Shown here one piece after another: positions 1-64,000 of a stretch of DNA of 64,000 nucleotides. The notes below the pieces were generated by a model. The model saw nothing but the letters and a program-made list of their open reading frames with translations, had not been told where the DNA came from and did no database searches. The stretch's first letter is position 1, and each line of letters begins with the position of its first letter. The stretch comes from Ignavibacteriota bacterium. GTDB lineage: Bacteria > Bacteroidota > Ignavibacteria > UBA10030 > UBA6906. The translations under genes and the position numbers were made by a program. The DNA is taken from positions 477,033-541,032 of the forward strand of contig CAWJKM010000003.1 in NCBI GenBank assembly GCA_963843525.1. Reading direction: 5' to 3'.

Positions 1-666
1 AGGGGTGGGATGGATCCCGGAAAGGTCTATATCGTCAGGAGCGGCCCCAATGTATCGAAATTCCGTCCTGTGGCTCCGTGCGCTGAGCTCAAACGGGGTT
101 TCAGCTACCTCGTCGGGTATGTCGGGGTGATGGGGAAACAGGAGGGACTTGACTACCTGCTGCGGACTGTTCACACAATCGTGCAGGAGCGGGGAAGGAA
201 AGATGTTCTGTTTGTCCTGATTGGCAGCGGGACGGAATTCAGTTCCCTTCAGACCTACGCAAAGGATCTTGGCGTTGCAGACTATGTGCAATTCACCGGT
301 CGAATCTCGGACGCGGAACTGCTCTCCTATCTTTCGACTGCGGAGGTGTGTGTGAACCCCGATGTCGCGACAGAGATGAACGATAAGTCCACCATGAACA
401 AGATCATGGAATACATGGCGCTGGGAAAACCGATTGTGCAGTTTGATCTGACGGAAGGCCGGCGCTCGGCCGATGAGGCTTCGCTCTACGCCGATCGGAA
501 TGATCCTGTGGATTTTGCAGAAAAAATCCTCGAGCTTCTCGCCGATCCGACACGTCGCGCGCACATGGGCCAAATAGGAAAAGAGCGCGTGGAAAACGAG
601 CTGGCCTGGGAATACTCAGCCAAAGTCCTTCTGCAGTCGTACGAGAATTTATTCGCAAACTTTTAG
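1..666 (+). CDS. Glycosyltransferase family 4 (GT1-fold), C-terminal part; 5' end lies outside the window
   Basis: Open frame runs to base 1 with no stop. Translation shows a GT4 C-terminal Rossmann domain (…VLFVLIGSGTE…, …MEYMALGKPIV…). Called a GT4 fragment from motif recognition only. Confidence 0.7.
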   Translation, partial: RGGMDPGKVYIVRSGPNVSKFRPVAPCAELKRGFSYLVGYVGVMGKQEGLDYLLRTVHTIVQERGRKDVLFVLIGSGTEFSSLQTYAKDLGVADYVQFTGRISDAELLSYLSTAEVCVNPDVATEMNDKSTMNKIMEYMALGKPIVQFDLTEGRRSADEASLYADRNDPVDFAEKILELLADPTRRAHMGQIGKERVENELAWEYSAKVLLQSYENLFANF

Positions 667-1159
667 CGAAGTAACTCTCCCCCCCTTACGCTTCTGCACC
701 GGCGGCCTCTGTGACCCAAGTCACTACATTGCGATTCCCTGCGGAACGACGGAACTCGGCAGTGGAGGAATTGGTTTTTCGAGTGAACTAATTGTGCAAG
801 GACGGGGCCGAGGATAAGAAAATTGAAGAAACGTTTGTGACGTACGACACCGTTTTTCCCGGGCTGATGCGTATATTATGTGAGCGTCTAGTGAAAGCCT
901 TCCCCGGGACAGGGCACTCCACCTCCGTCCATTTCAAAGTCCCGGAGGCTTCGACCGCACAGGGGTTCTTCTGCGGGCCTGGATTCGATCGAAAGAAGAA
1001 ATTCAATATCCCGGCTGTTCAGCCGGCACTGCAATCAAAGACTGAAGTTGTTTCTATTTTCGATTAGTGGTATCTTGGGGCGATTCCGAACCTTCTTTCT
1101 CGGATCGGTCGTCCGGCGGTGTTCATGAAGTTCTTTGCGATGCCTGGGGGTACGCAGAC

Positions 1160-2623
1160 ATGAGATCTCTCAAGAAATATCCACCGTACGCATCTATTCT
1201 GCCTGTCCTTGACGGACTCACGATCATGGCATGTTTGATATTTGCCATCATCCTGAGAGGTCGATCCTTCGCGGGCGAATTCACCTTTATTGGCGAGCCT
1301 CTCGACGGCGAGAAAATATTCCTGTTCTTCTTCGCCGCGTGCAGCACCTTCATTTTCCATTATTTTAATCTCTACAAGATCAACGTTATTGTGAGCGTTG
1401 CCGATCAAACCATCCGGATCGTCAAAGCATTGTCCTTTGTTGTTCTCGCCATTGCGATCCTCTCGTTTTTCACGCGCGCATCGTTCATTGTTGATAGTCG
1501 TCTCGCAATCCTGTATTTCACTGCATCGTCGTTTTCGATGATGCTTGTCGGCCGCGTCGTGATCTTCCGCACGGTTCTGCTTTTCCTCACTCGAACGCGC
1601 CTGTTCAAGCGGTCCGTGCTGGTCGTAGGCGCCGGGACGAGCGGCAGGAACCTGGTTGCCAATATCGACGTCCACGACTACCTCGGCCTCTCCGTGGTCG
1701 GCTTTCTGGATGATCAACTTTCGCCGGGAACGGTCGTCTATGATGGCGCGAAAGTCATCGGGTCCGTGTCAGAGCTGCGACAGATCGTCGAGATCTTTGA
1801 TGTCGATGAGATCCTGATCTGCCTGGAAAACGTCTCACAGGCGAGACTGTTCGAAGTGATGGAGGAGAGCATTAAGACCGAACGCAGTGTGAAGATCTCC
1901 TCTCCGCTCTACGATGTCGTCCCTTCGCGGCTGGACATGGAGAAGTACGGCGAAGTGGCTGTCGTCGCAGTGTCGCGGTTCGGGCCCAGTCCGGTATTCA
2001 TTGCCTACAAGAGAATTTTTGATGCGGTGTTTGCGGTGTTCGGCCTTCTCCTTCTTCTCCCCGTTTTTGCGGCGATCGCTCTTGCGGTCAAAATCACCTC
2101 GCGGGGACCGGTGTTTTTCAGACAGGTGAGAATCGGCAAGGACGGAACTCCCTTCGACTTCTACAAATTCCGTTCCATGACGGTAGGAAGTGATTCCGAC
2201 CCCAACCGGGAGAAGAAGTATGCGGAGCTGATCAGGGGCGAGTACAAAGCGAAGGATGATTCCAGCGCGCCTCTGAAAATTATTGACGATTCCCGGGTGA
2301 CGAAAGTCGGACGATTTCTCCGCCTTACGAGTCTCGATGAGCTTCCGCAGTTGTTCAACGTGCTGAAAGGCGATATGAGTCTTGTGGGCCCCAGGCCCTG
2401 CCTGCCGTACGAATGGAAGCACTACGAAGATTGGCACAAAAAACGCCTGAGCGTGACCCCGGGTTGCACCGGCATGTGGCAGGTTGTCGGCCGGAGCAAA
2501 GTGAGCTTCCAGGATATGGTCATCCTCGATCTCTTCTACAGCCAAAGCGTGTCGTTCCATCTGGACCTCTGGCTACTTCTCAAAACCATCCCTGTCATGG
2601 TGTTTGGAAGGGGTGCGCGGTAG
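1160..2623 (+). CDS. Undecaprenyl-phosphate sugar phosphotransferase (WbaP/EpsB-like initiating phosphoglycosyltransferase)
   Basis: N-terminal TM helices, a central CoA-binding-like region and the C-terminal bacterial sugar transferase signature (…[21 protein letters not shown]…, …[14 protein letters not shown]…). Start ambiguous: the ORF opens at 1067, and the ATG at 1160 is followed immediately by a TM segment. Confidence 0.85.
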
Positions 2624-2736
2624 ACATTGTGCCATTACTTCGGACTACCCTCACGCACTGAGCCGCATGCCGTCATACGGTATCGGCATGCCATGTTCCC
2701 GCAATTCCATCCAGGGCAACAACAGGAATCCACCTC

Positions 2737-3510
2737 ATGAAAGTAGCGATCCTCGCTGGCGGTGTTGGCACGCGTCTGGTCGAAGAGACCGAAGTGAAGC
2801 CGAAACCCATGGTAGAAATCGGTGGTCGACCGATTCTCTGGCACATCATGCGCCACTATGCACACTACGACTTCAAGAATTTTATCATTGCGCTCGGCTA
2901 TAAAGGCGAGGTCATCAAGAAATACATGGTGGACTATGCGAACCTGAACAGCAACCTCACTGTCAACATCGGCTCGGGAAAGGTCACTTCCCATGGCGGG
3001 TTTCGACCGGACTGGACTGTGGAACTGATTGATACGGGGACCACCACCCTGACCGGGGGGAGGATCAAACGCCTCGCCCCGTACATCGGGAAGGAGACGT
3101 TCATGCTCACGTGGGGAGACGGGGTGTCCGACGTGAATCTGAATGACTTGCTCGCCTTTCACCGACGTCACGGGAAAATCGCAACCCTCACGGCTGTGAG
3201 ACCCTCTGCCCGATTTGGGCATCTGGTGTTCGAAGGCGATCAAGTCTCGCAATTTTCGGAGAAGCCGCAGACCATGGAGGGATGGATCAACGGGGCGTTC
3301 TTTGTGCTGGAACCGAAGGTGTTCGATTACATCGACGGCGACCAGACACAATGGGAGCGTGAACCCATGGAGCGACTGGCGGCCGACGGACAGCTGATGG
3401 CGTACCGTCATACATCGTTCTGGCAGTGCATGGATACATTACGCGACAAACACCTGCTGGAAGAGCTCTGGCAGGGGGGGAAAGCACCCTGGAAAATCTG
3501 GGAGGATTGA
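2737..3510 (+). CDS. rfbF: Glucose-1-phosphate cytidylyltransferase
   Basis: MKVAILAGGVGTRL…KPKPMVEIGGRPILWHIM… is the classic RfbF/DdhA N-terminus, and the protein is about 257 aa. An AGGAA-like RBS lies upstream. Confidence 0.9.
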   Translation: MKVAILAGGVGTRLVEETEVKPKPMVEIGGRPILWHIMRHYAHYDFKNFIIALGYKGEVIKKYMVDYANLNSNLTVNIGSGKVTSHGGFRPDWTVELIDTGTTTLTGGRIKRLAPYIGKETFMLTWGDGVSDVNLNDLLAFHRRHGKIATLTAVRPSARFGHLVFEGDQVSQFSEKPQTMEGWINGAFFVLEPKVFDYIDGDQTQWEREPMERLAADGQLMAYRHTSFWQCMDTLRDKHLLEELWQGGKAPWKIWED

Positions 3511-3511
3511 T

Positions 3512-4570
3512 ATGCGCGTTCTCGTCACGGGACATAGTGGATATATCGGGACGGTCATGGTCCCGATGCTTCTGGCTGAGGGACACGAGGTTGCCGGATA
3601 CGACAGCGATCTTTTCGAGAATTCGACGTTCGGTAATGGCATCGTACAGGTCCCGTCTGCGAGGAAAGATATCCGCGACGCAACGCTCGACGATGTAAAA
3701 GGCTTCGATGCGATTATCCATCTTGCCGGTCTCTCCAATGATCCCCTGGGTGACCTGAATCCAAATTTGACCTACGAGATCAACCACCTTGCGTCCGTTC
3801 GTCTCGCCACTCTTGCGAAGGAGGCCGGGGTGGCCAGATTCATCTTCTCTTCGTCCTGCAGCAATTACGGCGCAGGAGGAGAAGATCTCCTGAATGAAAA
3901 CTCCGCGTTCAACCCCGTGACCCCCTACGGCATCTCCAAGGTCAGAGTCGAACAGGACGTGGCGAAACTGGCTTCGCGGGAGTTCAGTCCGACGTTTCTG
4001 CGGAACGCCACCGCCTTCGGTGTTTCTCCGCGCCTGAGGTTCGATCTGGTGCTCAACAATCTGGTTGCCTGGGCTTTCACGACGGGAAAAGTCTTCATCA
4101 AAAGCGATGGAACACCGTGGCGGCCGATCGTCCACATCGCGGATATTTCCAGGGCCTTCATCGCTGTTCTCACGGCACCGCGGGACGTGGTGCATAACGC
4201 CGCCTTCAACGTTGCAAGGAACGAGGACAACTATCGCATCCGCGAGCTGGCCGACATTGTGAAAGAGACGGTCCCCAACTGTACGATCGAATACGCCAAA
4301 GACGCTGGTCCGGACAAACGATGCTATCGTGTGGATAGCAGCAAGATACTTCGCACTCTCCCGTCGTTCAAGCCTGTCTGGAACGCCCGCAAAGGCGCCC
4401 AGGAACTGCATGAAGCGTACAAGCGCATCGGGCTCAAACTGGAGGACTTTGAGGGGCCAAAGTACAAGAGGATTGACCATATCAAACAACTTCTGAGCTC
4501 CGGCCGGTTGAATGCAGATCTACGGTGGGCCGGGAGAGCCGCGGAAGCTACGACACAACAACGAGGCTGA
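3512..4570 (+). CDS. NAD-dependent epimerase/dehydratase family SDR (nucleotide-sugar modifying; exact reaction unresolved)
   Basis: Has the Rossmann motif [11 protein letters not shown] and a YxxxK motif (PYGISK). A GGAGGA RBS sits 6 nt upstream. It lacks the TDE triad of true 4,6-dehydratases, so it is not called ddhB. Confidence 0.75.
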
Positions 4571-4583
4571 GCAAGGAAGATCT

Positions 4584-5822
4584 ATGAGCCAGACACCACT
4601 GCCTCCCTGCCGTTCGTGCGGGAGTACAAATCTGCAACTGATTATCTCCTTCGGGAAAACACCGCTGGCGGATGCGCTTGTATGGGAGAAAGACCTCAGT
4701 AAACCGGAGATATTTGCCCAGCTCGACCTGGCGTTCTGTCCCGATTGCGCACTGGTGCAGATCACCGAATCTGTCGATCCCGAAATCCTCTTCTGCCGCG
4801 ACTATCCGTATTTCTCCTCGGTCTCCACTTCACTGCTCCGCCACTTCCGCGACAGTGCTCTGGATATCATCGAGCGGCGCCGGCTCAACTCTTCCAGCCT
4901 CGTGATCGAAGCGGCGAGTAACGACGGATACATGCTCAAGAATTTTGCGGAACGCGGGATCCCGGTGCTCGGTATTGACCCCGCCGATGGGCCCGCGAAA
5001 CTGGCGGTGGAAGCAGGGATCCCAACCCTCAACACCTTTTTCACCGAACAGCTTGCGAAGGACTTGAAACAAAAAGAAGGAAAGGCGGCAGATGTCTTCC
5101 TGGCAAACAACGTCCTCGCCCATGTTCCCGACTTGAACGGGTTCGTGAAAGGCATACGGGAACTGCTGAAGCCAACCGGGGTGGCGGTGATTGAGGCCCC
5201 GTACCTTGTGGACTTGATCAACCACTGCGAATTTGACACGATCTACCATCAACATCTCTGTTACTTCTCCGTAACGGCTCTTGACCGTTTGTTCCGACGC
5301 CATGGTCTGTTTTTGAATGATATCAAACAGACGGGTATCCATGGCGGCTCTCTCCGCTTGTTTGTTGAGCCAGTGGAAAACGTTGGCACAACCGTCAAGA
5401 ACCTGCTCAAGGAGGAAAGTACACTCGGAGTGGATACCCTGACCTATTACAAGGGGTTTGCGCACCGGGTGCAGGAAATCAAAAATGCGCTTCAAAAGAT
5501 GTTGCGAGAGCTGAAGTCGCAGGGAAAGAGCATTGTGGGGTACGGTGCTGCTGCAAAGGCAGCAACGATGCTGGCGTTTGTCGGCATCGACCGGACGCTT
5601 CTGGACTACGTCGCAGATCTCAACAAGTTTAAGCATGGCCGGTACATGGGGGGCAATCACCTCCTCATTGTCCCTCCGTCCCGCATAGGAGAAGACAAAC
5701 CCGACTATGTCTTGATACTGGCCTGGAATTTCGCCGACGAAATTATGAAGCAACTTCAGGTCTATCGAAATGCAGGGGGGAAATTCATCATACCGATCCC
5801 CGATCCTGTCATCCGGGAATAA
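4584..5822 (+). CDS. Class I SAM-dependent sugar C-methyltransferase-like protein with N-terminal zinc ribbon (TylCIII/TcaB9-like architecture)
   Basis: N-terminal CxxC…CxxC ribbon (CRSCGS…CPDCAL), a central SAM-binding region (…[13 protein letters not shown]…) and a C-methyltransferase-like C-terminal domain. Start chosen at the ATG at 4584 with an AAGGAAG RBS; the ORF track opens at 4512. Confidence 0.7.
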
Positions 5823-6534
5823 GTCTGTGGCTCTGCTGTGGCGAGCCAAAGTGAGAGAGCACCAAAAGCGACCTTACGCAGCGAGCGGTAGGAGGAAAAG
5901 GCAGCCCATCCGTCCCCTTGGCGATCGGGAACATGTTGACTGGCATTGATGTCAGCTGATATGGCACGATAGCAGGAATTCAGATCCAGAAAGCTCCGTA
6001 CTGTCGCTGACAGACGGAGTTTTCTTTTCTAACCACCCCTTTGCCTCAGGACGGGGAAGCATGGCCCCAAGAAAAACTCTGGTATCGGACTTCGCCTGTG
6101 ACGATGATCACACAACGTTTCTTTTCGGAACACGAATGGCTATATTGGAAGTCAATCGCTCAGAAGCGCCGTCCTTTTGTGGAAAACCGTGTGTCCCTGG
6201 ATCGGCGTTTTTGTGATTTCGGGCACAGCGAGACTGGGCCGTTTTGCGCTCTATGGTACGGGTTGAAGAAATCGAACGCTGACTTAGAGGAGCAGAAACC
6301 GCAGTTCAGACATCGTGGCGTGAACCGGCGAGGCTGTCCGTCATGCCGCATTGTCGGGGGGGGGAGCACCCGTTATCGCCAATGCGGGCCCTCTTCGGGC
6401 TGGAGGGGGGCGCAAACCGAGTCCTGCAGCCTTCCTGCGTTCACCCGGCCGTTCGTCGGGTCGACGGAAAATTACTGAAGCTCTCTGTACCATGACAAAC
6501 GGATCGCGGTAGGACTGCAGGTGCCAAACCTTGT

Positions 6535-7449
6535 ATGAACCCACTTCCTGTTGTATCGATTGGTGTACCGCTGTACAATGCGGAAAATTTCGTCGAACAG
6601 GCGCTTGATTCCCTGATCGGTCAGACCTGGACCGACCTCGAAATCATTATTTCTGACAACGCTTCGACCGACCGAACGGAAGAAATCTGTCGCCGATATG
6701 CTGCCTCGGATCAAAGGATCCGGTATTATCGAAATGACGTCAACGTGGGGGCAGGCAGGAACTACAACCGCGTATTTGAACTCTCGCGTGGGAAGTTTTT
6801 TAAATGGGCTGCCCATGACGACGTTTGTGCCCCTGAATTCGTTGAACGCTGCCTCAAGGTTCTTGAGGAACGCCCGGATGTGGTGCTCGCCTTCCCTCGC
6901 ATGGTGGATATCGATGAAAAGGGGACGCCCATTGAGGGCAAACCGATCAGTGATATGCCGCGGGGAGAGCGGGGTTCCTCTCCGGTTGCCCACACAAGGT
7001 TTCGGTATCTCGTACGACTCGGGTATACCTGCGAAGAAGTCTTCGGCGTCATCCGGAGCGATGTGCTGAGAAAAACACGACTGATTCAGAGTTACACCGA
7101 CTCTGATCGAACGCTCCTTGCCGAACTCTCTCTCCATGGCCGACTGGAAGAGATTCCGGAACAGTTGTTCTACCACCGGGTCCACAAAGGAATGTCGACT
7201 CAGGCGTTTACCGATTGGCAGAGCAGAACGGCGTGGTTTGATCCGACAAAAGCAGGGAAAGTCGTTTTCCCTCTTTGGCGACAGTACAGGGAGTATCTTG
7301 CTGCCATTGTGCGTTCACCCGCGGCGCTCAAGGACAAATTGTATTGTTTTTTGTATATGGCAAATTGGCTGCGGAGACATAATGGGCACCTCCGCATCGA
7401 GATACAAAAGGGTTTCCAGCTTATGATGCATCGCGGAGCACTTTCGTAA
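6535..7449 (+). CDS. Glycosyltransferase family 2
   Basis: GT2 N-terminal motifs VSIGVPLYNAENFVEQALDSL…IIISDNASTD…, and a DxD-like HDD. Confidence 0.8.
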   Translation: MNPLPVVSIGVPLYNAENFVEQALDSLIGQTWTDLEIIISDNASTDRTEEICRRYAASDQRIRYYRNDVNVGAGRNYNRVFELSRGKFFKWAAHDDVCAPEFVERCLKVLEERPDVVLAFPRMVDIDEKGTPIEGKPISDMPRGERGSSPVAHTRFRYLVRLGYTCEEVFGVIRSDVLRKTRLIQSYTDSDRTLLAELSLHGRLEEIPEQLFYHRVHKGMSTQAFTDWQSRTAWFDPTKAGKVVFPLWRQYREYLAAIVRSPAALKDKLYCFLYMANWLRRHNGHLRIEIQKGFQLMMHRGALS

Positions 7450-7471
7450 TATCTTTCTCCGGCATTACACC

Positions 7472-8389
7472 ATGATTCCCATCAGCGCAGTTATTCCGAC
7501 GTATAACAGGGGGCCACTGCTCGCCCGGGCGATTGAAAGTGTCCTCTCGCAAACCTATGCTGCGCGAGAAGTGATTGTGATTGATGACGGCTCGAAAGAC
7601 GACTCGGCTGCCCAGGTGGCAAAATTCGGTTCGCGGGTACGATATATCCGGCAGGAAAACGCCGGTGCCTCCGAAGCGCGAAATCACGGTGTACAATCGG
7701 CTACGACTGAGTGGATCGCGTTCCTGGACTCCGACGATATCTGGGTGAATACTCACCTCGAACGCATGGCTGCTGCGATTACCGCGACAGCGGGCCGGGC
7801 ACCGGTGTACTTCTCAGATATGGAACAGACAACAGAGGATGGCGGGGGAAGCCTTTGGGATTCGATCGGTTTTCACATTCATCCGCCCCACGAGCTGGTC
7901 GACGATGCCTCTGCCTGGGTGATGATGGATCGTCAGCCGACGATGCTCCAGTGCAGCGTGTTCCGGAAATCCCGTTACCTTGAAACCGGCGGGCTTTGGA
8001 AACAACTCTGGCTTACTCATGATACACATCTGTTTCTGAAACTCTGCCTCGGGGGACCGGCGTGTGCCGTGGCTGGCTTTGGAACCATCCAGACTTCCGA
8101 CGATGCAGCCCAGGGCACGCGGTTGACGCAAACTCATGGAAGTAAGACAAGAGCATACTGGGTGGAGTCTTCGATCCTCTGGGACGACGTGATGAATCAT
8201 GCGGCGAGTAATGCGCCTGACTGGACAGCGATTGCACGTTATCGATCCTCGAACGCACGATGGCGTATTGCAAGGCATGACCTCGCGCACGGGAAGGTGT
8301 TTGCTGGCATATGGTCGGCAGTCAAGGCTGTCACCATCCAACCATCGTTGCCCGTGGTTCTTGCCCGCAGAGCCTGGTCTCGTCAATGA
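7472..8389 (+). CDS. Glycosyltransferase family 2
   Basis: ISAVIPTYNRGPLLARAIESVLSQTY…VIVIDDGSKDDS… and a DSDD motif. Confidence 0.8.
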   Translation: MIPISAVIPTYNRGPLLARAIESVLSQTYAAREVIVIDDGSKDDSAAQVAKFGSRVRYIRQENAGASEARNHGVQSATTEWIAFLDSDDIWVNTHLERMAAAITATAGRAPVYFSDMEQTTEDGGGSLWDSIGFHIHPPHELVDDASAWVMMDRQPTMLQCSVFRKSRYLETGGLWKQLWLTHDTHLFLKLCLGGPACAVAGFGTIQTSDDAAQGTRLTQTHGSKTRAYWVESSILWDDVMNHAASNAPDWTAIARYRSSNARWRIARHDLAHGKVFAGIWSAVKAVTIQPSLPVVLARRAWSRQ

Positions 8390-8534
8390 TCGGTCTTCCC
8401 GAGTTACGCTGAACCCAACAGGGAATTGTCTTACAACGGCTGCGACCTGCGCCGACACGATTTTCTCCACACCAAGACAGACGGAGTATTTTATCAGCGA
8501 TCTGAAGACACGGACGTTTAAGGGGAGTATCGTC

Positions 8535-9974
8535 ATGGGGGGAGCGACCATCGCGCTCCGGGTCCTCTCGATCGTCTCCGGTGTCATCCTGGCAAGATTG
8601 CTCAATCCCCAGGATTTTGGCATTGTTGCGTTAGCCGGAGTGGTTTTGTCGACGACCAGCCTGTTTTCCGGCTTGGGTATGAATATGGCTGTGGTTCAGA
8701 GCCGGCTGGAGCGAGGGAGTGTTGCCTTTCATGGGTTTGTTATCAGTTCGATTTCAGGGATTGTTCTTTTTCTTCTGGTTCTCGCAGGAGCGGACTTTTT
8801 CGCGCACTTTCTCGGGAGCCCATCGGTAGTGCCGGTTCTCCGGTGGATGTCGTTGCTCGTCCTGCTCGGGTCCATGGCTACGGTGCCGGAAGGTCTTCTG
8901 CAAAAGGATATGTTGTTTGGCCGGCAGAGCATTGCTGTGGTCGCCTCGGATATTGTCAATATCGGACTTTCCGTGGGGCTTGCTGTCGCCGGGTTTGGAC
9001 TTTGGAGCCTGGTCTTCGGCCCGCTTGCCAAAGGGGTCGTCTACGTCGCGCTTGTATGGATTCTTGCACCTGGTTGGGATTGGCTGCGACCCAGGCCGTG
9101 GGATAGGAAACTGACGAAAAGCATGCTCTCCTTTGGCTCACAGACCACCGGGGGCGGACTCGTTTCGTTCTTCTATTCGATAATCGACAACCTCCTTGTC
9201 GGGAGAATCCTGGGGACCGTGGCCCTCGGGTTATATGCCAAAGCGTACGATTTCAGTCTTCGGACGGTCGACGGCATTATCAACTTCATCGGGGTCGTCT
9301 TGTTCCCATCGTATGCACAAATTCAGGAAGATAAAGATCGACTGGCCCGGGCCTATTTGAAGAGCCTTCGTTTTCTCTCGTTCTTCACGGTTCCCATTGC
9401 CCTCGGGATGTTTGCGACAGCTCCCGAGATGATCGCAAAGCTCCTCGGTGAAAAATGGATCCCGATGATTGTCCCGTTTCAAGTGCTGACATTCGTCGGC
9501 GTGGTGAAACCGCTGTCAGGAACGACCGGGGCACTCTTTGCCTCCACCGGTCATCCGTCGTTTAACCTCCGCGCCGGTATTATCATTACGTTGGTCCTGG
9601 TCCCGCTTATCCTTCTGTTTCTTCACCTGGGTTTCGGGATCGTCGGAGTTGCCGCGGCCGTCGTCATCTCCCATGTCGTTGGTTTCGGTGTGAACATGGT
9701 TCAACTTCGATATCTGTTGCCGGGGAAGTCGAAGGACATGGTCGTCGCGCTTATCCCGGCCCTGCTCTGCGGTGGTGCGATGGTTGCGGCGGTATTTCTG
9801 GTCAAGCAGCCGCTCCTGGCCTGGGCCGGCGGGCGGCCAACGATCGGCACTCTGGTCTCCATGGTCGCGGTCGGAGCTGTTGTCTATGGTTCGCTCCTCT
9901 TGTTGATCCAGCGGCCACTTGTTACCGAGGTCGCTGGCATCGCATTCAAAAGGTTCCGGTCGCAGGAAGTATGA
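8535..9974 (+). CDS. Wzx-type oligosaccharide flippase (polysaccharide biosynthesis protein, MOP superfamily)
   Basis: Polytopic membrane protein with the typical N-terminus …ALRVLSIVSGVILARLLNPQDFGIVAL…. Internal ATG at 8535 is chosen because it has an AAGGGGAG RBS; the ORF track's 8199 start overlaps the upstream GT2. Confidence 0.75.
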   Translation: MGGATIALRVLSIVSGVILARLLNPQDFGIVALAGVVLSTTSLFSGLGMNMAVVQSRLERGSVAFHGFVISSISGIVLFLLVLAGADFFAHFLGSPSVVPVLRWMSLLVLLGSMATVPEGLLQKDMLFGRQSIAVVASDIVNIGLSVGLAVAGFGLWSLVFGPLAKGVVYVALVWILAPGWDWLRPRPWDRKLTKSMLSFGSQTTGGGLVSFFYSIIDNLLVGRILGTVALGLYAKAYDFSLRTVDGIINFIGVVLFPSYAQIQEDKDRLARAYLKSLRFLSFFTVPIALGMFATAPEMIAKLLGEKWIPMIVPFQVLTFVGVVKPLSGTTGALFASTGHPSFNLRAGIIITLVLVPLILLFLHLGFGIVGVAAAVVISHVVGFGVNMVQLRYLLPGKSKDMVVALIPALLCGGAMVAAVFLVKQPLLAWAGGRPTIGTLVSMVAVGAVVYGSLLLLIQRPLVTEVAGIAFKRFRSQEV

Positions 9975-10035
9975 GTTCAATCCAATCGATGCACAGGCGT
10001 TCTTAGCAAAACGAACTTATTGAGAGGAGTTCACC

Positions 10036-11256
10036 GTGGAACAGAAGCGCCAAGACAGTTGTCCGGCCTGTGGCCATGCGGCAATGCAGATTTTCTATGA
10101 TATCAATCAGGTGCCGGTCCACAGCGTATTGCTCATGGAGACCAGGGAACAGGCGCTCACGTATCCGAAGAGGGATATCAAGCTCGGGTTCTGTCCTTCG
10201 TGCGGGTTCATCTCGAACGTTGTGTTCGACCCTACTGTCCATGAGTATTCCTCGAAGTACGAAGAAACACAGGGCTTCTCCACCACCTTCCAGGATTTTC
10301 ACCACGGACTTGCGCAACGGCTGGTAGATCGCTATGACCTGCACGGAAAAGCCCTGATCGAAATAGGGTGCGGCAAAGGCGAGTTTCTCACGATGCTCTG
10401 TGAAATGGGGAACAATACGGGCGTGGGATTCGATCCGGCATATGTGAGTGAGCGGAATACCAGCCCGGCGCGAGACCGTATCAAGTTCATTAAAGATCTG
10501 TATTCGGAAAAATATACTTCGTATCACGGCGATTTCCTCTGCTGCAAGATGACGCTTGAACATATCCACCAGGTAGCGGACTTCATGAGCACCGTGCGCC
10601 GGTCAATCGGGGATCGTCGTGAAACTGTGGTGTTTTTCCAGATCCCGGAGATGAGCCGGATCCTCCATGAATGCGCGTTCTGGGATATTTATTACGAGCA
10701 CTGCTCCTATTTCACGCAAGGGTCGTTGGCCAGGCTCTTCAGGAAGACGGGATTTGATGTCGTGGATCTCGGAACCGAATACGACGGTCAATACCTGACC
10801 ATCGAAGCGAGACCGGGTACCGGTCATGGCACACCGTTGCTCCCCAAGGAAAATGATCTCAGCGCGACAGCGGAATCGGTGCGCGAATTCACCGCGTCCA
10901 TCAAGCGGACCCTTGACGGCTGGCAGGACCGGTTGCGCGAATACAAACGAGAAAACAAACGCGTCGTCATCTGGGGCGGTGGCTCAAAGGGCGTCGCTTT
11001 CCTGACGAAGTTGGATATCCGGGACCAGATCCAGTATGCCGTCGATGTCAATCCTTACAAGAAGGGGACGTTTATGGCGGGAACAGGGCAGGAGATTGTC
11101 CTTCCTGACTTTTTGACTACCTATCGGCCGGATGTGGTGATCGTCATGAATCCCATCTATGTGACGGAAATCGGGCAGGATCTCCTCAAACTGGGGCTTT
11201 CTCCAACGGTGATTCCGATTGTCGAAGATGGGCAAGTTCATGGAGGGAAAACGTGA
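10036..11256 (+). CDS. Zinc-ribbon SAM-dependent C-methyltransferase-like protein (paralog 2)
   Basis: CPACGH…CPSCGF ribbon, methyltransferase core (…LIEIGCGKGEF…) and C-methyltransferase-like C-terminal domain. Same architecture as the 4584 gene. GTG start preceded by a GAGGAG RBS. Confidence 0.7.
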   Translation: MEQKRQDSCPACGHAAMQIFYDINQVPVHSVLLMETREQALTYPKRDIKLGFCPSCGFISNVVFDPTVHEYSSKYEETQGFSTTFQDFHHGLAQRLVDRYDLHGKALIEIGCGKGEFLTMLCEMGNNTGVGFDPAYVSERNTSPARDRIKFIKDLYSEKYTSYHGDFLCCKMTLEHIHQVADFMSTVRRSIGDRRETVVFFQIPEMSRILHECAFWDIYYEHCSYFTQGSLARLFRKTGFDVVDLGTEYDGQYLTIEARPGTGHGTPLLPKENDLSATAESVREFTASIKRTLDGWQDRLREYKRENKRVVIWGGGSKGVAFLTKLDIRDQIQYAVDVNPYKKGTFMAGTGQEIVLPDFLTTYRPDVVIVMNPIYVTEIGQDLLKLGLSPTVIPIVEDGQVHGGKT

Positions 11257-12443
11257 TGGCCGCTGCGAACCCGCAAGCAATGTCCTGTCCTGTATGCGGC
11301 ACCGGACCGTTGAAGGAATTTATGAGTCTCACAGGTGTGCCGGTGCACTGCAATGTCCTGTGGCAGACGGCAGAGAAGGCCCTGGCTGCTCCCCGCGGCG
11401 ACCTCAGATTGGGGTTCTGTTCTTCGTGCGGCCATGTCTACAACATGGCGTTCGACCCCGCTTTGATGGAGTATACGCAGTCCTATGAGAATTCGCTGCA
11501 TTTCTCCCCGCGTTTCCAGGCCTATGCGAAAGCGCTGGCCGACCGGCTCATATCGACGTACGCGATTACGGGGAAGGACGTGATCGACATCGGCTGTGGC
11601 AAAGGAGATTTCCTCGCCATGCTCTGTCTGCAGGGGGAAAACAGGGGAGTGGGTTTCGACCCAAGCTATGTGCCGGAATATATGGAGGCGAATGCCGCCG
11701 CAAGAATGGAAATTGTGCGTGATTTCTATTCTCCGCGCTATACGAAATATTCCGCCGATCTTCTCACATGCAGGCATGTGCTTGAGCACATCCAGGCACC
11801 GCGCGATTTCGTCCGGAATGTCCGGGACGCTGTGGGTGACCGCACACAGAGTATTGTGTTTTTCGAGGTTCCCAATGTCCTCTATACGCTCCGCGATCTC
11901 GGGATCTGGGATCTCATCTATGAGCACTGCTCCTACTTCTCACGCTGGTCTCTGGCCAGGGTCTTTTCGGAGGAACGGTTCCAGGTGATCGCCGAGGAAG
12001 AGCTTTACGAGAGCCAGTTCCTGGGCATCGATCTCAAACCCGTGCCGGAAACCCGGAGACCGTCATCCCCCGTGCAACTCGGATCGATGCCGGAGGAAGT
12101 GAATTCATTTGCCAGGCATTACCAGCAGAAAGTGCAACACTGGCAGAAGGTGTTTTCACAGTTGAAAGAAAAAGGGAAACGGGCGGCGGTGTGGGGCGGG
12201 GGGTCAAAAGGGACGATGTTCCTGAACACGCTCAAACCCGGGGAGTCCGTCGCGTGTATGGTAGATATCAACCCGCGAAAGCAGGGGATGTTCGTTGCGG
12301 GAACAGGGTATCCCGTCGTGGGTCCTGATCGACTTGCGGGTATGGACCTGGACACGATTATCGTGATGAATCCGATTTACCGGGAGGAGATCATGACCCA
12401 GGTCGACCAGTTGGGAATTTCAGTCAATATCATGGTCGCTTGA
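11256..12443 (+). CDS. Zinc-ribbon SAM-dependent C-methyltransferase-like protein (paralog 3)
   Basis: CPVCGT…CSSCGH ribbon and …VIDIGCGKGDF… core, clearly paralogous to the preceding gene. Its start overlaps the upstream stop (GTGATGG). Confidence 0.7.
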   Translation: MAAANPQAMSCPVCGTGPLKEFMSLTGVPVHCNVLWQTAEKALAAPRGDLRLGFCSSCGHVYNMAFDPALMEYTQSYENSLHFSPRFQAYAKALADRLISTYAITGKDVIDIGCGKGDFLAMLCLQGENRGVGFDPSYVPEYMEANAAARMEIVRDFYSPRYTKYSADLLTCRHVLEHIQAPRDFVRNVRDAVGDRTQSIVFFEVPNVLYTLRDLGIWDLIYEHCSYFSRWSLARVFSEERFQVIAEEELYESQFLGIDLKPVPETRRPSSPVQLGSMPEEVNSFARHYQQKVQHWQKVFSQLKEKGKRAAVWGGGSKGTMFLNTLKPGESVACMVDINPRKQGMFVAGTGYPVVGPDRLAGMDLDTIIVMNPIYREEIMTQVDQLGISVNIMVA

Positions 12444-13249
12444 TGACGAAGTTTGCCCATTTCATATTGACGGTGTTCAATGTGCGGTTAAGCCACGGCG
12501 GCGAGACTTCCCCCGACAGTGCGTGGCTCGAACATCGGTTCCGCCTGTTTGAAGAGTTCTGTTATCCCTCTGTCCGGGCGCAAACCACGAGCGATTTCAC
12601 CTGGCTGGCTTTCTTCGACACCTCCACGCCGCCGGAATACAAGGACCGGATTGCACAACTGGCAAAGTGGAAACCCTTTGTTCCCTGTTTTGTCAGCGAA
12701 GTGATGTCGGTCGAGTCGTTCGCCGGAATGAAGAAGTCACTGCTCTTCCCCCGCGTTTCACCGGGGACGACGCATTTGATTTCCACGAATCTTGACAATG
12801 ACGATGCACTTCACGCTCGATACGTCGAGACGGTGCAAAAGGAGTTCTCGGGCCAGGATTTCGAATTTGTGAACTTCACCAATGGATATGTGTTCGACAG
12901 GGAACGGGAGAGGCTGTATTTGAGAAGGCATCACTCCAATCCTTTCGCCAGTCTCCTGGAGAGGCTGGAGAACTCAAAAACCGTCTGGTGCGCCCCTCAT
13001 CCCGAATTCTCCAGGATTGGTCCGGTCCGACAGGTGGAAACGGAACCGATGTGGTTCCAGGTGGTCCATGGGCGCAACGTCAGCAACAGCACCGCCGAAG
13101 CGCGCAGAGTCTCATTGGACAGCATCGGACATGGTTTCGATGCGGTGAAGATCATTCCCCGTCGGAGGGAATCACGGTCTTCCCTGGCATTGGAAAACGT
13201 TGCCATCCGCACGCGCGCCGTTCTTTCACGGATCACGGGCCGCCAATAA
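12443..13249 (+). CDS. Putative glycosyltransferase (rhamnosyltransferase-like DUF-type fold)
   Basis: Protein of about 268 aa. N-terminus …FILTVFNVRLSHG…WLEHRFRLFEEFCYPSVRAQT…FTWLAFFD… resembles the 'putative rhamnosyl transferase' family from memory; this is not verified. Confidence 0.45.
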   Translation: MTKFAHFILTVFNVRLSHGGETSPDSAWLEHRFRLFEEFCYPSVRAQTTSDFTWLAFFDTSTPPEYKDRIAQLAKWKPFVPCFVSEVMSVESFAGMKKSLLFPRVSPGTTHLISTNLDNDDALHARYVETVQKEFSGQDFEFVNFTNGYVFDRERERLYLRRHHSNPFASLLERLENSKTVWCAPHPEFSRIGPVRQVETEPMWFQVVHGRNVSNSTAEARRVSLDSIGHGFDAVKIIPRRRESRSSLALENVAIRTRAVLSRITGRQ

Positions 13250-13312
13250 TCGATCCGCGGTCCGGTGTCCCCGGAGTCGCCAGAACGAATTCATTCCTTC
13301 GAGACCAGTTCC

Positions 13313-14404
13313 ATGCTCCGAGTGTTTGCGATCTACCCATCGTTTGATCCACTGATGAACGAGATGGCGATCGTCTGGCATCACCTTGCGGCGGTCGGTG
13401 CTGTTCACTGCACCGTCGTTGCCAAAACGCGTGATGTCCTTAAGGGGTTTTCCTCCGCTGATGGAAACGAGCTCGATGGACATCTCTCAATTCACCGGTT
13501 CACGAAAATTCAAGCTGATCAGGCGCTCCTTTCGATTGCCCGATCGGCGAACCCTGATGTCATTTTCTGTGCGGTTGCTCATAATCTCCCGGTCGCCCTG
13601 GCGGTGGCTCGCGAGATCAGAAAGCCAATCGTTCTCCACACGGAGTTTTTCCTCGACGACGGGTATCTGATCCGAAGGCGGTATCACTTCGGATCCCGGG
13701 CGATTCGACGCGTCGAGGCCAACCTGTATCGGCGATATCTTGCCGGCGCTGTGCGTTTGATCCTTTCTTCCGATCCGCAGGAATTTCGCGATGGACCTTC
13801 CCCGCGATACCCGTCCCTGCGCTATCTTCCATGGCCGTTCTTCGGCCCCGTGCTCCCCGTGGGGTATGCAGAGCGGGACAAGTCGGCCTCGACGTACATA
13901 GGGTCCCTGAGCAAAATAAAAGGAGCAGGGGATCTGGCGCTCTATTGGAGGCATGCCTTGACGGAACTGCCGGATTTCAAGCTCTCCGTCATCGGGACGC
14001 CCGTGGACGCAGTGGGTCGAGCGGCGAGGGAGGAATTTCAAGCGTTGGCGGAGGGTGGGAGGATCGAAATGGTTCTGCATTGCGACCGTGAGGAGGCTAT
14101 GGAACGCATCCGCAGGGCGCTGTTCGTTTTCTCCCCCGGAAAAACATTCGGATGGGGTCTCATTCTGGATGCGTGGGCGACCGGGACCCCGGTGATTTCC
14201 CGCTCACCGCATTTTGATCTCGTTCCAGAGCAGAATTGCCTGATCGCCCGCAGCCCGCAGGAATTCGTTGCAAGCATCAAACGTCTCCGCCAGGATCCTC
14301 TTCTGTGGAAGAGGCTGCAAATGGGCGGACTTCAGAGTCTCCGCCAACACAGTCTTGAAAATGTATCGAATCTCCTTCTCGAATCTCTCCGACTGACAGT
14401 GTGA
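13313..14404 (+). CDS. Glycosyltransferase family 4 (GT1-fold)
   Basis: C-terminal GT1 motifs (…GWGLILDAWATGTPVISRS…). ATG at 13313 preferred over the upstream GTG at 13265. Confidence 0.7.
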   Translation: MLRVFAIYPSFDPLMNEMAIVWHHLAAVGAVHCTVVAKTRDVLKGFSSADGNELDGHLSIHRFTKIQADQALLSIARSANPDVIFCAVAHNLPVALAVAREIRKPIVLHTEFFLDDGYLIRRRYHFGSRAIRRVEANLYRRYLAGAVRLILSSDPQEFRDGPSPRYPSLRYLPWPFFGPVLPVGYAERDKSASTYIGSLSKIKGAGDLALYWRHALTELPDFKLSVIGTPVDAVGRAAREEFQALAEGGRIEMVLHCDREEAMERIRRALFVFSPGKTFGWGLILDAWATGTPVISRSPHFDLVPEQNCLIARSPQEFVASIKRLRQDPLLWKRLQMGGLQSLRQHSLENVSNLLLESLRLTV

Positions 14405-14425
14405 GCAGTGTCCTTCCCCGGTCTT

Positions 14426-15412
14426 TCACTTGATGACCGCCGGCCTCTCCGGCTTCACAACGGTTGCGGAGATGTGAAACTGTTCTGCTGGACGAATCCC
14501 GATGAAGATCCCCTTCGCAATATTCCAGGGGATAAGCACGCGTCGCTTTGCATAAAGCAGGACCTTTCGGGATCCTTTCCAGAGCAGAAGGAAAACCACG
14601 AAGAACCCGATCAAGGTCGCGCCCACCAACGCGGCGACAGGGAATCCAGTTGCTGCGAGAACGATGAGGAGAGCAGGAATTCCCCAGAGCCCCAATTGTT
14701 TCATGAGCTCGCCGGTTTGCAGCCGTATGATCCGCCAGCAAAGCGATGTAAACGGATAACCGCGTATCAGCTGTCCGACCCCCCTGAAGTACCGTGACTT
14801 CTCGTTCACTTCCCCGTGGTCCTGGACCTTTTCCACGTGCATTGCCATGTCGACCGGGATCTTCTCAAGCCGGTAGCCGGCGCTCCGGATTCGAAACCCG
14901 AGTTCCCGTTCTTCTTCCCCCAGCATGTAGGGATTGAAAGTCCCGGCACGTGCGAGCGCCGTCGACCGATACAGGGCCGCCCCCCCGAAGCACTCCACTT
15001 CGCCGGTGGGCGCTGTGTCCTTGCGGACGAAAGGTTCCGGTTCACCCGGCAGGGAACGATGAAGAAACCCTGCGACACCGCCGATCTTCTCATCAGTCAT
15101 CCTCTGCAATGCGGACGCTATCCACCCGGGGAGCATAATCATGTCCCCGTCAAGAAATTGGACGAAGGGTGCCGTGGCATAGGGCGATCCCGCGTACCTG
15201 CCGACACTCGGGGACAACAATGGAGACGGGTCCAATCGGACAATCGTTACCGGGTAGCGGGAAGCTATTGCCACTGTCTGGTCCGTTGATGCGGAATCGA
15301 CGAGGATGAGTTCGACCTGAAGATCTCCCCTGGTAGAGAGAATCGATTCGAGGCAAGGACCGATATTGGCACTCTCGTTCTTCGTAATAATAACGATGCT
15401 TACATCATTCAT
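14426..15412 (-). CDS. Glycosyltransferase family 2 with C-terminal transmembrane segments
   Basis: Only minus-strand gene in the first 47 kb. …VSIVIITKNESANI…LILVDSASTD…FLDGDM… followed by TM helices. The ATG at 15410-15412 gives the canonical GT2 start MNDVSIVII; the ORF track extends to 15625. Confidence 0.75.
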   Translation of the reverse strand: MNDVSIVIITKNESANIGPCLESILSTRGDLQVELILVDSASTDQTVAIASRYPVTIVRLDPSPLLSPSVGRYAGSPYATAPFVQFLDGDMIMLPGWIASALQRMTDEKIGGVAGFLHRSLPGEPEPFVRKDTAPTGEVECFGGAALYRSTALARAGTFNPYMLGEEERELGFRIRSAGYRLEKIPVDMAMHVEKVQDHGEVNEKSRYFRGVGQLIRGYPFTSLCWRIIRLQTGELMKQLGLWGIPALLIVLAATGFPVAALVGATLIGFFVVFLLLWKGSRKVLLYAKRRVLIPWNIAKGIFIGIRPAEQFHISATVVKPERPAVIK

Positions 15413-15766
15413 GAATGTCTCTGCGTTACTGATGTGTGTGCCGCACGACTCGGGCTTCTGAAGTCTCAAAGTAGCAGGGTGGCATGGAAGATGCAACCCG
15501 CGAAAGTCGTCACCGGTGAACAGAGGCGGGTGACCGAAATATCGCAACGTGGCCCCGTGCGCCCTCTTACAGGCGATCCTTTGTAGAAATCTGGAGAACA
15601 ACCATGTAGATGTTTGTGTTTCCACTGTCTACTCCTCGTTCCTTCCTGCTCTCGATCGTGGAATACAAGCCGGAATCCTTCTTTTCCGCCTTCGCTTGCT
15701 TCATGGCATAGGATGTGACCCAAAGCACACGGATTACATCAGCAACAGAAGGGGGCAGAGACTCCA

Positions 15767-18670
15767 ATGAGAGGATTACTCTGGATAGCGGTCATCGTAC
15801 TGATGGTTGTGAATACAGAAAACGGTTTCGGGCAGTCACATCTTTCAGCAGTCTGGGCAGTAGATGATGGAGAGAAAGTTCGGCAGGACGATTTGCAGCA
15901 CTGGGCAAAGAGCAGCGCGAACAACGAGGTCTGGAATGGCAGCAGCATCAGTCTCTTTGGGGCGATAAACGAAGTCGTGGCGTTCCAGGTGATCCTGGAG
16001 GCTGCCGGATCCCCGGCCAGCAATGTCACCGTTGCACTCGATTCGCTGGTGAATGGAAGCGCTGTTATCACAAATTCCGGCGTTGTGGGAGACCCATCGG
16101 ACTTTGTCGGCAAACACGTTGAACTGTTTGTCGAACATTATACAAACGTCACGCAGAGATCTCCGTTCACCGCGGGATACGGACTTCCCAATTCACGCCC
16201 ACTCCCCGATGCGGATTTTCTGGGCATGATGCCTGATGCCCTTGTTCCCTTTGATGCCCCGGTGAAATCGCCTGCACATGGTCAGGGAGGGGCGCCATTC
16301 GGGATTGGTGCGGGGAAGAACCAGGGAGTGTGGGTTGACATTTATATTCCCAAAGATGCCGTCGCGGGCGTCTATGCGGGGACCGTGCGAGTCGTCGAAG
16401 GAGGGGTAACCACCTATCGGCTCCCACTGACATTGAGAGTGTACAATTTCACTCTGCCCGACGAAACCCACCAGCGGAGTTTCTTTTCCTGGGATTCGGA
16501 CCTGTTGACGAATCGTTATGGCATTGCGTGCAACACGCCCGGGTACTGGGATATGTACCGCAAGTTCATGAACATGGCTCACCGCCACCGGATGACCCTG
16601 GTGGATGGGCGAGAAAACCTCGCGACGTTTGAATCCCACCTCGGCGAGTACTATACCGGTGCAGCATATACCGCGCAACATGGCTACGAAGGCCCAGGGA
16701 TGGGGGTAGGGGACAGGACCTATTCCATCGGGACCTATGATCAGCCGAACAATGGATTCATTTCGGGCTTTTCTCCCAACACCAAAGAAGTCTGGCAGGC
16801 TTCGGCGGACGCCTGGGAGCAGTGGTTTCTCGACAACGCCCCTCAGACCCTTCGGTTCAAATATTTTGATGACGAGGGCGATGTGACGAACCCGACGGTC
16901 GTCCAATCGATCCAGGACAAATGCACGTGGATCAAATCGAGTCCGGGCCCGGGGAAGAACCTTCATCGGTTCTTCACGAAGGAGTTCGTTTACAAGGGCT
17001 TCTATGATTACATCGATATCTGGTCGTTGTCTGCCCAGCCGGGCTTGCTGCTCAACGACATGCGAACACGGCGGCCCAGCGGCGATCTCTTTAGCAGTTA
17101 CAATGGAACACGGCCGATGTGGGGGAACATGGAGTTGATCGACGTGTATGCCACGGACAATCGGGTCAATCCATGGATCTGTTGGAAATACGGCGTGGAC
17201 CTCCTGTTTTACTGGACGACATCCTTCTATGCGGAGAACCTGCCTCCGAGTCCGAATGCAAAGAATGTGTGGAACGACAACTTCCTCCCCAGTGGTTCAC
17301 CCTATGGATCGATCAAGGCGTGGGGAGCGGGAATGTTGTTCTACCCCGGCGTGGACGTGCTCTATCCGGACGACTCCCGCGGTGTTCAGGGTCCCATCGG
17401 CTGTGTCAGGATCAAGAATTTCCGCAGGGGGCAGCAAGACTATGAGTACCTCTGGCTTGCCAAAAAGATGGGGATCGACGTCTCCGGTATCGTAAACCAG
17501 ATCGTCCCTCACGCTCTCGACGACTGGGGAGATAGCTATACGAGCAGTGCGGGTTTCAACCAACAGCCAACGTATGCTCAGAAGGGATACCTTTTCGAAA
17601 ATGCCCGTCGGGCGATCGCGCAAATGCTTGATGCCGAATCGGAGGGGGGGACTACTCCGGCCGGTACGATCTCCGTGACTCCTGGCGTTCTCCCCACAGG
17701 TGGTGGAACCGTGACGATCTCCTGGTCTGCGAGTGGAGTGTCCACCGCCCAGATTGACAATGGAATCGGAATTGTCGGGGCGAGCGGAACGAGGTCGCTG
17801 CAGGTGTCGAATACGACGACGTTTACCCTCACCGCCTCCAACGGAACGGATTCCTTGCGCGTTGCAAGCACCGTGAATGTGGAGTCCGGTGCTCCGGACA
17901 CCGCGAATATTGTGTCGAACCCGTCGTTCGAAAGCGGTACTTCACCGTGGGTTTCCTATTCGAACGGCAATGCTTCATTCGAGGCGAAGGGTCCCGGGCG
18001 GGATGGCCATCTCGCCGCGCATCTCAGCATCGCGCAGCCCGGATCAAACGAACAGCTGTACCAGTACGAGCTTGTCCTCGAGCCGAATACGGCATACCGT
18101 CTTGCGTTCTCCGCGTATTCCAACTCGGGAGACAATATGGATGTATCGCTCATCCAACATGTTGCTCCCTATGCGGACTACGGTCTCTCGGCCTCCTCAG
18201 TCGAGTTGGGCACGGGGTGGCAGGACTACACCATCGAGTTTACCACCAGGAATTTTTCGGCACCGGTCGACGATGGACGCCTACGATTCTCGTTTGCGCC
18301 CTACGCGCAGAGCGGGGACGAATACTGGATTGACAATGTCATGCTCCAGGAAGCGGAAACAGCCAGCGGCGTTTCTGCGCAGAGCGGCGGAAAGTCAGGT
18401 CCCTCCAAGTTTGGGCTGAATCAAAACTATCCCAATCCTTTCAATCCGACGACGCAGGTGACGTACACCCTTGCTGCTGCAGAACCCGTGACATTGAAAG
18501 TCTTCGATCCGCTCGGCCGTGAGATCGCGACCTTGGTTGACAGCGAGGAACAACGACCGGGGATGCACAGCGTGCAGTTCGATGGCGCGCACCTCTCGAG
18601 CGGCGCATATTTTTGCCGCCTGATAACTCCGCATTACGCCCAGACGATGAGGATGATGTTAGTTCGATAG
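15767..18670 (+). CDS. Secreted multidomain protein: signal peptide, conserved ~600-aa putative glycoside-hydrolase-like module, Ig-like domain, CBM4/9/22-like module, T9SS type-A C-terminal sorting domain
   Basis: N-terminal signal peptide MRGLLWIAVIVLMVV… is present. A CBM-like region (NPSFESGTSPW…YWIDNVMLQ) follows the conserved module. The C-terminus …NYPNPFNPTT…KVFDPLGREIATLV…SGAYFCRL… matches the Por_Secre_tail pattern. The ~600-aa N-terminal module is assigned as hydrolase-like by inference only. Confidence 0.75.
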   Translation: MRGLLWIAVIVLMVVNTENGFGQSHLSAVWAVDDGEKVRQDDLQHWAKSSANNEVWNGSSISLFGAINEVVAFQVILEAAGSPASNVTVALDSLVNGSAVITNSGVVGDPSDFVGKHVELFVEHYTNVTQRSPFTAGYGLPNSRPLPDADFLGMMPDALVPFDAPVKSPAHGQGGAPFGIGAGKNQGVWVDIYIPKDAVAGVYAGTVRVVEGGVTTYRLPLTLRVYNFTLPDETHQRSFFSWDSDLLTNRYGIACNTPGYWDMYRKFMNMAHRHRMTLVDGRENLATFESHLGEYYTGAAYTAQHGYEGPGMGVGDRTYSIGTYDQPNNGFISGFSPNTKEVWQASADAWEQWFLDNAPQTLRFKYFDDEGDVTNPTVVQSIQDKCTWIKSSPGPGKNLHRFFTKEFVYKGFYDYIDIWSLSAQPGLLLNDMRTRRPSGDLFSSYNGTRPMWGNMELIDVYATDNRVNPWICWKYGVDLLFYWTTSFYAENLPPSPNAKNVWNDNFLPSGSPYGSIKAWGAGMLFYPGVDVLYPDDSRGVQGPIGCVRIKNFRRGQQDYEYLWLAKKMGIDVSGIVNQIVPHALDDWGDSYTSSAGFNQQPTYAQKGYLFENARRAIAQMLDAESEGGTTPAGTISVTPGVLPTGGGTVTISWSASGVSTAQIDNGIGIVGASGTRSLQVSNTTTFTLTASNGTDSLRVASTVNVESGAPDTANIVSNPSFESGTSPWVSYSNGNASFEAKGPGRDGHLAAHLSIAQPGSNEQLYQYELVLEPNTAYRLAFSAYSNSGDNMDVSLIQHVAPYADYGLSASSVELGTGWQDYTIEFTTRNFSAPVDDGRLRFSFAPYAQSGDEYWIDNVMLQEAETASGVSAQSGGKSGPSKFGLNQNYPNPFNPTTQVTYTLAAAEPVTLKVFDPLGREIATLVDSEEQRPGMHSVQFDGAHLSSGAYFCRLITPHYAQTMRMMLVR

Positions 18671-18705
18671 CGCGAAATCTGCTTTCCAGGAATCCCATTG
18701 AATCG

Positions 18706-18743
18706 AAAAAGGAGCCTCATGCTGGTGTGAGGCTCCTTTTTTT
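18706..18743 (+). terminator. Rho-independent terminator
   Basis: Perfect 9-bp stem GGAGCCTCA…TGAGGCTCC with an 8-nt loop, preceded by an A-tract and followed by T7. It lies 36 bp after the stop at 18670. Confidence 0.6.
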
Positions 18744-18881
18744 GAAGGACCTTTTCATTGATTCATACCGTCTGGGAGCTCAGCTCCTGTCCCACATGTC
18801 TCCCAAATCGAACAGCAGGCTCACTAATAGGCAGAATTATCAGATTTTATGATAAACCAAAAATATATTATTCGCAAAAAC

Positions 18882-18916
18882 TATAATCACTTGCTTTTTC
18901 TCTCGAAAAATATAAT
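18882..18916 (+). promoter_or_regulatory. AT-rich putative promoter region with two TATAAT boxes upstream of the second T9SS paralog
   Basis: The 18745-18970 stretch is conspicuously AT-rich in a GC-rich genome. TATAAT occurs at 18882-18887 and at 18911-18916. No experimental support. Confidence 0.3.
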
Positions 18917-18971
18917 TTGTGTGAAGTCAAAAATGTTCTGTCCCTTTAAACCCCGATCTGTGGAATCCCCT

Positions 18972-21900
18972 ATGCGTTTAGTCTGGTATACTGTGCCCAT
19001 TCTTCTGCTTTTTTGTTCCTGCGCGAAGACAGTTGCTCAGCCTGGGGTGACACGAGTCTGGGCCATTGACGACGGAGAAAAAGTCAAGCAGGATGATCTT
19101 ACCAACCCCGCGAAGACAGGGGTGAACAACCCCGTTTGGGACGGCAGTCGCATTACGTTGTTTGGAGCCAAGAATGAGACTGTTGCGTTTCAGTTGATCC
19201 TCGAAGCGTCCGGAACGGGTGCAAGTAATGTCAATGTCGTACTCGACAGTCTGGTGAACGGCACTGCCGTTATCACGAACACCGGGTCGGCTGGACCCTT
19301 TTACTACGTCGGACGCCGGATCGATCTTTTTGTCGAGCACTATACAAATGTGACGCAGCGTTCACCGTACACGGGCGGGTATGGATTCTCGAACGCACGC
19401 GCTCTGCCTGATGATGATTTCCTCGGGTGGATTCCTGATGCACTCGTCCCCTTTGAAGCTCCCGTAAAGTCACCGGCGCACGGACAGGGCGGTGCCCCGT
19501 TCCCCATCCTTGCCGGAAAGACGCAGGCAGTCTGGGTGGATATCTACATCCCGAAGGATGCTGTGGCGGGGACGTACGCAGCCACGGTGCGCGTCACAGA
19601 AGGCGGAAGCACGACCTTCACCATCCCGCTGGCACTCTCAGTGTACAACTTCAGTCTGCCCGACGAAAACCATGCAAAATCTTTTTTCAACTGGGATCTT
19701 GACCTTCTGACCGCACGATACGGAATAACATACGGGAGCCCCGGCTACTGGGACATGTTCCGTAAGTTCATGAATTTTTCGCACCGGCATCGCATTGATC
19801 TGGTGGATGGCCGGGAATCGCTCGATGGTTTTGAATCCCATCTCGCGGAGTACTATACGGGCACTGCTTATACGGCGCAACACGGCTATGATGGCCCCGG
19901 TGTGGGCGTGGGGAACAAAGTCTATTCGATTGGCACCTATGACCAGCCGAACCATGGAGATGTCTCCGGGTTTGCTCCTGCCACTGCATCCGCGTGGCAA
20001 TCTGCAGCCGACGCGTGGGAAGGATGGTTCCAGAGCAATGCACCCGACGTTCTCCGGTTCAAGTATATGGATGACGAAGGGGATGTGAAAAATCCGGCCG
20101 TCGTGCAGCTGATCAAAGACAAGTGTTCATGGATCAAGTCGAGTCCCGGCCCGGGGAAAAACCTGCATCGATTCTTTACGAAAGAATTTGTCTATCAGGG
20201 ATTCTACGACTACATCGACATATGGTCATTGTCAGCGCAACCGGGAATACGGCTCAGCGACCTGAGTGCACGCAAGCCGGCCGGTAACCTCTTCAGTATG
20301 TACAACGGCACCCGGCCGATGTGGGGCAATATGGAGCTCCTCGACAATTATGCGACGGACAGCCGGGTGAACCCCTGGATCTCGTGGAAGTACGGCGTTG
20401 ATCTTTTCTTCTTCTGGATAACTTCGTTTTACGCAGAGAATCTGCCACCCAGCCCCAACGCAAAGAACGTCTGGGATGACAACTACATCCCTGGGGGAAC
20501 CCCCTATGGATCGAATAAAGCGTGGGGCGCAGGGATGGTCTTCTATCCCGGTATCGATGTCCTCTACCCGGCGGATTCCCGCGGCCTCCAGGGGCCCATC
20601 GGATGCATTCGACTGAACAACTACCGGCGCGGTCAACAGGACTATGAATACCTCTGGCTGGCGAAACAGGCAGGGATTGATGTCTCGGCGATGGTTGATA
20701 AAATCGTTCCTCATGCTCTCGATGATTGGGGAGGTTCCTATACCAGCGCCGGCGGGTTCGACCAGCAACCTGTGTATGCAGAGCATGGCTACATTTTCGA
20801 ACAGGTACGTCGCCAACTTGCCGATTCATTGGCAAGCCATGCCGGACAAATCGTGTTTCCACCGACAGGGACGTTTAGTGTGGACCCCACCGTGCTTCCT
20901 GCAGGAGGGGGGACGGTATCCCTCTCGTGGACTTCGTCGCATGCAACTTCTGCAACGATAAACAACGGCGTCGGTTCCGTACCCCTCGCGGATAGTGTGA
21001 AGCTCAACGTCAGTTCTTCGACCTCATACGTACTGACATTAGCCGGTTCCGGAGGGAGCATCCAATACGTTGCGTCCGTCTCCGTGGGAAGCAAACCTGC
21101 GGATCTTTCCGGAAACCTTATTTCCAACCCGGGTTTTGAAGATGGAACGACGGACTGGCTCTCATTTTCCGGCGGGTCCGCCTCCTTTACCATCGCAAGT
21201 CCGAGCATCGATGGATCGAATGCGGGGAACTTGTCCGTGACCTCGACCGGAACAAACATCCAGATCTATCAGTATAATCTTTCCCTGGAACCGGCGACGG
21301 CATACGAATTGACCTTTGCCGCCAAGTGCAATTCGGGTGATTCTATGGACGTGTCCCTCGGGAGACATGATGCGCCATTCACGAACTATGGCCTGGCATC
21401 GCAGCCGGTGAAATTGACGAACTCGTGGGCGGTGTATACCATCGATTTCACCACGAAGAACTTCACCGATATTGTTTCCAATGCGCGACTTCGATTCTCA
21501 TTTGAGGCGCATGCAAAGGCCGGCGATCAATACTGGATCGACAATATCTCGTTGAAAAAGAGGTCCTCGGCGAATCCTCTCCCGGTTACCCTCTCCGTCC
21601 CCCGACTATTGTTCCCTGCAACAGGAACATCGAATCTCTCGCAGGTGGTGGACTTTGTCTGGCACCCGGTGCAAGGGGCGACGGCCTATCAAGTGCAACT
21701 GGCGCTCGATTCGTTGTTCACACGGTTCGTTGTGAATGATTCGACTGTCTCCGACACAGTGCGGCAAGTCCGGGAACTGGCATATTCCACTCGGTACTAT
21801 CTTCGGCTCCGTGCCCTCAGTCCGGCGGGAGTCAGTGCCTACGGATCCACGGCGAGCTTTCTAACGATCCCGGCTCCCCCTTCCGGCACCCTCGCTGCAC

Positions 21901-22742
21901 CTCTCCTGACAGCTCCTCCCGCTGGGGCGAAGGACCTTCCGCGGACCATCATGTTTGTCTGGGAGGAGGTCATTGGAGCAAGCAAATACTATCTCGATGT
22001 CGCAAGGGACGAGGGCTTTTCTGACCGGGTGTTGTACGATTCAGCGACGGCGGGCAGCAAAACGGTGACACTGCCTGACAATCAGACCTTGTACTACTGG
22101 AGAATCCGTGCCTCGAACGGGACGACAGCAGGACTCGCCAGTGAAATCCGATTTTTCAATACGCAAGCGGCCGTGCTGCCTGTACCGGAGGTTCAGCTCG
22201 GCGGGATTGCTGCAAGCCCGCAGGGGCTGAAACAAGATGTGTCATGGGCACGAGTGCAAGGGGCGATACGGTATCAGTTCCAATCGGCAATGGATTCCCT
22301 GTTCGTCTCGGTGGTCGTGAACGATACGTCCCTCACGGATACAACTCGCGAGCTCACGGGGTTGGCTCCCCAGACACGTTATTTCGTTCGCGTACGCGCT
22401 GTCGGGGCTGATGGCAAAAGCCCGTTCACCCCGGTAGTCTCGTTCACTACCCCCGCGGATCCGAATTCAACTTCGCCGGCGGTCTTCGCCCTTGAGCAAA
22501 ACTTCCCCAATCCGTTTAACCCCCAAACGACCATCCGGTATCATCTTCCCATCGTCGCTGCAGTAAGCCTCACCGTGTTCAATGTGTTGGGGCAACAGGT
22601 GCGGAGTCTTGTTGACGAAGTACAGAAACCCGGATCCTACCAGGTGGTTCTTGACGCCGGGGACCTCGCCAGCGGGATGTATTTCTGCTGGCTCAAGGCC
22701 GGTCTGTTCACCCAGGTGCGTCGGCTGATTCTTGTGAAATAA
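18972..22742 (+). CDS. Secreted multidomain protein paralogous to 15767..18670: same ~600-aa module, Ig-like domain, CBM-like module, three FN3-like repeats and T9SS C-terminal sorting domain
   Basis: About 70% identical to the upstream paralog across the N-terminal module (VWAIDDGEKVKQDDL…, HRFFTKEFVYQGFYDYIDIWSLSAQPG). C-terminus …NFPNPFNPQTTIRY…SGMYFCWL… is a T9SS tail. Start taken at the ATG at 18972, which gives the signal peptide MRLVWYTVPILLLF…. Confidence 0.75.
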   Translation: MRLVWYTVPILLLFCSCAKTVAQPGVTRVWAIDDGEKVKQDDLTNPAKTGVNNPVWDGSRITLFGAKNETVAFQLILEASGTGASNVNVVLDSLVNGTAVITNTGSAGPFYYVGRRIDLFVEHYTNVTQRSPYTGGYGFSNARALPDDDFLGWIPDALVPFEAPVKSPAHGQGGAPFPILAGKTQAVWVDIYIPKDAVAGTYAATVRVTEGGSTTFTIPLALSVYNFSLPDENHAKSFFNWDLDLLTARYGITYGSPGYWDMFRKFMNFSHRHRIDLVDGRESLDGFESHLAEYYTGTAYTAQHGYDGPGVGVGNKVYSIGTYDQPNHGDVSGFAPATASAWQSAADAWEGWFQSNAPDVLRFKYMDDEGDVKNPAVVQLIKDKCSWIKSSPGPGKNLHRFFTKEFVYQGFYDYIDIWSLSAQPGIRLSDLSARKPAGNLFSMYNGTRPMWGNMELLDNYATDSRVNPWISWKYGVDLFFFWITSFYAENLPPSPNAKNVWDDNYIPGGTPYGSNKAWGAGMVFYPGIDVLYPADSRGLQGPIGCIRLNNYRRGQQDYEYLWLAKQAGIDVSAMVDKIVPHALDDWGGSYTSAGGFDQQPVYAEHGYIFEQVRRQLADSLASHAGQIVFPPTGTFSVDPTVLPAGGGTVSLSWTSSHATSATINNGVGSVPLADSVKLNVSSSTSYVLTLAGSGGSIQYVASVSVGSKPADLSGNLISNPGFEDGTTDWLSFSGGSASFTIASPSIDGSNAGNLSVTSTGTNIQIYQYNLSLEPATAYELTFAAKCNSGDSMDVSLGRHDAPFTNYGLASQPVKLTNSWAVYTIDFTTKNFTDIVSNARLRFSFEAHAKAGDQYWIDNISLKKRSSANPLPVTLSVPRLLFPATGTSNLSQVVDFVWHPVQGATAYQVQLALDSLFTRFVVNDSTVSDTVRQVRELAYSTRYYLRLRALSPAGVSAYGSTASFLTIPAPPSGTLAAPLLTAPPAGAKDLPRTIMFVWEEVIGASKYYLDVARDEGFSDRVLYDSATAGSKTVTLPDNQTLYYWRIRASNGTTAGLASEIRFFNTQAAVLPVPEVQLGGIAASPQGLKQDVSWARVQGAIRYQFQSAMDSLFVSVVVNDTSLTDTTRELTGLAPQTRYFVRVRAVGADGKSPFTPVVSFTTPADPNSTSPAVFALEQNFPNPFNPQTTIRYHLPIVAAVSLTVFNVLGQQVRSLVDEVQKPGSYQVVLDAGDLASGMYFCWLKAGLFTQVRRLILVK

Positions 22743-22853
22743 TCGCCTCCCGCCCTTTCCGCTCCGAGGAGACTGTTGACGCCCGTCACAGTCTCCCACT
22801 CGCTGGAATCCTACCTTACGCGATGACTATCAGTACCTGGATGACTTCCTCTT

Positions 22854-24056
22854 TTGTCTCACCTTGACTCCGGAAAAAGGGGATTGAACCCTGTGGACTC
22901 AACTGTTCTATCAAGTGTTGATCAACTCATGGCGCTTCGTCCTGAGTGGGAGAGTCTTTGGGCAGAAGCAGGGGGAACTCTCTACCAATCGTTTTTCTGG
23001 CTTTCCACGTGGTGGCAGGTCTACCATGACAAGGTCCAAATGCAGCTGCTGGTTGTCCGCGACGGAGGACGCCTTGTCGGACTGGTGCCCTGCTTTATTG
23101 AGGTAATGAAGTTCGGCCTCTTCCGCCTTCGTCGCCTTCGCATGATGGGTGAATATGAGACCTCCGGAGAATACGAGCCGCTCTACCTTCCGCAGTACAT
23201 GAAGGATGTCGCCGCGGCGTCGTCGGAATTTTACGCACAACTCCTTTTGCGCAAAGAAATCGACGTCATCGACTTCCACCATTTCTCTTCAGTGTCATCC
23301 GTTTTTGAGCAGATCGTGCAGAATCTCAGGGCCGGGGGGCTCTACGTTCGTCACGAGGCTCGAAGCGCTGTTCGCCTCGTTCTGGAGACTCCTCCGGATT
23401 GGCCAAGGTACCTGGATTTGCTCGCCAGACATGACCGTCGAAACCGTGAGAAGCACGAACGGGCGCTGTTCAGGAATGGCGCGGTACTCGAAATGATCCC
23501 CTGTGCCGGTAACGAGCAAGCATTCAATGATTTCGCGCAACTGCATACCAAAGCAATGGCGGCGCGATCCATTGGAGGGCATTTCGTTTCCAAGGAGCGG
23601 TATGGTGATTTTCTGAAAATGGTCACTTTTGGGGCAACCGACCCGGAGATGTCGCGGTGGTTCTTTTTGAAGAAAGGCGACGACCGATTCGCAGCGCTTC
23701 TGGTCTTTTATACACAGGACGCATGTTGCTTTTACCTGAGCGGGCGGGATCCCATTCATGAACTGTCGCGATTGGGCCCGGGGATCGTTCTCATGAACCT
23801 TGCGATCAAAGAGGCGATCCGTCGCGGGTGCAGATCTGTCGATTTCGTTGAAGGAGGAACCGCTTATAAATTCACGATGGGGGCAAAAGACCTGGGTTTT
23901 GGCAGGATATCCATCACGCGCCGGCGTTTCACCAGTATTGTTCTCATGACCTATATCGCAGTCGTCGTTTTTCGACAGAGCAGTCTCTGGAAAGAGTATC
24001 TGGAACCCCTGGATGTGCGATGGCGTTTTCGAAGGCTGCGGCACCATAAACCGTAG
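22854..24056 (+). CDS. GNAT-fold acyltransferase of the CelD/BioF2/FemAB-like family
   Basis: …LRPEWESLW…LYQSFFWLSTWW… N-terminal pattern and overall length are typical of CelD-like acetyltransferases in exopolysaccharide loci. Start uncertain between TTG at 22854, GTG near 22893 and ATG at 22929. Confidence 0.55.
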   Translation: MSHLDSGKRGLNPVDSTVLSSVDQLMALRPEWESLWAEAGGTLYQSFFWLSTWWQVYHDKVQMQLLVVRDGGRLVGLVPCFIEVMKFGLFRLRRLRMMGEYETSGEYEPLYLPQYMKDVAAASSEFYAQLLLRKEIDVIDFHHFSSVSSVFEQIVQNLRAGGLYVRHEARSAVRLVLETPPDWPRYLDLLARHDRRNREKHERALFRNGAVLEMIPCAGNEQAFNDFAQLHTKAMAARSIGGHFVSKERYGDFLKMVTFGATDPEMSRWFFLKKGDDRFAALLVFYTQDACCFYLSGRDPIHELSRLGPGIVLMNLAIKEAIRRGCRSVDFVEGGTAYKFTMGAKDLGFGRISITRRRFTSIVLMTYIAVVVFRQSSLWKEYLEPLDVRWRFRRLRHHKP

Positions 24057-24210
24057 CCAATTCATTGATTATTCCCACCGAAATCTGTATCTTTAACAGT
24101 TTGGCTGCGAGCAATGAGCCTCCTCACCCTCGCTTCAGGGGCACAGGGGGCAGAAGAACCGCGAAGAGCCCTCTCACCTTATCCGCCAACATCCAGAAGG
24201 TAACAGCGCG

Positions 24211-24684
24211 ATGTTCTCCAAAGGGAAGATCCACGACATCGTCGTGCACGATCTTGTGAAGTTCATTGATGATCGAGGATGGCTCACAGAGCTCTATCGG
24301 GCAGATGACCTCGATGCCTCCTATCACCCGGTCATGGGCTACATTTCCATTACTCTCCCCGGCGTCCCGCGGGGACCCCATGAGCACGTCGATCAGGCGG
24401 ACAATTTTGCGTTCATCGGGCCATCGGATTTTAAGATCTACCTCTGGGACAATCGCCCCACCTCCCCCACCTACAAGATTCGGCAGACGTTTTTCGCGGG
24501 GGAAAATGCTCCCCGGTCTCTCATCATTCCCCCGGGAGTAGTCCACGCCTACAAGAACGTCGGGGGGAAACCCGGGATGGTGGTGAACCTGCCCAATCGC
24601 CTGTACGCCGGCGAGAAGAAACGATCCCCTGTTGATGAAATCCGCCACGAAAGCGACCCCAACTCTCCTTTCCTCCTGGATTGA
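24211..24684 (+). CDS. dTDP-4-dehydrorhamnose 3,5-epimerase family cupin (RmlC-like), intact copy
   Basis: 157-aa cupin with …DDRGWLTELYR…GPHEHV…GVVHAYKNVG…. Its stop overlaps the start of the downstream rmlB remnant (TTGACATG). Confidence 0.7.
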   Translation: MFSKGKIHDIVVHDLVKFIDDRGWLTELYRADDLDASYHPVMGYISITLPGVPRGPHEHVDQADNFAFIGPSDFKIYLWDNRPTSPTYKIRQTFFAGENAPRSLIIPPGVVHAYKNVGGKPGMVVNLPNRLYAGEKKRSPVDEIRHESDPNSPFLLD

Positions 24685-24685
24685 C

Positions 24686-25420
24686 ATGAAAGTAATACTG
24701 GTGACGGGCGGGGCTGGGTTCATAGGCTCCAATTTTATCCATCGTTTGCTCCGGAACGACCGGGATTGGACCATCGTTAATTTCGATGCCCTGACCTACG
24801 CGGGCAATCTCGAGAATCTTCAGGACATCGCTGCGGATCCACGGTACCATTTTGTGCGTGGCGACATCTGCGACTCCGCGAGCGTCCTCGCAACCCTGAA
24901 AAAGTTTTCCGTCGACACCATAGTCCACTTCGCCGCTGAGTCGCATGTCGACCGGAGCATCCTTGGTGCAGCGATATTTGTGAAGACCAACGTGCTCGGG
25001 ACGCAGGTCCTGCTCGATGCTGCAAGAGAGACCGGGATCGAACGGTTTGTGCATGTTTCGACGGACGAAGTCTACGGTTCTCTCGGTCCGACCGGGAAAT
25101 TCACCGAGAACACCCCGCTCCATGCCAACAGCCCGTACTCTGCGAGCAAGGCGGGATCGGACCTGCTTGCTCTTGCCTTTCACCATGCATTCAACCTGCC
25201 GATCGTTCTCAGCTGTTGTTTAATCAACTACGGACGATCGTCGGTTTCTTGAAAATGTGATTCCATTGATGATAGTGAATGCACGGAAGGACGAACCGTT
25301 ACGGTTGAGAGAGAAGGGGAATAGGCGATCACATTCCCTCGAATTGTTGTTAATGAGTCGGCTTCGCGGTACCATCGCGATTATCACGTGCCATGTCTTC
25401 CTCGCTCTGCCATCTCAAGT
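24686..25420 (+). pseudogene. dTDP-glucose 4,6-dehydratase (rmlB) pseudogene: frameshifted and truncated copy
   Basis: The first 175 aa match RmlB (MKVILVTGGAGFIGSNF…STDEVYG…YSASKAGSDLL…). The reading frame collapses near 25210 relative to the intact paralog at 28814. Nucleotide homology to the intact copy continues out of frame to about 25400 (ttcttgaaaatgtgattccattgatgatagtgaatgc vs ttccctgaaaagatgatccccctgatgatcacgaatgc). Confidence 0.7.
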
Positions 25421-25457
25421 TTAACTTGTTGCCGTCCATAGAACACTTTTCTGATAT

Positions 25458-26762
25458 ATGAATACTCAGGCGATTCTCCGGAAAATCGAATCTAAACAAG
25501 CTATCATCGGCGTTGTTGGGCTCGGTTACGTCGGCCTTCCCTTGCTGCTTTGCTTCATCGAAAAAGGATTTCAGGTTGTCGGGTTGGACATCGATGAGAA
25601 AAAGACCGCTTTATTGACCAAGGGGGAGTCGTACATAAGACACATAAGCAAAGATCGCGTTGCAGGAGCCGCTCGGTCGGGTCGTCTTCTCACGACAACT
25701 GATTTCTCGCACGCCCGAACTTGTGATGCAATTCTCATCGCAGTGCCCACCCCGCTCAATAAGAACCGTGAACCGGACATGTCGTTCATCGTAGCGACCT
25801 GTGAGGCTCTTATTCCGCACATCCGTGAGGGGCAACTCATCGTTCTTGAGTCGACGACGTATCCAGGCACGACTGAAGAGGAGATGGTTCCCATCCTGGA
25901 AAGGAGCGGTCTGAAAGCGGATAGGGACTTCTTTGTTGCCTTTTCCCCCGAACGTGAGGACCCGAGTCGAACGGATTTCACAACCGAGACAATTCCGAAG
26001 GTGGTCGGGTCCACAACGTCTGAAGGGCTCGCGATCGCCGAGAAGGTCTATCAGCAGATAGTAGTGAACACTGTTCCTGTGTCCTCCACACGCGTGGCTG
26101 AAGCGACGAAACTTCTCGAAAATACGTTCCGCGCAGTCAACATAGCGCTTGTCAACGAACTCAAAATGACTTTTACGAAGATGGGGATCGACGTTTGGGA
26201 GGTGATCGAAGCCGCTAAGTCGAAGCCATTTGGGTTCATGCCGTTCTATCCCGGCCCCGGCCTGGGCGGGCATTGTATTCCAATTGACCCGTTCTATCTG
26301 ACGTGGAAAGCGCGGGAGTATGGTGTGACCACAAAGTTCATCGAGCTTGCCGGTGAAATCAACACGGGTATGCCTGACTTCGTCATCCAACGGGCCATGG
26401 AAGTGATGAACGACCTTGGCAAGCCGTTGAAGGGGGCACGGGTGCTGTTGCTGGGTCTTGCCTACAAGGCGAACGTGGATGATGACAGGGAATCTCCGTC
26501 CTATCACTTGATCGAGAAGCTTGAGGCGCGGGGGGCAACGGTGAGCTACAACGATCCGTTCATTCCAGTGATTCGGCCCTCGAGGGAGTTTTCGCGATAT
26601 GCCGGGAGGAAGTCCGTCGAAGTGTCTCCGCAGTATGATTTGATAATTGTTGCGACCCCGCATGAGAAATACCGTTCCCTTGATTTCTCGTTGTATGACC
26701 TCCCGATTCTCGATACCAGAAACATCGTGGTCAAACGGAATCATCTTTACTTTCAGGCCTGA
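25458..26762 (+). CDS. Nucleotide-sugar dehydrogenase (UDP-N-acetyl-hexosamine 6-dehydrogenase, WbpO/TviB/WecC-like)
   Basis: …IGVVGLGYVGLPLLL… NAD-binding N-terminus, the catalytic-region motif …GGHCIPID… and a UDP-binding C-terminal domain; 434 aa. Confidence 0.85.
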   Translation: MNTQAILRKIESKQAIIGVVGLGYVGLPLLLCFIEKGFQVVGLDIDEKKTALLTKGESYIRHISKDRVAGAARSGRLLTTTDFSHARTCDAILIAVPTPLNKNREPDMSFIVATCEALIPHIREGQLIVLESTTYPGTTEEEMVPILERSGLKADRDFFVAFSPEREDPSRTDFTTETIPKVVGSTTSEGLAIAEKVYQQIVVNTVPVSSTRVAEATKLLENTFRAVNIALVNELKMTFTKMGIDVWEVIEAAKSKPFGFMPFYPGPGLGGHCIPIDPFYLTWKAREYGVTTKFIELAGEINTGMPDFVIQRAMEVMNDLGKPLKGARVLLLGLAYKANVDDDRESPSYHLIEKLEARGATVSYNDPFIPVIRPSREFSRYAGRKSVEVSPQYDLIIVATPHEKYRSLDFSLYDLPILDTRNIVVKRNHLYFQA

Positions 26763-26764
26763 CC

Positions 26765-27700
26765 ATGCGTTATCTTGTCACCGGCGGCGCAGGGTTCATC
26801 GGATCGAATATCGTGGAGGAACTTCTACGACGCGGGGAAAAGGTGCGTGTCCTCGACAACCTGGCTACAGGGAAAAGGGAAAACCTCAATGAATTTGCAG
26901 GCCGTATTGAGTTGATTGAAGGGGATATTCGCAACTACCATGTTGTGAGGGAGGCCACAGATGGCATAGACGTAATCCTTCATCAAGCCGCACTCCCGTC
27001 AGTCCCACGCTCCGTGAAGGATCCGATCACCACCAACCAGGTGAATGTCGACGGGACACTCAACATCCTTTACGCTGCAAAAGACGCAAAAGTCAAGCGC
27101 GTTATCTCTGCCTCGTCCTCCTCAATCTACGGCGACACTCCGAGCCTTCCGAAGCATGAAGCGATGGCGCCCAAGCCCCTCTCTCCTTACGCAGTCAGCA
27201 AACTGGCCGGGGAGACGTATTCCCGTGTGTTCCATGGAGTTTTCGGTCTCGAGACGATCGCCCTTCGGTATTTCAATGTCTTCGGGCCTCGTCAAGATCC
27301 GACCTCACAATATTCGGCGGTAATTCCGAAATTTATCAATGCGATCCTTCAGGATCGTTCCCCGGTGATTTATGGTGATGGAACACAAAGTCGCGATTTT
27401 ACTTATGTAGCCAATGTTGTCGAAGCAAACATCCGGGCGGCGACCGTTTCGTGTGAGACCGGGATCGTAATGAATTGTGCCTGTCACGGTCAAGTAACCC
27501 TGCTGGAACTTGTTGCTGCCATCAATTCCATTCTCGGGAAGACTATCCAACCCGAATTCTCGGACGAGCGGCCCGGAGACATCAAGCACTCCTTCGCCGA
27601 TATCGAAATGATGAAAAACGTACTCGGATTCTCTCCGTCGATTGACTTTCGCTTAGGGCTCGAATTGACGTGTAAACATTATCTGCGACTTGCGAAGTAG
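26765..27700 (+). CDS. NAD-dependent nucleotide-sugar 4-epimerase (WbpP/TviC-like SDR)
   Basis: MRYLVTGGAGFIGSNIVEELL…, YAVSKLAGE (YxxxK) and …RYFNVFGPRQDP…. The ATG overlaps the upstream stop, as in WbpO/WbpP operons. Confidence 0.8.
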   Translation: MRYLVTGGAGFIGSNIVEELLRRGEKVRVLDNLATGKRENLNEFAGRIELIEGDIRNYHVVREATDGIDVILHQAALPSVPRSVKDPITTNQVNVDGTLNILYAAKDAKVKRVISASSSSIYGDTPSLPKHEAMAPKPLSPYAVSKLAGETYSRVFHGVFGLETIALRYFNVFGPRQDPTSQYSAVIPKFINAILQDRSPVIYGDGTQSRDFTYVANVVEANIRAATVSCETGIVMNCACHGQVTLLELVAAINSILGKTIQPEFSDERPGDIKHSFADIEMMKNVLGFSPSIDFRLGLELTCKHYLRLAK

Positions 27701-28499
27701 ATGCTCGCCTTCGGATCAACGAGAAAAGGTGTTCGCGAACAATTGCCAGCCCGTGCAGCGAGCCCTGTGGAGCACGAGTGTACAACTCGGAGGGCGGGCG
27801 AACTGCCTTTATGGACGTGTCACGGCTACTTGTTTGTCCAATTTGCACGAGCTCCGGGACGTCCTCGATCGATTTTGAATTGGATTGTGCGCGGACGTAC
27901 CGGGGGAACCTCATCTCCACCTCTGTTCTGTCGGCGCCGACGAGCTTACTCGTCCCGAATTGAATGTGCCCCCCTTTCACAATCTGGTGGCTTACGTGTT
28001 CGTCCGGCGATAGGTGTCATCACTATGCACAATGAATGAGTGTGGTGATCCCAAGCGGAATCTTCGTGACCGGATCGAAATGGAGACAGACCTTCAGATC
28101 GCGAGAGATCGAGTGTCCCTTGTCCTGGCGTACCCGGTCTGGTGAATTAATGCTGCTTTGAAGTGGCGGCAAACGAAATTCAGCCGCTCTCCCAGTTCGT
28201 TCAACCCTTTGCATCAGGGAATCGGTCTTTGAGCTTTTGAGCCTCATCGGAGCCGTTTCCTTCAACTTTCCACCTTCGCCTGACGACTGATTCAATTGCT
28301 TTTGCACGGGGGAGTGCGTATTTTACAAAGCAGGCGTTTGGGACCGGGCAGGATGAGGTTGAAGGATAAGGTCTTCAGGAACGATGGGCATCCGTATTCG
28401 TCGAAACCTTCCCCGTATTCTCTTATATTTCGAAGCATATCTCCTCGTGTGATCCAAGATGTCAATTGAGCCGGGCAAGAATTCTGAGAGTCAACGAGA

Positions 28500-28817
28500 A
28501 TGTCTACTGACGGGCCCATTATGGGTGCGGTCGGTGGCGGTCTTCTCATACATTGTGATCACCGCGGATGGTTGCGGGAAGTGCATCGGAAGGGCGAGGT
28601 CGAACAGCAGCACCTTCCGGTTATGAGTTCCATATCGAGGACAACCCCCGGGACCGCGCGGGGAACGCATGAGCATGTCGCGAAGGCCGATCCAATTTGT
28701 TCTACCGGTCCGTCGGATTCCGAATACTGTTTCCGAGACGGCCGCAAATTCTCACCTCCGAATCTCATTCGCCATGAAGGCGACTCCTCCTCACCCTACA
28801 ATCTCGACTGCCTATGA
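28500..28817 (+). pseudogene. Degraded RmlC-like cupin remnant (in-frame internal deletion of the cupin core)
   Basis: N-terminus MSTDGPIMGAVGGGLLIHCDHRGWLREV… aligns with the intact 24211 copy (…FIDDRGWLTELY…). C-terminus …NLIRHEGDSSSPYNLD aligns with …DEIRHESDPNSPFLLD. About 50 central residues are missing. It keeps the same stop/start overlap with the downstream rmlB. Confidence 0.55.
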
Positions 28818-29821
28818 AGAGCATTCTCATTACTGGGGGGGCCGGATTTATAGGCTCGAATTTCATTCATCATGCCCTTGAGAATCATCCGGAGTGGTCT
28901 CTTGTCAATTTCGACGCTCTGACGTACGCAGGAAATCTGGAAAACCTGAAGGACGTGGCCACCCATCCACAGTATCAGTTCGTCCACGGAGACATTTGCG
29001 ATCAGGAGACGGTCAACTCTACATTGCAGAAATTCTCGATCGATACGATTGTGCACTTCGCAGCAGAGTCCCACGTCGACCGGAGCATTCTTGGACCCGC
29101 GGTGTTTGTGAAGACAAACGTTCTGGGTTCGCAAATTCTCCTGGACGCAGCCAGGGCGCATGCAATCGAGCGGTTTGTCCACGTCTCAACGGATGAGGTG
29201 TACGGATCTCTCGGTCCGACGGGCAAATTCACGGAAAACACTCCGTTGCACGCGAACAGTCCTTATTCCGCAAGCAAAGCTGGATCTGATTTACTGGCGC
29301 TAGCCTATTATCACACCTTCGGACTACCGGTTGTGGTGACCCGCTGTTCGAACAATTACGGCCCATACCAGTTCCCTGAAAAGATGATCCCCCTGATGAT
29401 CACGAATGCGTTGAACGACAAACCATTGCCGGTGTATGGGAACGGCTTGAACGTTCGAGACTGGTTGCACGTGAGCGATCATTGTACAGGAATTGATGCA
29501 GTGCTTCATCGGGGTCGGGTAGGGGAGGTCTATAATATAGGCGGGGAGAATGAGTGGAAGAATATCGATATCGTCAGGTTGATTCTGGAGCGATTGGGAA
29601 AGTCTGAATCGTTGATCACTTATGTTAAGGACCGGCCTGGGCATGACCAAAGGTACGCAATTGACGCGGCAAAGATAAGAAGTGAACTCGGCTGGAAGCC
29701 ACAACAGACATTTGAGAAAGCCATCGATAGTACGATCGAGTGGTACAAAAAGCATGTATCCTGGTGGAAGCGGGTGATGACCGGTGAGTATCTCCAGTAC
29801 TACGCCAAACAGTACAGTTGA
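28814..29821 (+). CDS. rmlB: dTDP-glucose 4,6-dehydratase
   Basis: Full-length 335-aa RmlB with GGAGFIGSNF, STDEVYG, YSASKAGSD and a conserved C-terminal half. Confidence 0.9.
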   Translation: MKSILITGGAGFIGSNFIHHALENHPEWSLVNFDALTYAGNLENLKDVATHPQYQFVHGDICDQETVNSTLQKFSIDTIVHFAAESHVDRSILGPAVFVKTNVLGSQILLDAARAHAIERFVHVSTDEVYGSLGPTGKFTENTPLHANSPYSASKAGSDLLALAYYHTFGLPVVVTRCSNNYGPYQFPEKMIPLMITNALNDKPLPVYGNGLNVRDWLHVSDHCTGIDAVLHRGRVGEVYNIGGENEWKNIDIVRLILERLGKSESLITYVKDRPGHDQRYAIDAAKIRSELGWKPQQTFEKAIDSTIEWYKKHVSWWKRVMTGEYLQYYAKQYS

Positions 29822-29830
29822 GCTAAATAC

Positions 29831-31528
29831 ATGGATCAAATCTTTTTTTCCCGGTGGCGATGCTTGGTAGCAGTCGTCTTCTTTACCGGTTCCTGGGTAA
29901 TACCTTCTACGTACTCGCAAACGAAACAGCCTATTACGATTCCTGACCTTCAGTCGCTAACCCAGGGGACGAAACTCCCTTCGCGCACTTTGGAAACGAA
30001 GCCGGCTGTTCCAGTGGATTCTCCTGTGGACCCCAACGAATATATCGTCGGGCCGGGGGACCAAGTTGCGATCAACGTCTGGTCGAGCTCCCCTGTTGAT
30101 TATCTCCTTACGATATCACCTGAAGGGACATTGCTTCTCCCTAATGTGGGAGTTGTAGATGTTAGGAATCTCTCCCTCGCGGCCGCGAAGGTTAAAGTCA
30201 GAGAAACGCTGGTTCGGAAGTTTGTCAATTCGACGGTGACCGTTACTTTGCAGACTCCACGCAAAGTCATGGTGGACATCTCGGGATTTGTTTTGAATGA
30301 GGGGAAGAAGGAAGTGAGCGCCGTAGAACGAGTCGATCAGCTGATCGCAGAGTGTAATGCCTTGCCGCAGGATCGCATGACGTACGAGGACTATTCACAC
30401 GAAATTCTCCGCTTGCGGCAGGCAGCCTCTGAACGGCGGATCATTATCAGGAGCAGGGATGGAACGACTCGTCGAGCGGATATCCCGCTCTACCGCGGGA
30501 CCGGGATGGGCGCTCTCGATCCCTATCTCCGCGAGGGTGACGTGATCTACGTTCCTGAACGCACGGAAACGGATCTTTCCATCGGTGTCTTTGGTAGCGT
30601 GATGGAATCTGCGAACTTTGAGTATGTTGAGGGGGACAGCCTTACAACCCTTGTTGCGATGTGTCTGGGATTCAGACAGGATTCTGATCCCGAACGCGCT
30701 ATTCTGACAAGGCTCAATGCAGATGGGAAGACCATGGACACCGTGCGGGTGAATCTGAAAGCTGTTATGGCCCACCATTCCCCCGACATCGCACTCCGGC
30801 CGGGAGATCGAGTCGTCATTCCGACCTATCCTCCGAGGCTGCAGGACTTCCGGGTATCGGTCCAAGGAGAGGTTCGCTCCCCCGGGTCGTACCCGATCTC
30901 CCGCAACGGGACCCGCGTATCCGGCATTATTGCGCTTGCGGGAGGGATAACAGATGATGCAAACCTTGGAGCTGCGGTGTTATATCGCCACAGCTATGCC
31001 ACGAGCAATTCCACGGATGCAATCAATCGGGAATTGCTCCTCAGCCAGCGGACGAATCTGGATGTCGAGGACACGGCATCGTACAGAGTGGAGTCCAGCC
31101 TCAGGCTCTCTGACGAGGTTGTTTCGCTGGATTTCAAGAGATTACTCACCAACGGCGACAGCACCCAGGATGCGATTCTACGGAATGGTGATCGTATCGT
31201 TATTCCGGCTGCGACGCGCACCGTGTATGTGTTTGGACAAGTGCGACTGCCGGGCCATATCCCGTTTGTGAACGGCTCGAGTGCAGACGACTACATCGCA
31301 ATGGCTGGGGGGTTTACCGATGAGGCCCGGACCGGTCATGTGAAGGTGATCAAAGCATCGACGCGCCGCTGGCTTGACCCTTCAGAAACCACAGTCGATG
31401 ACGGGGATTTCATCTGGGTTCCGAGAGAGCCCATTCGGCCATTTTCGTATTATATGACCATCTACGCCCAATTAGCCAGTATTGTTGCCGCGATCGCAAC
31501 AGTTGCTCTCCTGGTCAAATCTTTGTAA
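29831..31528 (+). CDS. Polysaccharide export protein (Wza-like; Poly_export plus SLBB repeats, C-terminal TM helix)
   Basis: Signal peptide, then …YIVGPGDQVAINVW…LLLPNVGVVDVRNLSL… (Poly_export motif). Several SLBB-like repeats (…GDRIVIP…, …GDFIWVP…) and a terminal hydrophobic helix. Confidence 0.7.
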   Translation: MDQIFFSRWRCLVAVVFFTGSWVIPSTYSQTKQPITIPDLQSLTQGTKLPSRTLETKPAVPVDSPVDPNEYIVGPGDQVAINVWSSSPVDYLLTISPEGTLLLPNVGVVDVRNLSLAAAKVKVRETLVRKFVNSTVTVTLQTPRKVMVDISGFVLNEGKKEVSAVERVDQLIAECNALPQDRMTYEDYSHEILRLRQAASERRIIIRSRDGTTRRADIPLYRGTGMGALDPYLREGDVIYVPERTETDLSIGVFGSVMESANFEYVEGDSLTTLVAMCLGFRQDSDPERAILTRLNADGKTMDTVRVNLKAVMAHHSPDIALRPGDRVVIPTYPPRLQDFRVSVQGEVRSPGSYPISRNGTRVSGIIALAGGITDDANLGAAVLYRHSYATSNSTDAINRELLLSQRTNLDVEDTASYRVESSLRLSDEVVSLDFKRLLTNGDSTQDAILRNGDRIVIPAATRTVYVFGQVRLPGHIPFVNGSSADDYIAMAGGFTDEARTGHVKVIKASTRRWLDPSETTVDDGDFIWVPREPIRPFSYYMTIYAQLASIVAAIATVALLVKSL

Positions 31529-31630
31529 TTGGTCTTTTGACGCAGTTCCGTGCGTTCTCGGCCGTGTCGCAGAGCTACGAAACTCGCAACGGTGTCACAC
31601 TCTCATTGACCGTTTATCGAATTCGGACTG

Positions 31631-32872
31631 ATGGAACAACAGGTGGAAAAAACAGAAACCCCTTCGGCAATGCTCATCCAGCTTCTGAGTGTATTGACAC
31701 GCTACCGGAGATTCCTTGTCCGCACGGTCGTGGGCTCCACTCTTCTGATAATTGTAATTGCCCTTTTCCTGCCGAAATGGTACAAGTCTTCTGCCTCCGT
31801 TTTCCCGGCAGAGAAAGCCGATCTCTTCGGAGGATTGGAGGGTATCGCGTCGATTGCAAAGTCAATCTCTCCGGCGAAAGCCCTATCGGCTCTTGGTGGC
31901 AATCCCGAGACTGATCGTTACCTCGCGATCCTGAAAAGCGGCACGGTTCTCACCGCTGTAATACAGAAGTTTGACCTGGTTCATGTGTATGATATCACAT
32001 CCTTCCCCGGTGAACAGACGATGAAGGAACTTCTTTCCAACGTGGAATTCACCGTCGAGAGTGAAGGGAACCTTACAATAGTAGTCTATGACAAGAGTCC
32101 GCAGAGAGCAGCGGACATGGCCAACTATTTCGTCGAGATGCTCAACAAGACGAATACCGAACTTCAGGTGCAGAACGCCCGGGGAAACCGGGAGTTCATT
32201 GAGCAACGGTACAAGAAGAATGTTGTCGATCTGGCTGCTGCGGAAGATTCACTGAGGGCCTTCCAGGAGAAATACGGGGTCATTGCATTGCCCGAACAGA
32301 CAGAGGCCGCGGTAAAAGCGGCTGCAGAAATCAGTGCGCAACTTGCCATCAAGGAGGTTCAGCTGAGTGTTCTTCTTCGCACACAAACCAACGACAATCC
32401 CGGGGTCCAGGCATTGCAGGATGAGATTGACGGAATCCGTCACAAGCTTCAGGAAATGAATACGGGGGAGGGAATGTCTGGGGGTGAAAAGGCCGTCTTC
32501 GTTCCTTTCAAGAAGATTCCTTCTCTTGGAGTGGGGTACGTGCGTCGTTTTCGGGATGTTGAAATTCAATATAAGATCCTGCAATTCATCTCACCGCTCT
32601 ATGAACAAGCGAAGGTGGAGGAGCGTCGGCAAACGCCATCGGTGCTCGTCCTGGACAAGGCAGGACCGGCAGAGCGAAAGGCCAAACCCAAGATATCTCT
32701 TTTCGCGTTGCTTGGTTTTGTTGGATCCACGCTACTTTCCCTCCTGATCATTTACCTCATTGAGGCATACAAAAAACTTCAGGCAGCCTACCCCGATCAG
32801 ATGCGGAACATCGTGGAGGTGCTCCGATCAGACTGGTTCGGATTCAAGTTGCGCCGCCGGGAAAGAGTGTGA
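31631..32872 (+). CDS. Wzz-like chain-length determinant (polysaccharide co-polymerase without kinase domain)
   Basis: N-terminal TM helix, a long coiled-coil periplasmic region (…LQVQNARGNREFIEQRYKK…) and a C-terminal TM helix. This is PCP-1/GumC-like topology. Confidence 0.6.
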   Translation: MEQQVEKTETPSAMLIQLLSVLTRYRRFLVRTVVGSTLLIIVIALFLPKWYKSSASVFPAEKADLFGGLEGIASIAKSISPAKALSALGGNPETDRYLAILKSGTVLTAVIQKFDLVHVYDITSFPGEQTMKELLSNVEFTVESEGNLTIVVYDKSPQRAADMANYFVEMLNKTNTELQVQNARGNREFIEQRYKKNVVDLAAAEDSLRAFQEKYGVIALPEQTEAAVKAAAEISAQLAIKEVQLSVLLRTQTNDNPGVQALQDEIDGIRHKLQEMNTGEGMSGGEKAVFVPFKKIPSLGVGYVRRFRDVEIQYKILQFISPLYEQAKVEERRQTPSVLVLDKAGPAERKAKPKISLFALLGFVGSTLLSLLIIYLIEAYKKLQAAYPDQMRNIVEVLRSDWFGFKLRRRERV

Positions 32873-32876
32873 GGCA

Positions 32877-34313
32877 ATGTCCGAAGGCGCTCGGATCAGG
32901 AAGAATTCTTTCTTTGCACTCTCCTCGCAACTTATTCGTTTGCTGACGAATTTTCTCCTTTTCGTAGGGATTGCACGGTACTACGGTGAGGAGGCGTTCG
33001 GGCAATTTACGACTGCACACACGTTGTCGGCAGTGTTCCTCCTGTTTGCCGATTTCGGGTTCGATATGCTCCTCCCGACGGAGATATCTCGAAACCGGCA
33101 CGCCGCCGCCGCCATGGCCCGGAAGTACTTTTCATTCAAGATTCTCTTTGCGCTGCTCGCTACAGTCGGTATGATGGCCCTGCCGCTGGCGCAGGCAATG
33201 TCGCCATCGACAAGAACCCTCGTTGAGATTTTTTCATTCTATGTTCTTCTCTCTTCTCTCAACAACTTCTTTTTCGCACTCTTTAAAGGGTTCGAGGAGT
33301 TTCAGCATGAAACGCGTATCAGCTTGGCAGTCAATGTTGTCCTTCTCACACTTCTGGTCGTGCTGGGCATTGTTCACGCCCCGCTGTACGTCATTGCGCT
33401 GGCTTTTGTCGGCACACGCTTGATTGGCATCGTCTCCTGCTTCTCTATTGCGAAACGTCTTCTCGGTGGCTTTTCGTGGCGGTTCAGCACCGAAGGCTGG
33501 GGAGAAGTGTGGAGGCATGTCGTTGTATTCGGGCTGCAGTTCGTGTTCGGAAACCTTTTCTTTCAGCTTGATACCATCCTGCTGGCGTTCTTACGCGGTG
33601 ATCGTGACGTGGGGGTCTATCAAGCTGTCTTTAAACTCGTGATTTTGACCCTGGTGATACCAGACATTCTGGTCAATACGATGGCGCCGGTCCTTTCCCG
33701 TCTTCATTCCCAGGATCGAGAGACATGGAATCGTGTCGGACGACTGCTGAATAAAACGCTCTCACTCCTTGCCCTGCCGATCGCTCTCGTGCTGTTTATC
33801 TTTCCTGATCAGCTCGTCAATTTGATCTACGGTCCGACAGCATTTCGCCAATCGATCCCAATTCTGCGGATCTTCGCCTGCACGATCCTCATTCGCTTCG
33901 AGGTGGAAGCGTACGCTCTGACGCTGACCACGTCGCATCGACAGGCGTCACGGCTCATGGTCGTCATCATTGGTACCTTGACAAATATCGCTCTGAACGT
34001 GTTCGCAATACCAGCGTACGGTCCGATTGGAGCCGCATTCGTCTCCCTCTTCACCAATCTGCTGGTGGGGATTGGCTACGTCGTGACCTCTAAGCAATCT
34101 GTTCTTGAATGGACCTTCAATCCCCGGATTCTTGTCGTCTCTGGATTTGGATTGTGCGCTGCTGCGGGGCTTTGGCAAGTGCGGAACATCTCGATGTTCT
34201 ATACCGTTCCCGTGCTGGTTGCGTTCTATGGCGGTCTTCTGTATTTCGTCGGATTCACTCGCGATGAATGGTCACTTTTCCTCACTGGCAAACGTCGCTC
34301 TTCCCTCGTGTGA
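32877..34313 (+). CDS. Wzx-type flippase (polysaccharide biosynthesis protein, MOP superfamily)
   Basis: …ALSSQLIRLLTNFLLFVGIARYYG…FGQF… is the classic Wzx N-terminus, with about 12 TM helices. Internal ATG at 32877 chosen directly after the upstream stop. Confidence 0.7.
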   Translation: MSEGARIRKNSFFALSSQLIRLLTNFLLFVGIARYYGEEAFGQFTTAHTLSAVFLLFADFGFDMLLPTEISRNRHAAAAMARKYFSFKILFALLATVGMMALPLAQAMSPSTRTLVEIFSFYVLLSSLNNFFFALFKGFEEFQHETRISLAVNVVLLTLLVVLGIVHAPLYVIALAFVGTRLIGIVSCFSIAKRLLGGFSWRFSTEGWGEVWRHVVVFGLQFVFGNLFFQLDTILLAFLRGDRDVGVYQAVFKLVILTLVIPDILVNTMAPVLSRLHSQDRETWNRVGRLLNKTLSLLALPIALVLFIFPDQLVNLIYGPTAFRQSIPILRIFACTILIRFEVEAYALTLTTSHRQASRLMVVIIGTLTNIALNVFAIPAYGPIGAAFVSLFTNLLVGIGYVVTSKQSVLEWTFNPRILVVSGFGLCAAAGLWQVRNISMFYTVPVLVAFYGGLLYFVGFTRDEWSLFLTGKRRSSLV

Positions 34314-34337
34314 GCGCCTAAAAAGCAGGAGCGGAAT

Positions 34338-35618
34338 ATGACGATGGCATCCTGGGCCTGCTTTCTGGCGGGAGGTCTGATCCTCACCGAAACTTTCGTC
34401 CTTCGCAGGGATCTCCTCTCACCCGGCCGGCTCTTTTCCGTTCTCTGGTTTCTGGTAATCGGCTTGACCGATTTGAAGTTGAGTCGCTTTCAACATGAGT
34501 GGAGTGCTGAGGCATGGGTCTATGTCCTTCTCGGGCCATGTTCCTTCCTCCTGGGCATTTTCATCGCTTATGTTGTTCACATGAATAAGCCCCTGCTGAC
34601 AGTGCGGGAAATGCGGAACACCTGGAGAAACCAGATTGTCATTGAGCCGCGACTCTTTGTGAGCGTCGTTGTCGCTTTCTTGTTGTTCGTCGGCGCCTTC
34701 CTGTTCATTCGTTACGTCAAAGGCGTGCCAGCTCCGCTCTTCAGCAAAACTCCAGGGATTACCAGGGCCGAGTTTACGGTTTTCGGTCTGGGGCTGTTTC
34801 TTCACAACGTGGTTATCATACTGTTCTTCACGGTGACCTATCACCTCCTGGTGCGGGGGAACAATTCGAGAAAGTGGATTCTAAAGATCCTGTCAGGGGT
34901 ATCGGTCATTCTGTATTTCTTCTTGCTGCAACGCTTCGAACTGTTCCTTACCATCGTCGCCTGCACAGTCCTGCTGCACTATGCAACTCATCGTTTACGT
35001 CCAAGAGTTGTAGTCTTGTATTCGTCCTTCATCGTGCTCCTGTTTTATTGGGTCTCGACCCTCCGGTCGGGATTGGGTCTGTTTATCTACTACCTCTATC
35101 AAGATTCGCGAATGCGGTTCCCCCCAAAGTTTGCCATTCTCACGGAGCCGTACATGTACATTGCCATGAATCTGGAGAATTTTGCGCGAGGAGTTGAGAA
35201 GATACAAAGCCACACGTTCGGGTACTATTCTTTTGATTTCCTCCTCGCGGTCACGGGTCTCAAACACCCACTCGCGACATATTTTGGACTGGATGACACT
35301 CCCTTCCTTATCAGCGGATATAACACCTATTCAGGTTTCTGGGTGTACGAAAGAGATTTTGGCATCCTCGGTGTCGTCTTCATTCCGGTTCTTCTCGGAC
35401 TAGGCGCCGGCTGGCTCTACTACGCTCTTCGCCGGACTCCGACCCTATATAATCTGGGACTCTATGGCTTGGCGGTGTTCGCAATCCTGTTCTCGTTCTT
35501 TAATAATCCACTCTCCTTTCTCTGGTTCATGTACACGGTCGCAGGAATGATCGTCATTATTCGTTTCGTTCAGGGTTCGACGAAACGGGAGGCCCGTCTC
35601 GGGGAGGTGCCGGAGTGA
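34338..35618 (+). CDS. Polytopic membrane protein, putative repeat-unit polymerase (Wzy-like)
   Basis: About 11-12 predicted TM helices with a larger loop between late helices. Its position between a flippase and GT4 genes suggests Wzy; no diagnostic motif verified. Confidence 0.45.
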   Translation: MTMASWACFLAGGLILTETFVLRRDLLSPGRLFSVLWFLVIGLTDLKLSRFQHEWSAEAWVYVLLGPCSFLLGIFIAYVVHMNKPLLTVREMRNTWRNQIVIEPRLFVSVVVAFLLFVGAFLFIRYVKGVPAPLFSKTPGITRAEFTVFGLGLFLHNVVIILFFTVTYHLLVRGNNSRKWILKILSGVSVILYFFLLQRFELFLTIVACTVLLHYATHRLRPRVVVLYSSFIVLLFYWVSTLRSGLGLFIYYLYQDSRMRFPPKFAILTEPYMYIAMNLENFARGVEKIQSHTFGYYSFDFLLAVTGLKHPLATYFGLDDTPFLISGYNTYSGFWVYERDFGILGVVFIPVLLGLGAGWLYYALRRTPTLYNLGLYGLAVFAILFSFFNNPLSFLWFMYTVAGMIVIIRFVQGSTKREARLGEVPE

Positions 35619-36721
35619 AGGTGGCAATCGATGGAACAGAGGGCTACCTGTCACAGCTGACGGGAACCGGTGTGTACGTCCGGGGGTTTGTCCGTGAACT
35701 GCTCGCGATGAATTCCGGCTTCGACTTCACTGTTCTCGGGATCCGTTCTGCAGGGAATGAAACGAACCATGTAGTTCCGGAGTCGCGATTGCTGCTGCGC
35801 TCGTCGCAAATCCGGACACTCTGGTCCCAGTTTCGACTTCCTCTCCATCTCGTCGGTCATCGGTACGATCTCTTGCATATGCCGGACCACAAACTCCCTC
35901 GCTTGGTTCCGTGCCGTGCAGTGATCACGGTCCATGATTTGGCCTTCATGAGGTTTCCTGAAACCTTCTCACCGGCGCATTTGCGACGACTGCTGTGGTT
36001 TACGCGAGATTCTGTGAGACGGGCTGACCATATTATCGCGGTGTCAGATGCCACCCGCAAGGATTTGCTCGAGTTGTTGGAAGTGGAATCGGAGAAAATA
36101 TCCGTCGTGCCTCATGGTGTCGATCCTACAGTGTTTTTCCCGGGGCCAGAATCTCCGCGCACGAAAGTCCAGTATATTTTGAGCGTCGGCGCGCTCCAGC
36201 CTCGGAAGAACTATATCATGCTTATCCGAGCGTTCAACAACCTGTGCAGCCGGGAGCATAAGCGAATTGATCTTGTCATCGTGGGCCAACGAGGTTGGCT
36301 CTGGGAACCCATCGAACGTGAGGCACGCCAGGGACCATTTGCGGATCGCATTCACTTGGAGGGGTATGTAACCGAGCAGAAGCTCCGATCCTTTTATACT
36401 CACGCAACCATGGTTGCGATGCCGTCGAAGTACGAAGGGTTCGGGATTCCACTTCTCGAAGCAATGGCGTGCGGAACTCCTGTCCTTGCCGCGAATGTAT
36501 CATCGTTCCCTGAGGTCATCGGTGACGCAGGCATCCTGCTCGACGCTGACAAACAGGATGGATGGACGGAGGCAATGGGACGACTTCTGCACAACGATGA
36601 AGAACGACGTGTGCTGCGTGAAAAAGGACTTCGCCGGGTGCAAGCGTTCTCCTGGAAGAATACGGCGGAAAAGACACTTTCCGTCTACCGAAGCATTCTT
36701 GCCCGTCCGATGCGACCATGA
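35615..36721 (+). CDS. Glycosyltransferase family 4
   Basis: …[33 protein letters not shown]… is the GT4 C-terminal motif. GTG start overlaps the upstream stop. Confidence 0.75.
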
Positions 36722-37779
36722 AGATTCTCCTCCTCAGCCGGTACGGTTCACTCGGTGCAAGCAGCCGGTATCGGAGCTACCAATACCTGCCTTATCTTCG
36801 GTCGCGCGGATTGGAGATCACGGTTGCCCCCCTCCTCGGGAATGAATACCTGAGACGCCTCTACAACGGAGAGAGCTTGGATATCCGTGATATCGTCTCC
36901 TCCTACGGTCGTCGGATAGTCAGACTCCGCAGGAGAGCGCGCCACCAGCTTATCTGGATCGAGTATGAAGCGCTTCCGTGGTTGCCATCGATTGTGGAAT
37001 CATTGGTCGTGGGGACGGATATCCCCTATGTTGTCGACTACGATGATGCAGTCTTTCACCGGTATGACCTTCATCGTTCGATCGTTGTGCGGGCACTTCT
37101 CAAGAGGAAGATCGACTCCGTCATGCGGAAGGCACGCGTCGTGATTGCTGGCAACCGTTATCTAGCCGATCGTGCATTCTCTGCGGGGGCGAGCAGAATA
37201 GAGATTATCCCTTCGGTCGTCGATCTTGATTGCTACCCGCTCTCACCGAAGGAAGATCGATCCGGATTTACCATAGGGTGGATTGGCAGTCCGTCCACGC
37301 AGCATTATTTGACGGGGATCCAACTCGCCCTCGACGACATATGCCGGGATCCGCTCACGCGTGTCGTTGCCATCGGGGCACGGTCGACACCCGGACTCCC
37401 TGCAGCAGTCACGGTGCGGCCTTGGAGTGCGGCGGAAGAACTTCACGAACTGCAGCAGTTTGACGTCGGGATCATGCCGTTAATCGATTCGGAATGGGAA
37501 CGTGGGAAGTGCGGGCACAAACTGATCAAGTACATGGCATGTGCACTGCCTGTTGTCGCTTCCCCGGTCGGTGTCAACGGCGAAATCGTTTCTAACGGGA
37601 GAAACGGCATCCTGGCAGGGACCAGCGAAGAATGGAGCGCTGCGCTCATGACGTTGAAGCAGGACTCCTCGCTCAGGAATACAATGGGGTTGGAGGGAAG
37701 GAGAATCGTCGAAGAGAAGTATTGTACGGCAGTCACAGGTCCCCGACTATTTGGCGTGCTCACCGAGGCGGCCTCCTAA
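36718..37779 (+). CDS. Glycosyltransferase, GT1-fold (group 1)
   Basis: Two Rossmann halves with …GHKLIKYMACALPVVASPVGVNGEIV…. ATG overlaps the upstream stop. Confidence 0.7.
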   Translation: MKILLLSRYGSLGASSRYRSYQYLPYLRSRGLEITVAPLLGNEYLRRLYNGESLDIRDIVSSYGRRIVRLRRRARHQLIWIEYEALPWLPSIVESLVVGTDIPYVVDYDDAVFHRYDLHRSIVVRALLKRKIDSVMRKARVVIAGNRYLADRAFSAGASRIEIIPSVVDLDCYPLSPKEDRSGFTIGWIGSPSTQHYLTGIQLALDDICRDPLTRVVAIGARSTPGLPAAVTVRPWSAAEELHELQQFDVGIMPLIDSEWERGKCGHKLIKYMACALPVVASPVGVNGEIVSNGRNGILAGTSEEWSAALMTLKQDSSLRNTMGLEGRRIVEEKYCTAVTGPRLFGVLTEAAS

Positions 37780-37809
37780 ACTTATTATCAGATCGAACGG
37801 AATGTGACC

Positions 37810-39702
37810 ATGTGCGGAGTGTTTGGAGTGGTTTCGCGAAATCCGGATCATTTTCTTTACGTTGACCGGCAGCTTGACATGATTACCCATCGGGGTCCCG
37901 ATGAGGAAGGCAAATGGAGAGGCGATGGAGTCTTCCTGGGGAGTCGGCGACTGAGCATCATTGATCTCAAAGGAGGCAATCAGCCTATATTTAACGAAGA
38001 CTCCACTCTCTGCATTGTTTACAATGGTGAGCTGTATAATTTTCTGGATTTGCGCCCGGAGTTGATTTCCCTGGGGCATGTCTTCCGCACGCGTTCAGAC
38101 ACAGAGGTCATTCTCCACGCCTTTGAGGAGTGGGGAGACGAATGTCTCCGGCGGTTCAACGGAATGTTTGCATTTGCTATTTGGGATACCGAAAGAAGAC
38201 GACTGTTTATTGCACGGGATCGCGTAGGGGAGAAACCGCTCTACTATTTCTCAGACCCTCATCGATTTGTATTCGCCTCCGAGATTAAGTCGATTGTTGC
38301 GGACCCCTCCGTCGCGCGGCAGGTTAACCCACGCGGTATCGCGAATTTCTTTACGTATGGTCACGGGATCGGTCCCGATACAATGTTCAATCATATCTTC
38401 AAGCTTCTCCCAGGACATTTTCTCAGTCTGGAGAACGGGAAGGTCCATACGGTTCAATATTGGGACGTCGGTGACGAGACAACGGGGGAAATGCGTTCGA
38501 ACGTCCGGGAAGATGATTACATCCGCCAGATTCGTGATCTTCTCGATGATGCTGTCCGTCGACGAATGATAGCCGATGTACCGGTTGGAGCGTTTCTAAG
38601 TGGCGGCGTTGACTCGACTGCAGTTGTCGCGTTGATGCGAAGCCATGCCACGGGGCCCGTCAAAACGTTTTCTCTGGGGTTTAAGATCGGCGGAGCGTAC
38701 AACGAGCTCTCAGATGCACGTCGCGCTGCGACGTACCTGGGGACCGAACACCACGAATTGGAAGTTGACCATGTAGACATGATCGGGACGTTGGAGAAAC
38801 TCGTGTATTCGTACGATGAGCCGTTTGGCGACGCCGCTAACTTTCCTCTCTATCTGCTCAGCGCTTTTGCGAGGAAGCACGTGACGGTGGTTCTGGCAGG
38901 GGAGGGAGGGGACGAACTCTTCGGTGGGTATCGTCGATATGTCGCAGACGGTCTCGCGCCTTGGTATCAACATCTTCCCGCCTTCGTTTCCGCCGTGCTT
39001 CCACAGCTCGCCGGCTCCATCCCGCGTCTCCGACGTATCAAGCGGATCCTCCGCACTCTGCCGATCAAGGATCCGGCGTTGCGCTACTCCGCATGGCTCG
39101 AAGTATTCAACCAAGAGATGTTACACAACCTCCTCGTCCCGAGTATTATCAATGAGCTTGGGAGTTATGACCCCCGATGGCAATATTCTCGGTACTACTA
39201 TCGAAATCTTTCTGGGGGGACCGTTCCCGATCATTTGAACCGAATCATGTACGTGGATTTCAAAACATGGCTCCCCGATACATTCATGGAGAAGGTTGAC
39301 AAAGCGACGATGGCATGCAGCCTTGAGGGTAGACTTCCCATTCTGGATCACCGTCTTGTCGAACTCGCCTACCGAATTCCTGGTTCGTTCAAAATCCGCG
39401 GGATATCGACAAAGCGGATCCTCAAACGGGCGGTCAGAGATCTTGTTCCCAAGGAAGTCTTGACAAAAAGAAAGCACGGCTTTGCTGTCCCGACGGATCC
39501 ATGGTTTCGTGGTCCACTCAAAGAGTACGTTTTTGAGACACTCATGGATGAAAGAACAAGACGTAGAGGTTACTTCAATTTTGCTTATATTGAAAAGCTG
39601 TATAAGAAGCACCGTGATGGCGAGGAAGTCTTTGACGTTCCCCTCTGGCTGCTGTTGAATTTTGAGATCTGGAACAGGCTGTACATTGACCAAACCGTTT
39701 GA
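37810..39702 (+). CDS. asnB: Asparagine synthase (glutamine-hydrolysing) family amidotransferase (WbpS-like)
   Basis: MCGVFGV… (Cys2 Ntn nucleophile), an …SGGVDSTAVVALM… PP-loop and the correct length. ATG at 37810 preferred to the GTG 6 nt upstream. Confidence 0.85.
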   Translation: MCGVFGVVSRNPDHFLYVDRQLDMITHRGPDEEGKWRGDGVFLGSRRLSIIDLKGGNQPIFNEDSTLCIVYNGELYNFLDLRPELISLGHVFRTRSDTEVILHAFEEWGDECLRRFNGMFAFAIWDTERRRLFIARDRVGEKPLYYFSDPHRFVFASEIKSIVADPSVARQVNPRGIANFFTYGHGIGPDTMFNHIFKLLPGHFLSLENGKVHTVQYWDVGDETTGEMRSNVREDDYIRQIRDLLDDAVRRRMIADVPVGAFLSGGVDSTAVVALMRSHATGPVKTFSLGFKIGGAYNELSDARRAATYLGTEHHELEVDHVDMIGTLEKLVYSYDEPFGDAANFPLYLLSAFARKHVTVVLAGEGGDELFGGYRRYVADGLAPWYQHLPAFVSAVLPQLAGSIPRLRRIKRILRTLPIKDPALRYSAWLEVFNQEMLHNLLVPSIINELGSYDPRWQYSRYYYRNLSGGTVPDHLNRIMYVDFKTWLPDTFMEKVDKATMACSLEGRLPILDHRLVELAYRIPGSFKIRGISTKRILKRAVRDLVPKEVLTKRKHGFAVPTDPWFRGPLKEYVFETLMDERTRRRGYFNFAYIEKLYKKHRDGEEVFDVPLWLLLNFEIWNRLYIDQTV

Positions 39703-39904
39703 AGACCTGTGAGAAAATTTGAAACGGCAGACCTACCGCCTCAAGAAGAAGACCGGTGGATTCCCCCGCCTTGTGGAACCCTTGGCCAAACAAATTTCCG
39801 ATTCCTTTCCTCTGGAGCACTTCGCGAAACAGAAGCGTTCGACACTCATTCCCGGGGGTAATGGGAGAGCGAAAGAATAGTTGCGGTCGCTGGACCCCCT
39901 TATC

Positions 39905-41137
39905 ATGAATCTAGAGTCAATGACAGATCATCCTAATCCTCGCTCAAAGATAAAGGTGCTTCATGTTATCACGACCTTTAGTCTGGGTGGCGCAACTGAG
40001 AATACCCTCCTTTCGGTGGAGGGGCTGCGGGACCTGGGGTACGATGTGTCGATCCTGACCGGTCCGCCAAACACGTCGGAGGGGAGCCTTTTTGAACGGG
40101 CGCGACGAAATGGGATACGGGTGGTGGTGATCCGTGATCTCCAGCGAAGCATCCACCCATTTCACGATTTCCTCGCGTTCCTGAAAATATGGAGCTACCT
40201 GCGCCATGATGATTATGCGATTGTCCATACTCATAGTTCCAAGGCGGGCTTCCTCGGACGCCTCGCAGCACGGCTGGCGGGAGTTCCGGTCGTTACTCAT
40301 ACGATCCACGGATTGCCGTTTCACGAATACCAGAATCCGGTGCTTCGATCGGTATTCGTACTGGCAGAAAAGATCGGCATGACACTGTCGAACAAGGTCG
40401 TTGCGGTAACCCATACCATTGTGGACAAGGCAATCGCTGCCGGGGTCGGCAAGCGGGAAAAATTTGTCGTGGTCCGGAGCGGGTTCGAGATGGAGTCTTT
40501 TGCAGTAACACCGGAGCAGACGGCCGTCGTACGATCATCTCTGGGGCTTTCTCGGGATGACCTTGTCGTCGGCAAGATTGCCCGGTTCTCAAAGCTTAAA
40601 GGGCATAATTATCTGCTTGAGGCCATTCCCCGGGTCATCGAGCAAGTTCCGAATGCGAAATTTCTCCTCGTGGGCAGCGGAGAACTCGAGGCAATGGTGC
40701 GAACCCAGGTCCAGCAACGCGGCTTGTCACCCTATATTGTCTTTGCGGGACTTGTCGAACAAGAGCATATCCCCGCCATGATTTCCACTATGGACGTAGT
40801 CGTGCATACCTCGCTTCTCGAAGGTCTCGCTCGTGTCTTGCCACAAGCGCTCTCCATGCGGAAACCGGTGATTTCTTTCGATATAGACGGAGCACATGAA
40901 GTCATTGCTTCTGGAACGACAGGGTATTTGGTATCGCCAGGGGACTCCCAGCAGTTGGCTGAAAAAATCATCGCAGTTCTAAAGGACGTCGGAAGGGCGC
41001 GAAAGATGGGGGAAGCTGGCTACAATATGGTTGCCCATGACTGGACAAAAAGAGGGATGGTTGAAGGGATTGATCGCGTGTACTTTGCTATGCTGTGCGA
41101 GTCACCGAAATCAGAAAGGTTCAGGTGGGCTGATTGA
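39905..41137 (+). CDS. Glycosyltransferase family 4
   Basis: …KIKVLHVITTFSLGGATE… N-terminus and …EGLARVLPQALSMRKPVISFDIDGAHEVI… C-terminal motif. The first ATG is at 39905; the ORF track uses TTG at 39881. Confidence 0.75.
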   Translation: MNLESMTDHPNPRSKIKVLHVITTFSLGGATENTLLSVEGLRDLGYDVSILTGPPNTSEGSLFERARRNGIRVVVIRDLQRSIHPFHDFLAFLKIWSYLRHDDYAIVHTHSSKAGFLGRLAARLAGVPVVTHTIHGLPFHEYQNPVLRSVFVLAEKIGMTLSNKVVAVTHTIVDKAIAAGVGKREKFVVVRSGFEMESFAVTPEQTAVVRSSLGLSRDDLVVGKIARFSKLKGHNYLLEAIPRVIEQVPNAKFLLVGSGELEAMVRTQVQQRGLSPYIVFAGLVEQEHIPAMISTMDVVVHTSLLEGLARVLPQALSMRKPVISFDIDGAHEVIASGTTGYLVSPGDSQQLAEKIIAVLKDVGRARKMGEAGYNMVAHDWTKRGMVEGIDRVYFAMLCESPKSERFRWAD

Positions 41138-41275
41138 TCTGATCGCAAGATCTGTTTGCTGAATGAAAAGTGAGAGACACCCGTACCGCCAGCCAGAGAG
41201 AAAGCGGTTTCCATGACCTGCAAGAATTCGACGGGGAGATAGTCTAACATTCGCCAATCTTCACTTGGCACCATT

Positions 41276-42670
41276 TTGGACAAGCGCATACAATTCGTCA
41301 CCTGTCTATTCGTTGATTTTTTGTCGATTAACCTTGCGGGGTCATTGTACTTCTATCTGCGCACCCAGACAGGTTGGTTGACGGTGGTCGGAACGCCAGA
41401 CTTTGTTGCCCCGATGGTCGTGCTTTATGTCTACTGGTCGGCGATTTTTGCCTTCACAGGACTCTATCAGCCTCTCTATGCAGGGTCGCGGATCGACGAA
41501 CTGGCAAAGGTGTTCAAGGCCACTGCAGTCGGGTGCCTTGTCCTGTTTTTTCTGATCTATGTTGACGATGCGTCCTCGTCAAGCGGAGCCCCGAAGGCAA
41601 GGTTTCTTATGGCGGTTTACTGGATTCTACTCCTCACGTTTGCAGGGACCGGACGGGCGGTTGTGAGGAGTGTCCACCGCAGACTGCTGATTAAAGGAAT
41701 CGGTGTTCACCGAACATTGATAATCGGCAGCATGACGAAGGCAAGATCACTGTACGACATGGTCAGGCGATTTCCGGCACTCGGGTTCAATGTCGTCGGA
41801 TTTGTGGGGTTGTCCCGGCGAAAGAATGTCCCCTATCGAGATGTTCCTGTCGTCGGGGTGGTTGAAGAACTGCCTGCGATTCTTGAAAAGGAGAGGGTGA
41901 AAGAAGTCCTCGTGGCCCTCGACAGTACCGACCACGATCGACTCCTGGAAATCCTCTCGCTCTGCAACGGGAATGACGTCAGCCTGAAAATCATGCCTGA
42001 CATGTATGACGTGATCAGCGGACAGGCAAGAACCAACCAGATCTACGGGTTCCCGCTCATTGCGATCTCGCCACAGCTGATGAAGCCGTGGGAGGAGGCG
42101 GTGAAGCGTGGCCTCGATGTGATCGTTGCACTCATTATTCTGGTCCTGGGATTCCCGTTCTGGATCCTGATAGGTGTCGCCATCCGCCTGGAATCTCCCG
42201 GGCCGGCTCTCTATCGCCAGGAACGGGTAGGCAAAGACGGCGTTCACTTCAACATGATCAAGTTCCGCTCGATGCTCAACGATGCCGAACGGCATGGTCC
42301 CCGGTGGGCAAAGAAAAAGGATCCGAGGGTCACGCTGGTGGGCAGGCTTCTGCGCCAGCTGCACCTCGATGAGATACCACAGGTCTTGAATGTCCTCAAA
42401 GGTGAAATGACGCTGATTGGGCCGCGGCCGGAACGACCGGTCTTCGTCGAGAAACTCACGAAAGAGATCCCGCTCTACTCCCGGCGCTTGAAGGTGCGCC
42501 CCGGCGTCACCGGCTGGGCCCAGGTGAAGCACCGGTACGATGAAACCATCGATGACGTGCGACTGAAGGTGCAATATGATCTGTTCTATATAGAAAACAT
42601 GTCTCTGATGATGGATCTCAAGATCATCCTCTATACCGTTTTTCACGTGATCCTTGGCAAAGGGCGGTAG
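41276..42670 (+). CDS. Exopolysaccharide biosynthesis polyprenyl glycosylphosphotransferase (second initiating PGT, WbaP/EpsB-like)
   Basis: TM region and CoA-binding-like domain (…FNVVGFVG…), then …FRSMLNDAE… and …DEIPQVLNVLKGEMTLIGPRPERP…GVTGWAQV…. Apparent TTG start; no in-frame ATG near the N-terminus. Confidence 0.85.
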   Translation: MDKRIQFVTCLFVDFLSINLAGSLYFYLRTQTGWLTVVGTPDFVAPMVVLYVYWSAIFAFTGLYQPLYAGSRIDELAKVFKATAVGCLVLFFLIYVDDASSSSGAPKARFLMAVYWILLLTFAGTGRAVVRSVHRRLLIKGIGVHRTLIIGSMTKARSLYDMVRRFPALGFNVVGFVGLSRRKNVPYRDVPVVGVVEELPAILEKERVKEVLVALDSTDHDRLLEILSLCNGNDVSLKIMPDMYDVISGQARTNQIYGFPLIAISPQLMKPWEEAVKRGLDVIVALIILVLGFPFWILIGVAIRLESPGPALYRQERVGKDGVHFNMIKFRSMLNDAERHGPRWAKKKDPRVTLVGRLLRQLHLDEIPQVLNVLKGEMTLIGPRPERPVFVEKLTKEIPLYSRRLKVRPGVTGWAQVKHRYDETIDDVRLKVQYDLFYIENMSLMMDLKIILYTVFHVILGKGR

Positions 42671-42703
42671 GGAATGAGCCAACAAAACCGCAAAGGTGTC
42701 GTA

Positions 42704-43807
42704 ATGAACATTCAAATGGTCGACGTCGTTGGACAGTACAACAAAATCAAGCCGGAAGTCGATGCCGCAATCCACCGGGTCCTCGATTCCGGACAATTCA
42801 TCAACGGCAAGGAAGTCGGCGAATTTGAATGCTCCGTCGCGGGCTACCTCGGGACTAAATACGCACTCGGATGCGCCTCGGGCACGGATGCCCTCCAGAT
42901 TGCAATGATGGCGCTTGGAATCGGACCGGGCGACGAAGTGGTAACGACGCCGTTCACGTTCGTGGCGACAGCGGAAACGATCGCCATCCTTGGCGCAAAA
43001 CCGGTGTATGTGGACATCGAACCCGAAACGTTCAACATCGATCCGGCCAAACTCGCATCGGCCATCACCCCCCGGACGAAAGCCATTATCCCTGTCCACC
43101 TGTACGGACAGCCTGCCGACATGGACCCGATCATGCAAATCGCCCGGGAGAAGAAGATACCGGTGATTGAGGATTGTGCGCAGGCGATGGGAGCATCGTA
43201 TAAGGCGAAAAAAGTGGGAGGAATAGGATTGATCGGATGTATCTCGTTCTTTCCCAGCAAGAATCTCGGATGTTTTGGTGACGGCGGCATGATTGTGACC
43301 GACGATAAAGTACTCGCAGAACAGATGAAGGTGATCGCCGCCCATGGCTCGCGGGTCCGCTACTACCACGATCTCCTCGGCGTGAACAGCAGGCTTGATA
43401 CTCTCCAGGCCGCAATTCTCGGGGTGAAAATCCGTCACCTCGAGGAATACAACACCACGCGCCAGCGTGCCGCCGCAAGATATGAAGAACTCTTCCGGGG
43501 CACCCCAGTCACCGTTCCTGCGGTTGCGCCTTACGCCCAGCATATCTTCCACCAGTTTACCCTCCGTGTCCCCCGGCGGGATGATCTTGCGAACTTCTTG
43601 AAGGGAAAAGGGATTCCCCATGCGGTGTACTATCCTGTTCCACTTCATCTGCAAAAAGCGTTTGCAATGTCGGGGGGGAAACCGGGCGACTTTCCTGTGG
43701 CCGAAAAGGCAGCGGCGGAGGTGCTTTCTTTGCCTATGCATACCGAACTCACGGCGGATCAGCAGGAACATGTCGCTTCTGCGATTGCAGAGTTCTACCG
43801 GCAATGA
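42704..43807 (+). CDS. DegT/DnrJ/EryC1/StrS family PLP-dependent sugar aminotransferase
   Basis: …LDSGQFINGKEVGEFE…GCASGTDALQIAMMALGIGPGDEV… and a catalytic-lysine region …FFPSKNLGCFGDGG…. The ATG at 42704 gives the canonical N-terminus. Confidence 0.85.
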   Translation: MNIQMVDVVGQYNKIKPEVDAAIHRVLDSGQFINGKEVGEFECSVAGYLGTKYALGCASGTDALQIAMMALGIGPGDEVVTTPFTFVATAETIAILGAKPVYVDIEPETFNIDPAKLASAITPRTKAIIPVHLYGQPADMDPIMQIAREKKIPVIEDCAQAMGASYKAKKVGGIGLIGCISFFPSKNLGCFGDGGMIVTDDKVLAEQMKVIAAHGSRVRYYHDLLGVNSRLDTLQAAILGVKIRHLEEYNTTRQRAAARYEELFRGTPVTVPAVAPYAQHIFHQFTLRVPRRDDLANFLKGKGIPHAVYYPVPLHLQKAFAMSGGKPGDFPVAEKAAAEVLSLPMHTELTADQQEHVASAIAEFYRQ

Positions 43808-43837
43808 TCATTATTCATCCATCTTTCGAAAAGGTTT

Positions 43838-44575
43838 ATGGACTCTTCCAGACCGGCGGACACGACGATTCTCGTCGTGGTCCCGACGTATAACGAAGCA
43901 GATAACATCGCGCGGCTCATACCGGTATTGCTGGGACTTGCCGGCGAGATCGAAATTCTCGTCGTCGACGACAATTCCCCCGACGGCACCGCGGGGGTGG
44001 TGAAGGAGATGGCAAAGAGGGAATCCCGGATCCATCTCCTCGAGCGACCGGGGAAAATGGGACTCGGGAGTGCCTACGTCCTCGGATTCAAATACGCTCT
44101 GGAACACCACTATGGCTTTGTTATACAAATGGACGCCGATTTTTCGCACGATCCACACGAAATTCCGACTTTCTGTGCCGCGGCGAAAAACGCAGACCTG
44201 GTGCTCGGTTCCCGGTATGCGAACGGTGTCCGGGTTTTGAACTGGCCGATCCACCGGCTTCTGCTCAGCTATTTCGCGAATGTGTATTCAAGGATTATGA
44301 CCGGGCTCCCCATCACGGATGCAACAGGGGGTTTTAAGTGCTTCCGTCGATCCGTGTTGGAGTCCATTAACCTGAACACCATCCGCTCGAACGGCTATGC
44401 GTTTCAAATCGAAATGACGTTCAAGGCGTGGAAGAAGGGATTCCACGTCGAAGAGATCCCGATTACTTTTCTCGACCGTCGCCATGGATCGTCAAAGATG
44501 TCGAAGCAGATTGTGTATGAAGCGTTGTTCATGCTTTTCCGGCTGAGGGTGAGAGCGTGGATGAATCGGCTTTAG
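43838..44575 (+). CDS. GT2 polyprenyl-phosphate glycosyltransferase (Dpm1/ArnC-like)
   Basis: …LVVVPTYNEADNIARL…EILVVDDNSPDGT…QMDADFSHDP…. The 245-aa soluble GT2 is typical of dolichyl/undecaprenyl-phosphate sugar synthases. Confidence 0.75.
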   Translation: MDSSRPADTTILVVVPTYNEADNIARLIPVLLGLAGEIEILVVDDNSPDGTAGVVKEMAKRESRIHLLERPGKMGLGSAYVLGFKYALEHHYGFVIQMDADFSHDPHEIPTFCAAAKNADLVLGSRYANGVRVLNWPIHRLLLSYFANVYSRIMTGLPITDATGGFKCFRRSVLESINLNTIRSNGYAFQIEMTFKAWKKGFHVEEIPITFLDRRHGSSKMSKQIVYEALFMLFRLRVRAWMNRL

Positions 44576-45099
44576 CCAGTTGACAGTAAACAGTTGACAG
44601 TAGACAGTATATCGCAAGTAAGTGAGCACGGACATTCGATTGTGAATACAAATCTCCAGATAGAAAATGATCAAGTTACCCGCCAAACCCGTGATTACCG
44701 TGATTTACTTGTATGGCAGAAGGGGATTCACCTGGTGAAGGACATCTATGCCCTCACGAGGGGGTTTCCAAAGGATGAACTATTTGGACTTTCGAGTCAA
44801 CTACGTCGGGCTGCAGTCTCTGTGCCGTCCAACATTGCTGAAGGTCAGCAGAGAAGATCGGTGAATGATTTCAAAAGATACCTCTCCATCGCCCTTGGCT
44901 CCCTGGCCGAAATCGACACGCAACTGGTTGTCGCGGGTGAGCTCGGATACACATCCGGTGAAGGCCTCCGGCAACTCCAATCAGACATTTGCGATATGCG
45001 AAAGATGCTCTATGGCCTCATTGCGAGTCTTGAGAACCAGTCCTCCGTCAAGCATTAGGCTATCGCCACTGTCTACTGTCAACTGTCGTCTGTAAACTG
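44576..45099 (+). mobile_element. Four-helix-bundle gene cassette bracketed by ~33-bp imperfect inverted repeats built from CAGTNNA heptamers (IVS-like insertion)
   Basis: Left arm 44576-44610 is CCAGTTGACAGTAAACAGTTGACAGTAGACAGTAT. Right arm 45066-45099 is its near-perfect reverse complement. The arms abut the stop of the upstream gene and the start of the downstream gene. Confidence 0.45.
44594..45058 (+). CDS. Four helix bundle protein (23S rRNA intervening-sequence protein family)
   Basis: …YRDLLVWQKGIHLVKDIYALTRGFPKDELFGLSSQLRRAAVSVPSNIAEGQ…SLAEIDTQL… is the family signature. The true start may be an internal GTG at 44642. Confidence 0.7.
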   Translation: MTVDSISQVSEHGHSIVNTNLQIENDQVTRQTRDYRDLLVWQKGIHLVKDIYALTRGFPKDELFGLSSQLRRAAVSVPSNIAEGQQRRSVNDFKRYLSIALGSLAEIDTQLVVAGELGYTSGEGLRQLQSDICDMRKMLYGLIASLENQSSVKH

Positions 45100-45101
45100 A
45101 T

Positions 45102-47096
45102 ATGGATCTCACCGTCATCATCGTCAACTACAACGTTCGCCAGTTCCTGGAGAACGCGCTGACCTCCATCGGCCGGGCGCTCGAAGGGATCGAGGGTGAA
45201 GTCATTGTCGTGGATAATGCCTCACGCGATGAAAGCGTCGCGATGGTACGGAAGTCCTTCCCGTGGGTCCGGGTGATCGCCAATGCCAGCAATGACGGGT
45301 TCGCACGGGCCAATAACTCTGCACTCAGGGAGGCGAAGGGCCGGTACGTCCTTCTCATCAACCCCGACGCGATCGTGCAGGAGGATACGTTCAAGGTCAT
45401 GCTCCGGTTCCTCGATGCACATCCTGACGTCGGCCTCGCCGGGTGCAAGGTTCTCAATCCGGATGGGACGTTTCAGCTTCCCTGCAGGAGGAGTTTTCCG
45501 ACACCGTGGGTCGCGTTCACCAAAATGTTCGGCCTCTCTTCACTCTTCCCGCAGTCCCGGATCTTCGGGAAGTACAACCTTACGTACCTCAATCCGGACG
45601 AGAGCTACCCTGTCGACGCCGTGAGTGGATCGTTCATGATGGTGCGCGCCGAAGTGTACAGAAAGATCGGCGGATTGGACGAGTCGTTCTTCATGTACGG
45701 CGAGGATCTCGATTGGTGTTTCCGCGTTCGGGAGGCGGGGTTTGCGGTGTACTATGTCCACGAGACGTCCATCATCCACTTCAAGGGTGAGAGCACGCGG
45801 CGGAGCGAGATCAATGAGGTCCGCCTCTTCTACCAGGCGATGGAGCTCTTTGTTGCGAAGCACTTCCGGCGATCGACGCTGCAACGGTTTATCCTTTCCC
45901 TCGGGATCTCCATTCGCGAATTCTTCGCGTGGAGCCGACGCCTCGTAACTCCGACGTTGCTGATTGCGGTGGACTTTTCCCTCGTCGATGCCGCATTGTT
46001 CCTGAGTGCGTTCGCCTATTTCCAGGACCCGTACAAATTCATCAATGGCGCGAGTCCGGTTGTCTGGTTTGCCCCGGCGATCATCGTCGTCCTGGGACTG
46101 GCAGGATCGGGCTCGTATCACTCCAACCGGCACTCTCCCTCCCGTGCCGCGATCGGTGTCATCGGCGGCTATGTCCTGATCTCTGCCGCCGTGTTCTTTT
46201 TCAAGAACCTCGCATACAGCAGGGCCGTGGTGGCGATCTCCGGCCTGGTGAGCCTGGTGATGATCCCCGTGTGGAGGGTGGTCCTCTACAAGATTATCGC
46301 GGGAAGATCGCACGCGGGCCAGCGGAGGACGCTGTTCGGCGGCCGGACTCTCATCGTGGGCGTGGGAGAATCGGCCCGGGAGTTGCTCCGGCGTCTCCGA
46401 AGCCGCGTGGACGGGGCATACGACGTCGTGGGGTTTGTGGATACCAGCGGTCGCCATGTGGGAGAAGTCCTCGACGGCGTGGAAATCGTGGGCAACCTGG
46501 AAAATGTGGGGAAGGTCGTGGACCAGCTGCGCGTCAGCGATGTCATTTTTTCCACGGACGGACTTTCCTACGGTGAAGTGCTCTCGGTGATCACCAGGAG
46601 CAATAATAGCGCGATCAATTTCCGCCTTGTCCCGAATAGCCTCGAAGCGATCATCGGGAAAACACGGATCGATCAGCTCGATACGATCCCGCTTGTGGAC
46701 ATTGAGTACAACCTGCATTTGCCCTCTCATCGATTCCTGAAGCGCATCGTCGACCTGATTGTTTCGTCCATTATTCTCCTCCTTTTATATCTGCCTCTCC
46801 GACTGCTGAAGGGATGGTCGAAACCGGACGGCCTGGTGCGCGTGATCCCCCTGGTCTTCATCGGGAAACGCAGCCTTGTCGGTCTGCCGTTTTCGGCTGA
46901 CGGCGCGGTTGCGGCTGCTCTTTCCCGGCGCTGCGGCGGGGCGGATCTCGGCCCGATCGGGCTCACCGGGCTGATTCAGGTGAATAGCCACCCGGGAATG
47001 ACGGAGGAAGAGATGGAACGCTACGCTCTTTTTTACGCGAAGAACCACTCCTTCGGGCTGGATGTTGAAATACTGATGAAGGCGATAGGTTTTTGA
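45102..47096 (+). CDS. Fusion protein: N-terminal GT2 (WbbL-like) domain, then TM helices, CoA-binding-like domain and a degenerate phosphoglycosyltransferase C-terminal domain
   Basis: N-terminal …LTVIIVNYNVRQFL…VIVVDNASRDES…YGEDLDWCFR…. Then hydrophobic helices and …RTLIVGVGESAREL…YDVVGFVD… (the WbaP central domain). Then …DGLVRVIPLVFIGKRSLVGLPFS…, which aligns to DE(L/I)PQ…[14 protein letters not shown] with the DE dyad and PRP lost. Confidence 0.7.
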   Translation: MDLTVIIVNYNVRQFLENALTSIGRALEGIEGEVIVVDNASRDESVAMVRKSFPWVRVIANASNDGFARANNSALREAKGRYVLLINPDAIVQEDTFKVMLRFLDAHPDVGLAGCKVLNPDGTFQLPCRRSFPTPWVAFTKMFGLSSLFPQSRIFGKYNLTYLNPDESYPVDAVSGSFMMVRAEVYRKIGGLDESFFMYGEDLDWCFRVREAGFAVYYVHETSIIHFKGESTRRSEINEVRLFYQAMELFVAKHFRRSTLQRFILSLGISIREFFAWSRRLVTPTLLIAVDFSLVDAALFLSAFAYFQDPYKFINGASPVVWFAPAIIVVLGLAGSGSYHSNRHSPSRAAIGVIGGYVLISAAVFFFKNLAYSRAVVAISGLVSLVMIPVWRVVLYKIIAGRSHAGQRRTLFGGRTLIVGVGESARELLRRLRSRVDGAYDVVGFVDTSGRHVGEVLDGVEIVGNLENVGKVVDQLRVSDVIFSTDGLSYGEVLSVITRSNNSAINFRLVPNSLEAIIGKTRIDQLDTIPLVDIEYNLHLPSHRFLKRIVDLIVSSIILLLLYLPLRLLKGWSKPDGLVRVIPLVFIGKRSLVGLPFSADGAVAAALSRRCGGADLGPIGLTGLIQVNSHPGMTEEEMERYALFYAKNHSFGLDVEILMKAIGF

Positions 47097-47118
47097 GCGG
47101 GGATAAGGCAGGGGGGCC

Positions 47119-47345
47119 ATGAGTAAGAAGTAAGAAGAAGGAAGAAGGAAGAAAACAGTGGACAGTGGACAGTGGACAGTGGACAGTGGACAGTGAACAG
47201 TGAACAGTGAACAGTGAACAGTGAATAATGAACAATATACTGTAATTACTTTTTTTAACTGTCATCTGTCTACTGTATTGTCATGACTATCTACCGTTCC
47301 CTTCTTTCTTCCTACATCTTACTTCGTACTTCTTACTCTTCGTAG
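47119..47345. repeat. Large imperfect palindrome with tandem heptamer repeats (CAGTGGA)x5 (CAGTGAA)x4 and an AT-rich centre; flanked by an inverted GAAGAAG-rich arm pair
   Basis: Left arm GAGTAAGAAGTAAGAAGAAGGAAGAAGGAAGAAAA plus heptamer tandem. Centre aatatactgtaattactttttttaac. Right arm ctgtcatctgtctactgtattgtcatgac…ttcttcctacatcttacttcgtacttcttactcttcg, roughly the reverse complement. It lies between the fusion gene and accA. Confidence 0.6.
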
Positions 47346-47369
47346 ATTGACACTACAGTGAGGACTTCG

Positions 47370-48320
47370 ATGGCTAAGGTTATACTGGATTTCGAGAAAC
47401 CGATCGTCGAGCTCGAGCAGAAGGTCGAGGAGATGCGTCGCTATGCAGGGAATCCTGATATCGCCCAGGAGATTGTCAAGATTGAAAAGCGGGTGAATCA
47501 GCTGCAACAGAGCATCTACTCCCGTCTCACCCGCTGGCAACGGGTCCAGCTTGCGCGCCACCCGGAGCGGCCGTATACGCTGGACTACCTCCAGATGATG
47601 ACGAAAGGGTTCCAGGAGTTGCACGGCGATCGATCGGTGCGCGACGATCATGCAATCGTCGGCGGACTCGCCATGATCGACAGCGTGAAGGTGATGATTA
47701 TCGGGCATCAAAAGGGGCGCGACACGAAGTCGAACGTCTACCGGAATTTCGGGATGGCGAATCCGGAGGGATACCGGAAAGCACTCCGCCTCATGAAGCT
47801 GGCGGAAAAATTCCGGATTCCTGTCGTGACTCTTCTTGATACGCCGGGAGCGTTCCCGGGCCTCGAGGCCGAGGAACGCGGCCAGGCCGAAGCAATCGCG
47901 CGCAACCTTCTGGAGATGGCGCGACTGAAGACACCGATCGTCGTGTGCATCATCGGGGAAGGAGCATCGGGAGGAGCGCTCGGGATCGGCGTGGGTGACA
48001 GGATCCTGATGCTGGAGAACGCCTGGTACTCTGTGATATCACCCGAATCGTGCTCGAGTATCCTGTGGCGAAGCTGGGACTACAAGGAACAGGCGGCGGA
48101 GGCGCTCCAACTCACGGCCGCAGATCTCAAGAAACAGGGAGTGATTGATATGATCATCCCGGAGCCGCTGGGAGGAGCCCACAAGGCACCACAACAGATG
48201 GCGGATATCCTTAAGGAGACGTTGCTGGATGAGCTCAAGCAACTGTCGCGCCTCAAGCCTGACAAGCTGGTGGAACGAAGGATCGAGAAATTTTCGAAAA
48301 TGGGTGTGTGGGTAGGATGA
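47370..48320 (+). CDS. accA: Acetyl-CoA carboxylase carboxyltransferase subunit alpha
   Basis: [19 protein letters not shown]…[19 protein letters not shown]…[15 protein letters not shown]…[11 protein letters not shown]… is unmistakable AccA. Confidence 0.9.
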
Positions 48321-48327
48321 CGCAAAA

Positions 48328-48750
48328 ATGATCAAAAATACGTCCGACATCCGTGTCCGGTATGCGGACACGGACCAGATGAAGTTCGTGTATTACGGGA
48401 GGTTTTTCGAGTATTTCGAACAGGGAAGGTCGGACCTTCTCCGGGCTGCCGGACTCCCGTACAGCGCTGTCGAAGAGCTCGGGTTCTACCTGCCGGTCAT
48501 CGAAGCGCACGCAGTCTATAAGCGCCCGGCCCGCTTCGATGATCTCCTGCACGTCGTGACGATTCTCCGGGACATGCCTGTGGCGCGGGTGCGAATTGAT
48601 TATGAAGTGCGCAGCAACGATGACCCTGACCTGGTGGCGGAAGGCTATACCATCCACAGTTTCATCAATGCCAGAACGGGGAGGCCGTCCAGGGCGCCGG
48701 CTCAGTTTCTGGAGGCCCTTGAAATGTACAGGAAAGGATCCGGTGATTGA
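48328..48750 (+). CDS. Acyl-CoA thioesterase, hotdog fold (YbgC/4HBT family)
   Basis: …IRVRYADTDQMKFVYYGRFFEYFEQGRSDLL… is the typical 4HBT N-terminus; 140 aa. Confidence 0.7.
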   Translation: MIKNTSDIRVRYADTDQMKFVYYGRFFEYFEQGRSDLLRAAGLPYSAVEELGFYLPVIEAHAVYKRPARFDDLLHVVTILRDMPVARVRIDYEVRSNDDPDLVAEGYTIHSFINARTGRPSRAPAQFLEALEMYRKGSGD

Positions 48751-49664
48751 CCGTGGCCAATGGCGATGAACCATACGGGAGGGCTGAACGGGAGGTTCCG
48801 TTCGACGGCCGGATTCTCGGGGCGATAGAGAATGCCTTGAGGGAAGACATCGGGATGGGGGATATCACCGGTGACTCCACGCTGGATGCAGACGCGCGGA
48901 CGGGCGGTGAATTCCTCGCAAAGGCTGATGGGGTCATTGCCGGCATCGAAGTGGCGGGAGCGGTCTTTCACCTCACCGATGAAGAGGTGGTGTACCGGCC
49001 TGTGGTGAGCGACGGGACGGGCGTGAAGTCCGGGACGGTGATTGCACTGGTTGAAGGGAACGCGCGAGGAATCCTGAGGGCGGAGCGGGTCGCGCTCAAT
49101 TTTCTGCAACGAATGGGCGGGATCGCGACGATGACGCGGACATACGTCGATGCGGTGCGCGGAACGAAAGCGAAAATCACGGATACGCGAAAGACCGCCC
49201 CCGGGCTCCGCGCGATCGACAAACTCGCCGTGCGCATCGGAGGCGGTGTCAATCATCGCTATGGACTCGATGATATGGTCCTGATCAAGGATAATCACAT
49301 CGTCGCCGCGGGCGGGATCACCGCGGCCGTCCATCGCTGCCAGGATTACCTTCGCGAGCACAACATCAAGGTCGGCATTGAAGTGGAAACAACCTCACTG
49401 AAAGAGGTCAGAGAGTCGCTGTCGCTCAAAGGGCTGCAGCGCATCATGCTTGACAATTTTTCTGTTGCCGCAATGCGTGAGGCGGTCCTTCTGATTGGCG
49501 GACGCGTGGAGGTGGAAGCATCGGGCGGTATTACGCTGGAGAGCGTGAAGGAGGTCGCGATGACCGGGGTGGATTTCATTTCCGTCGGCGCCATCACCCA
49601 CTCGGTTCATGCTCTTGACATCTCTCTGGAGTTCACGTCGGGAACCCATGCCCCCCATGCGTGA
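48747..49664 (+). CDS. nadC: Nicotinate-nucleotide diphosphorylase (carboxylating), quinolinate phosphoribosyltransferase
   Basis: …GDITGDST…ERVALNFLQRMGGIATMT…TRKTAPGLRAIDKLAVRIGGGVNHRYGLDDMVLIKDNHI…; the N-terminus may be slightly over-extended. Confidence 0.85.
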   Translation: MTVANGDEPYGRAEREVPFDGRILGAIENALREDIGMGDITGDSTLDADARTGGEFLAKADGVIAGIEVAGAVFHLTDEEVVYRPVVSDGTGVKSGTVIALVEGNARGILRAERVALNFLQRMGGIATMTRTYVDAVRGTKAKITDTRKTAPGLRAIDKLAVRIGGGVNHRYGLDDMVLIKDNHIVAAGGITAAVHRCQDYLREHNIKVGIEVETTSLKEVRESLSLKGLQRIMLDNFSVAAMREAVLLIGGRVEVEASGGITLESVKEVAMTGVDFISVGAITHSVHALDISLEFTSGTHAPHA

Positions 49665-51108
49665 TCAGATACGAAGTCTGGGGGCCGACACTGCGATCTA
49701 CGGCATCAGCACCATCGTCGGCAGGTTCCTCAATTTCCTCCTTGTCTTCTTCTACACCAACGTCCTCCAGCCCGGTGATTACGGCATCGTGGCCTACGTC
49801 TATTCGCTGGTGGCATTCCTCACGATCCTCTACGGATTCGGGATGGAATCGGCGTACTTCAAGTATGCCTCCACAAAGGAACACGGGACGGACCGTGAAA
49901 ACTTCTCGACGCCGCTCCTGGCCCTGCTGGTGAGCTCGGTCGCGCTCTCTTCCCTCATCACCCTGTTTGCGTCGCCCATCGGCGGACTTGTGGCCGTCCC
50001 CGGCGAGCATGTTTCGATTATTTCGTACGCGGCATGGATCCTGTGTCTTGACACCGTGGCGGCCGTCCCGTTCGCGGCTCTCCGTCTCGAACGGCGTCCG
50101 CGCCTTTTCGCGCTCATCAAGACGGTCAACATCGTTGTGAACGTCGGAGCCAATCTTGTCCTCCTCCTGATCTATCATGCAGGCGTGGAAGGAATTTTCC
50201 TCAGCGGATTGATAGCGTCCGGGGCGACTCTTGCACTCCTGCTGCCTGTTATCATCCGTCGGTTTGAACTCCGGTTTACGCCACCCTTATTCAGGACCAT
50301 GCTGCGTTTCGGCCTTCCCTATGTTCCTGCAGGCCTGGCGAGCATGATGATCCAGGTGGTCGACCGACCGATCCTCAGGGCTATGACCGACGATGCCACG
50401 GTAGGCATCTATCAGGCGAACTACCGCCTCGGCATCTTCATGATGCTTGTGGTTTCGATGTACGACTATGCGTGGAGACCGTTTTTTCTCTCCCATGCAA
50501 ATGATCCGGACGCGAAGGCACTCTTTTCGCGTATTCTGACCTATTTCGTCCTTGTCGGCTCATCCATAACGGTCATCCTCTCGCTGTTCATGGATGATTT
50601 CGTGAAGATTCGGGTCTTCGGGCACAGCCTCATCAACCAGGAGTATTGGCCGGGACTGCCAATTGTCCCCGTGGTCCTTCTGGCATATCTCTTCCTTGGG
50701 GTTTACAATAATCTCATAGCCGGCATCTATATTAAGGAGAAGTCCCGATATCTCCCGGCCATTACCTTTGCGGGGGCAGGAGTGAATGTCATTGTCAATA
50801 TTCTTCTCATCCCGCCACTGGGAATGATGGGGGCTGCGATTGCCACCCTGGCAGCCTACGCAGCTATGGCGCTGACATTGTATATTGTAGTGCGGAGATT
50901 CTACCCGGTTCCGTACGAATGGGGCCGGATTGGGGTGATCCTCTCTTGTGGATGCGTCTGCTACATACTGTACAGGCTTGTTCCCCCGGTCTTTACGCCG
51001 ATCCTCTGGAAAACTCTTCTGGTGGCGCTTTTCGGTGGCTCGCTCATTCTTTTTAGGGCGGTTCGTCTCAGTGGATTGAGATCGTTCGGGAAGGCAGGTG
51101 AGATGTAA
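49648..51108 (+). CDS. Polysaccharide biosynthesis protein, Wzx/MOP-family flippase-like (third in window)
   Basis: …GADTAIYGISTIVGRFLNFLLVFFYTNVLQPGDYGIV… and 12-14 TM helices. Start uncertain (49609, 49648 or 49657); it overlaps the end of nadC. The last codons are embedded in the first linker-like unit of the downstream repeat array. Confidence 0.6.
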   Translation: MPPMRDQIRSLGADTAIYGISTIVGRFLNFLLVFFYTNVLQPGDYGIVAYVYSLVAFLTILYGFGMESAYFKYASTKEHGTDRENFSTPLLALLVSSVALSSLITLFASPIGGLVAVPGEHVSIISYAAWILCLDTVAAVPFAALRLERRPRLFALIKTVNIVVNVGANLVLLLIYHAGVEGIFLSGLIASGATLALLLPVIIRRFELRFTPPLFRTMLRFGLPYVPAGLASMMIQVVDRPILRAMTDDATVGIYQANYRLGIFMMLVVSMYDYAWRPFFLSHANDPDAKALFSRILTYFVLVGSSITVILSLFMDDFVKIRVFGHSLINQEYWPGLPIVPVVLLAYLFLGVYNNLIAGIYIKEKSRYLPAITFAGAGVNVIVNILLIPPLGMMGAAIATLAAYAAMALTLYIVVRRFYPVPYEWGRIGVILSCGCVCYILYRLVPPVFTPILWKTLLVALFGGSLILFRAVRLSGLRSFGKAGEM

Positions 51109-51113
51109 GGAAC

Positions 51114-51813
51114 TGTAGGACGGGACGCCAGTCCCGTCCCTGAGAGGGTCGGGTCAGCGACCCGACCTACAGATCGTGGGAGATGTGAGGCATTGTAGGA
51201 CGGGACGCCAGTCCCGTCCCTGAGAGGGTCGGGTCAGCGACCCGACCTACAGATCGTAGGAGATGTGAGCCACTGTAGGACGGGACGCCAGTCCCGTCCC
51301 TGAAAGGGTCGGGTGAGCGACCCGACCTACAGATCGTAGGAGATGGAGGCACTGTAGGACGGGACGCCAGTCCCGTCCCTGAGAGGGTCGGGTCAGCGAC
51401 CCGACCTACAGATCGTAGGAGATGTGAGCCATTGTAGGACGGGACGCCAGTCCCGTCCCTGAGAGGGTCAGGTCAGCGACCCGACCTACAGATCGTAGGA
51501 GATGTGAGCCACTGTAGGACGGGACGCCAGTCCCGTCGCTGAGAGGGTCGGGTCAGCGACCCGACCTACAGATCGTGGGAGATGTGAGGCATTGTAGGAC
51601 GGGACGCCAGTCCCGTCCCTGAGAGGGTCGGGTCAGCGACCCGACCTACAGATCGTAGGAGATGTGAGCCACTGTAGGACGGGACGCCAGTCCCGTCCCT
51701 GAGAGGTCGGGTCAGCGACCCGACCTACAGATCGTAGGAGATGTGAGCCATGTAGGACGGGACGCCAGTCCCGTCGCTGAGAGGGTCGGGTCAGCGACCC
51801 GACCTACAGATCG
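51114..51813. repeat. Tandem array of ~8.8 copies of an 80-bp noncoding repeat, each unit carrying two 9-bp-stem hairpins nested in a 7-bp outer stem
   Basis: Unit is TGTAGGACGGGACgccaGTCCCGTCCctgagaGGGTCGGGTCagcGACCCGACCTACAGatcgtaggagatgtgagccac. Unit starts at 51114, 51194, 51274, 51353, 51433, 51513, 51593, 51673 and 51751, a period of 78-80 bp. All frames carry stops. Only a few point variants occur between units. Confidence 0.9.
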
Positions 51814-51866
51814 AAAATAAATAGTCGGGATTAGGGATTTCACACAATAACAGACGCAGAGGATAG

Positions 51867-52898
51867 ATGTCATCGAAGGAGCAACAAAGCAACAAGGCGC
51901 TATCGTCCGACCAGATTCTGCTTGGCGGCCAGGCGGTGATAGAAGGAGTGATGATGCGGGGGCCGCAGTCGATTGCCACGGCCGTCCGACGGCGAGACGG
52001 TGTCATCGTGGTTCACAAGGAGGCGTTCATTCCTCTCACGCGGCGGTATCGTATCTGGCGATTCCCTATCCTCCGCGGGGTGGCTGGATTTTTTGAAATG
52101 ACCGTGCTCGGAATCCGGATGCTCAATTTCTCGGCAGACGTAGCGATACATGACGGGGAACCGGAGGGGGAGGAGGCGAAGGTCGGAGAGAAACACGGAA
52201 AGGGGGCGGGGGGGTGGAGCCTTGCCCTGGCCGTTCTGGTGTCGCTTACTGTCGCCGTAGGGTTATTCTTTGTAGTCCCCATTCTGCTTGCGACCACGTT
52301 GTTCAGTGTCTCCCAGGATCCCCTCGTGTTCAATTTCGCCGCGGGCTCGATACGCCTCTTAATCTTCCTCAGCTATCTTGCACTGATAGCCAGAATCCCC
52401 GACGTACGACGTCTCTTCATGTATCACGGGGCAGAACATATGACGGTGTTCGCCTTCGAGCGTGAAAAGACTGTCACGGCGGAAGCGGCGTCGCGCCAAT
52501 CGCGGTTTCATCCGCGGTGTGGAACGAGCTTCCTGCTCATAGTCGTGTTTGCATCAATCGTCCTCTTCTCTTTGGTGGATGCCGTGATCCTGTACTCCAC
52601 GGGCAGTATCACCCTTCCGCTGAGACTCCTCTGGCACCTGCTCCTCCTGCCGCTCGTGGCAGGGAGTTCCTATGAGGTGATCCGCTTCTCCGCGAGGCAT
52701 GCAGAGACTTTCCTCGGCCGTCTTATTATGAAGCCCGGACTTCTGCTTCAACGGCTGACAACCAGAGTTCCAACAGAAGACCAGCTCGAGGTGGCGGTGG
52801 CGGCACTGCAAGCCGCCCTTGAACAAACACAGGATCTTCCTGTCGCGCAGGCAGAAGCCGGGAGCGGTGAGAGCTTGCGGGTTGCGGCGCTGGGTTAA
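51867..52898 (+). CDS. DUF1385 domain-containing protein (YqhQ-like)
   Basis: …LGGQAVIEGVMMRGP… is the hallmark of DUF1385, with several internal hydrophobic segments. It sits immediately upstream of prfA, a commonly conserved arrangement. Confidence 0.7.
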   Translation: MSSKEQQSNKALSSDQILLGGQAVIEGVMMRGPQSIATAVRRRDGVIVVHKEAFIPLTRRYRIWRFPILRGVAGFFEMTVLGIRMLNFSADVAIHDGEPEGEEAKVGEKHGKGAGGWSLALAVLVSLTVAVGLFFVVPILLATTLFSVSQDPLVFNFAAGSIRLLIFLSYLALIARIPDVRRLFMYHGAEHMTVFAFEREKTVTAEAASRQSRFHPRCGTSFLLIVVFASIVLFSLVDAVILYSTGSITLPLRLLWHLLLLPLVAGSSYEVIRFSARHAETFLGRLIMKPGLLLQRLTTRVPTEDQLEVAVAALQAALEQTQDLPVAQAEAGSGESLRVAALG

Positions 52899-52928
52899 AC
52901 GACATCTTCTTGAACGTGGGCAAATATC

Positions 52929-53993
52929 ATGCTGGATAGACTTGAAAAAGTACGGGAGCGGTACGAAGAACTCACTGCACTCCTGAGCGAGCCGGGCGTC
53001 GTGGCGAATCAGGAGCGCTTCCGGAATCTGAGCAGGGAACACAGTCAGCTGACTCCGGTGATCAAGGCATACGATCGATATCGAAAGGCCAAAACCGATC
53101 TCGAGGAGACAAAGGAACTTGCGGAGAACTCTCAGGACCCCGAGCTTCGTCAGATGGCATATGGCGAGCTGGAGGGGGCGAGGGCGCGGATGGCTGAACT
53201 TGAAGAAGAATTGAAAGTTCTTCTGATCCCCAGGGATCCCAACGACAGCAGGAATGTGATCGTGGAAATCCGTGCAGGGACGGGCGGGGATGAAGCCGCG
53301 CTCTTCGGATCGGATCTCTTTAGGATGTACTCGCGCTATGCGGAAAAACGGGGGTGGAAGGTTGAAGTCCTTGATCTCTCCGATACCGGGATGGGAGGGA
53401 TCAAAGAGATTTCCTTTTCGATGATCGGTGAGGACGTCTACGGTTCCATGAAATTCGAAAGCGGTGTCCACCGCGTGCAGCGTGTTCCGGAAACGGAGGC
53501 GCAAGGCCGCGTGCATACGTCTGCCGCCACCGTCGCTGTTCTCCCGGAGGTGGAGCAGGTGGAAGTGGAGATCAATCCCGCCGATCTCATGATCGACACC
53601 TTTCGTTCGGGAGGGAAGGGCGGACAGAACGTCAACAAAGTTGAGACCGCGGTCCGGATCACGCACAAACCCTCGGGGATTGTGGTCGCCTGCCGGCAGG
53701 AGCGTTCGCAGTTCCAGAACAGGGAGCGCGCGATGAAGATGTTGCGGGCGAAGCTCTACGAATCAAAGATTGAAGCGCAAACCGGTGATGTTGCAGCACA
53801 GCGCAAGCAAATGGTGAAGAGCGGAGACAGGAGCGACAAGATCCGGACATACAATTTTCCACAAAACCGGGTGACCGATCATCGGATCGGAGTCACGCTC
53901 TACAATCTCTCTGAAATCATCGACGGTCACCTCGACGATCTTGTTGAGCAGCTCAAGATCGCTGACCGTGCGGAGAAGCTGCGGGGGGGCTGA
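52929..53993 (+). CDS. prfA: Peptide chain release factor 1
   Basis: …[12 protein letters not shown]…, a PET-like tripeptide region and …[20 protein letters not shown]… (GGQ motif); 354 aa. Confidence 0.92.
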
Positions 53994-54142
53994 CGGCACG
54001 CTCTCAGGGGAAGGGTGTTTTCTGGAGCCGTGTCGCTCTTGACGTCCGGGAAGTGAAAGCCTTGGTCTTTTTTGTGCACTCTGCTAATAGTCGCCTTTGC
54101 CAACCAACTCGCAGAAACTTGTAACTTTATTTTTTCTCCCTC

Positions 54143-54229
54143 TTGACAATTGAGACTTGCGCCTTTATCTTTATGAAAACGTTTACAGTGGGTCAACATT
54201 TTTTTTCTCTTCTTATGTAAACGTTTTCA
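54143..54229 (+). promoter_or_regulatory. Putative sigma-70-like promoter with two LacI-family operator palindromes
   Basis: TTGACA at 54143-54148 with a 17-bp spacer to TATCTT. Operator-like sites TGAAAACGTTTACA (54174-54187) and TGTAAACGTTTTCA (54216-54229) are mutually inverted. Both fit the LacI-family consensus TGnAANCGNTTnCA. They lie 28-83 bp upstream of the LacI-family gene. Confidence 0.5.
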
Positions 54230-54256
54230 TAACCTTTCAACCATCCCCAGGGTACG

Positions 54257-55267
54257 TTGAGCACCACCATCAAAGAAGTCGCCCGGCATGCCGGTGTGTC
54301 TATCGCGACGGTCTCACGCGTCTTTAACAATACCGGCCCCGTCGAAATAAATACCCGCGCGCGGGTCCGTGCCTCCGCGTTGGAATTGCGCTATGTCCCG
54401 AATGCCCTTGGTCGAAACCTGAGCCGTCGACGCACCGACGCAATTGGACTCCTGCTGCCGGACCTCTTTGGGGAATTCTTCTCGGAAGTCATTCGCGGCG
54501 CTGACGAAACGGCGCAAAGTCAGGGATACCATCTCCTGGTGTCCAGCTCGCACAGCAACCGGCAGGAGATCGAAGCTGCTCTGAAAATGATGCGGGGACG
54601 TGTCGATGCTCTCGTGATCATGTCGCCGCATATCGACGCCCAGACACTGAACGCCAACCTTCCGCGGAATCATCCCGTGGAGCTTTTGAACTGCCAGGTG
54701 GAGGACACCTCGTTCGATTCACTGAACATCGACAACTATGGCGGCGCGTACAGCATGGTGGGACACCTCATCGAACATGGACACCGGAGTATTGCCATCG
54801 TGACCGGGACACCCGGTAACATCGATGCGGAAGAGCGGCTTCGTGGCTACCGGGATGCGATGGCCCAGGGAGGTTGCCCCCTGGACGATGCTCTGGTGAT
54901 CCGCGGAGATTTTTCGGAATCATGCGGGGTACGGGCCGTGGAGCAGATCCTCGCACTCAATCCCGTCCCGACTGCGGTCTTCGCCTCCAACGATTCGATG
55001 GCGATAGGAGTTCTCGGGGCGTTCCATCACCGGGGGGTGCAAATCCCCGAACAGATGGCCCTGGCAGGGTTCGATGATGTCCCTGTCGCGTCCTTCCTCT
55101 CCCCCCCGTTGACGTCCGTCCAGGTGGGAATTCATAATCTCGGCGTGCTTGCAATCAGCCGTGCGATCGACGCGATCAAGCTCGGGGAATCGTTTCAAAC
55201 CCGACAGGCAATTCTCCCAACGACCTTGAGGCTCCGGGAATCTTGCGGTTGCCCTTCCGTCATATGA
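54257..55267 (+). CDS. LacI family transcriptional regulator
   Basis: HTH N-terminus …TIKEVARHAGVSIATVSRVFNN… followed by a periplasmic-binding-protein-like sugar-binding domain. Apparent TTG start. Confidence 0.85.
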   Translation: MSTTIKEVARHAGVSIATVSRVFNNTGPVEINTRARVRASALELRYVPNALGRNLSRRRTDAIGLLLPDLFGEFFSEVIRGADETAQSQGYHLLVSSSHSNRQEIEAALKMMRGRVDALVIMSPHIDAQTLNANLPRNHPVELLNCQVEDTSFDSLNIDNYGGAYSMVGHLIEHGHRSIAIVTGTPGNIDAEERLRGYRDAMAQGGCPLDDALVIRGDFSESCGVRAVEQILALNPVPTAVFASNDSMAIGVLGAFHHRGVQIPEQMALAGFDDVPVASFLSPPLTSVQVGIHNLGVLAISRAIDAIKLGESFQTRQAILPTTLRLRESCGCPSVI

Positions 55268-55373
55268 CGATGCCTGTGTCGTGCCCCGCTGGTTGGTGAA
55301 ACCAAGGCTGTAGTGGTGTGGTACATTCAATTCCATGCAGTGTCAATCTCATTACGTATTTATGGAGGGTTCT

Positions 55374-57245
55374 ATGAGTAATCGCAGACTATTTCTTCTC
55401 TTCGCTGTGTGCGTGGTGGCGACCACAAGCCTCTTCGCACAGTTCACACCGCGAAAGGACTACGTGTGGGCAAGGGATATCTCTGCCGCCGCAAGTCCGA
55501 CGATCACCGTTGATGGAATGCTCTCAGAAGCCGTGTGGGCGCAGGCGGAATCCGTTCTCGTCACGTACGGCGCCATCGATGGCAATCCGGGAAGTGGCTA
55601 CAAGATTACGAATGGCACCGGAACGCCGACGGACTCCACAAGGGCCGTGCTCAAGTTCCTGGTGGACAAGACCACGAACACCCTGTACATTGCGGTGATC
55701 GCCGAGGACAGCTCGATCGGCGGAGCCGGGTGGGAGAACAGCGACGGAATACTTGGCGGCATTTACGAGCGTGCGGCACGCGAACCGAATCTCGGTATCA
55801 CGCTCCAGCGCGATATTTTCATATCCTTCGTGGACTCCTCAGCGCCGAACGCCACGTTCAATTTCAAAGGCGGGAACCTCCCGAGCCGCGGAGTCATCAC
55901 GGCCGCCGGAACGATCGATGGGACGGCCAACATCGATACAAATGCATCCGGCGTTGCAACGTATGACAAGAGTTGGACCCTTGAAATGGCCGTGTCGCTG
56001 GACAGCCTCGGCTACAATGCCAACACCGCGACCACTGATGAAGTCCAAATGTGCATGGACATCTGGGATGCAGACTGGGTGCATGGTGGCAAGTCTGGTA
56101 TTGCGACCAAGGCGTGGTGGGGGAACGAGTGGGGCAATAATGGTCAGGGACTTGCAGCGCGGGTGCTCCTTCGGAACGACGTGACCGTGAATTCCGGTCC
56201 ACTGCCGTACTACCCCTACGATCTCGTGATCCCCAACGGGGCAAACTATGCGACACCAACAATTGATGGGAGCCTGCAGGATACCGTTTGGTCGAAGATT
56301 CCGGGCTTCAACATCCATTATGGGGATGCTGCTCTCCGTGCTACCTATCCCACAATTGGAAAGGACCGGAGCGGCAACTTCAAAGCGAAAGGCGCCACAG
56401 CGTTCGATGCTGGCATCGCGAAAATCAAATTCTTCTTCAAGGGCGACGTGCTCTATCTTGGCGCCGATATCGCGGATAAGTCACTCAACTCCTACGTGGG
56501 CGATGACTTCCTGGATGCAGTTCAATTGAATATCAATGTCCCGACCGACACACTCTACGACAAGAACGTCCACCAGATGGCTGGCAAAAGGTTCGGCGTC
56601 GCCATCGATTCATCGGCCAGTCATACGCGCGGTTTGTGGGATCTCACGGACTCCACCTTTGCCGCAGCGGTCACGTATGCGGCGAGCCTGAAGCCGGGCT
56701 CAACGGTCGACGACAACTCTGACGTGGACGCCGGCTATACGGTTGAAATGGCGGTGGATCTCTCGAAGCTCGGCTACCCTGCCGGCGCGCAGAACAAGGT
56801 GGTTGCCATCGGTGTCGATTATCATGACTACGACATTGCCACCGACACCTCTGCGTACCGTGTCTGGTGGTTCCGTGAATGGCCGTGGGCCGCGTCTCCC
56901 GCGTTCTGCGTGCTTGCGAATGACACACTCCTGACCGCTATCGGCAGCCAACCGACCACGACGGCGACTTCCTTCAGTCTTCTCGGCAACTATCCGAACC
57001 CGTTCAATCCGTCGACGACAATCCGCTTCAATGCCCGCGACAAAGGCACAGCGAGACTGATCGTATACGATGTTCTCGGGCAGAAAGTGCGGGAAATGAC
57101 CGCTGCGGCGACGCCGGGTCAGAATGAGGTCGTGTTCAATGCCAGTACTCTTGCAAGCGGCGTCTATTATTACCGGGTGGCATTCCAGACCGCATCGGGG
57201 ACGACGCTGACCTCAGAAGCGAAGATAATGACGCTGTTGAAGTAA
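55374..57245 (+). CDS. Secreted protein with two CBM9-like carbohydrate-binding modules and a T9SS C-terminal sorting domain
   Basis: Signal peptide MSNRRLFLLFAVCVVATTSLFAQ. Repeated …DG.L.E.VW… modules resemble CBM family 9. C-terminus …NYPNPFNPSTTIRF…IVYDVLGQKVREM…SGVYYYRV… is a T9SS tail. Confidence 0.65.
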   Translation: MSNRRLFLLFAVCVVATTSLFAQFTPRKDYVWARDISAAASPTITVDGMLSEAVWAQAESVLVTYGAIDGNPGSGYKITNGTGTPTDSTRAVLKFLVDKTTNTLYIAVIAEDSSIGGAGWENSDGILGGIYERAAREPNLGITLQRDIFISFVDSSAPNATFNFKGGNLPSRGVITAAGTIDGTANIDTNASGVATYDKSWTLEMAVSLDSLGYNANTATTDEVQMCMDIWDADWVHGGKSGIATKAWWGNEWGNNGQGLAARVLLRNDVTVNSGPLPYYPYDLVIPNGANYATPTIDGSLQDTVWSKIPGFNIHYGDAALRATYPTIGKDRSGNFKAKGATAFDAGIAKIKFFFKGDVLYLGADIADKSLNSYVGDDFLDAVQLNINVPTDTLYDKNVHQMAGKRFGVAIDSSASHTRGLWDLTDSTFAAAVTYAASLKPGSTVDDNSDVDAGYTVEMAVDLSKLGYPAGAQNKVVAIGVDYHDYDIATDTSAYRVWWFREWPWAASPAFCVLANDTLLTAIGSQPTTTATSFSLLGNYPNPFNPSTTIRFNARDKGTARLIVYDVLGQKVREMTAAATPGQNEVVFNASTLASGVYYYRVAFQTASGTTLTSEAKIMTLLK

Positions 57246-57329
57246 CCACGCTACCGTATCGACTTCCTGGCGCCTGTCCAGCTGGCAGGCGTCGGGGGGC
57301 TCGATTCCGGCTATCGGTTCCTGACATTA

Positions 57330-60005
57330 ATGATGTCCTTCATGAATCCACTCGCAGAATTGTTTCGCAGGCCCTGGCTCTCCCTCGTTGCGATCTTCGT
57401 CGTGTTCGTTGCCTCGACGTCGCCGGGGCTGGCGGATACCCGGGGGAAGCTGGCCGGGAAGGCGGTCGACCAACAGGGGAATCCGGTGGTGGGGGCGAAT
57501 ATCGTGATCGTAGGGACTCAGTTGGGAGTGACTGCGGATATCAATGGCCGCTACGTCATCCTCAATGTGCCCCCCGGCGTATACGAAGTACGCAGCAGCG
57601 CCGTCGGGTACCAGGGAAGCGCGGTGCGTGAGGTCGTGGTCAGTTCCGGCCAAACGACGACGATCAACTTCACACTAAAGGAATCCGCCATCGAGACGGC
57701 TGAAATCGTCACAGTCGCTGAGCGGCCGTTGGTGGATACACGGCAGACGAGCTCCGTGGCGATCCTTGACCGGGAGGATATTCAGGCACTCCCTGTGCAA
57801 ACCCTCGCCGATATTGTGAATCTCCAGGCGGGAGTCGTGGACGGCCATTTTCGTGGCGGTAGGGCCGGAGAGGTTCAATATCAGGTCGACGGAGTCTCCG
57901 TCAACAATCCGTACGATAACTCTTCCATCCTCCAGCTTGACAGGTCAGTTTTACAGGAGGTGCAGGTCATTAGCGGAACGTTTGACGCGGAGTACGGCCA
58001 GGCAATGAGCGGCGTCGTCAACGCTGTGCTGCGCAGTGGATCCGAAGACCACTATGCGACATCGTTGGAAGTCTATGGAGGTGCTTACGCGGCGGGCCCG
58101 GGCGGGACCGAGACGTTCCCCCACTCGTCGCCGTCATTTCCTCCTGCAATCCAGAGCTTCACGGGTTCGATCAGCGGACCTGCCGGCATTCCTCATACGT
58201 CATTCCTGCTGAACCTCCGCCGGTTCGTGGACGAAGGCTATCTCTGGGGCACGCGTCGATTCGTCCCCACGGACCAGTCGGACTATTCGCAGCGTATCTT
58301 TCTGCCCTCCGGGGACAACAATGCCACCTCGATGAGCTTTCACCATGAATGGTCAGGCCAGTTCAAGATCAGCAATCGCTCGATTCCGGAAGTCCAGCTT
58401 TCCTATCAGGCGATCGGGGCGACGATACAGAGCAAAGGGTACAATTTTGGATACAGGTTCAATCCTGACGGGAGCAGAACCCAGAAAAATCAGTCGTTTG
58501 TCCATGGTTTTGATGTTACACAGACGCTTTCAGAAAAGTCGTTCTATACGGTGAGCGTCCGTCAGAACTATTTTCACTATACGGATTACGCGTTCGCCTC
58601 CGTCGACGATCCCCACTACCAGGCGGCGGGGGCGCCGCGTGGCGACCCCAACTACGAACTCGGAGCCGTCATCCAGGGGTACGATCTCGGGCGGTTCGAA
58701 CAGAAGACGAACGCCTTCCTGGTCAAGGCCTCGTTAACGCGTCAGGTCACACCCGACCACCTGTTGAAATTTGGGGCAGAGGGGGAATCATCGTTGATCT
58801 CGTTTGGCTCGCCCGGCACGCTGACTTCGGAAATCACCGGTCCGACTCAATCGCGCGTGTACGAGCTTCCCGATTCGCTCTCGCAAAATACGCGAACATT
58901 CTACCCGCGAGCCTTCGCGGTGTATGCGCAGGACCGCATGGAAGTGGCCGATATCCTTGTGCGTGCCGGGGTGCGATTTGAATACTACGATGCAAATTCG
59001 CAGATCCCCGGGGACCTCGCAAATCCAGCCAACACCATTGCCGGAGCCCCCGCTCCGCCGCCGAAAAGGACAACGAAGAAATATGCGCTGGCTCCACGCC
59101 TCGGCGTTTCGTATCCCATCACCGCAACCGGCGCGCTTTATTTTTCCTATGGCCATTTCTATCAAATGCCCGGACTTGGGAATCTCTACTCGAATTCGGA
59201 TTACTACATCCTCCGCAACCTTCAGTCGGGGAGCACATCCTACGGCGTAATGGGAAACCCCGACATCAAACCGGAGTTCACGACCCAATACGAGTTCGGC
59301 TTCAAAGAGCAGTTTGGGGGTTTCCTCGGTGTCGACCTCTCGACTTTCTACAAGGACATCCGGGATCTTCTGGGCGTGGAGTTCATCGATACGTATGCCG
59401 ATTCACGGTACGCGAGATTTACGAATGTGGATTTCGGGTCGGTGGTCGGATTCAAACTCTCAATCGATCAGCGGTTCACCCCATCGTTTCTTGTGTCTGT
59501 GGATTACACCTATCAGAACGCGGTTGGCAACTCGAGCGACCCGCGTGAGACGGCGGATCGTGCCGCCGCGGGTCAAGATTCGCGCCCGCGCGAAGAACCG
59601 TTCGACTGGGATCAGCGGCATACGCTCAATATTGCCGCCACATATGCGATCGAAGGGGACTTCAGCGTGACCGCAATTCTGCGGTACGGCAGCGGAAGCC
59701 CGTACACACCATCCATCGGGTCAGGATACGGTGCATCGCTGGAACGGAATTCCTCCTCCAAACCGGCATGGGTGGACGTCGATCTGCGCGCTGAGAAGTC
59801 ATTCTCCTACGGCCCGGTGACCTTGAATGCATTCTTCCGGGTCGTCAACCTCTTCGATGCCCGCTACGAAAACGGATTTGTCTTCAGCACAACCGGAACC
59901 CCATACTCTTCGTTGACTCCTCAATCCGATGCCGGACAGCTCCTCGATCCGTCCCGATTCGCTGCCCCTCGAAGGATTGAACTTGGCCTCGGCGTAACGC
60001 TGTAG
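57330..60005 (+). CDS. TonB-dependent outer-membrane receptor with N-terminal carboxypeptidase-regulatory-like domain
   Basis: Signal peptide, then …GKAVDQQGNPVVGANIVIVGTQLGVTADINGRYVILNVPPGVYEV… (CarbopepD_reg-like domain). Plug region …LDREDIQALPVQTLADIVNLQAGV… and a long beta-barrel. The C-terminus lacks the usual terminal aromatic residue, which lowers confidence. Confidence 0.65.
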   Translation: MMSFMNPLAELFRRPWLSLVAIFVVFVASTSPGLADTRGKLAGKAVDQQGNPVVGANIVIVGTQLGVTADINGRYVILNVPPGVYEVRSSAVGYQGSAVREVVVSSGQTTTINFTLKESAIETAEIVTVAERPLVDTRQTSSVAILDREDIQALPVQTLADIVNLQAGVVDGHFRGGRAGEVQYQVDGVSVNNPYDNSSILQLDRSVLQEVQVISGTFDAEYGQAMSGVVNAVLRSGSEDHYATSLEVYGGAYAAGPGGTETFPHSSPSFPPAIQSFTGSISGPAGIPHTSFLLNLRRFVDEGYLWGTRRFVPTDQSDYSQRIFLPSGDNNATSMSFHHEWSGQFKISNRSIPEVQLSYQAIGATIQSKGYNFGYRFNPDGSRTQKNQSFVHGFDVTQTLSEKSFYTVSVRQNYFHYTDYAFASVDDPHYQAAGAPRGDPNYELGAVIQGYDLGRFEQKTNAFLVKASLTRQVTPDHLLKFGAEGESSLISFGSPGTLTSEITGPTQSRVYELPDSLSQNTRTFYPRAFAVYAQDRMEVADILVRAGVRFEYYDANSQIPGDLANPANTIAGAPAPPPKRTTKKYALAPRLGVSYPITATGALYFSYGHFYQMPGLGNLYSNSDYYILRNLQSGSTSYGVMGNPDIKPEFTTQYEFGFKEQFGGFLGVDLSTFYKDIRDLLGVEFIDTYADSRYARFTNVDFGSVVGFKLSIDQRFTPSFLVSVDYTYQNAVGNSSDPRETADRAAAGQDSRPREEPFDWDQRHTLNIAATYAIEGDFSVTAILRYGSGSPYTPSIGSGYGASLERNSSSKPAWVDVDLRAEKSFSYGPVTLNAFFRVVNLFDARYENGFVFSTTGTPYSSLTPQSDAGQLLDPSRFAAPRRIELGLGVTL

Positions 60006-60017
60006 GAAGGTAAAGGC

Positions 60018-63000
60018 ATGGCGACACGAACTTTCATTTCTGCAATGCTGGTGATGATCTGTGCAACGGCGGCCGCACAACTTCCCCTGGCTCCGGTGGT
60101 CCCCAAGGATCAGCGTGGACGGAACGATGCAGAACGCTCCGGTACCCATGACGCCGGCAACATCCGCACGATTTTCTATAATTACGGGATGGTGGGGGAC
60201 TATCCCTCCGATCCGATCAACGTCGATCTCTCGATCTTTCATTCGGCGGAGGTGCCGAAGGGATCGGGGATGAACTACACGGACGGAATCACGCCATTCG
60301 TCCTCGCCGGCATCCGCGACGCGAGAGGCGACTCCGTGTTTATCATGGAAACGGGCTTTCGCGAACGGCAGGAACCCAGTCCCGTTACTGGAAAAACCAT
60401 GAGGTTCGAGCCGCGACCGGGTTTCTTTCGGGCCGACCCGACGATCAATGTCGGACGATCTGTTGCGATCAGCAACGATCCTCGAACCTGGCCCGACTCA
60501 TGGCCTGACAAACTCTCGGATTCGACTGACCCGGGATGGGCAGGAAGTTGGAACGGATACTTCGGGAAGCGTCCGAATGCAGACCAGGAAAGTTTCTCGG
60601 TCATGGATGATGACTATTACGACAAATGGAATTTCTCTCCCGATACGCGTGACGCGACGCGCCGAGGTCTCGGCCTCCGGGTCGAAGTCCGCGGTTTTCA
60701 GTGGGCGAACCCTCAAGCAACCAACGTGATCTTCTGGCACTACGACATCACGAACGAATCGACCACCGACTACGCTGATGACATCATTTTCGGGCTCTAC
60801 ATGGACTCCGGCGTGGGAGGCTCCGCATATTCCTGTGATGGCGTGGCGGAGTCCGACGATGACAACGCCTTTTTCGAGCGATCACCCGGATTGAACCTCA
60901 CCTATACGTGGGATAAATATGGTCACGGAGTCGATCTGCAAAGCGCCTGTGCACCGACTGGCTATCTTGGCTATGCCTACCTTGAAACCCCGGGGAATCC
61001 CTATGACCAGGTCGATAACGATGACGATGGGATTACCAACGAGAGGCGGGATAGCGGACCCGGACAATTCATCGTCGGGCAGGAAAACATCCGGGCCTAC
61101 GTTCAAGCTCACTACAATATGACCAACTTCGAAGCATTCTACGGAAAGCTTGAGAACCGTCCCGCGTTCAAGGCTGGTCGGTGGTGGACTGGAGACGAGG
61201 ACATGGACTGGGTCGCGGACTACGATGATGTCGGCGCAGACGGAGTAGCAGGAACCCATGATGCCGGCGAAGGCGACGGCATCCCGACCGACGGCGAGCC
61301 GGATTTCGACAGCAGGGACAAAGATGAATCGGATCAGATCGGTCTGACCGGGTTCAAAATGAACAGGATCAAAGGGCCTTCCAAGAACGATCCCGTGGAC
61401 GATATCGTCTTCTATGGTCTGTGGCCGCCGAAACTGTACAATCAGTTTACGGATCCGGTCGAGGCAAATCGGTATGACTCGCCCGTTGTCTTGAACTACA
61501 ACATCGCTTTTCTTTTCGCCTCAGGCACCTTCCGTCTTCCGGCCGGAGCGCATGAACGTTTCAGTCTGGCACTGGCGTACGGAGCCGATTTGAACGAACT
61601 CAGGACGCAGGTGAAGACTGTGCAACAGATCTACAACGCTAACTACCAGTTCGCCGTGCCGCCGCCTGCGCCAGTCGTGAATGCTGAGGCCGGCGATCAC
61701 TATGTGCGACTCACGTGGTCCGATTTCTCCGAACGGGCCATCAATCCCATAACACGGAACAATGAGTTCGAAGGGTATCGGATCTACCGCTCGACCGATC
61801 CCGAGTTCCGCGATCCCAAAGTCATTACGAATGCAAAGGGAACCGGGCCATTCGGCAATGGGAAACCTATCGCGCAGTTTGATCTGAAGAACGGCATCTA
61901 CGGATTCTCCAAGCAACAGATAGAAGGAGTGGCATACGATCTGGGGAACGACACGGGACTCATGCACTCCTATACCGACAGCCTGGTGAATAACGGCCAG
62001 GATTACTACTATGCTGTTTGTGCGTATGACCATGGCTCCGACTCGCTCGGGTTCTTCCCTTCGGAGAATTCCATTGCCGTGTCGCGAACGCTCCGGGGGG
62101 GGACAATCCTGCCCACAAATGTCGTTCTTGCACGGCCGGAGCCTTCAGTGCCCGGGTTCACGGCAGCGCGCACCGACAACGTCCGCCATACGGCAGGACC
62201 GGGGACAGCAGCAGTCCAACTCAAAGTCCTCGAGTCCCAGAAGGTTCCGGACGGCAAGACGGTCCAGATCAAATTTGATACGGACAACCCCGGCCACATT
62301 CACGCGGTGCGGTACCGCATGGTCGACAGCTCCAGCGGAAAAGACATCTTCAGCTTTGGTGCGGATTTCCACGGAGAAGGACGTGGACCGGTAGGACTAG
62401 GCATTCTTCCGATTATCAGCACTCCGGATTCCACATACGCGGACAGCGCGAGGACAGGTTTTGAGGCGGGCAGCCACGTTACGCTCGGGCTGCTAGTAAC
62501 GAACAAGGATCGAGACTCGATCGACATCCGTCGCCCCGGATATCCCGCCGATTTTTCCATTACATTTTCGCACGACGTTCTCGACACAAGCCTTCTGTCC
62601 ATAGTCAGTGACGCGGTCCCGGTCAAATTCCGTATCACGGCGCAGACTTCCAGCGGGACAATGAGGCTGCCGTTCTATTTTCACGACGCGAACGGCGACA
62701 GCACAATGAGTGTGTTCGGTGATTTTATCGATATTGTCACGTACACGCCGGGGAGCAGGCAGGCAAGAGTCACGTGGCGCGTCGAAGTCGATACGTCCGG
62801 TCAGTCTTCACGCGGGCCTCTGGTGTTGCCGACAGACGGTGATGTCTTCTCCGTCGGATTGGCAATCCCCGTCAGTTACGATGACGTCTTCAGTTACGTT
62901 ACCACAGGGCAATCCGTGTCAACAGGCCTTGCGAGGAGTCAATACGTGAACGGACCCTACGTTGTGCCGAATCCTTACGTCGGAGCAGCGAGTTTTGAAC

Positions 63001-63257
63001 CCGAACGATTCGCGATTACGGGACGGGGCGACCGGAGGATGGAATTCCGGAATTTGCCGGTGGGAGCCACCGTGCACATCCTTTCAGTTCGCGGAGACCT
63101 TGTGCAGACCCTGCACCAGGACGGATCGACAAGCGGGACGGTACCTTGGGATCTCAGGACCAAGGACAATCTTGATGTCGCGCCCGGATTGTATATCTAC
63201 CAGGTGGAGGCTCCGGGCTTCACAGCATTCATCGGAAAGTTTGCCATCATCAAATAG
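60018..63257 (+). CDS. Large secreted protein with Asp-rich calcium-binding repeats and a probable T9SS-type C-terminal domain
   Basis: Signal peptide MATRTFISAMLVMICATAAAQ. DNDDDGITNERRD and DYDDVGADG…DGIPTDGEPDFDSRDKDESD resemble thrombospondin-type-3-like Ca-binding motifs. C-terminal ~90 aa (…VPNPYVGAASF…LYIYQVEAPGFTAFIGKFAIIK) resembles T9SS / FlgD-Ig-like sorting tails. Function unknown. Confidence 0.55.
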   Translation: MATRTFISAMLVMICATAAAQLPLAPVVPKDQRGRNDAERSGTHDAGNIRTIFYNYGMVGDYPSDPINVDLSIFHSAEVPKGSGMNYTDGITPFVLAGIRDARGDSVFIMETGFRERQEPSPVTGKTMRFEPRPGFFRADPTINVGRSVAISNDPRTWPDSWPDKLSDSTDPGWAGSWNGYFGKRPNADQESFSVMDDDYYDKWNFSPDTRDATRRGLGLRVEVRGFQWANPQATNVIFWHYDITNESTTDYADDIIFGLYMDSGVGGSAYSCDGVAESDDDNAFFERSPGLNLTYTWDKYGHGVDLQSACAPTGYLGYAYLETPGNPYDQVDNDDDGITNERRDSGPGQFIVGQENIRAYVQAHYNMTNFEAFYGKLENRPAFKAGRWWTGDEDMDWVADYDDVGADGVAGTHDAGEGDGIPTDGEPDFDSRDKDESDQIGLTGFKMNRIKGPSKNDPVDDIVFYGLWPPKLYNQFTDPVEANRYDSPVVLNYNIAFLFASGTFRLPAGAHERFSLALAYGADLNELRTQVKTVQQIYNANYQFAVPPPAPVVNAEAGDHYVRLTWSDFSERAINPITRNNEFEGYRIYRSTDPEFRDPKVITNAKGTGPFGNGKPIAQFDLKNGIYGFSKQQIEGVAYDLGNDTGLMHSYTDSLVNNGQDYYYAVCAYDHGSDSLGFFPSENSIAVSRTLRGGTILPTNVVLARPEPSVPGFTAARTDNVRHTAGPGTAAVQLKVLESQKVPDGKTVQIKFDTDNPGHIHAVRYRMVDSSSGKDIFSFGADFHGEGRGPVGLGILPIISTPDSTYADSARTGFEAGSHVTLGLLVTNKDRDSIDIRRPGYPADFSITFSHDVLDTSLLSIVSDAVPVKFRITAQTSSGTMRLPFYFHDANGDSTMSVFGDFIDIVTYTPGSRQARVTWRVEVDTSGQSSRGPLVLPTDGDVFSVGLAIPVSYDDVFSYVTTGQSVSTGLARSQYVNGPYVVPNPYVGAASFEPERFAITGRGDRRMEFRNLPVGATVHILSVRGDLVQTLHQDGSTSGTVPWDLRTKDNLDVAPGLYIYQVEAPGFTAFIGKFAIIK

Positions 63258-63259
63258 CC

Positions 63260-64000
63260 ATGGGAAAACGTATTATGCATGGTCCTCAGTGCAAGAGCCC
63301 GTCGGTGCGTCATGTCCGGCTCGGGCTTGTCGTTGCTCTCTGGGCGACGTTGCTGACCCCATTGAAGGGTGACCTCCTGGCGCAAACGAAGACGGGGACG
63401 ACCATCGGACAATTCACGCTCATCGATCCGAGCGCGAGAAGTGCCGCCATGGGTGGTGCAGGGGTGACCTCCTCAACTGAAGCATTTGCTTCCTTCTATA
63501 ACCCCGGTGCCCTGGGTGCATTGACGTCCACCGACCTTCAGTTTTCTTACAATGCATGGTTCGCGGGAATCAACCTAAACTACGCCGCCGCCGCATTTTC
63601 TCTGGGAAGTTGGGGGAATACGTCTGTCATGGTGACCAGTCTGAATTCAGGAGACATCAACGTCACCACCGTGGAACAACCTCTCGGCACCGGGGAAAAG
63701 TATTCGGTCAATGACCTTCTCATTGGTTTAGGGTATGGAATAAGGATCAGCGATCGATTTACCTGCGGGCTCCAGGTCAACTATGTGAGCGAAAGAATCT
63801 GGCATAGCAGTATTTCTACCTTTGGATTCAATATCGGGACGCTGTATCAACTCTCCCCCAATGGCCTTCGGATTGGTGCCAGTCTCACCAATTTTGGATT
63901 CAAGGGGCGCTTCGACGGCACCGACATTCGAATACGCTACGATATCGATCCGACGCGCTATGGGGACAACAGCAGCGTCCCGGGAGAAATCCTTACGGAT
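63260..64000 (+). CDS. PorV/PorQ-family outer-membrane beta-barrel protein (T9SS-associated), 3' end beyond the window
   Basis: Own translation of the frame opening at ATG 63260: signal peptide, then …GTTIGQFTLIDPSARSAAMGGAGVTSSTEAFASFYNPGAL…. This matches the conserved PorV-family N-terminal motif (G-T-x-x-x-x-F-L-x-I-x-x-x-A-R-x-x-A-M-G-G-A…NPAGL). The frame is open to the window end. Confidence 0.55.
   Translation, partial: MGKRIMHGPQCKSPSVRHVRLGLVVALWATLLTPLKGDLLAQTKTGTTIGQFTLIDPSARSAAMGGAGVTSSTEAFASFYNPGALGALTSTDLQFSYNAWFAGINLNYAAAAFSLGSWGNTSVMVTSLNSGDINVTTVEQPLGTGEKYSVNDLLIGLGYGIRISDRFTCGLQVNYVSERIWHSSISTFGFNIGTLYQLSPNGLRIGASLTNFGFKGRFDGTDIRIRYDIDPTRYGDNSSVPGEILTD

What the first reader, a model, noticed from the sequence alone, without database searches (positions are those of the whole stretch)
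54257..64000. LacI-controlled locus pairing T9SS-secreted CBM9-like protein, TonB-dependent receptor, giant Ca-binding T9SS-type protein and PorV-like OMP
Downstream of prfA the gene order is: LacI-family repressor, secreted CBM9-like protein with T9SS tail, TonB-dependent receptor with CarbopepD_reg domain, a 1079-aa Asp-rich Ca-binding protein with a T9SS-like tail, then a PorV/PorQ-family beta-barrel. This resembles a polysaccharide-utilisation-type module (sensor/regulator, binder, TonB-dependent importer), but it has no SusD and uses T9SS cargo instead of lipoproteins. The adjacent PorV-like shuttle suggests a dedicated export partner for the large cargo.
Basis: partly seen in the sequence, partly recalled or inferred. 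Interest (0 to 1): 0.55.

Follow-up and report, generated by a model that had tools for sequence, protein, structure and literature searches.

The report
Glucan uptake locus with uncharacterised partners
This is the front half of a repressor-controlled gene cluster for harvesting beta-1,2-glucan, in which an outer-membrane importer is always paired with a large, highly conserved but unannotated surface protein and a PorV-like barrel; the same four-gene module recurs for other polysaccharides in many phyla related to Bacteroidota, apparently in the role that SusC/SusD plays in Bacteroides.

Summary
The genes are as described: a LacI regulator, a T9SS-tailed CBM9-like protein, a TonB-dependent receptor (TBDR), a 1079-aa protein and a truncated PorV/PorQ-family barrel. 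A 98.9%-identical contig continues with GH94 and GH144, so this is a beta-1,2-glucan utilisation locus.

The gene order is kept in about 80 species-representative genomes (Ignavibacteria, Eisenbacteria, KSB1, Calditrichia, Gemmatimonadetes, Fibrobacteraceae and others). The 1079-aa protein is not a variable cargo. It is the best-conserved gene of the locus (57-83% identity across phyla), has no Pfam or NCBIfam family, and is named "hypothetical" wherever a source names it.

It belongs to a very large family (about 3000 clusters at 50% identity). In every paralog context I examined, the gene sits between a TBDR and a PorV-like barrel, next to mannan, laminarin-type or beta-1,2-glucan enzymes.

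AlphaFold gives a beta-supersandwich like the N-domains of GH94/GH15/GH65, then Fn3, Ig-like domains and a diverged T9SS C-terminal domain (CTD).

Best reading: a SusD-free, T9SS-displayed glycan-capture and import cassette. The big protein is held on its cognate PorV-like barrel, as PorZ is held on PorQ. This is inferred, not shown.

The parts
54143..54171 (+). sigma-70-like promoter (TTGACA, 17 nt spacer, TATCTT) directly upstream of operator 1
   Evidence: Consensus scan, 10 of 12 matches. The total number of promoter-like sites in the region is no higher than in shuffles, so this is weak evidence on its own.
54174..54187 (.). LacI-family operator 1, TGAAAACGTTTACA
   Evidence: One of only two matches in the 64-kb window (0.01 expected). 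The same motif lies 40-130 nt upstream of lacI in most related loci across phyla.
54216..54229 (.). LacI-family operator 2, TGTAAACGTTTTCA (reverse complement of operator 1)
54257..55267 (+). LacI-family transcriptional repressor (336 aa), probably autoregulated first gene of the operon
   Evidence: Pfam LacI, Peripla_BP_1 and Peripla_BP_3. Below every NCBIfam equivalog cut-off, so the effector is unknown. Conserved at this position in 45/53 loci.
55374..57245 (+). Secreted protein of 623 aa (the ORF opens at 55335) with a type A T9SS C-terminal domain and a weak CBM9-like region; candidate surface glycan-binding protein
   Evidence: Por_Secre_tail E 2.3e-9; CBM9_1 E 4e-4, below cut-off. The annotated start 55374 comes from the conspecific contig. 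Present upstream of the TBDR in 57/57 loci.
57249..57316 (+). Strong RNA hairpin between the first gene and the TBDR gene (possible leaky terminator or mRNA stabiliser)
   Evidence: dG -40 kcal/mol, z -3.5. A hairpin at this position is conserved in 37/49 related loci at z <= -2, against 2/49 in coding controls.
57330..60005 (+). TonB-dependent receptor (887-891 aa) with an N-terminal CarboxypepD_reg domain, plug and barrel; not SusC/RagA class
   Evidence: TIGR04056 scores 55 bits against a cut-off of 368 and matches only the N-terminal extension. No close solved homolog. Immediately upstream of the big gene in 60/61 loci.
60018..63257 (+). 1079-aa conserved protein of an unannotated family. 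Layout: signal peptide (res 1-21), beta-supersandwich with DxDxDG loops (22-548), Fn3 (549-695), two poorly conserved Ig-like domains (696-975), diverged T9SS-type CTD (976-1079)
   Evidence: Homologs. No Pfam or PDB sequence match. Structure models. Foldseek. CTD. Conservation by region. The gene starts 12 nt after the TBDR stop.
63260..64000 (+). PorV/PorQ-family outer-membrane beta-barrel, first 246 of 356 codons (cut by the window end); starts 2 nt after the stop of the big gene
   Evidence: NF033709 scores 127 bits against a cut-off of 90, and the protein is below the PorV, PorQ and PorV2 equivalog cut-offs. Full length seen in L092. Downstream of the big gene in 69/72 loci.

Best explanation
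The region is the regulatory and outer-membrane half of a beta-1,2-glucan utilisation operon. The enzyme half, GH94 phosphorylase and GH144 endo-beta-1,2-glucanase, lies just beyond the window end.

Proposed mechanism:
1. A LacI-family repressor binds two TGWAAACGTTTWCA operators that overlap or follow its own promoter. It is presumably released by a sophoro-oligosaccharide.
2. The operon then makes a four-gene cassette:
   - a T9SS-secreted surface protein with a type A CTD (CBM9-like; glycan binding or capture);
   - a TonB-dependent transporter;
   - a ~1080-aa protein exported by the T9SS, whose diverged CTD is not removed but docks it on
   - the cognate PorV/PorQ-like barrel encoded 2 nt downstream, the way PorZ is held by PorQ and PorU by PorV.
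3. The big protein's beta-supersandwich is the fold of the non-catalytic N-domains of GH94/GH15/GH65/GH116/GH149. Its variable Ig-like domains, together with that domain, would bind the glycan at the cell surface and hand it to the transporter. It would thus do what SusD and the surface glycan-binding proteins do for SusC, without being related to them.
4. Oligosaccharides are then cut by periplasmic GH144 and phosphorolysed by GH94.

What is shown:
- the gene content and the operators;
- the conservation of the cassette;
- its reuse next to other CAZyme sets;
- the predicted folds;
- the CTD relationship.

What is inferred:
- the physical complex and retention of the CTD;
- glycan binding;
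- the inducer.
For: Beta-1,2-glucan assignment:
- The conspecific contig L092 (98.9% nt identity over 12.4 kb) continues PorV-like, GH94, GH144.
- The GH144 is closest to XcSGL/XCC2207 (E 4.6e-100), which acts only on beta-1,2-glucan (PMC12102758).
- GH144 is present in 33/33 and GH94 in 31/33 fully flanked loci.
- The Ignavibacterium album cluster of the same kind was proposed for beta-1,2-glucan use (PMC8861115).

Cassette:
- TBDR, big gene and PorV-like gene are adjacent in 60/61 and 69/72 loci.
- The cassette is found next to GH130/GH5, GH16/GH3/GH5, GH26/GH16 and a second lineage of GH94/GH144.
- The three proteins co-diverge (Spearman 0.55-0.71).
- Intergenic gaps of 12 and 2 nt suggest coupled expression.

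Big protein:
- 57-83% identity across phyla, higher than the TBDR.
- The family has 3084 clusters at 50% identity.
- N-domain model pLDDT 90.5, pTM 0.90. Foldseek hits with probability about 1 to GH15-like, GH94, GH149, GH116, GH161 and GH65 enzymes, but TMq only 0.28-0.35, and the model has too little helix for their (alpha/alpha)6 catalytic domain.
- The CTD is the region best conserved between paralogs (0.45, against 0.18-0.23 for the Ig-like region), as expected for a substrate-independent docking or secretion module.
- The CTD is related to type A CTDs and weakly to the PorZ and PorU CTDs.

Precedent: the PorZ and PorU CTDs are retained and bind PorQ and PorV, and cognate PorV-like barrels have been proposed to protect CTDs from cleavage (PMC10202324).

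Operators.
Against: - There is no experimental or multimer-modelling evidence that the three proteins touch each other.
- The big protein's CTD misses the Pfam and TIGR type A models entirely. One paralog weakly hits the type B model, so the secretion route is assumed.
- The presence of T9SS core genes in this genome could not be checked.
- The very high conservation could also fit an enzyme.
- A strong hairpin separates the first gene from the TBDR gene. No operator precedes the TBDR gene, so co-regulation of the downstream genes needs read-through.
- Some of these taxa also own true SusC/SusD pairs (PMC3534657, PMC6987092), so the cassette is not simply a replacement forced by the absence of SusD.
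Confidence: 0.55

Rival explanations
1. The 1079-aa protein is a surface enzyme of a new family (a glycanase, transglycosylase or lyase acting on the polymer before import) rather than a binding or lid component. The PorV-like barrel merely anchors it.
For: - Conservation is very high, with many invariant acidic residues.
- The N-domain resembles domains found only in carbohydrate-active enzymes.
- The family is Pfam-dark, so an unrecognised catalytic site is possible.
Against: - The model has no (alpha/alpha)6 or other recognisable catalytic domain.
- Most residues invariant across paralogs are Gly, Pro, Trp and the Asp/Glu of DxDxDG loops.
- The same scaffold accompanies loci for chemically different glycans, each of which already encodes its own T9SS-tailed endo-enzyme.
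Confidence: 0.15
2. The big protein and the PorV-like barrel are a locus-specific T9SS attachment or sorting module, a PorZ/PorQ-like pair. They process or display the T9SS-tailed binding protein and enzymes of the same locus and have no direct role in import through the TBDR.
For: - Every cassette is accompanied by one or more proteins with a type A CTD.
- PorZ was the top Foldseek hit of the full-length model.
- There are weak PorZ and PorU CTD matches.
- The barrel scores higher against PorQ than against PorV.
Against: - The PorZ match has TM about 0.1 and rests on a low-confidence model.
- The tightest linkage of the big gene is to the TBDR (60/61 loci, 12-nt gap; big versus TBDR Spearman 0.71, the highest of the three pairs).
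- A generic attachment job would not require a separate paralog for each glycan.
Confidence: 0.15
3. The big protein is ordinary secreted T9SS cargo (an adhesin or S-layer-like protein), and its neighbourhood has no functional meaning.
For: It has a signal peptide, Fn3 and Ig-like domains and a CTD-like tail, as many adhesins do.
Against: Near-universal synteny across phyla and across paralog groups, co-divergence with its neighbours, and higher conservation than the transporter.
Confidence: 0.03

Closest known systems
SusC/SusD-type polysaccharide utilisation loci (PULs) of Bacteroidota
   Same: - A regulator, surface glycan-binding proteins, a TonB-dependent importer with an N-terminal CarboxypepD_reg-like extension, and substrate-specific CAZymes in one co-regulated locus.
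- The transport core is duplicated and diversified for each glycan.
   Different: - There is no SusD gene.
- The TBDR is not SusC/RagA class (55 bits against a cut-off of 368).
- The accessory proteins are Sec/T9SS-type proteins with CTDs, not lipoproteins.
- A PorV-like barrel is an obligatory third member.
- The big protein is all-beta, whereas SusD is a helical TPR-like protein (own knowledge).
PorZ-PorQ and PorU-PorV pairs of the T9SS attachment complex (Porphyromonas gingivalis)
   Same: A surface protein whose T9SS CTD is retained and serves to dock it on a cognate PorV/PorQ-family 14-strand barrel (PMC10202324). The barrel here belongs to family NF033709, and the CTD of the big protein weakly matches the PorZ and PorU CTDs.
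   Different: - The barrel is below the PorQ and PorV equivalog cut-offs.
- The partner protein has a different architecture.
- The pair is encoded in carbohydrate loci next to a TBDR and exists in many paralogous copies.
- CTD retention is not shown here.
SprB-SprF and other type B CTD proteins with an adjacent PorP/SprF-like gene (Flavobacterium johnsoniae)
   Same: A large T9SS substrate is encoded next to its own dedicated PorV-like barrel gene, which is needed for that substrate only (PMC10202324, and own knowledge).
   Different: - The barrel here is PorV/PorQ family, not PorP/SprF.
- The CTD is nearer to type A.
- The context is nutrient uptake, not gliding.
Ignavibacterium album SGL (beta-1,2-glucanase) gene cluster, IALB_1177-1187 (Kobayashi et al. 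2022, PMC8861115)
   Same: - The same kind of locus in a cultured relative: GH94 related to the Cgs phosphorylase domain, two GH144 genes, and a TonB-dependent transporter proposed to import sophoro-oligosaccharides.
- An I. album MAG carries an ortholog of the big gene (L054, 58% identity).
   Different: - That paper's main text mentions the TBDR only in passing ('no biochemical evidence') and does not discuss the big protein or the PorV-like gene.
- The cluster also holds GH35 IaSGT and an ABC transporter, which are not seen in the part available here.
Rhodothermus marinus xylan locus, Rmar_1067-1073 (PMC6987092, Table 1)
   Same: The listed order is LacI, CTD-bearing GH43-CBM6 and Xyn10A, TonB-dependent receptor, 'hypothetical protein' with a Por CTD, then 'hypothetical protein'. 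This has the same layout as the cassette.
   Different: - Homology of Rmar_1071 and Rmar_1072 to the big protein and the PorV-like barrel is inferred from the table only. I could not fetch those sequences.
- That locus also contains a canonical SusC/SusD pair.
BamG-BamH of the Bacteroidota BAM complex (PMC12578637)
   Same: A FadL/PorV-like 14-strand barrel whose extracellular loops hold a large surface-exposed partner as a permanent complex rather than shuttling it.
   Different: The machine is unrelated (outer-membrane protein assembly), BamH is a lipoprotein, and there are only very weak BamG matches here (E 2e-4 to 3e-3).

Membership tests
LacI/GalR family repressor | N-terminal LacI-type HTH plus a periplasmic-binding-protein-like effector domain | tested here: met
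   PF00356 E 1.4e-15; PF13377 E 2.9e-35; PF00532 E 9e-28.
LacI/GalR family repressor | Palindromic operator with a central CG near the regulated promoter | tested here: met
   Two TGWAAACGTTTWCA sites at 54174 and 54216 against 0.01 expected. The motif is conserved upstream of lacI across phyla. Binding itself was not tested.
T9SS type A CTD cargo (first gene, 55374-57245) | C-terminal PF18962/TIGR04183 domain above the curated cut-off, plus a signal peptide | tested here: met
   PF18962 scores 37.8 bits against 27; TIGR04183 scores 36.5 against 23. An N-terminal hydrophobic signal is visible in the sequence.
CBM9 (first gene) | PF06452 match above the gathering score | tested here: not met
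   20.7 bits against a cut-off of 23.4, E 4e-4. Only 'faint' in the orthologs, but significant in first genes of paralogous cassettes.
TonB-dependent receptor | Plug domain followed by a 22-strand-type barrel domain | tested here: met
   PF07715 scores 30.9 bits against 23.9; PF00593 scores 115.9 against 27.
SusC/RagA TonB-linked outer membrane protein | TIGR04056 above its cut-off over the full length | tested here: not met
   55.2 bits against a cut-off of 368, matching only model positions 2-117, the N-terminal extension.
Canonical PUL (SusC/SusD pair) | An adjacent susD-family gene | tested here: not met
   No SusD-family Pfam domain on any gene of the 11 distinct annotated neighbourhoods.
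T9SS CTD protein (1079-aa protein) | A recognisable CTD: 7-strand beta-sandwich at the extreme C-terminus, related to type A or type B models | tested here: inconclusive
   - No PF18962 or PF13585 hit for this protein.
- hhalign against neighbouring type A CTDs: probability 93.8%, E 1.7e-7.
- PorZ and PorU CTD matches at E 1.5e-3 and 8.6e-3.
- Confident C-terminal beta-sandwich in the AF2 model.
- One of 18 paralogs hits CHU_C at E 1.6e-4.
T9SS CTD protein (1079-aa protein) | Secretion depends on the T9SS; fate of the CTD (cleaved or retained) | not testable with these tools
   Needs genetics and proteomics. The T9SS core genes of this genome are outside the window.
PorV/PorQ family barrel | NF033709 above its cut-off | tested here: met
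   127 bits for the truncated window copy and 180-231 bits for full-length orthologs and paralogs, against a cut-off of 90. The only PDB sequence hit is F. johnsoniae PorV, E 3e-3.
Housekeeping PorV or PorQ (equivalogs) | NF033710 at 250 bits or more, or NF033711 at 220 bits or more | tested here: not met
   PorV 54-92 bits; PorQ 76-106 bits.
Beta-1,2-glucan utilisation gene cluster | GH144 endo-beta-1,2-glucanase and a GH94 phosphorylase of the Cgs/SOGP type in the same locus | tested here: met
   Present in the conspecific contig L092 directly after the PorV-like gene and in 31-33 of 33 related loci. Enzyme specificity is inferred from homology.
Ca-binding DxDxDG-loop protein | Conserved DxDxDG motifs; bound Ca2+ | tested here: inconclusive
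   The motifs are present and invariant (D333, D335, D337, G338, E342 and D404, G406, D408, G409). There is no Pfam TSP_3 or EF-hand match, and metal binding cannot be tested here.

The most novel reading that the evidence does not exclude
The three-gene core (TBDR, ~1,050-1,100-aa supersandwich/Fn3/CTD protein, PorV/PorQ-like barrel), preceded in every locus by a T9SS-tailed protein that varies between paralogous loci, is a widespread and so far undescribed outer-membrane glycan-import machine. It occurs in the relatives of Bacteroidota: Ignavibacteria, Rhodothermia, Balneolia, Calditrichia, KSB1, Eisenbacteria, Gemmatimonadetes, Fibrobacteres, Marinimicrobia, Latescibacteria and Zhuqueibacterota. 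In this reading a T9SS-delivered protein is held permanently by a PorV-like barrel and does the job of SusD for a non-SusC transporter. That would be a second, independent solution to surface glycan capture, and a non-secretory use of the PorV fold.
Probability: 0.45. Interest if true: 0.85.

Novelty: new variant of a known kind. Interest (0 to 1): 0.7.

Why it matters
- TonB-dependent glycan import is understood structurally almost only for SusC/SusD in Bacteroidia.
- Many environmentally dominant polysaccharide degraders of soils, sediments, hot springs and the ocean belong to sister phyla, whose loci are annotated as 'TonB-dependent receptor plus hypothetical proteins'.
- The evidence here ties a family of about 3000 sequence clusters, with no Pfam, NCBIfam or PDB sequence match, to a defined genomic role. 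It also predicts the family's partners and gives cultured organisms in which to test it: Ignavibacterium album, Melioribacter, Rhodothermaceae.
- The cassette would be a marker for finding PUL-like loci outside Bacteroidia, where PUL predictors keyed on susC/susD pairs will not detect SusD-free loci of this kind.
- It would extend the role of PorV-like barrels from secretion shuttles to fixed anchors of nutrient-uptake complexes.
- The beta-1,2-glucan specificity matters because uptake systems for this bacterial glucan are essentially uncharacterised.

Tried and rejected
1. The exact-sequence look-up of P0001 (the 1070-aa gene call of the window protein) found nothing. The 1079-aa form did find a contig.
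2. AF2 on the full-length protein with 45 close orthologs gave a poor N-terminal half (pLDDT 30-75). Its Foldseek hits were uninformative Fn3 strings with TM about 0.1, PorZ on top. I re-modelled residues 22-548 with a 132-sequence alignment spanning paralogs.
4. I asked whether the window holds a second cassette at 15767-24056 (967 aa, 1297 aa, 400 aa). It does not. Those are two GH123_N/CBM_4_9 T9SS-tailed proteins and an acetyltransferase, and the only similarity to the big protein is CTD to CTD at E 0.6.
5. The only two motif matches in the window are upstream of lacI.
6. Literature searches for the cassette found no description of it. I searched PorV-like barrels in PULs, SusD-less loci in Ignavibacteria, Gemmatimonadetes and Rhodothermus, PorV together with the candidate phyla, and the Rmar_107x locus tags. 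The cassette appears only as unannotated 'hypothetical proteins' in one R. marinus table.
7. A simple longest-perfect-stem count understated the intergenic hairpin. Folding energy against dinucleotide shuffles was the better test.

Full report
**1. What is in the window**

On the + strand, downstream of prfA (52929-53993; TIGR00019), lie five genes.

- A LacI-family regulator at 54257-55267.
- A secreted protein at 55335/55374-57245.
- A TonB-dependent receptor at 57330-60005.
- A 1079-aa ORF at 60018-63257.
- A gene starting at 63260 that runs off the window end.

Pfam and NCBIfam scans give the following.

- The regulator has the LacI HTH and the Peripla_BP domains.
- The first gene has a type A T9SS tail (PF18962, E 2.3e-9). 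Its CBM9_1 match is sub-threshold (20.7 bits against 23.4).
- The receptor has CarboxypepD_reg, Plug and the TBDR barrel. It is not SusC/RagA class: TIGR04056 scores 55 bits against a cut-off of 368 and covers only the N-terminal extension.
- The last gene is a PorV/PorQ-family barrel (NF033709, 127 bits against 90). It is below the equivalog cut-offs for PorV, PorQ and PorV2.
- The 1079-aa protein matches nothing in Pfam even at E 10 and nothing meaningful in the PDB by sequence.

The intergenic gaps are 12 nt (TBDR to big gene) and 2 nt (big gene to PorV-like gene).

**2. The locus is for beta-1,2-glucan**

The exact protein is encoded on a 16.7-kb contig of a conspecific MAG (GCA_049587695.1). 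That contig is 98.9% identical to the window over 12.4 kb. There the PorV-like gene is complete (356 aa) and is followed by a GH94 gene and a PF10091 (GH144) gene.

- The GH144 is closest to XcSGL/XCC2207 (E 4.6e-100), then to BDI_3064 and the Chitinophaga endo-beta-1,2-glucanase.
- XcSGL acts only on beta-1,2-glucan (PMC12102758).

**3. Synteny**

A scan of one genome per species returned 80 loci encoding orthologs of the big protein. The record titles name Ignavibacteria, Ca. Eisenbacteria, Calditrichia, KSB1, Gemmatimonadetes, Fibrobacteraceae, Krumholzibacteriia, Zhuqueibacterota, Rhodothermales and several 'Bacteroidota' MAGs.

Where the contig is long enough, the neighbours are as follows.

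| Neighbour of the big gene | Loci with it / loci evaluable |
|---|---|
| TBDR immediately upstream | 60/61 |
| PorV-like gene immediately downstream | 69/72 |
| CBM9-like gene upstream | 57/57 |
| LacI gene upstream | 45/53 |
| GH144 within 10 kb | 33/33 |
| GH94 within 10 kb | 31/33 |

Pfam-annotated neighbourhoods from four lineages show the same order. The PorV-like gene is therefore not a stray housekeeping porV.

**4. The 1079-aa protein is a conserved component, not a variable cargo**

- More than 2000 homologs of about 1085 aa were found. Every one to which a source gives a name is called 'hypothetical protein', none has a Pfam domain, and the 120 best listed are 60-83% identical to the query across the phyla named.
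- In the 80 loci it is the most conserved gene: 56-83% identity, against 45-82% for the TBDR, 40-78% for the barrel and 27-85% for the first gene.
- A search of 1.8 billion 50%-identity representatives gave 3084 related clusters at E <= 1e-3 and 497 at E <= 1e-30. Most are proteins of 1000-1600 aa with 34-44% identity.
- Many of these align over the full length with each other at 30-47% identity. This is a large family with many subfamilies.

**5. The cassette is reused for other glycans**

I looked at the neighbourhoods of six paralogs.

| Paralog and source | Gene order around the big gene |
|---|---|
| P0318, Rhodothermaceae bacterium RA | LacI, CTD protein, TBDR, big, PorV-like, ABC transporter, GH130 |
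| P0288, Marinimicrobia | As above, plus GH5 |
| P0441, Ignavibacterium sp. | CBM9_1+CTD, TBDR, big, PorV-like, GH16+CTD, GH3, GH5/CBM6+CTD |
| P0459, Melioribacteraceae | As for P0441 |
| P0411 | LacI, an unannotated 507-aa gene, CBM9_1+CTD, TBDR, big, PorV-like, GH26, GH16 |
| P0126 | LacI, CTD protein, TBDR, big, PorV-like, ABC transporter, GH94, GH144; another PorV-like gene ends just upstream |

- In six of six cases the T9SS-tailed protein, TBDR, big protein and PorV-like barrel stay together while the enzymes change.
- The three core proteins co-diverge. Between cassettes, identities are TBDR 31-36%, big 36-41% and barrel 16-32%. Pairwise-identity matrices correlate at Spearman 0.55-0.71. 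This indicates duplication and divergence of the cassette as a unit.
- The published table of the Rhodothermus marinus xylan locus lists the same layout with 'hypothetical proteins' after the TBDR, one of them with a Por CTD (PMC6987092). I could not test that homology directly.

**6. Structure of the big protein**

- The full-length model from close orthologs was good only for residues 550-1079. That half shows Fn3, further beta-sandwich domains and a C-terminal beta-sandwich.
- Residues 22-548, modelled with a 132-sequence alignment spanning three paralog groups, reached pLDDT 90.5 and pTM 0.90.
- Foldseek against the PDB returned only carbohydrate-active enzymes of the GH15-like, GH94, GH149, GH116, GH161 and GH65 type. 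Probability was about 1, but TMq was 0.28-0.35. Together with the mostly-beta secondary structure, this points to their non-catalytic N-terminal beta-supersandwich. There is no (alpha/alpha)6 catalytic barrel.
- DxDxDG loops and a helical insert decorate the domain, and their Asp and Gly residues are invariant.
- The C-terminal 105 residues are related to the type A CTDs of the neighbouring genes (hhalign probability 93.8%, E 1.7e-7) and weakly to the CTDs of PorZ and PorU. They carry an invariant insertion, FEPERF...GRGxRRxEF.

Conservation by region, as the fraction of aligned sequences that share the window protein's residue, averaged over the region:

| Region | Among orthologs | Among paralogs |
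|---|---|---|
| N-domain | 0.70-0.76 | 0.30-0.41 |
| Fn3 | 0.70 | 0.43 |
| Ig-like region, 696-975 | 0.44 | 0.18-0.23 |
| CTD | 0.70 | 0.45 |

The CTD is the best-conserved region among paralogs. That pattern fits a constant docking or secretion module and a variable, possibly specificity-determining, middle.

**7. Regulation**

- The 14-mer TGWAAACGTTTWCA occurs exactly twice in the 64-kb window, at 54174 and 54216, against 0.01 expected. The first site directly follows a TTGACA-17-TATCTT promoter-like site.
- The same motif (TGTAAnCGnTTACA) lies 40-130 nt upstream of lacI in most related loci in several phyla. Of 103 hits, 65 fall within 250 nt upstream of lacI.
- Where lacI is elsewhere, the motif precedes the first cassette gene (for example L050, L057, L068).
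- The operon is thus probably autoregulated from a promoter in front of lacI. There is no operator before 55374 or 57330.

**8. Mechanism proposed**

See the best explanation. The precedent for CTD-mediated docking on a cognate PorV-family barrel is PorZ-PorQ and PorU-PorV (PMC10202324). A PorV-like barrel that permanently holds a surface partner is also seen in BamG-BamH (PMC12578637). The physical complex, CTD retention, glycan binding and the inducer are all inferred.

**9. Caveats**

- Taxon names are those of the deposited MAG records.
- Some taxa with the cassette also have true SusC/SusD pairs (M. roseus, PMC3534657; R. marinus). The cassette is therefore an alternative, not simply a substitute.
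- The T9SS core genes of this organism could not be checked.
- The searchable literature excludes most subscription journals, so a prior description cannot be ruled out.

**10. Verdict**

The comparative data sharpen it in four ways:

- the substrate can be named;
- the operators are located;
- the 'giant cargo' turns out to be the signature protein of a very large, unannotated family;
- that family, with a TBDR and a PorV-like barrel, forms a modular SusD-free glycan-uptake cassette across the FCB-group phyla.

Noticed in passing
window 57249-57316; the same position in L002, L005, L012, L022, L052, L063, L070, L091 and others: A very stable hairpin sits right after the stop codon of the first (CBM9-like) gene and before the TBDR gene (dG -40 kcal/mol, z -3.5). 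The sequence is not conserved but the position is. The first 90 nt after that stop fold at z <= -2 in 37/49 related and paralogous loci (median z -3.1), against 2/49 for coding controls. Some low-GC loci add a T-tail. It may be a leaky terminator or an mRNA-stabilising element that sets the ratio of the first gene to the transporter genes.
   Followed up: partly
window 1-51100: Most of the rest of the window looks like an exopolysaccharide or capsule biosynthesis cluster. The scanned ORFs gave a Wzx-like flippase (Polysacc_synt_3, 8199-9974), GT2 and GT4 glycosyltransferases, a GNAT, UDP-glucose dehydrogenase (25458-26762), Poly_export/SLBB (29831-31528), asparagine synthase (37804-39702), a GT2 ORF with a partial C-terminal sugar-transferase match (45102-47096) and an HfsF-like protein (49609-51108).
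   Followed up: partly
window 15767-18670 and 18849-22742: Two tandem large secreted proteins (967 and 1297 aa) carry GH123 N-terminal-like and CBM_4_9 domains and type A T9SS tails, embedded in the polysaccharide-biosynthesis cluster. They are not related to the 1079-aa protein beyond the CTD.
   Followed up: partly
L090:1-4040: Directly upstream of one paralogous cassette, another PorV-like gene ends and a 1179-aa T9SS-tailed protein follows. Cassettes can therefore lie in tandem in one genome.
   Followed up: no
L023:20020, L060:20084, L063:20040, L070:19949 (about 16 kb downstream of lacI); L008:593/656, L061:387/440, L026:3177 (1-3.5 kb upstream of lacI): Additional copies of the LacI operator motif lie elsewhere in the extended loci of several Eisenbacteria and Ignavibacteria. 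This suggests that the regulon includes a second transcription unit. I did not identify the genes they precede.
   Followed up: no
window 63003-63050 (residues 996-1011 of the big protein): The CTD of the big-protein family carries an insertion, FEPERF..GRGxRRxEF, that type A CTDs lack and that is nearly invariant even between paralogs at 30-40% identity. It is a candidate contact with the PorV-like barrel.
   Followed up: partly
L092 against window 51574-64000: A second MAG assembly (GCA_049587695.1) carries the same locus with 138 differences in 12,427 nt. NCBI names the big protein 'hypothetical protein WB699_12910 [Bacteroidota bacterium]' (MGA9120256.1). The closest species-level relative is an Ignavibacteriota MAG (L047, 83% amino-acid identity).
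   Followed up: yes
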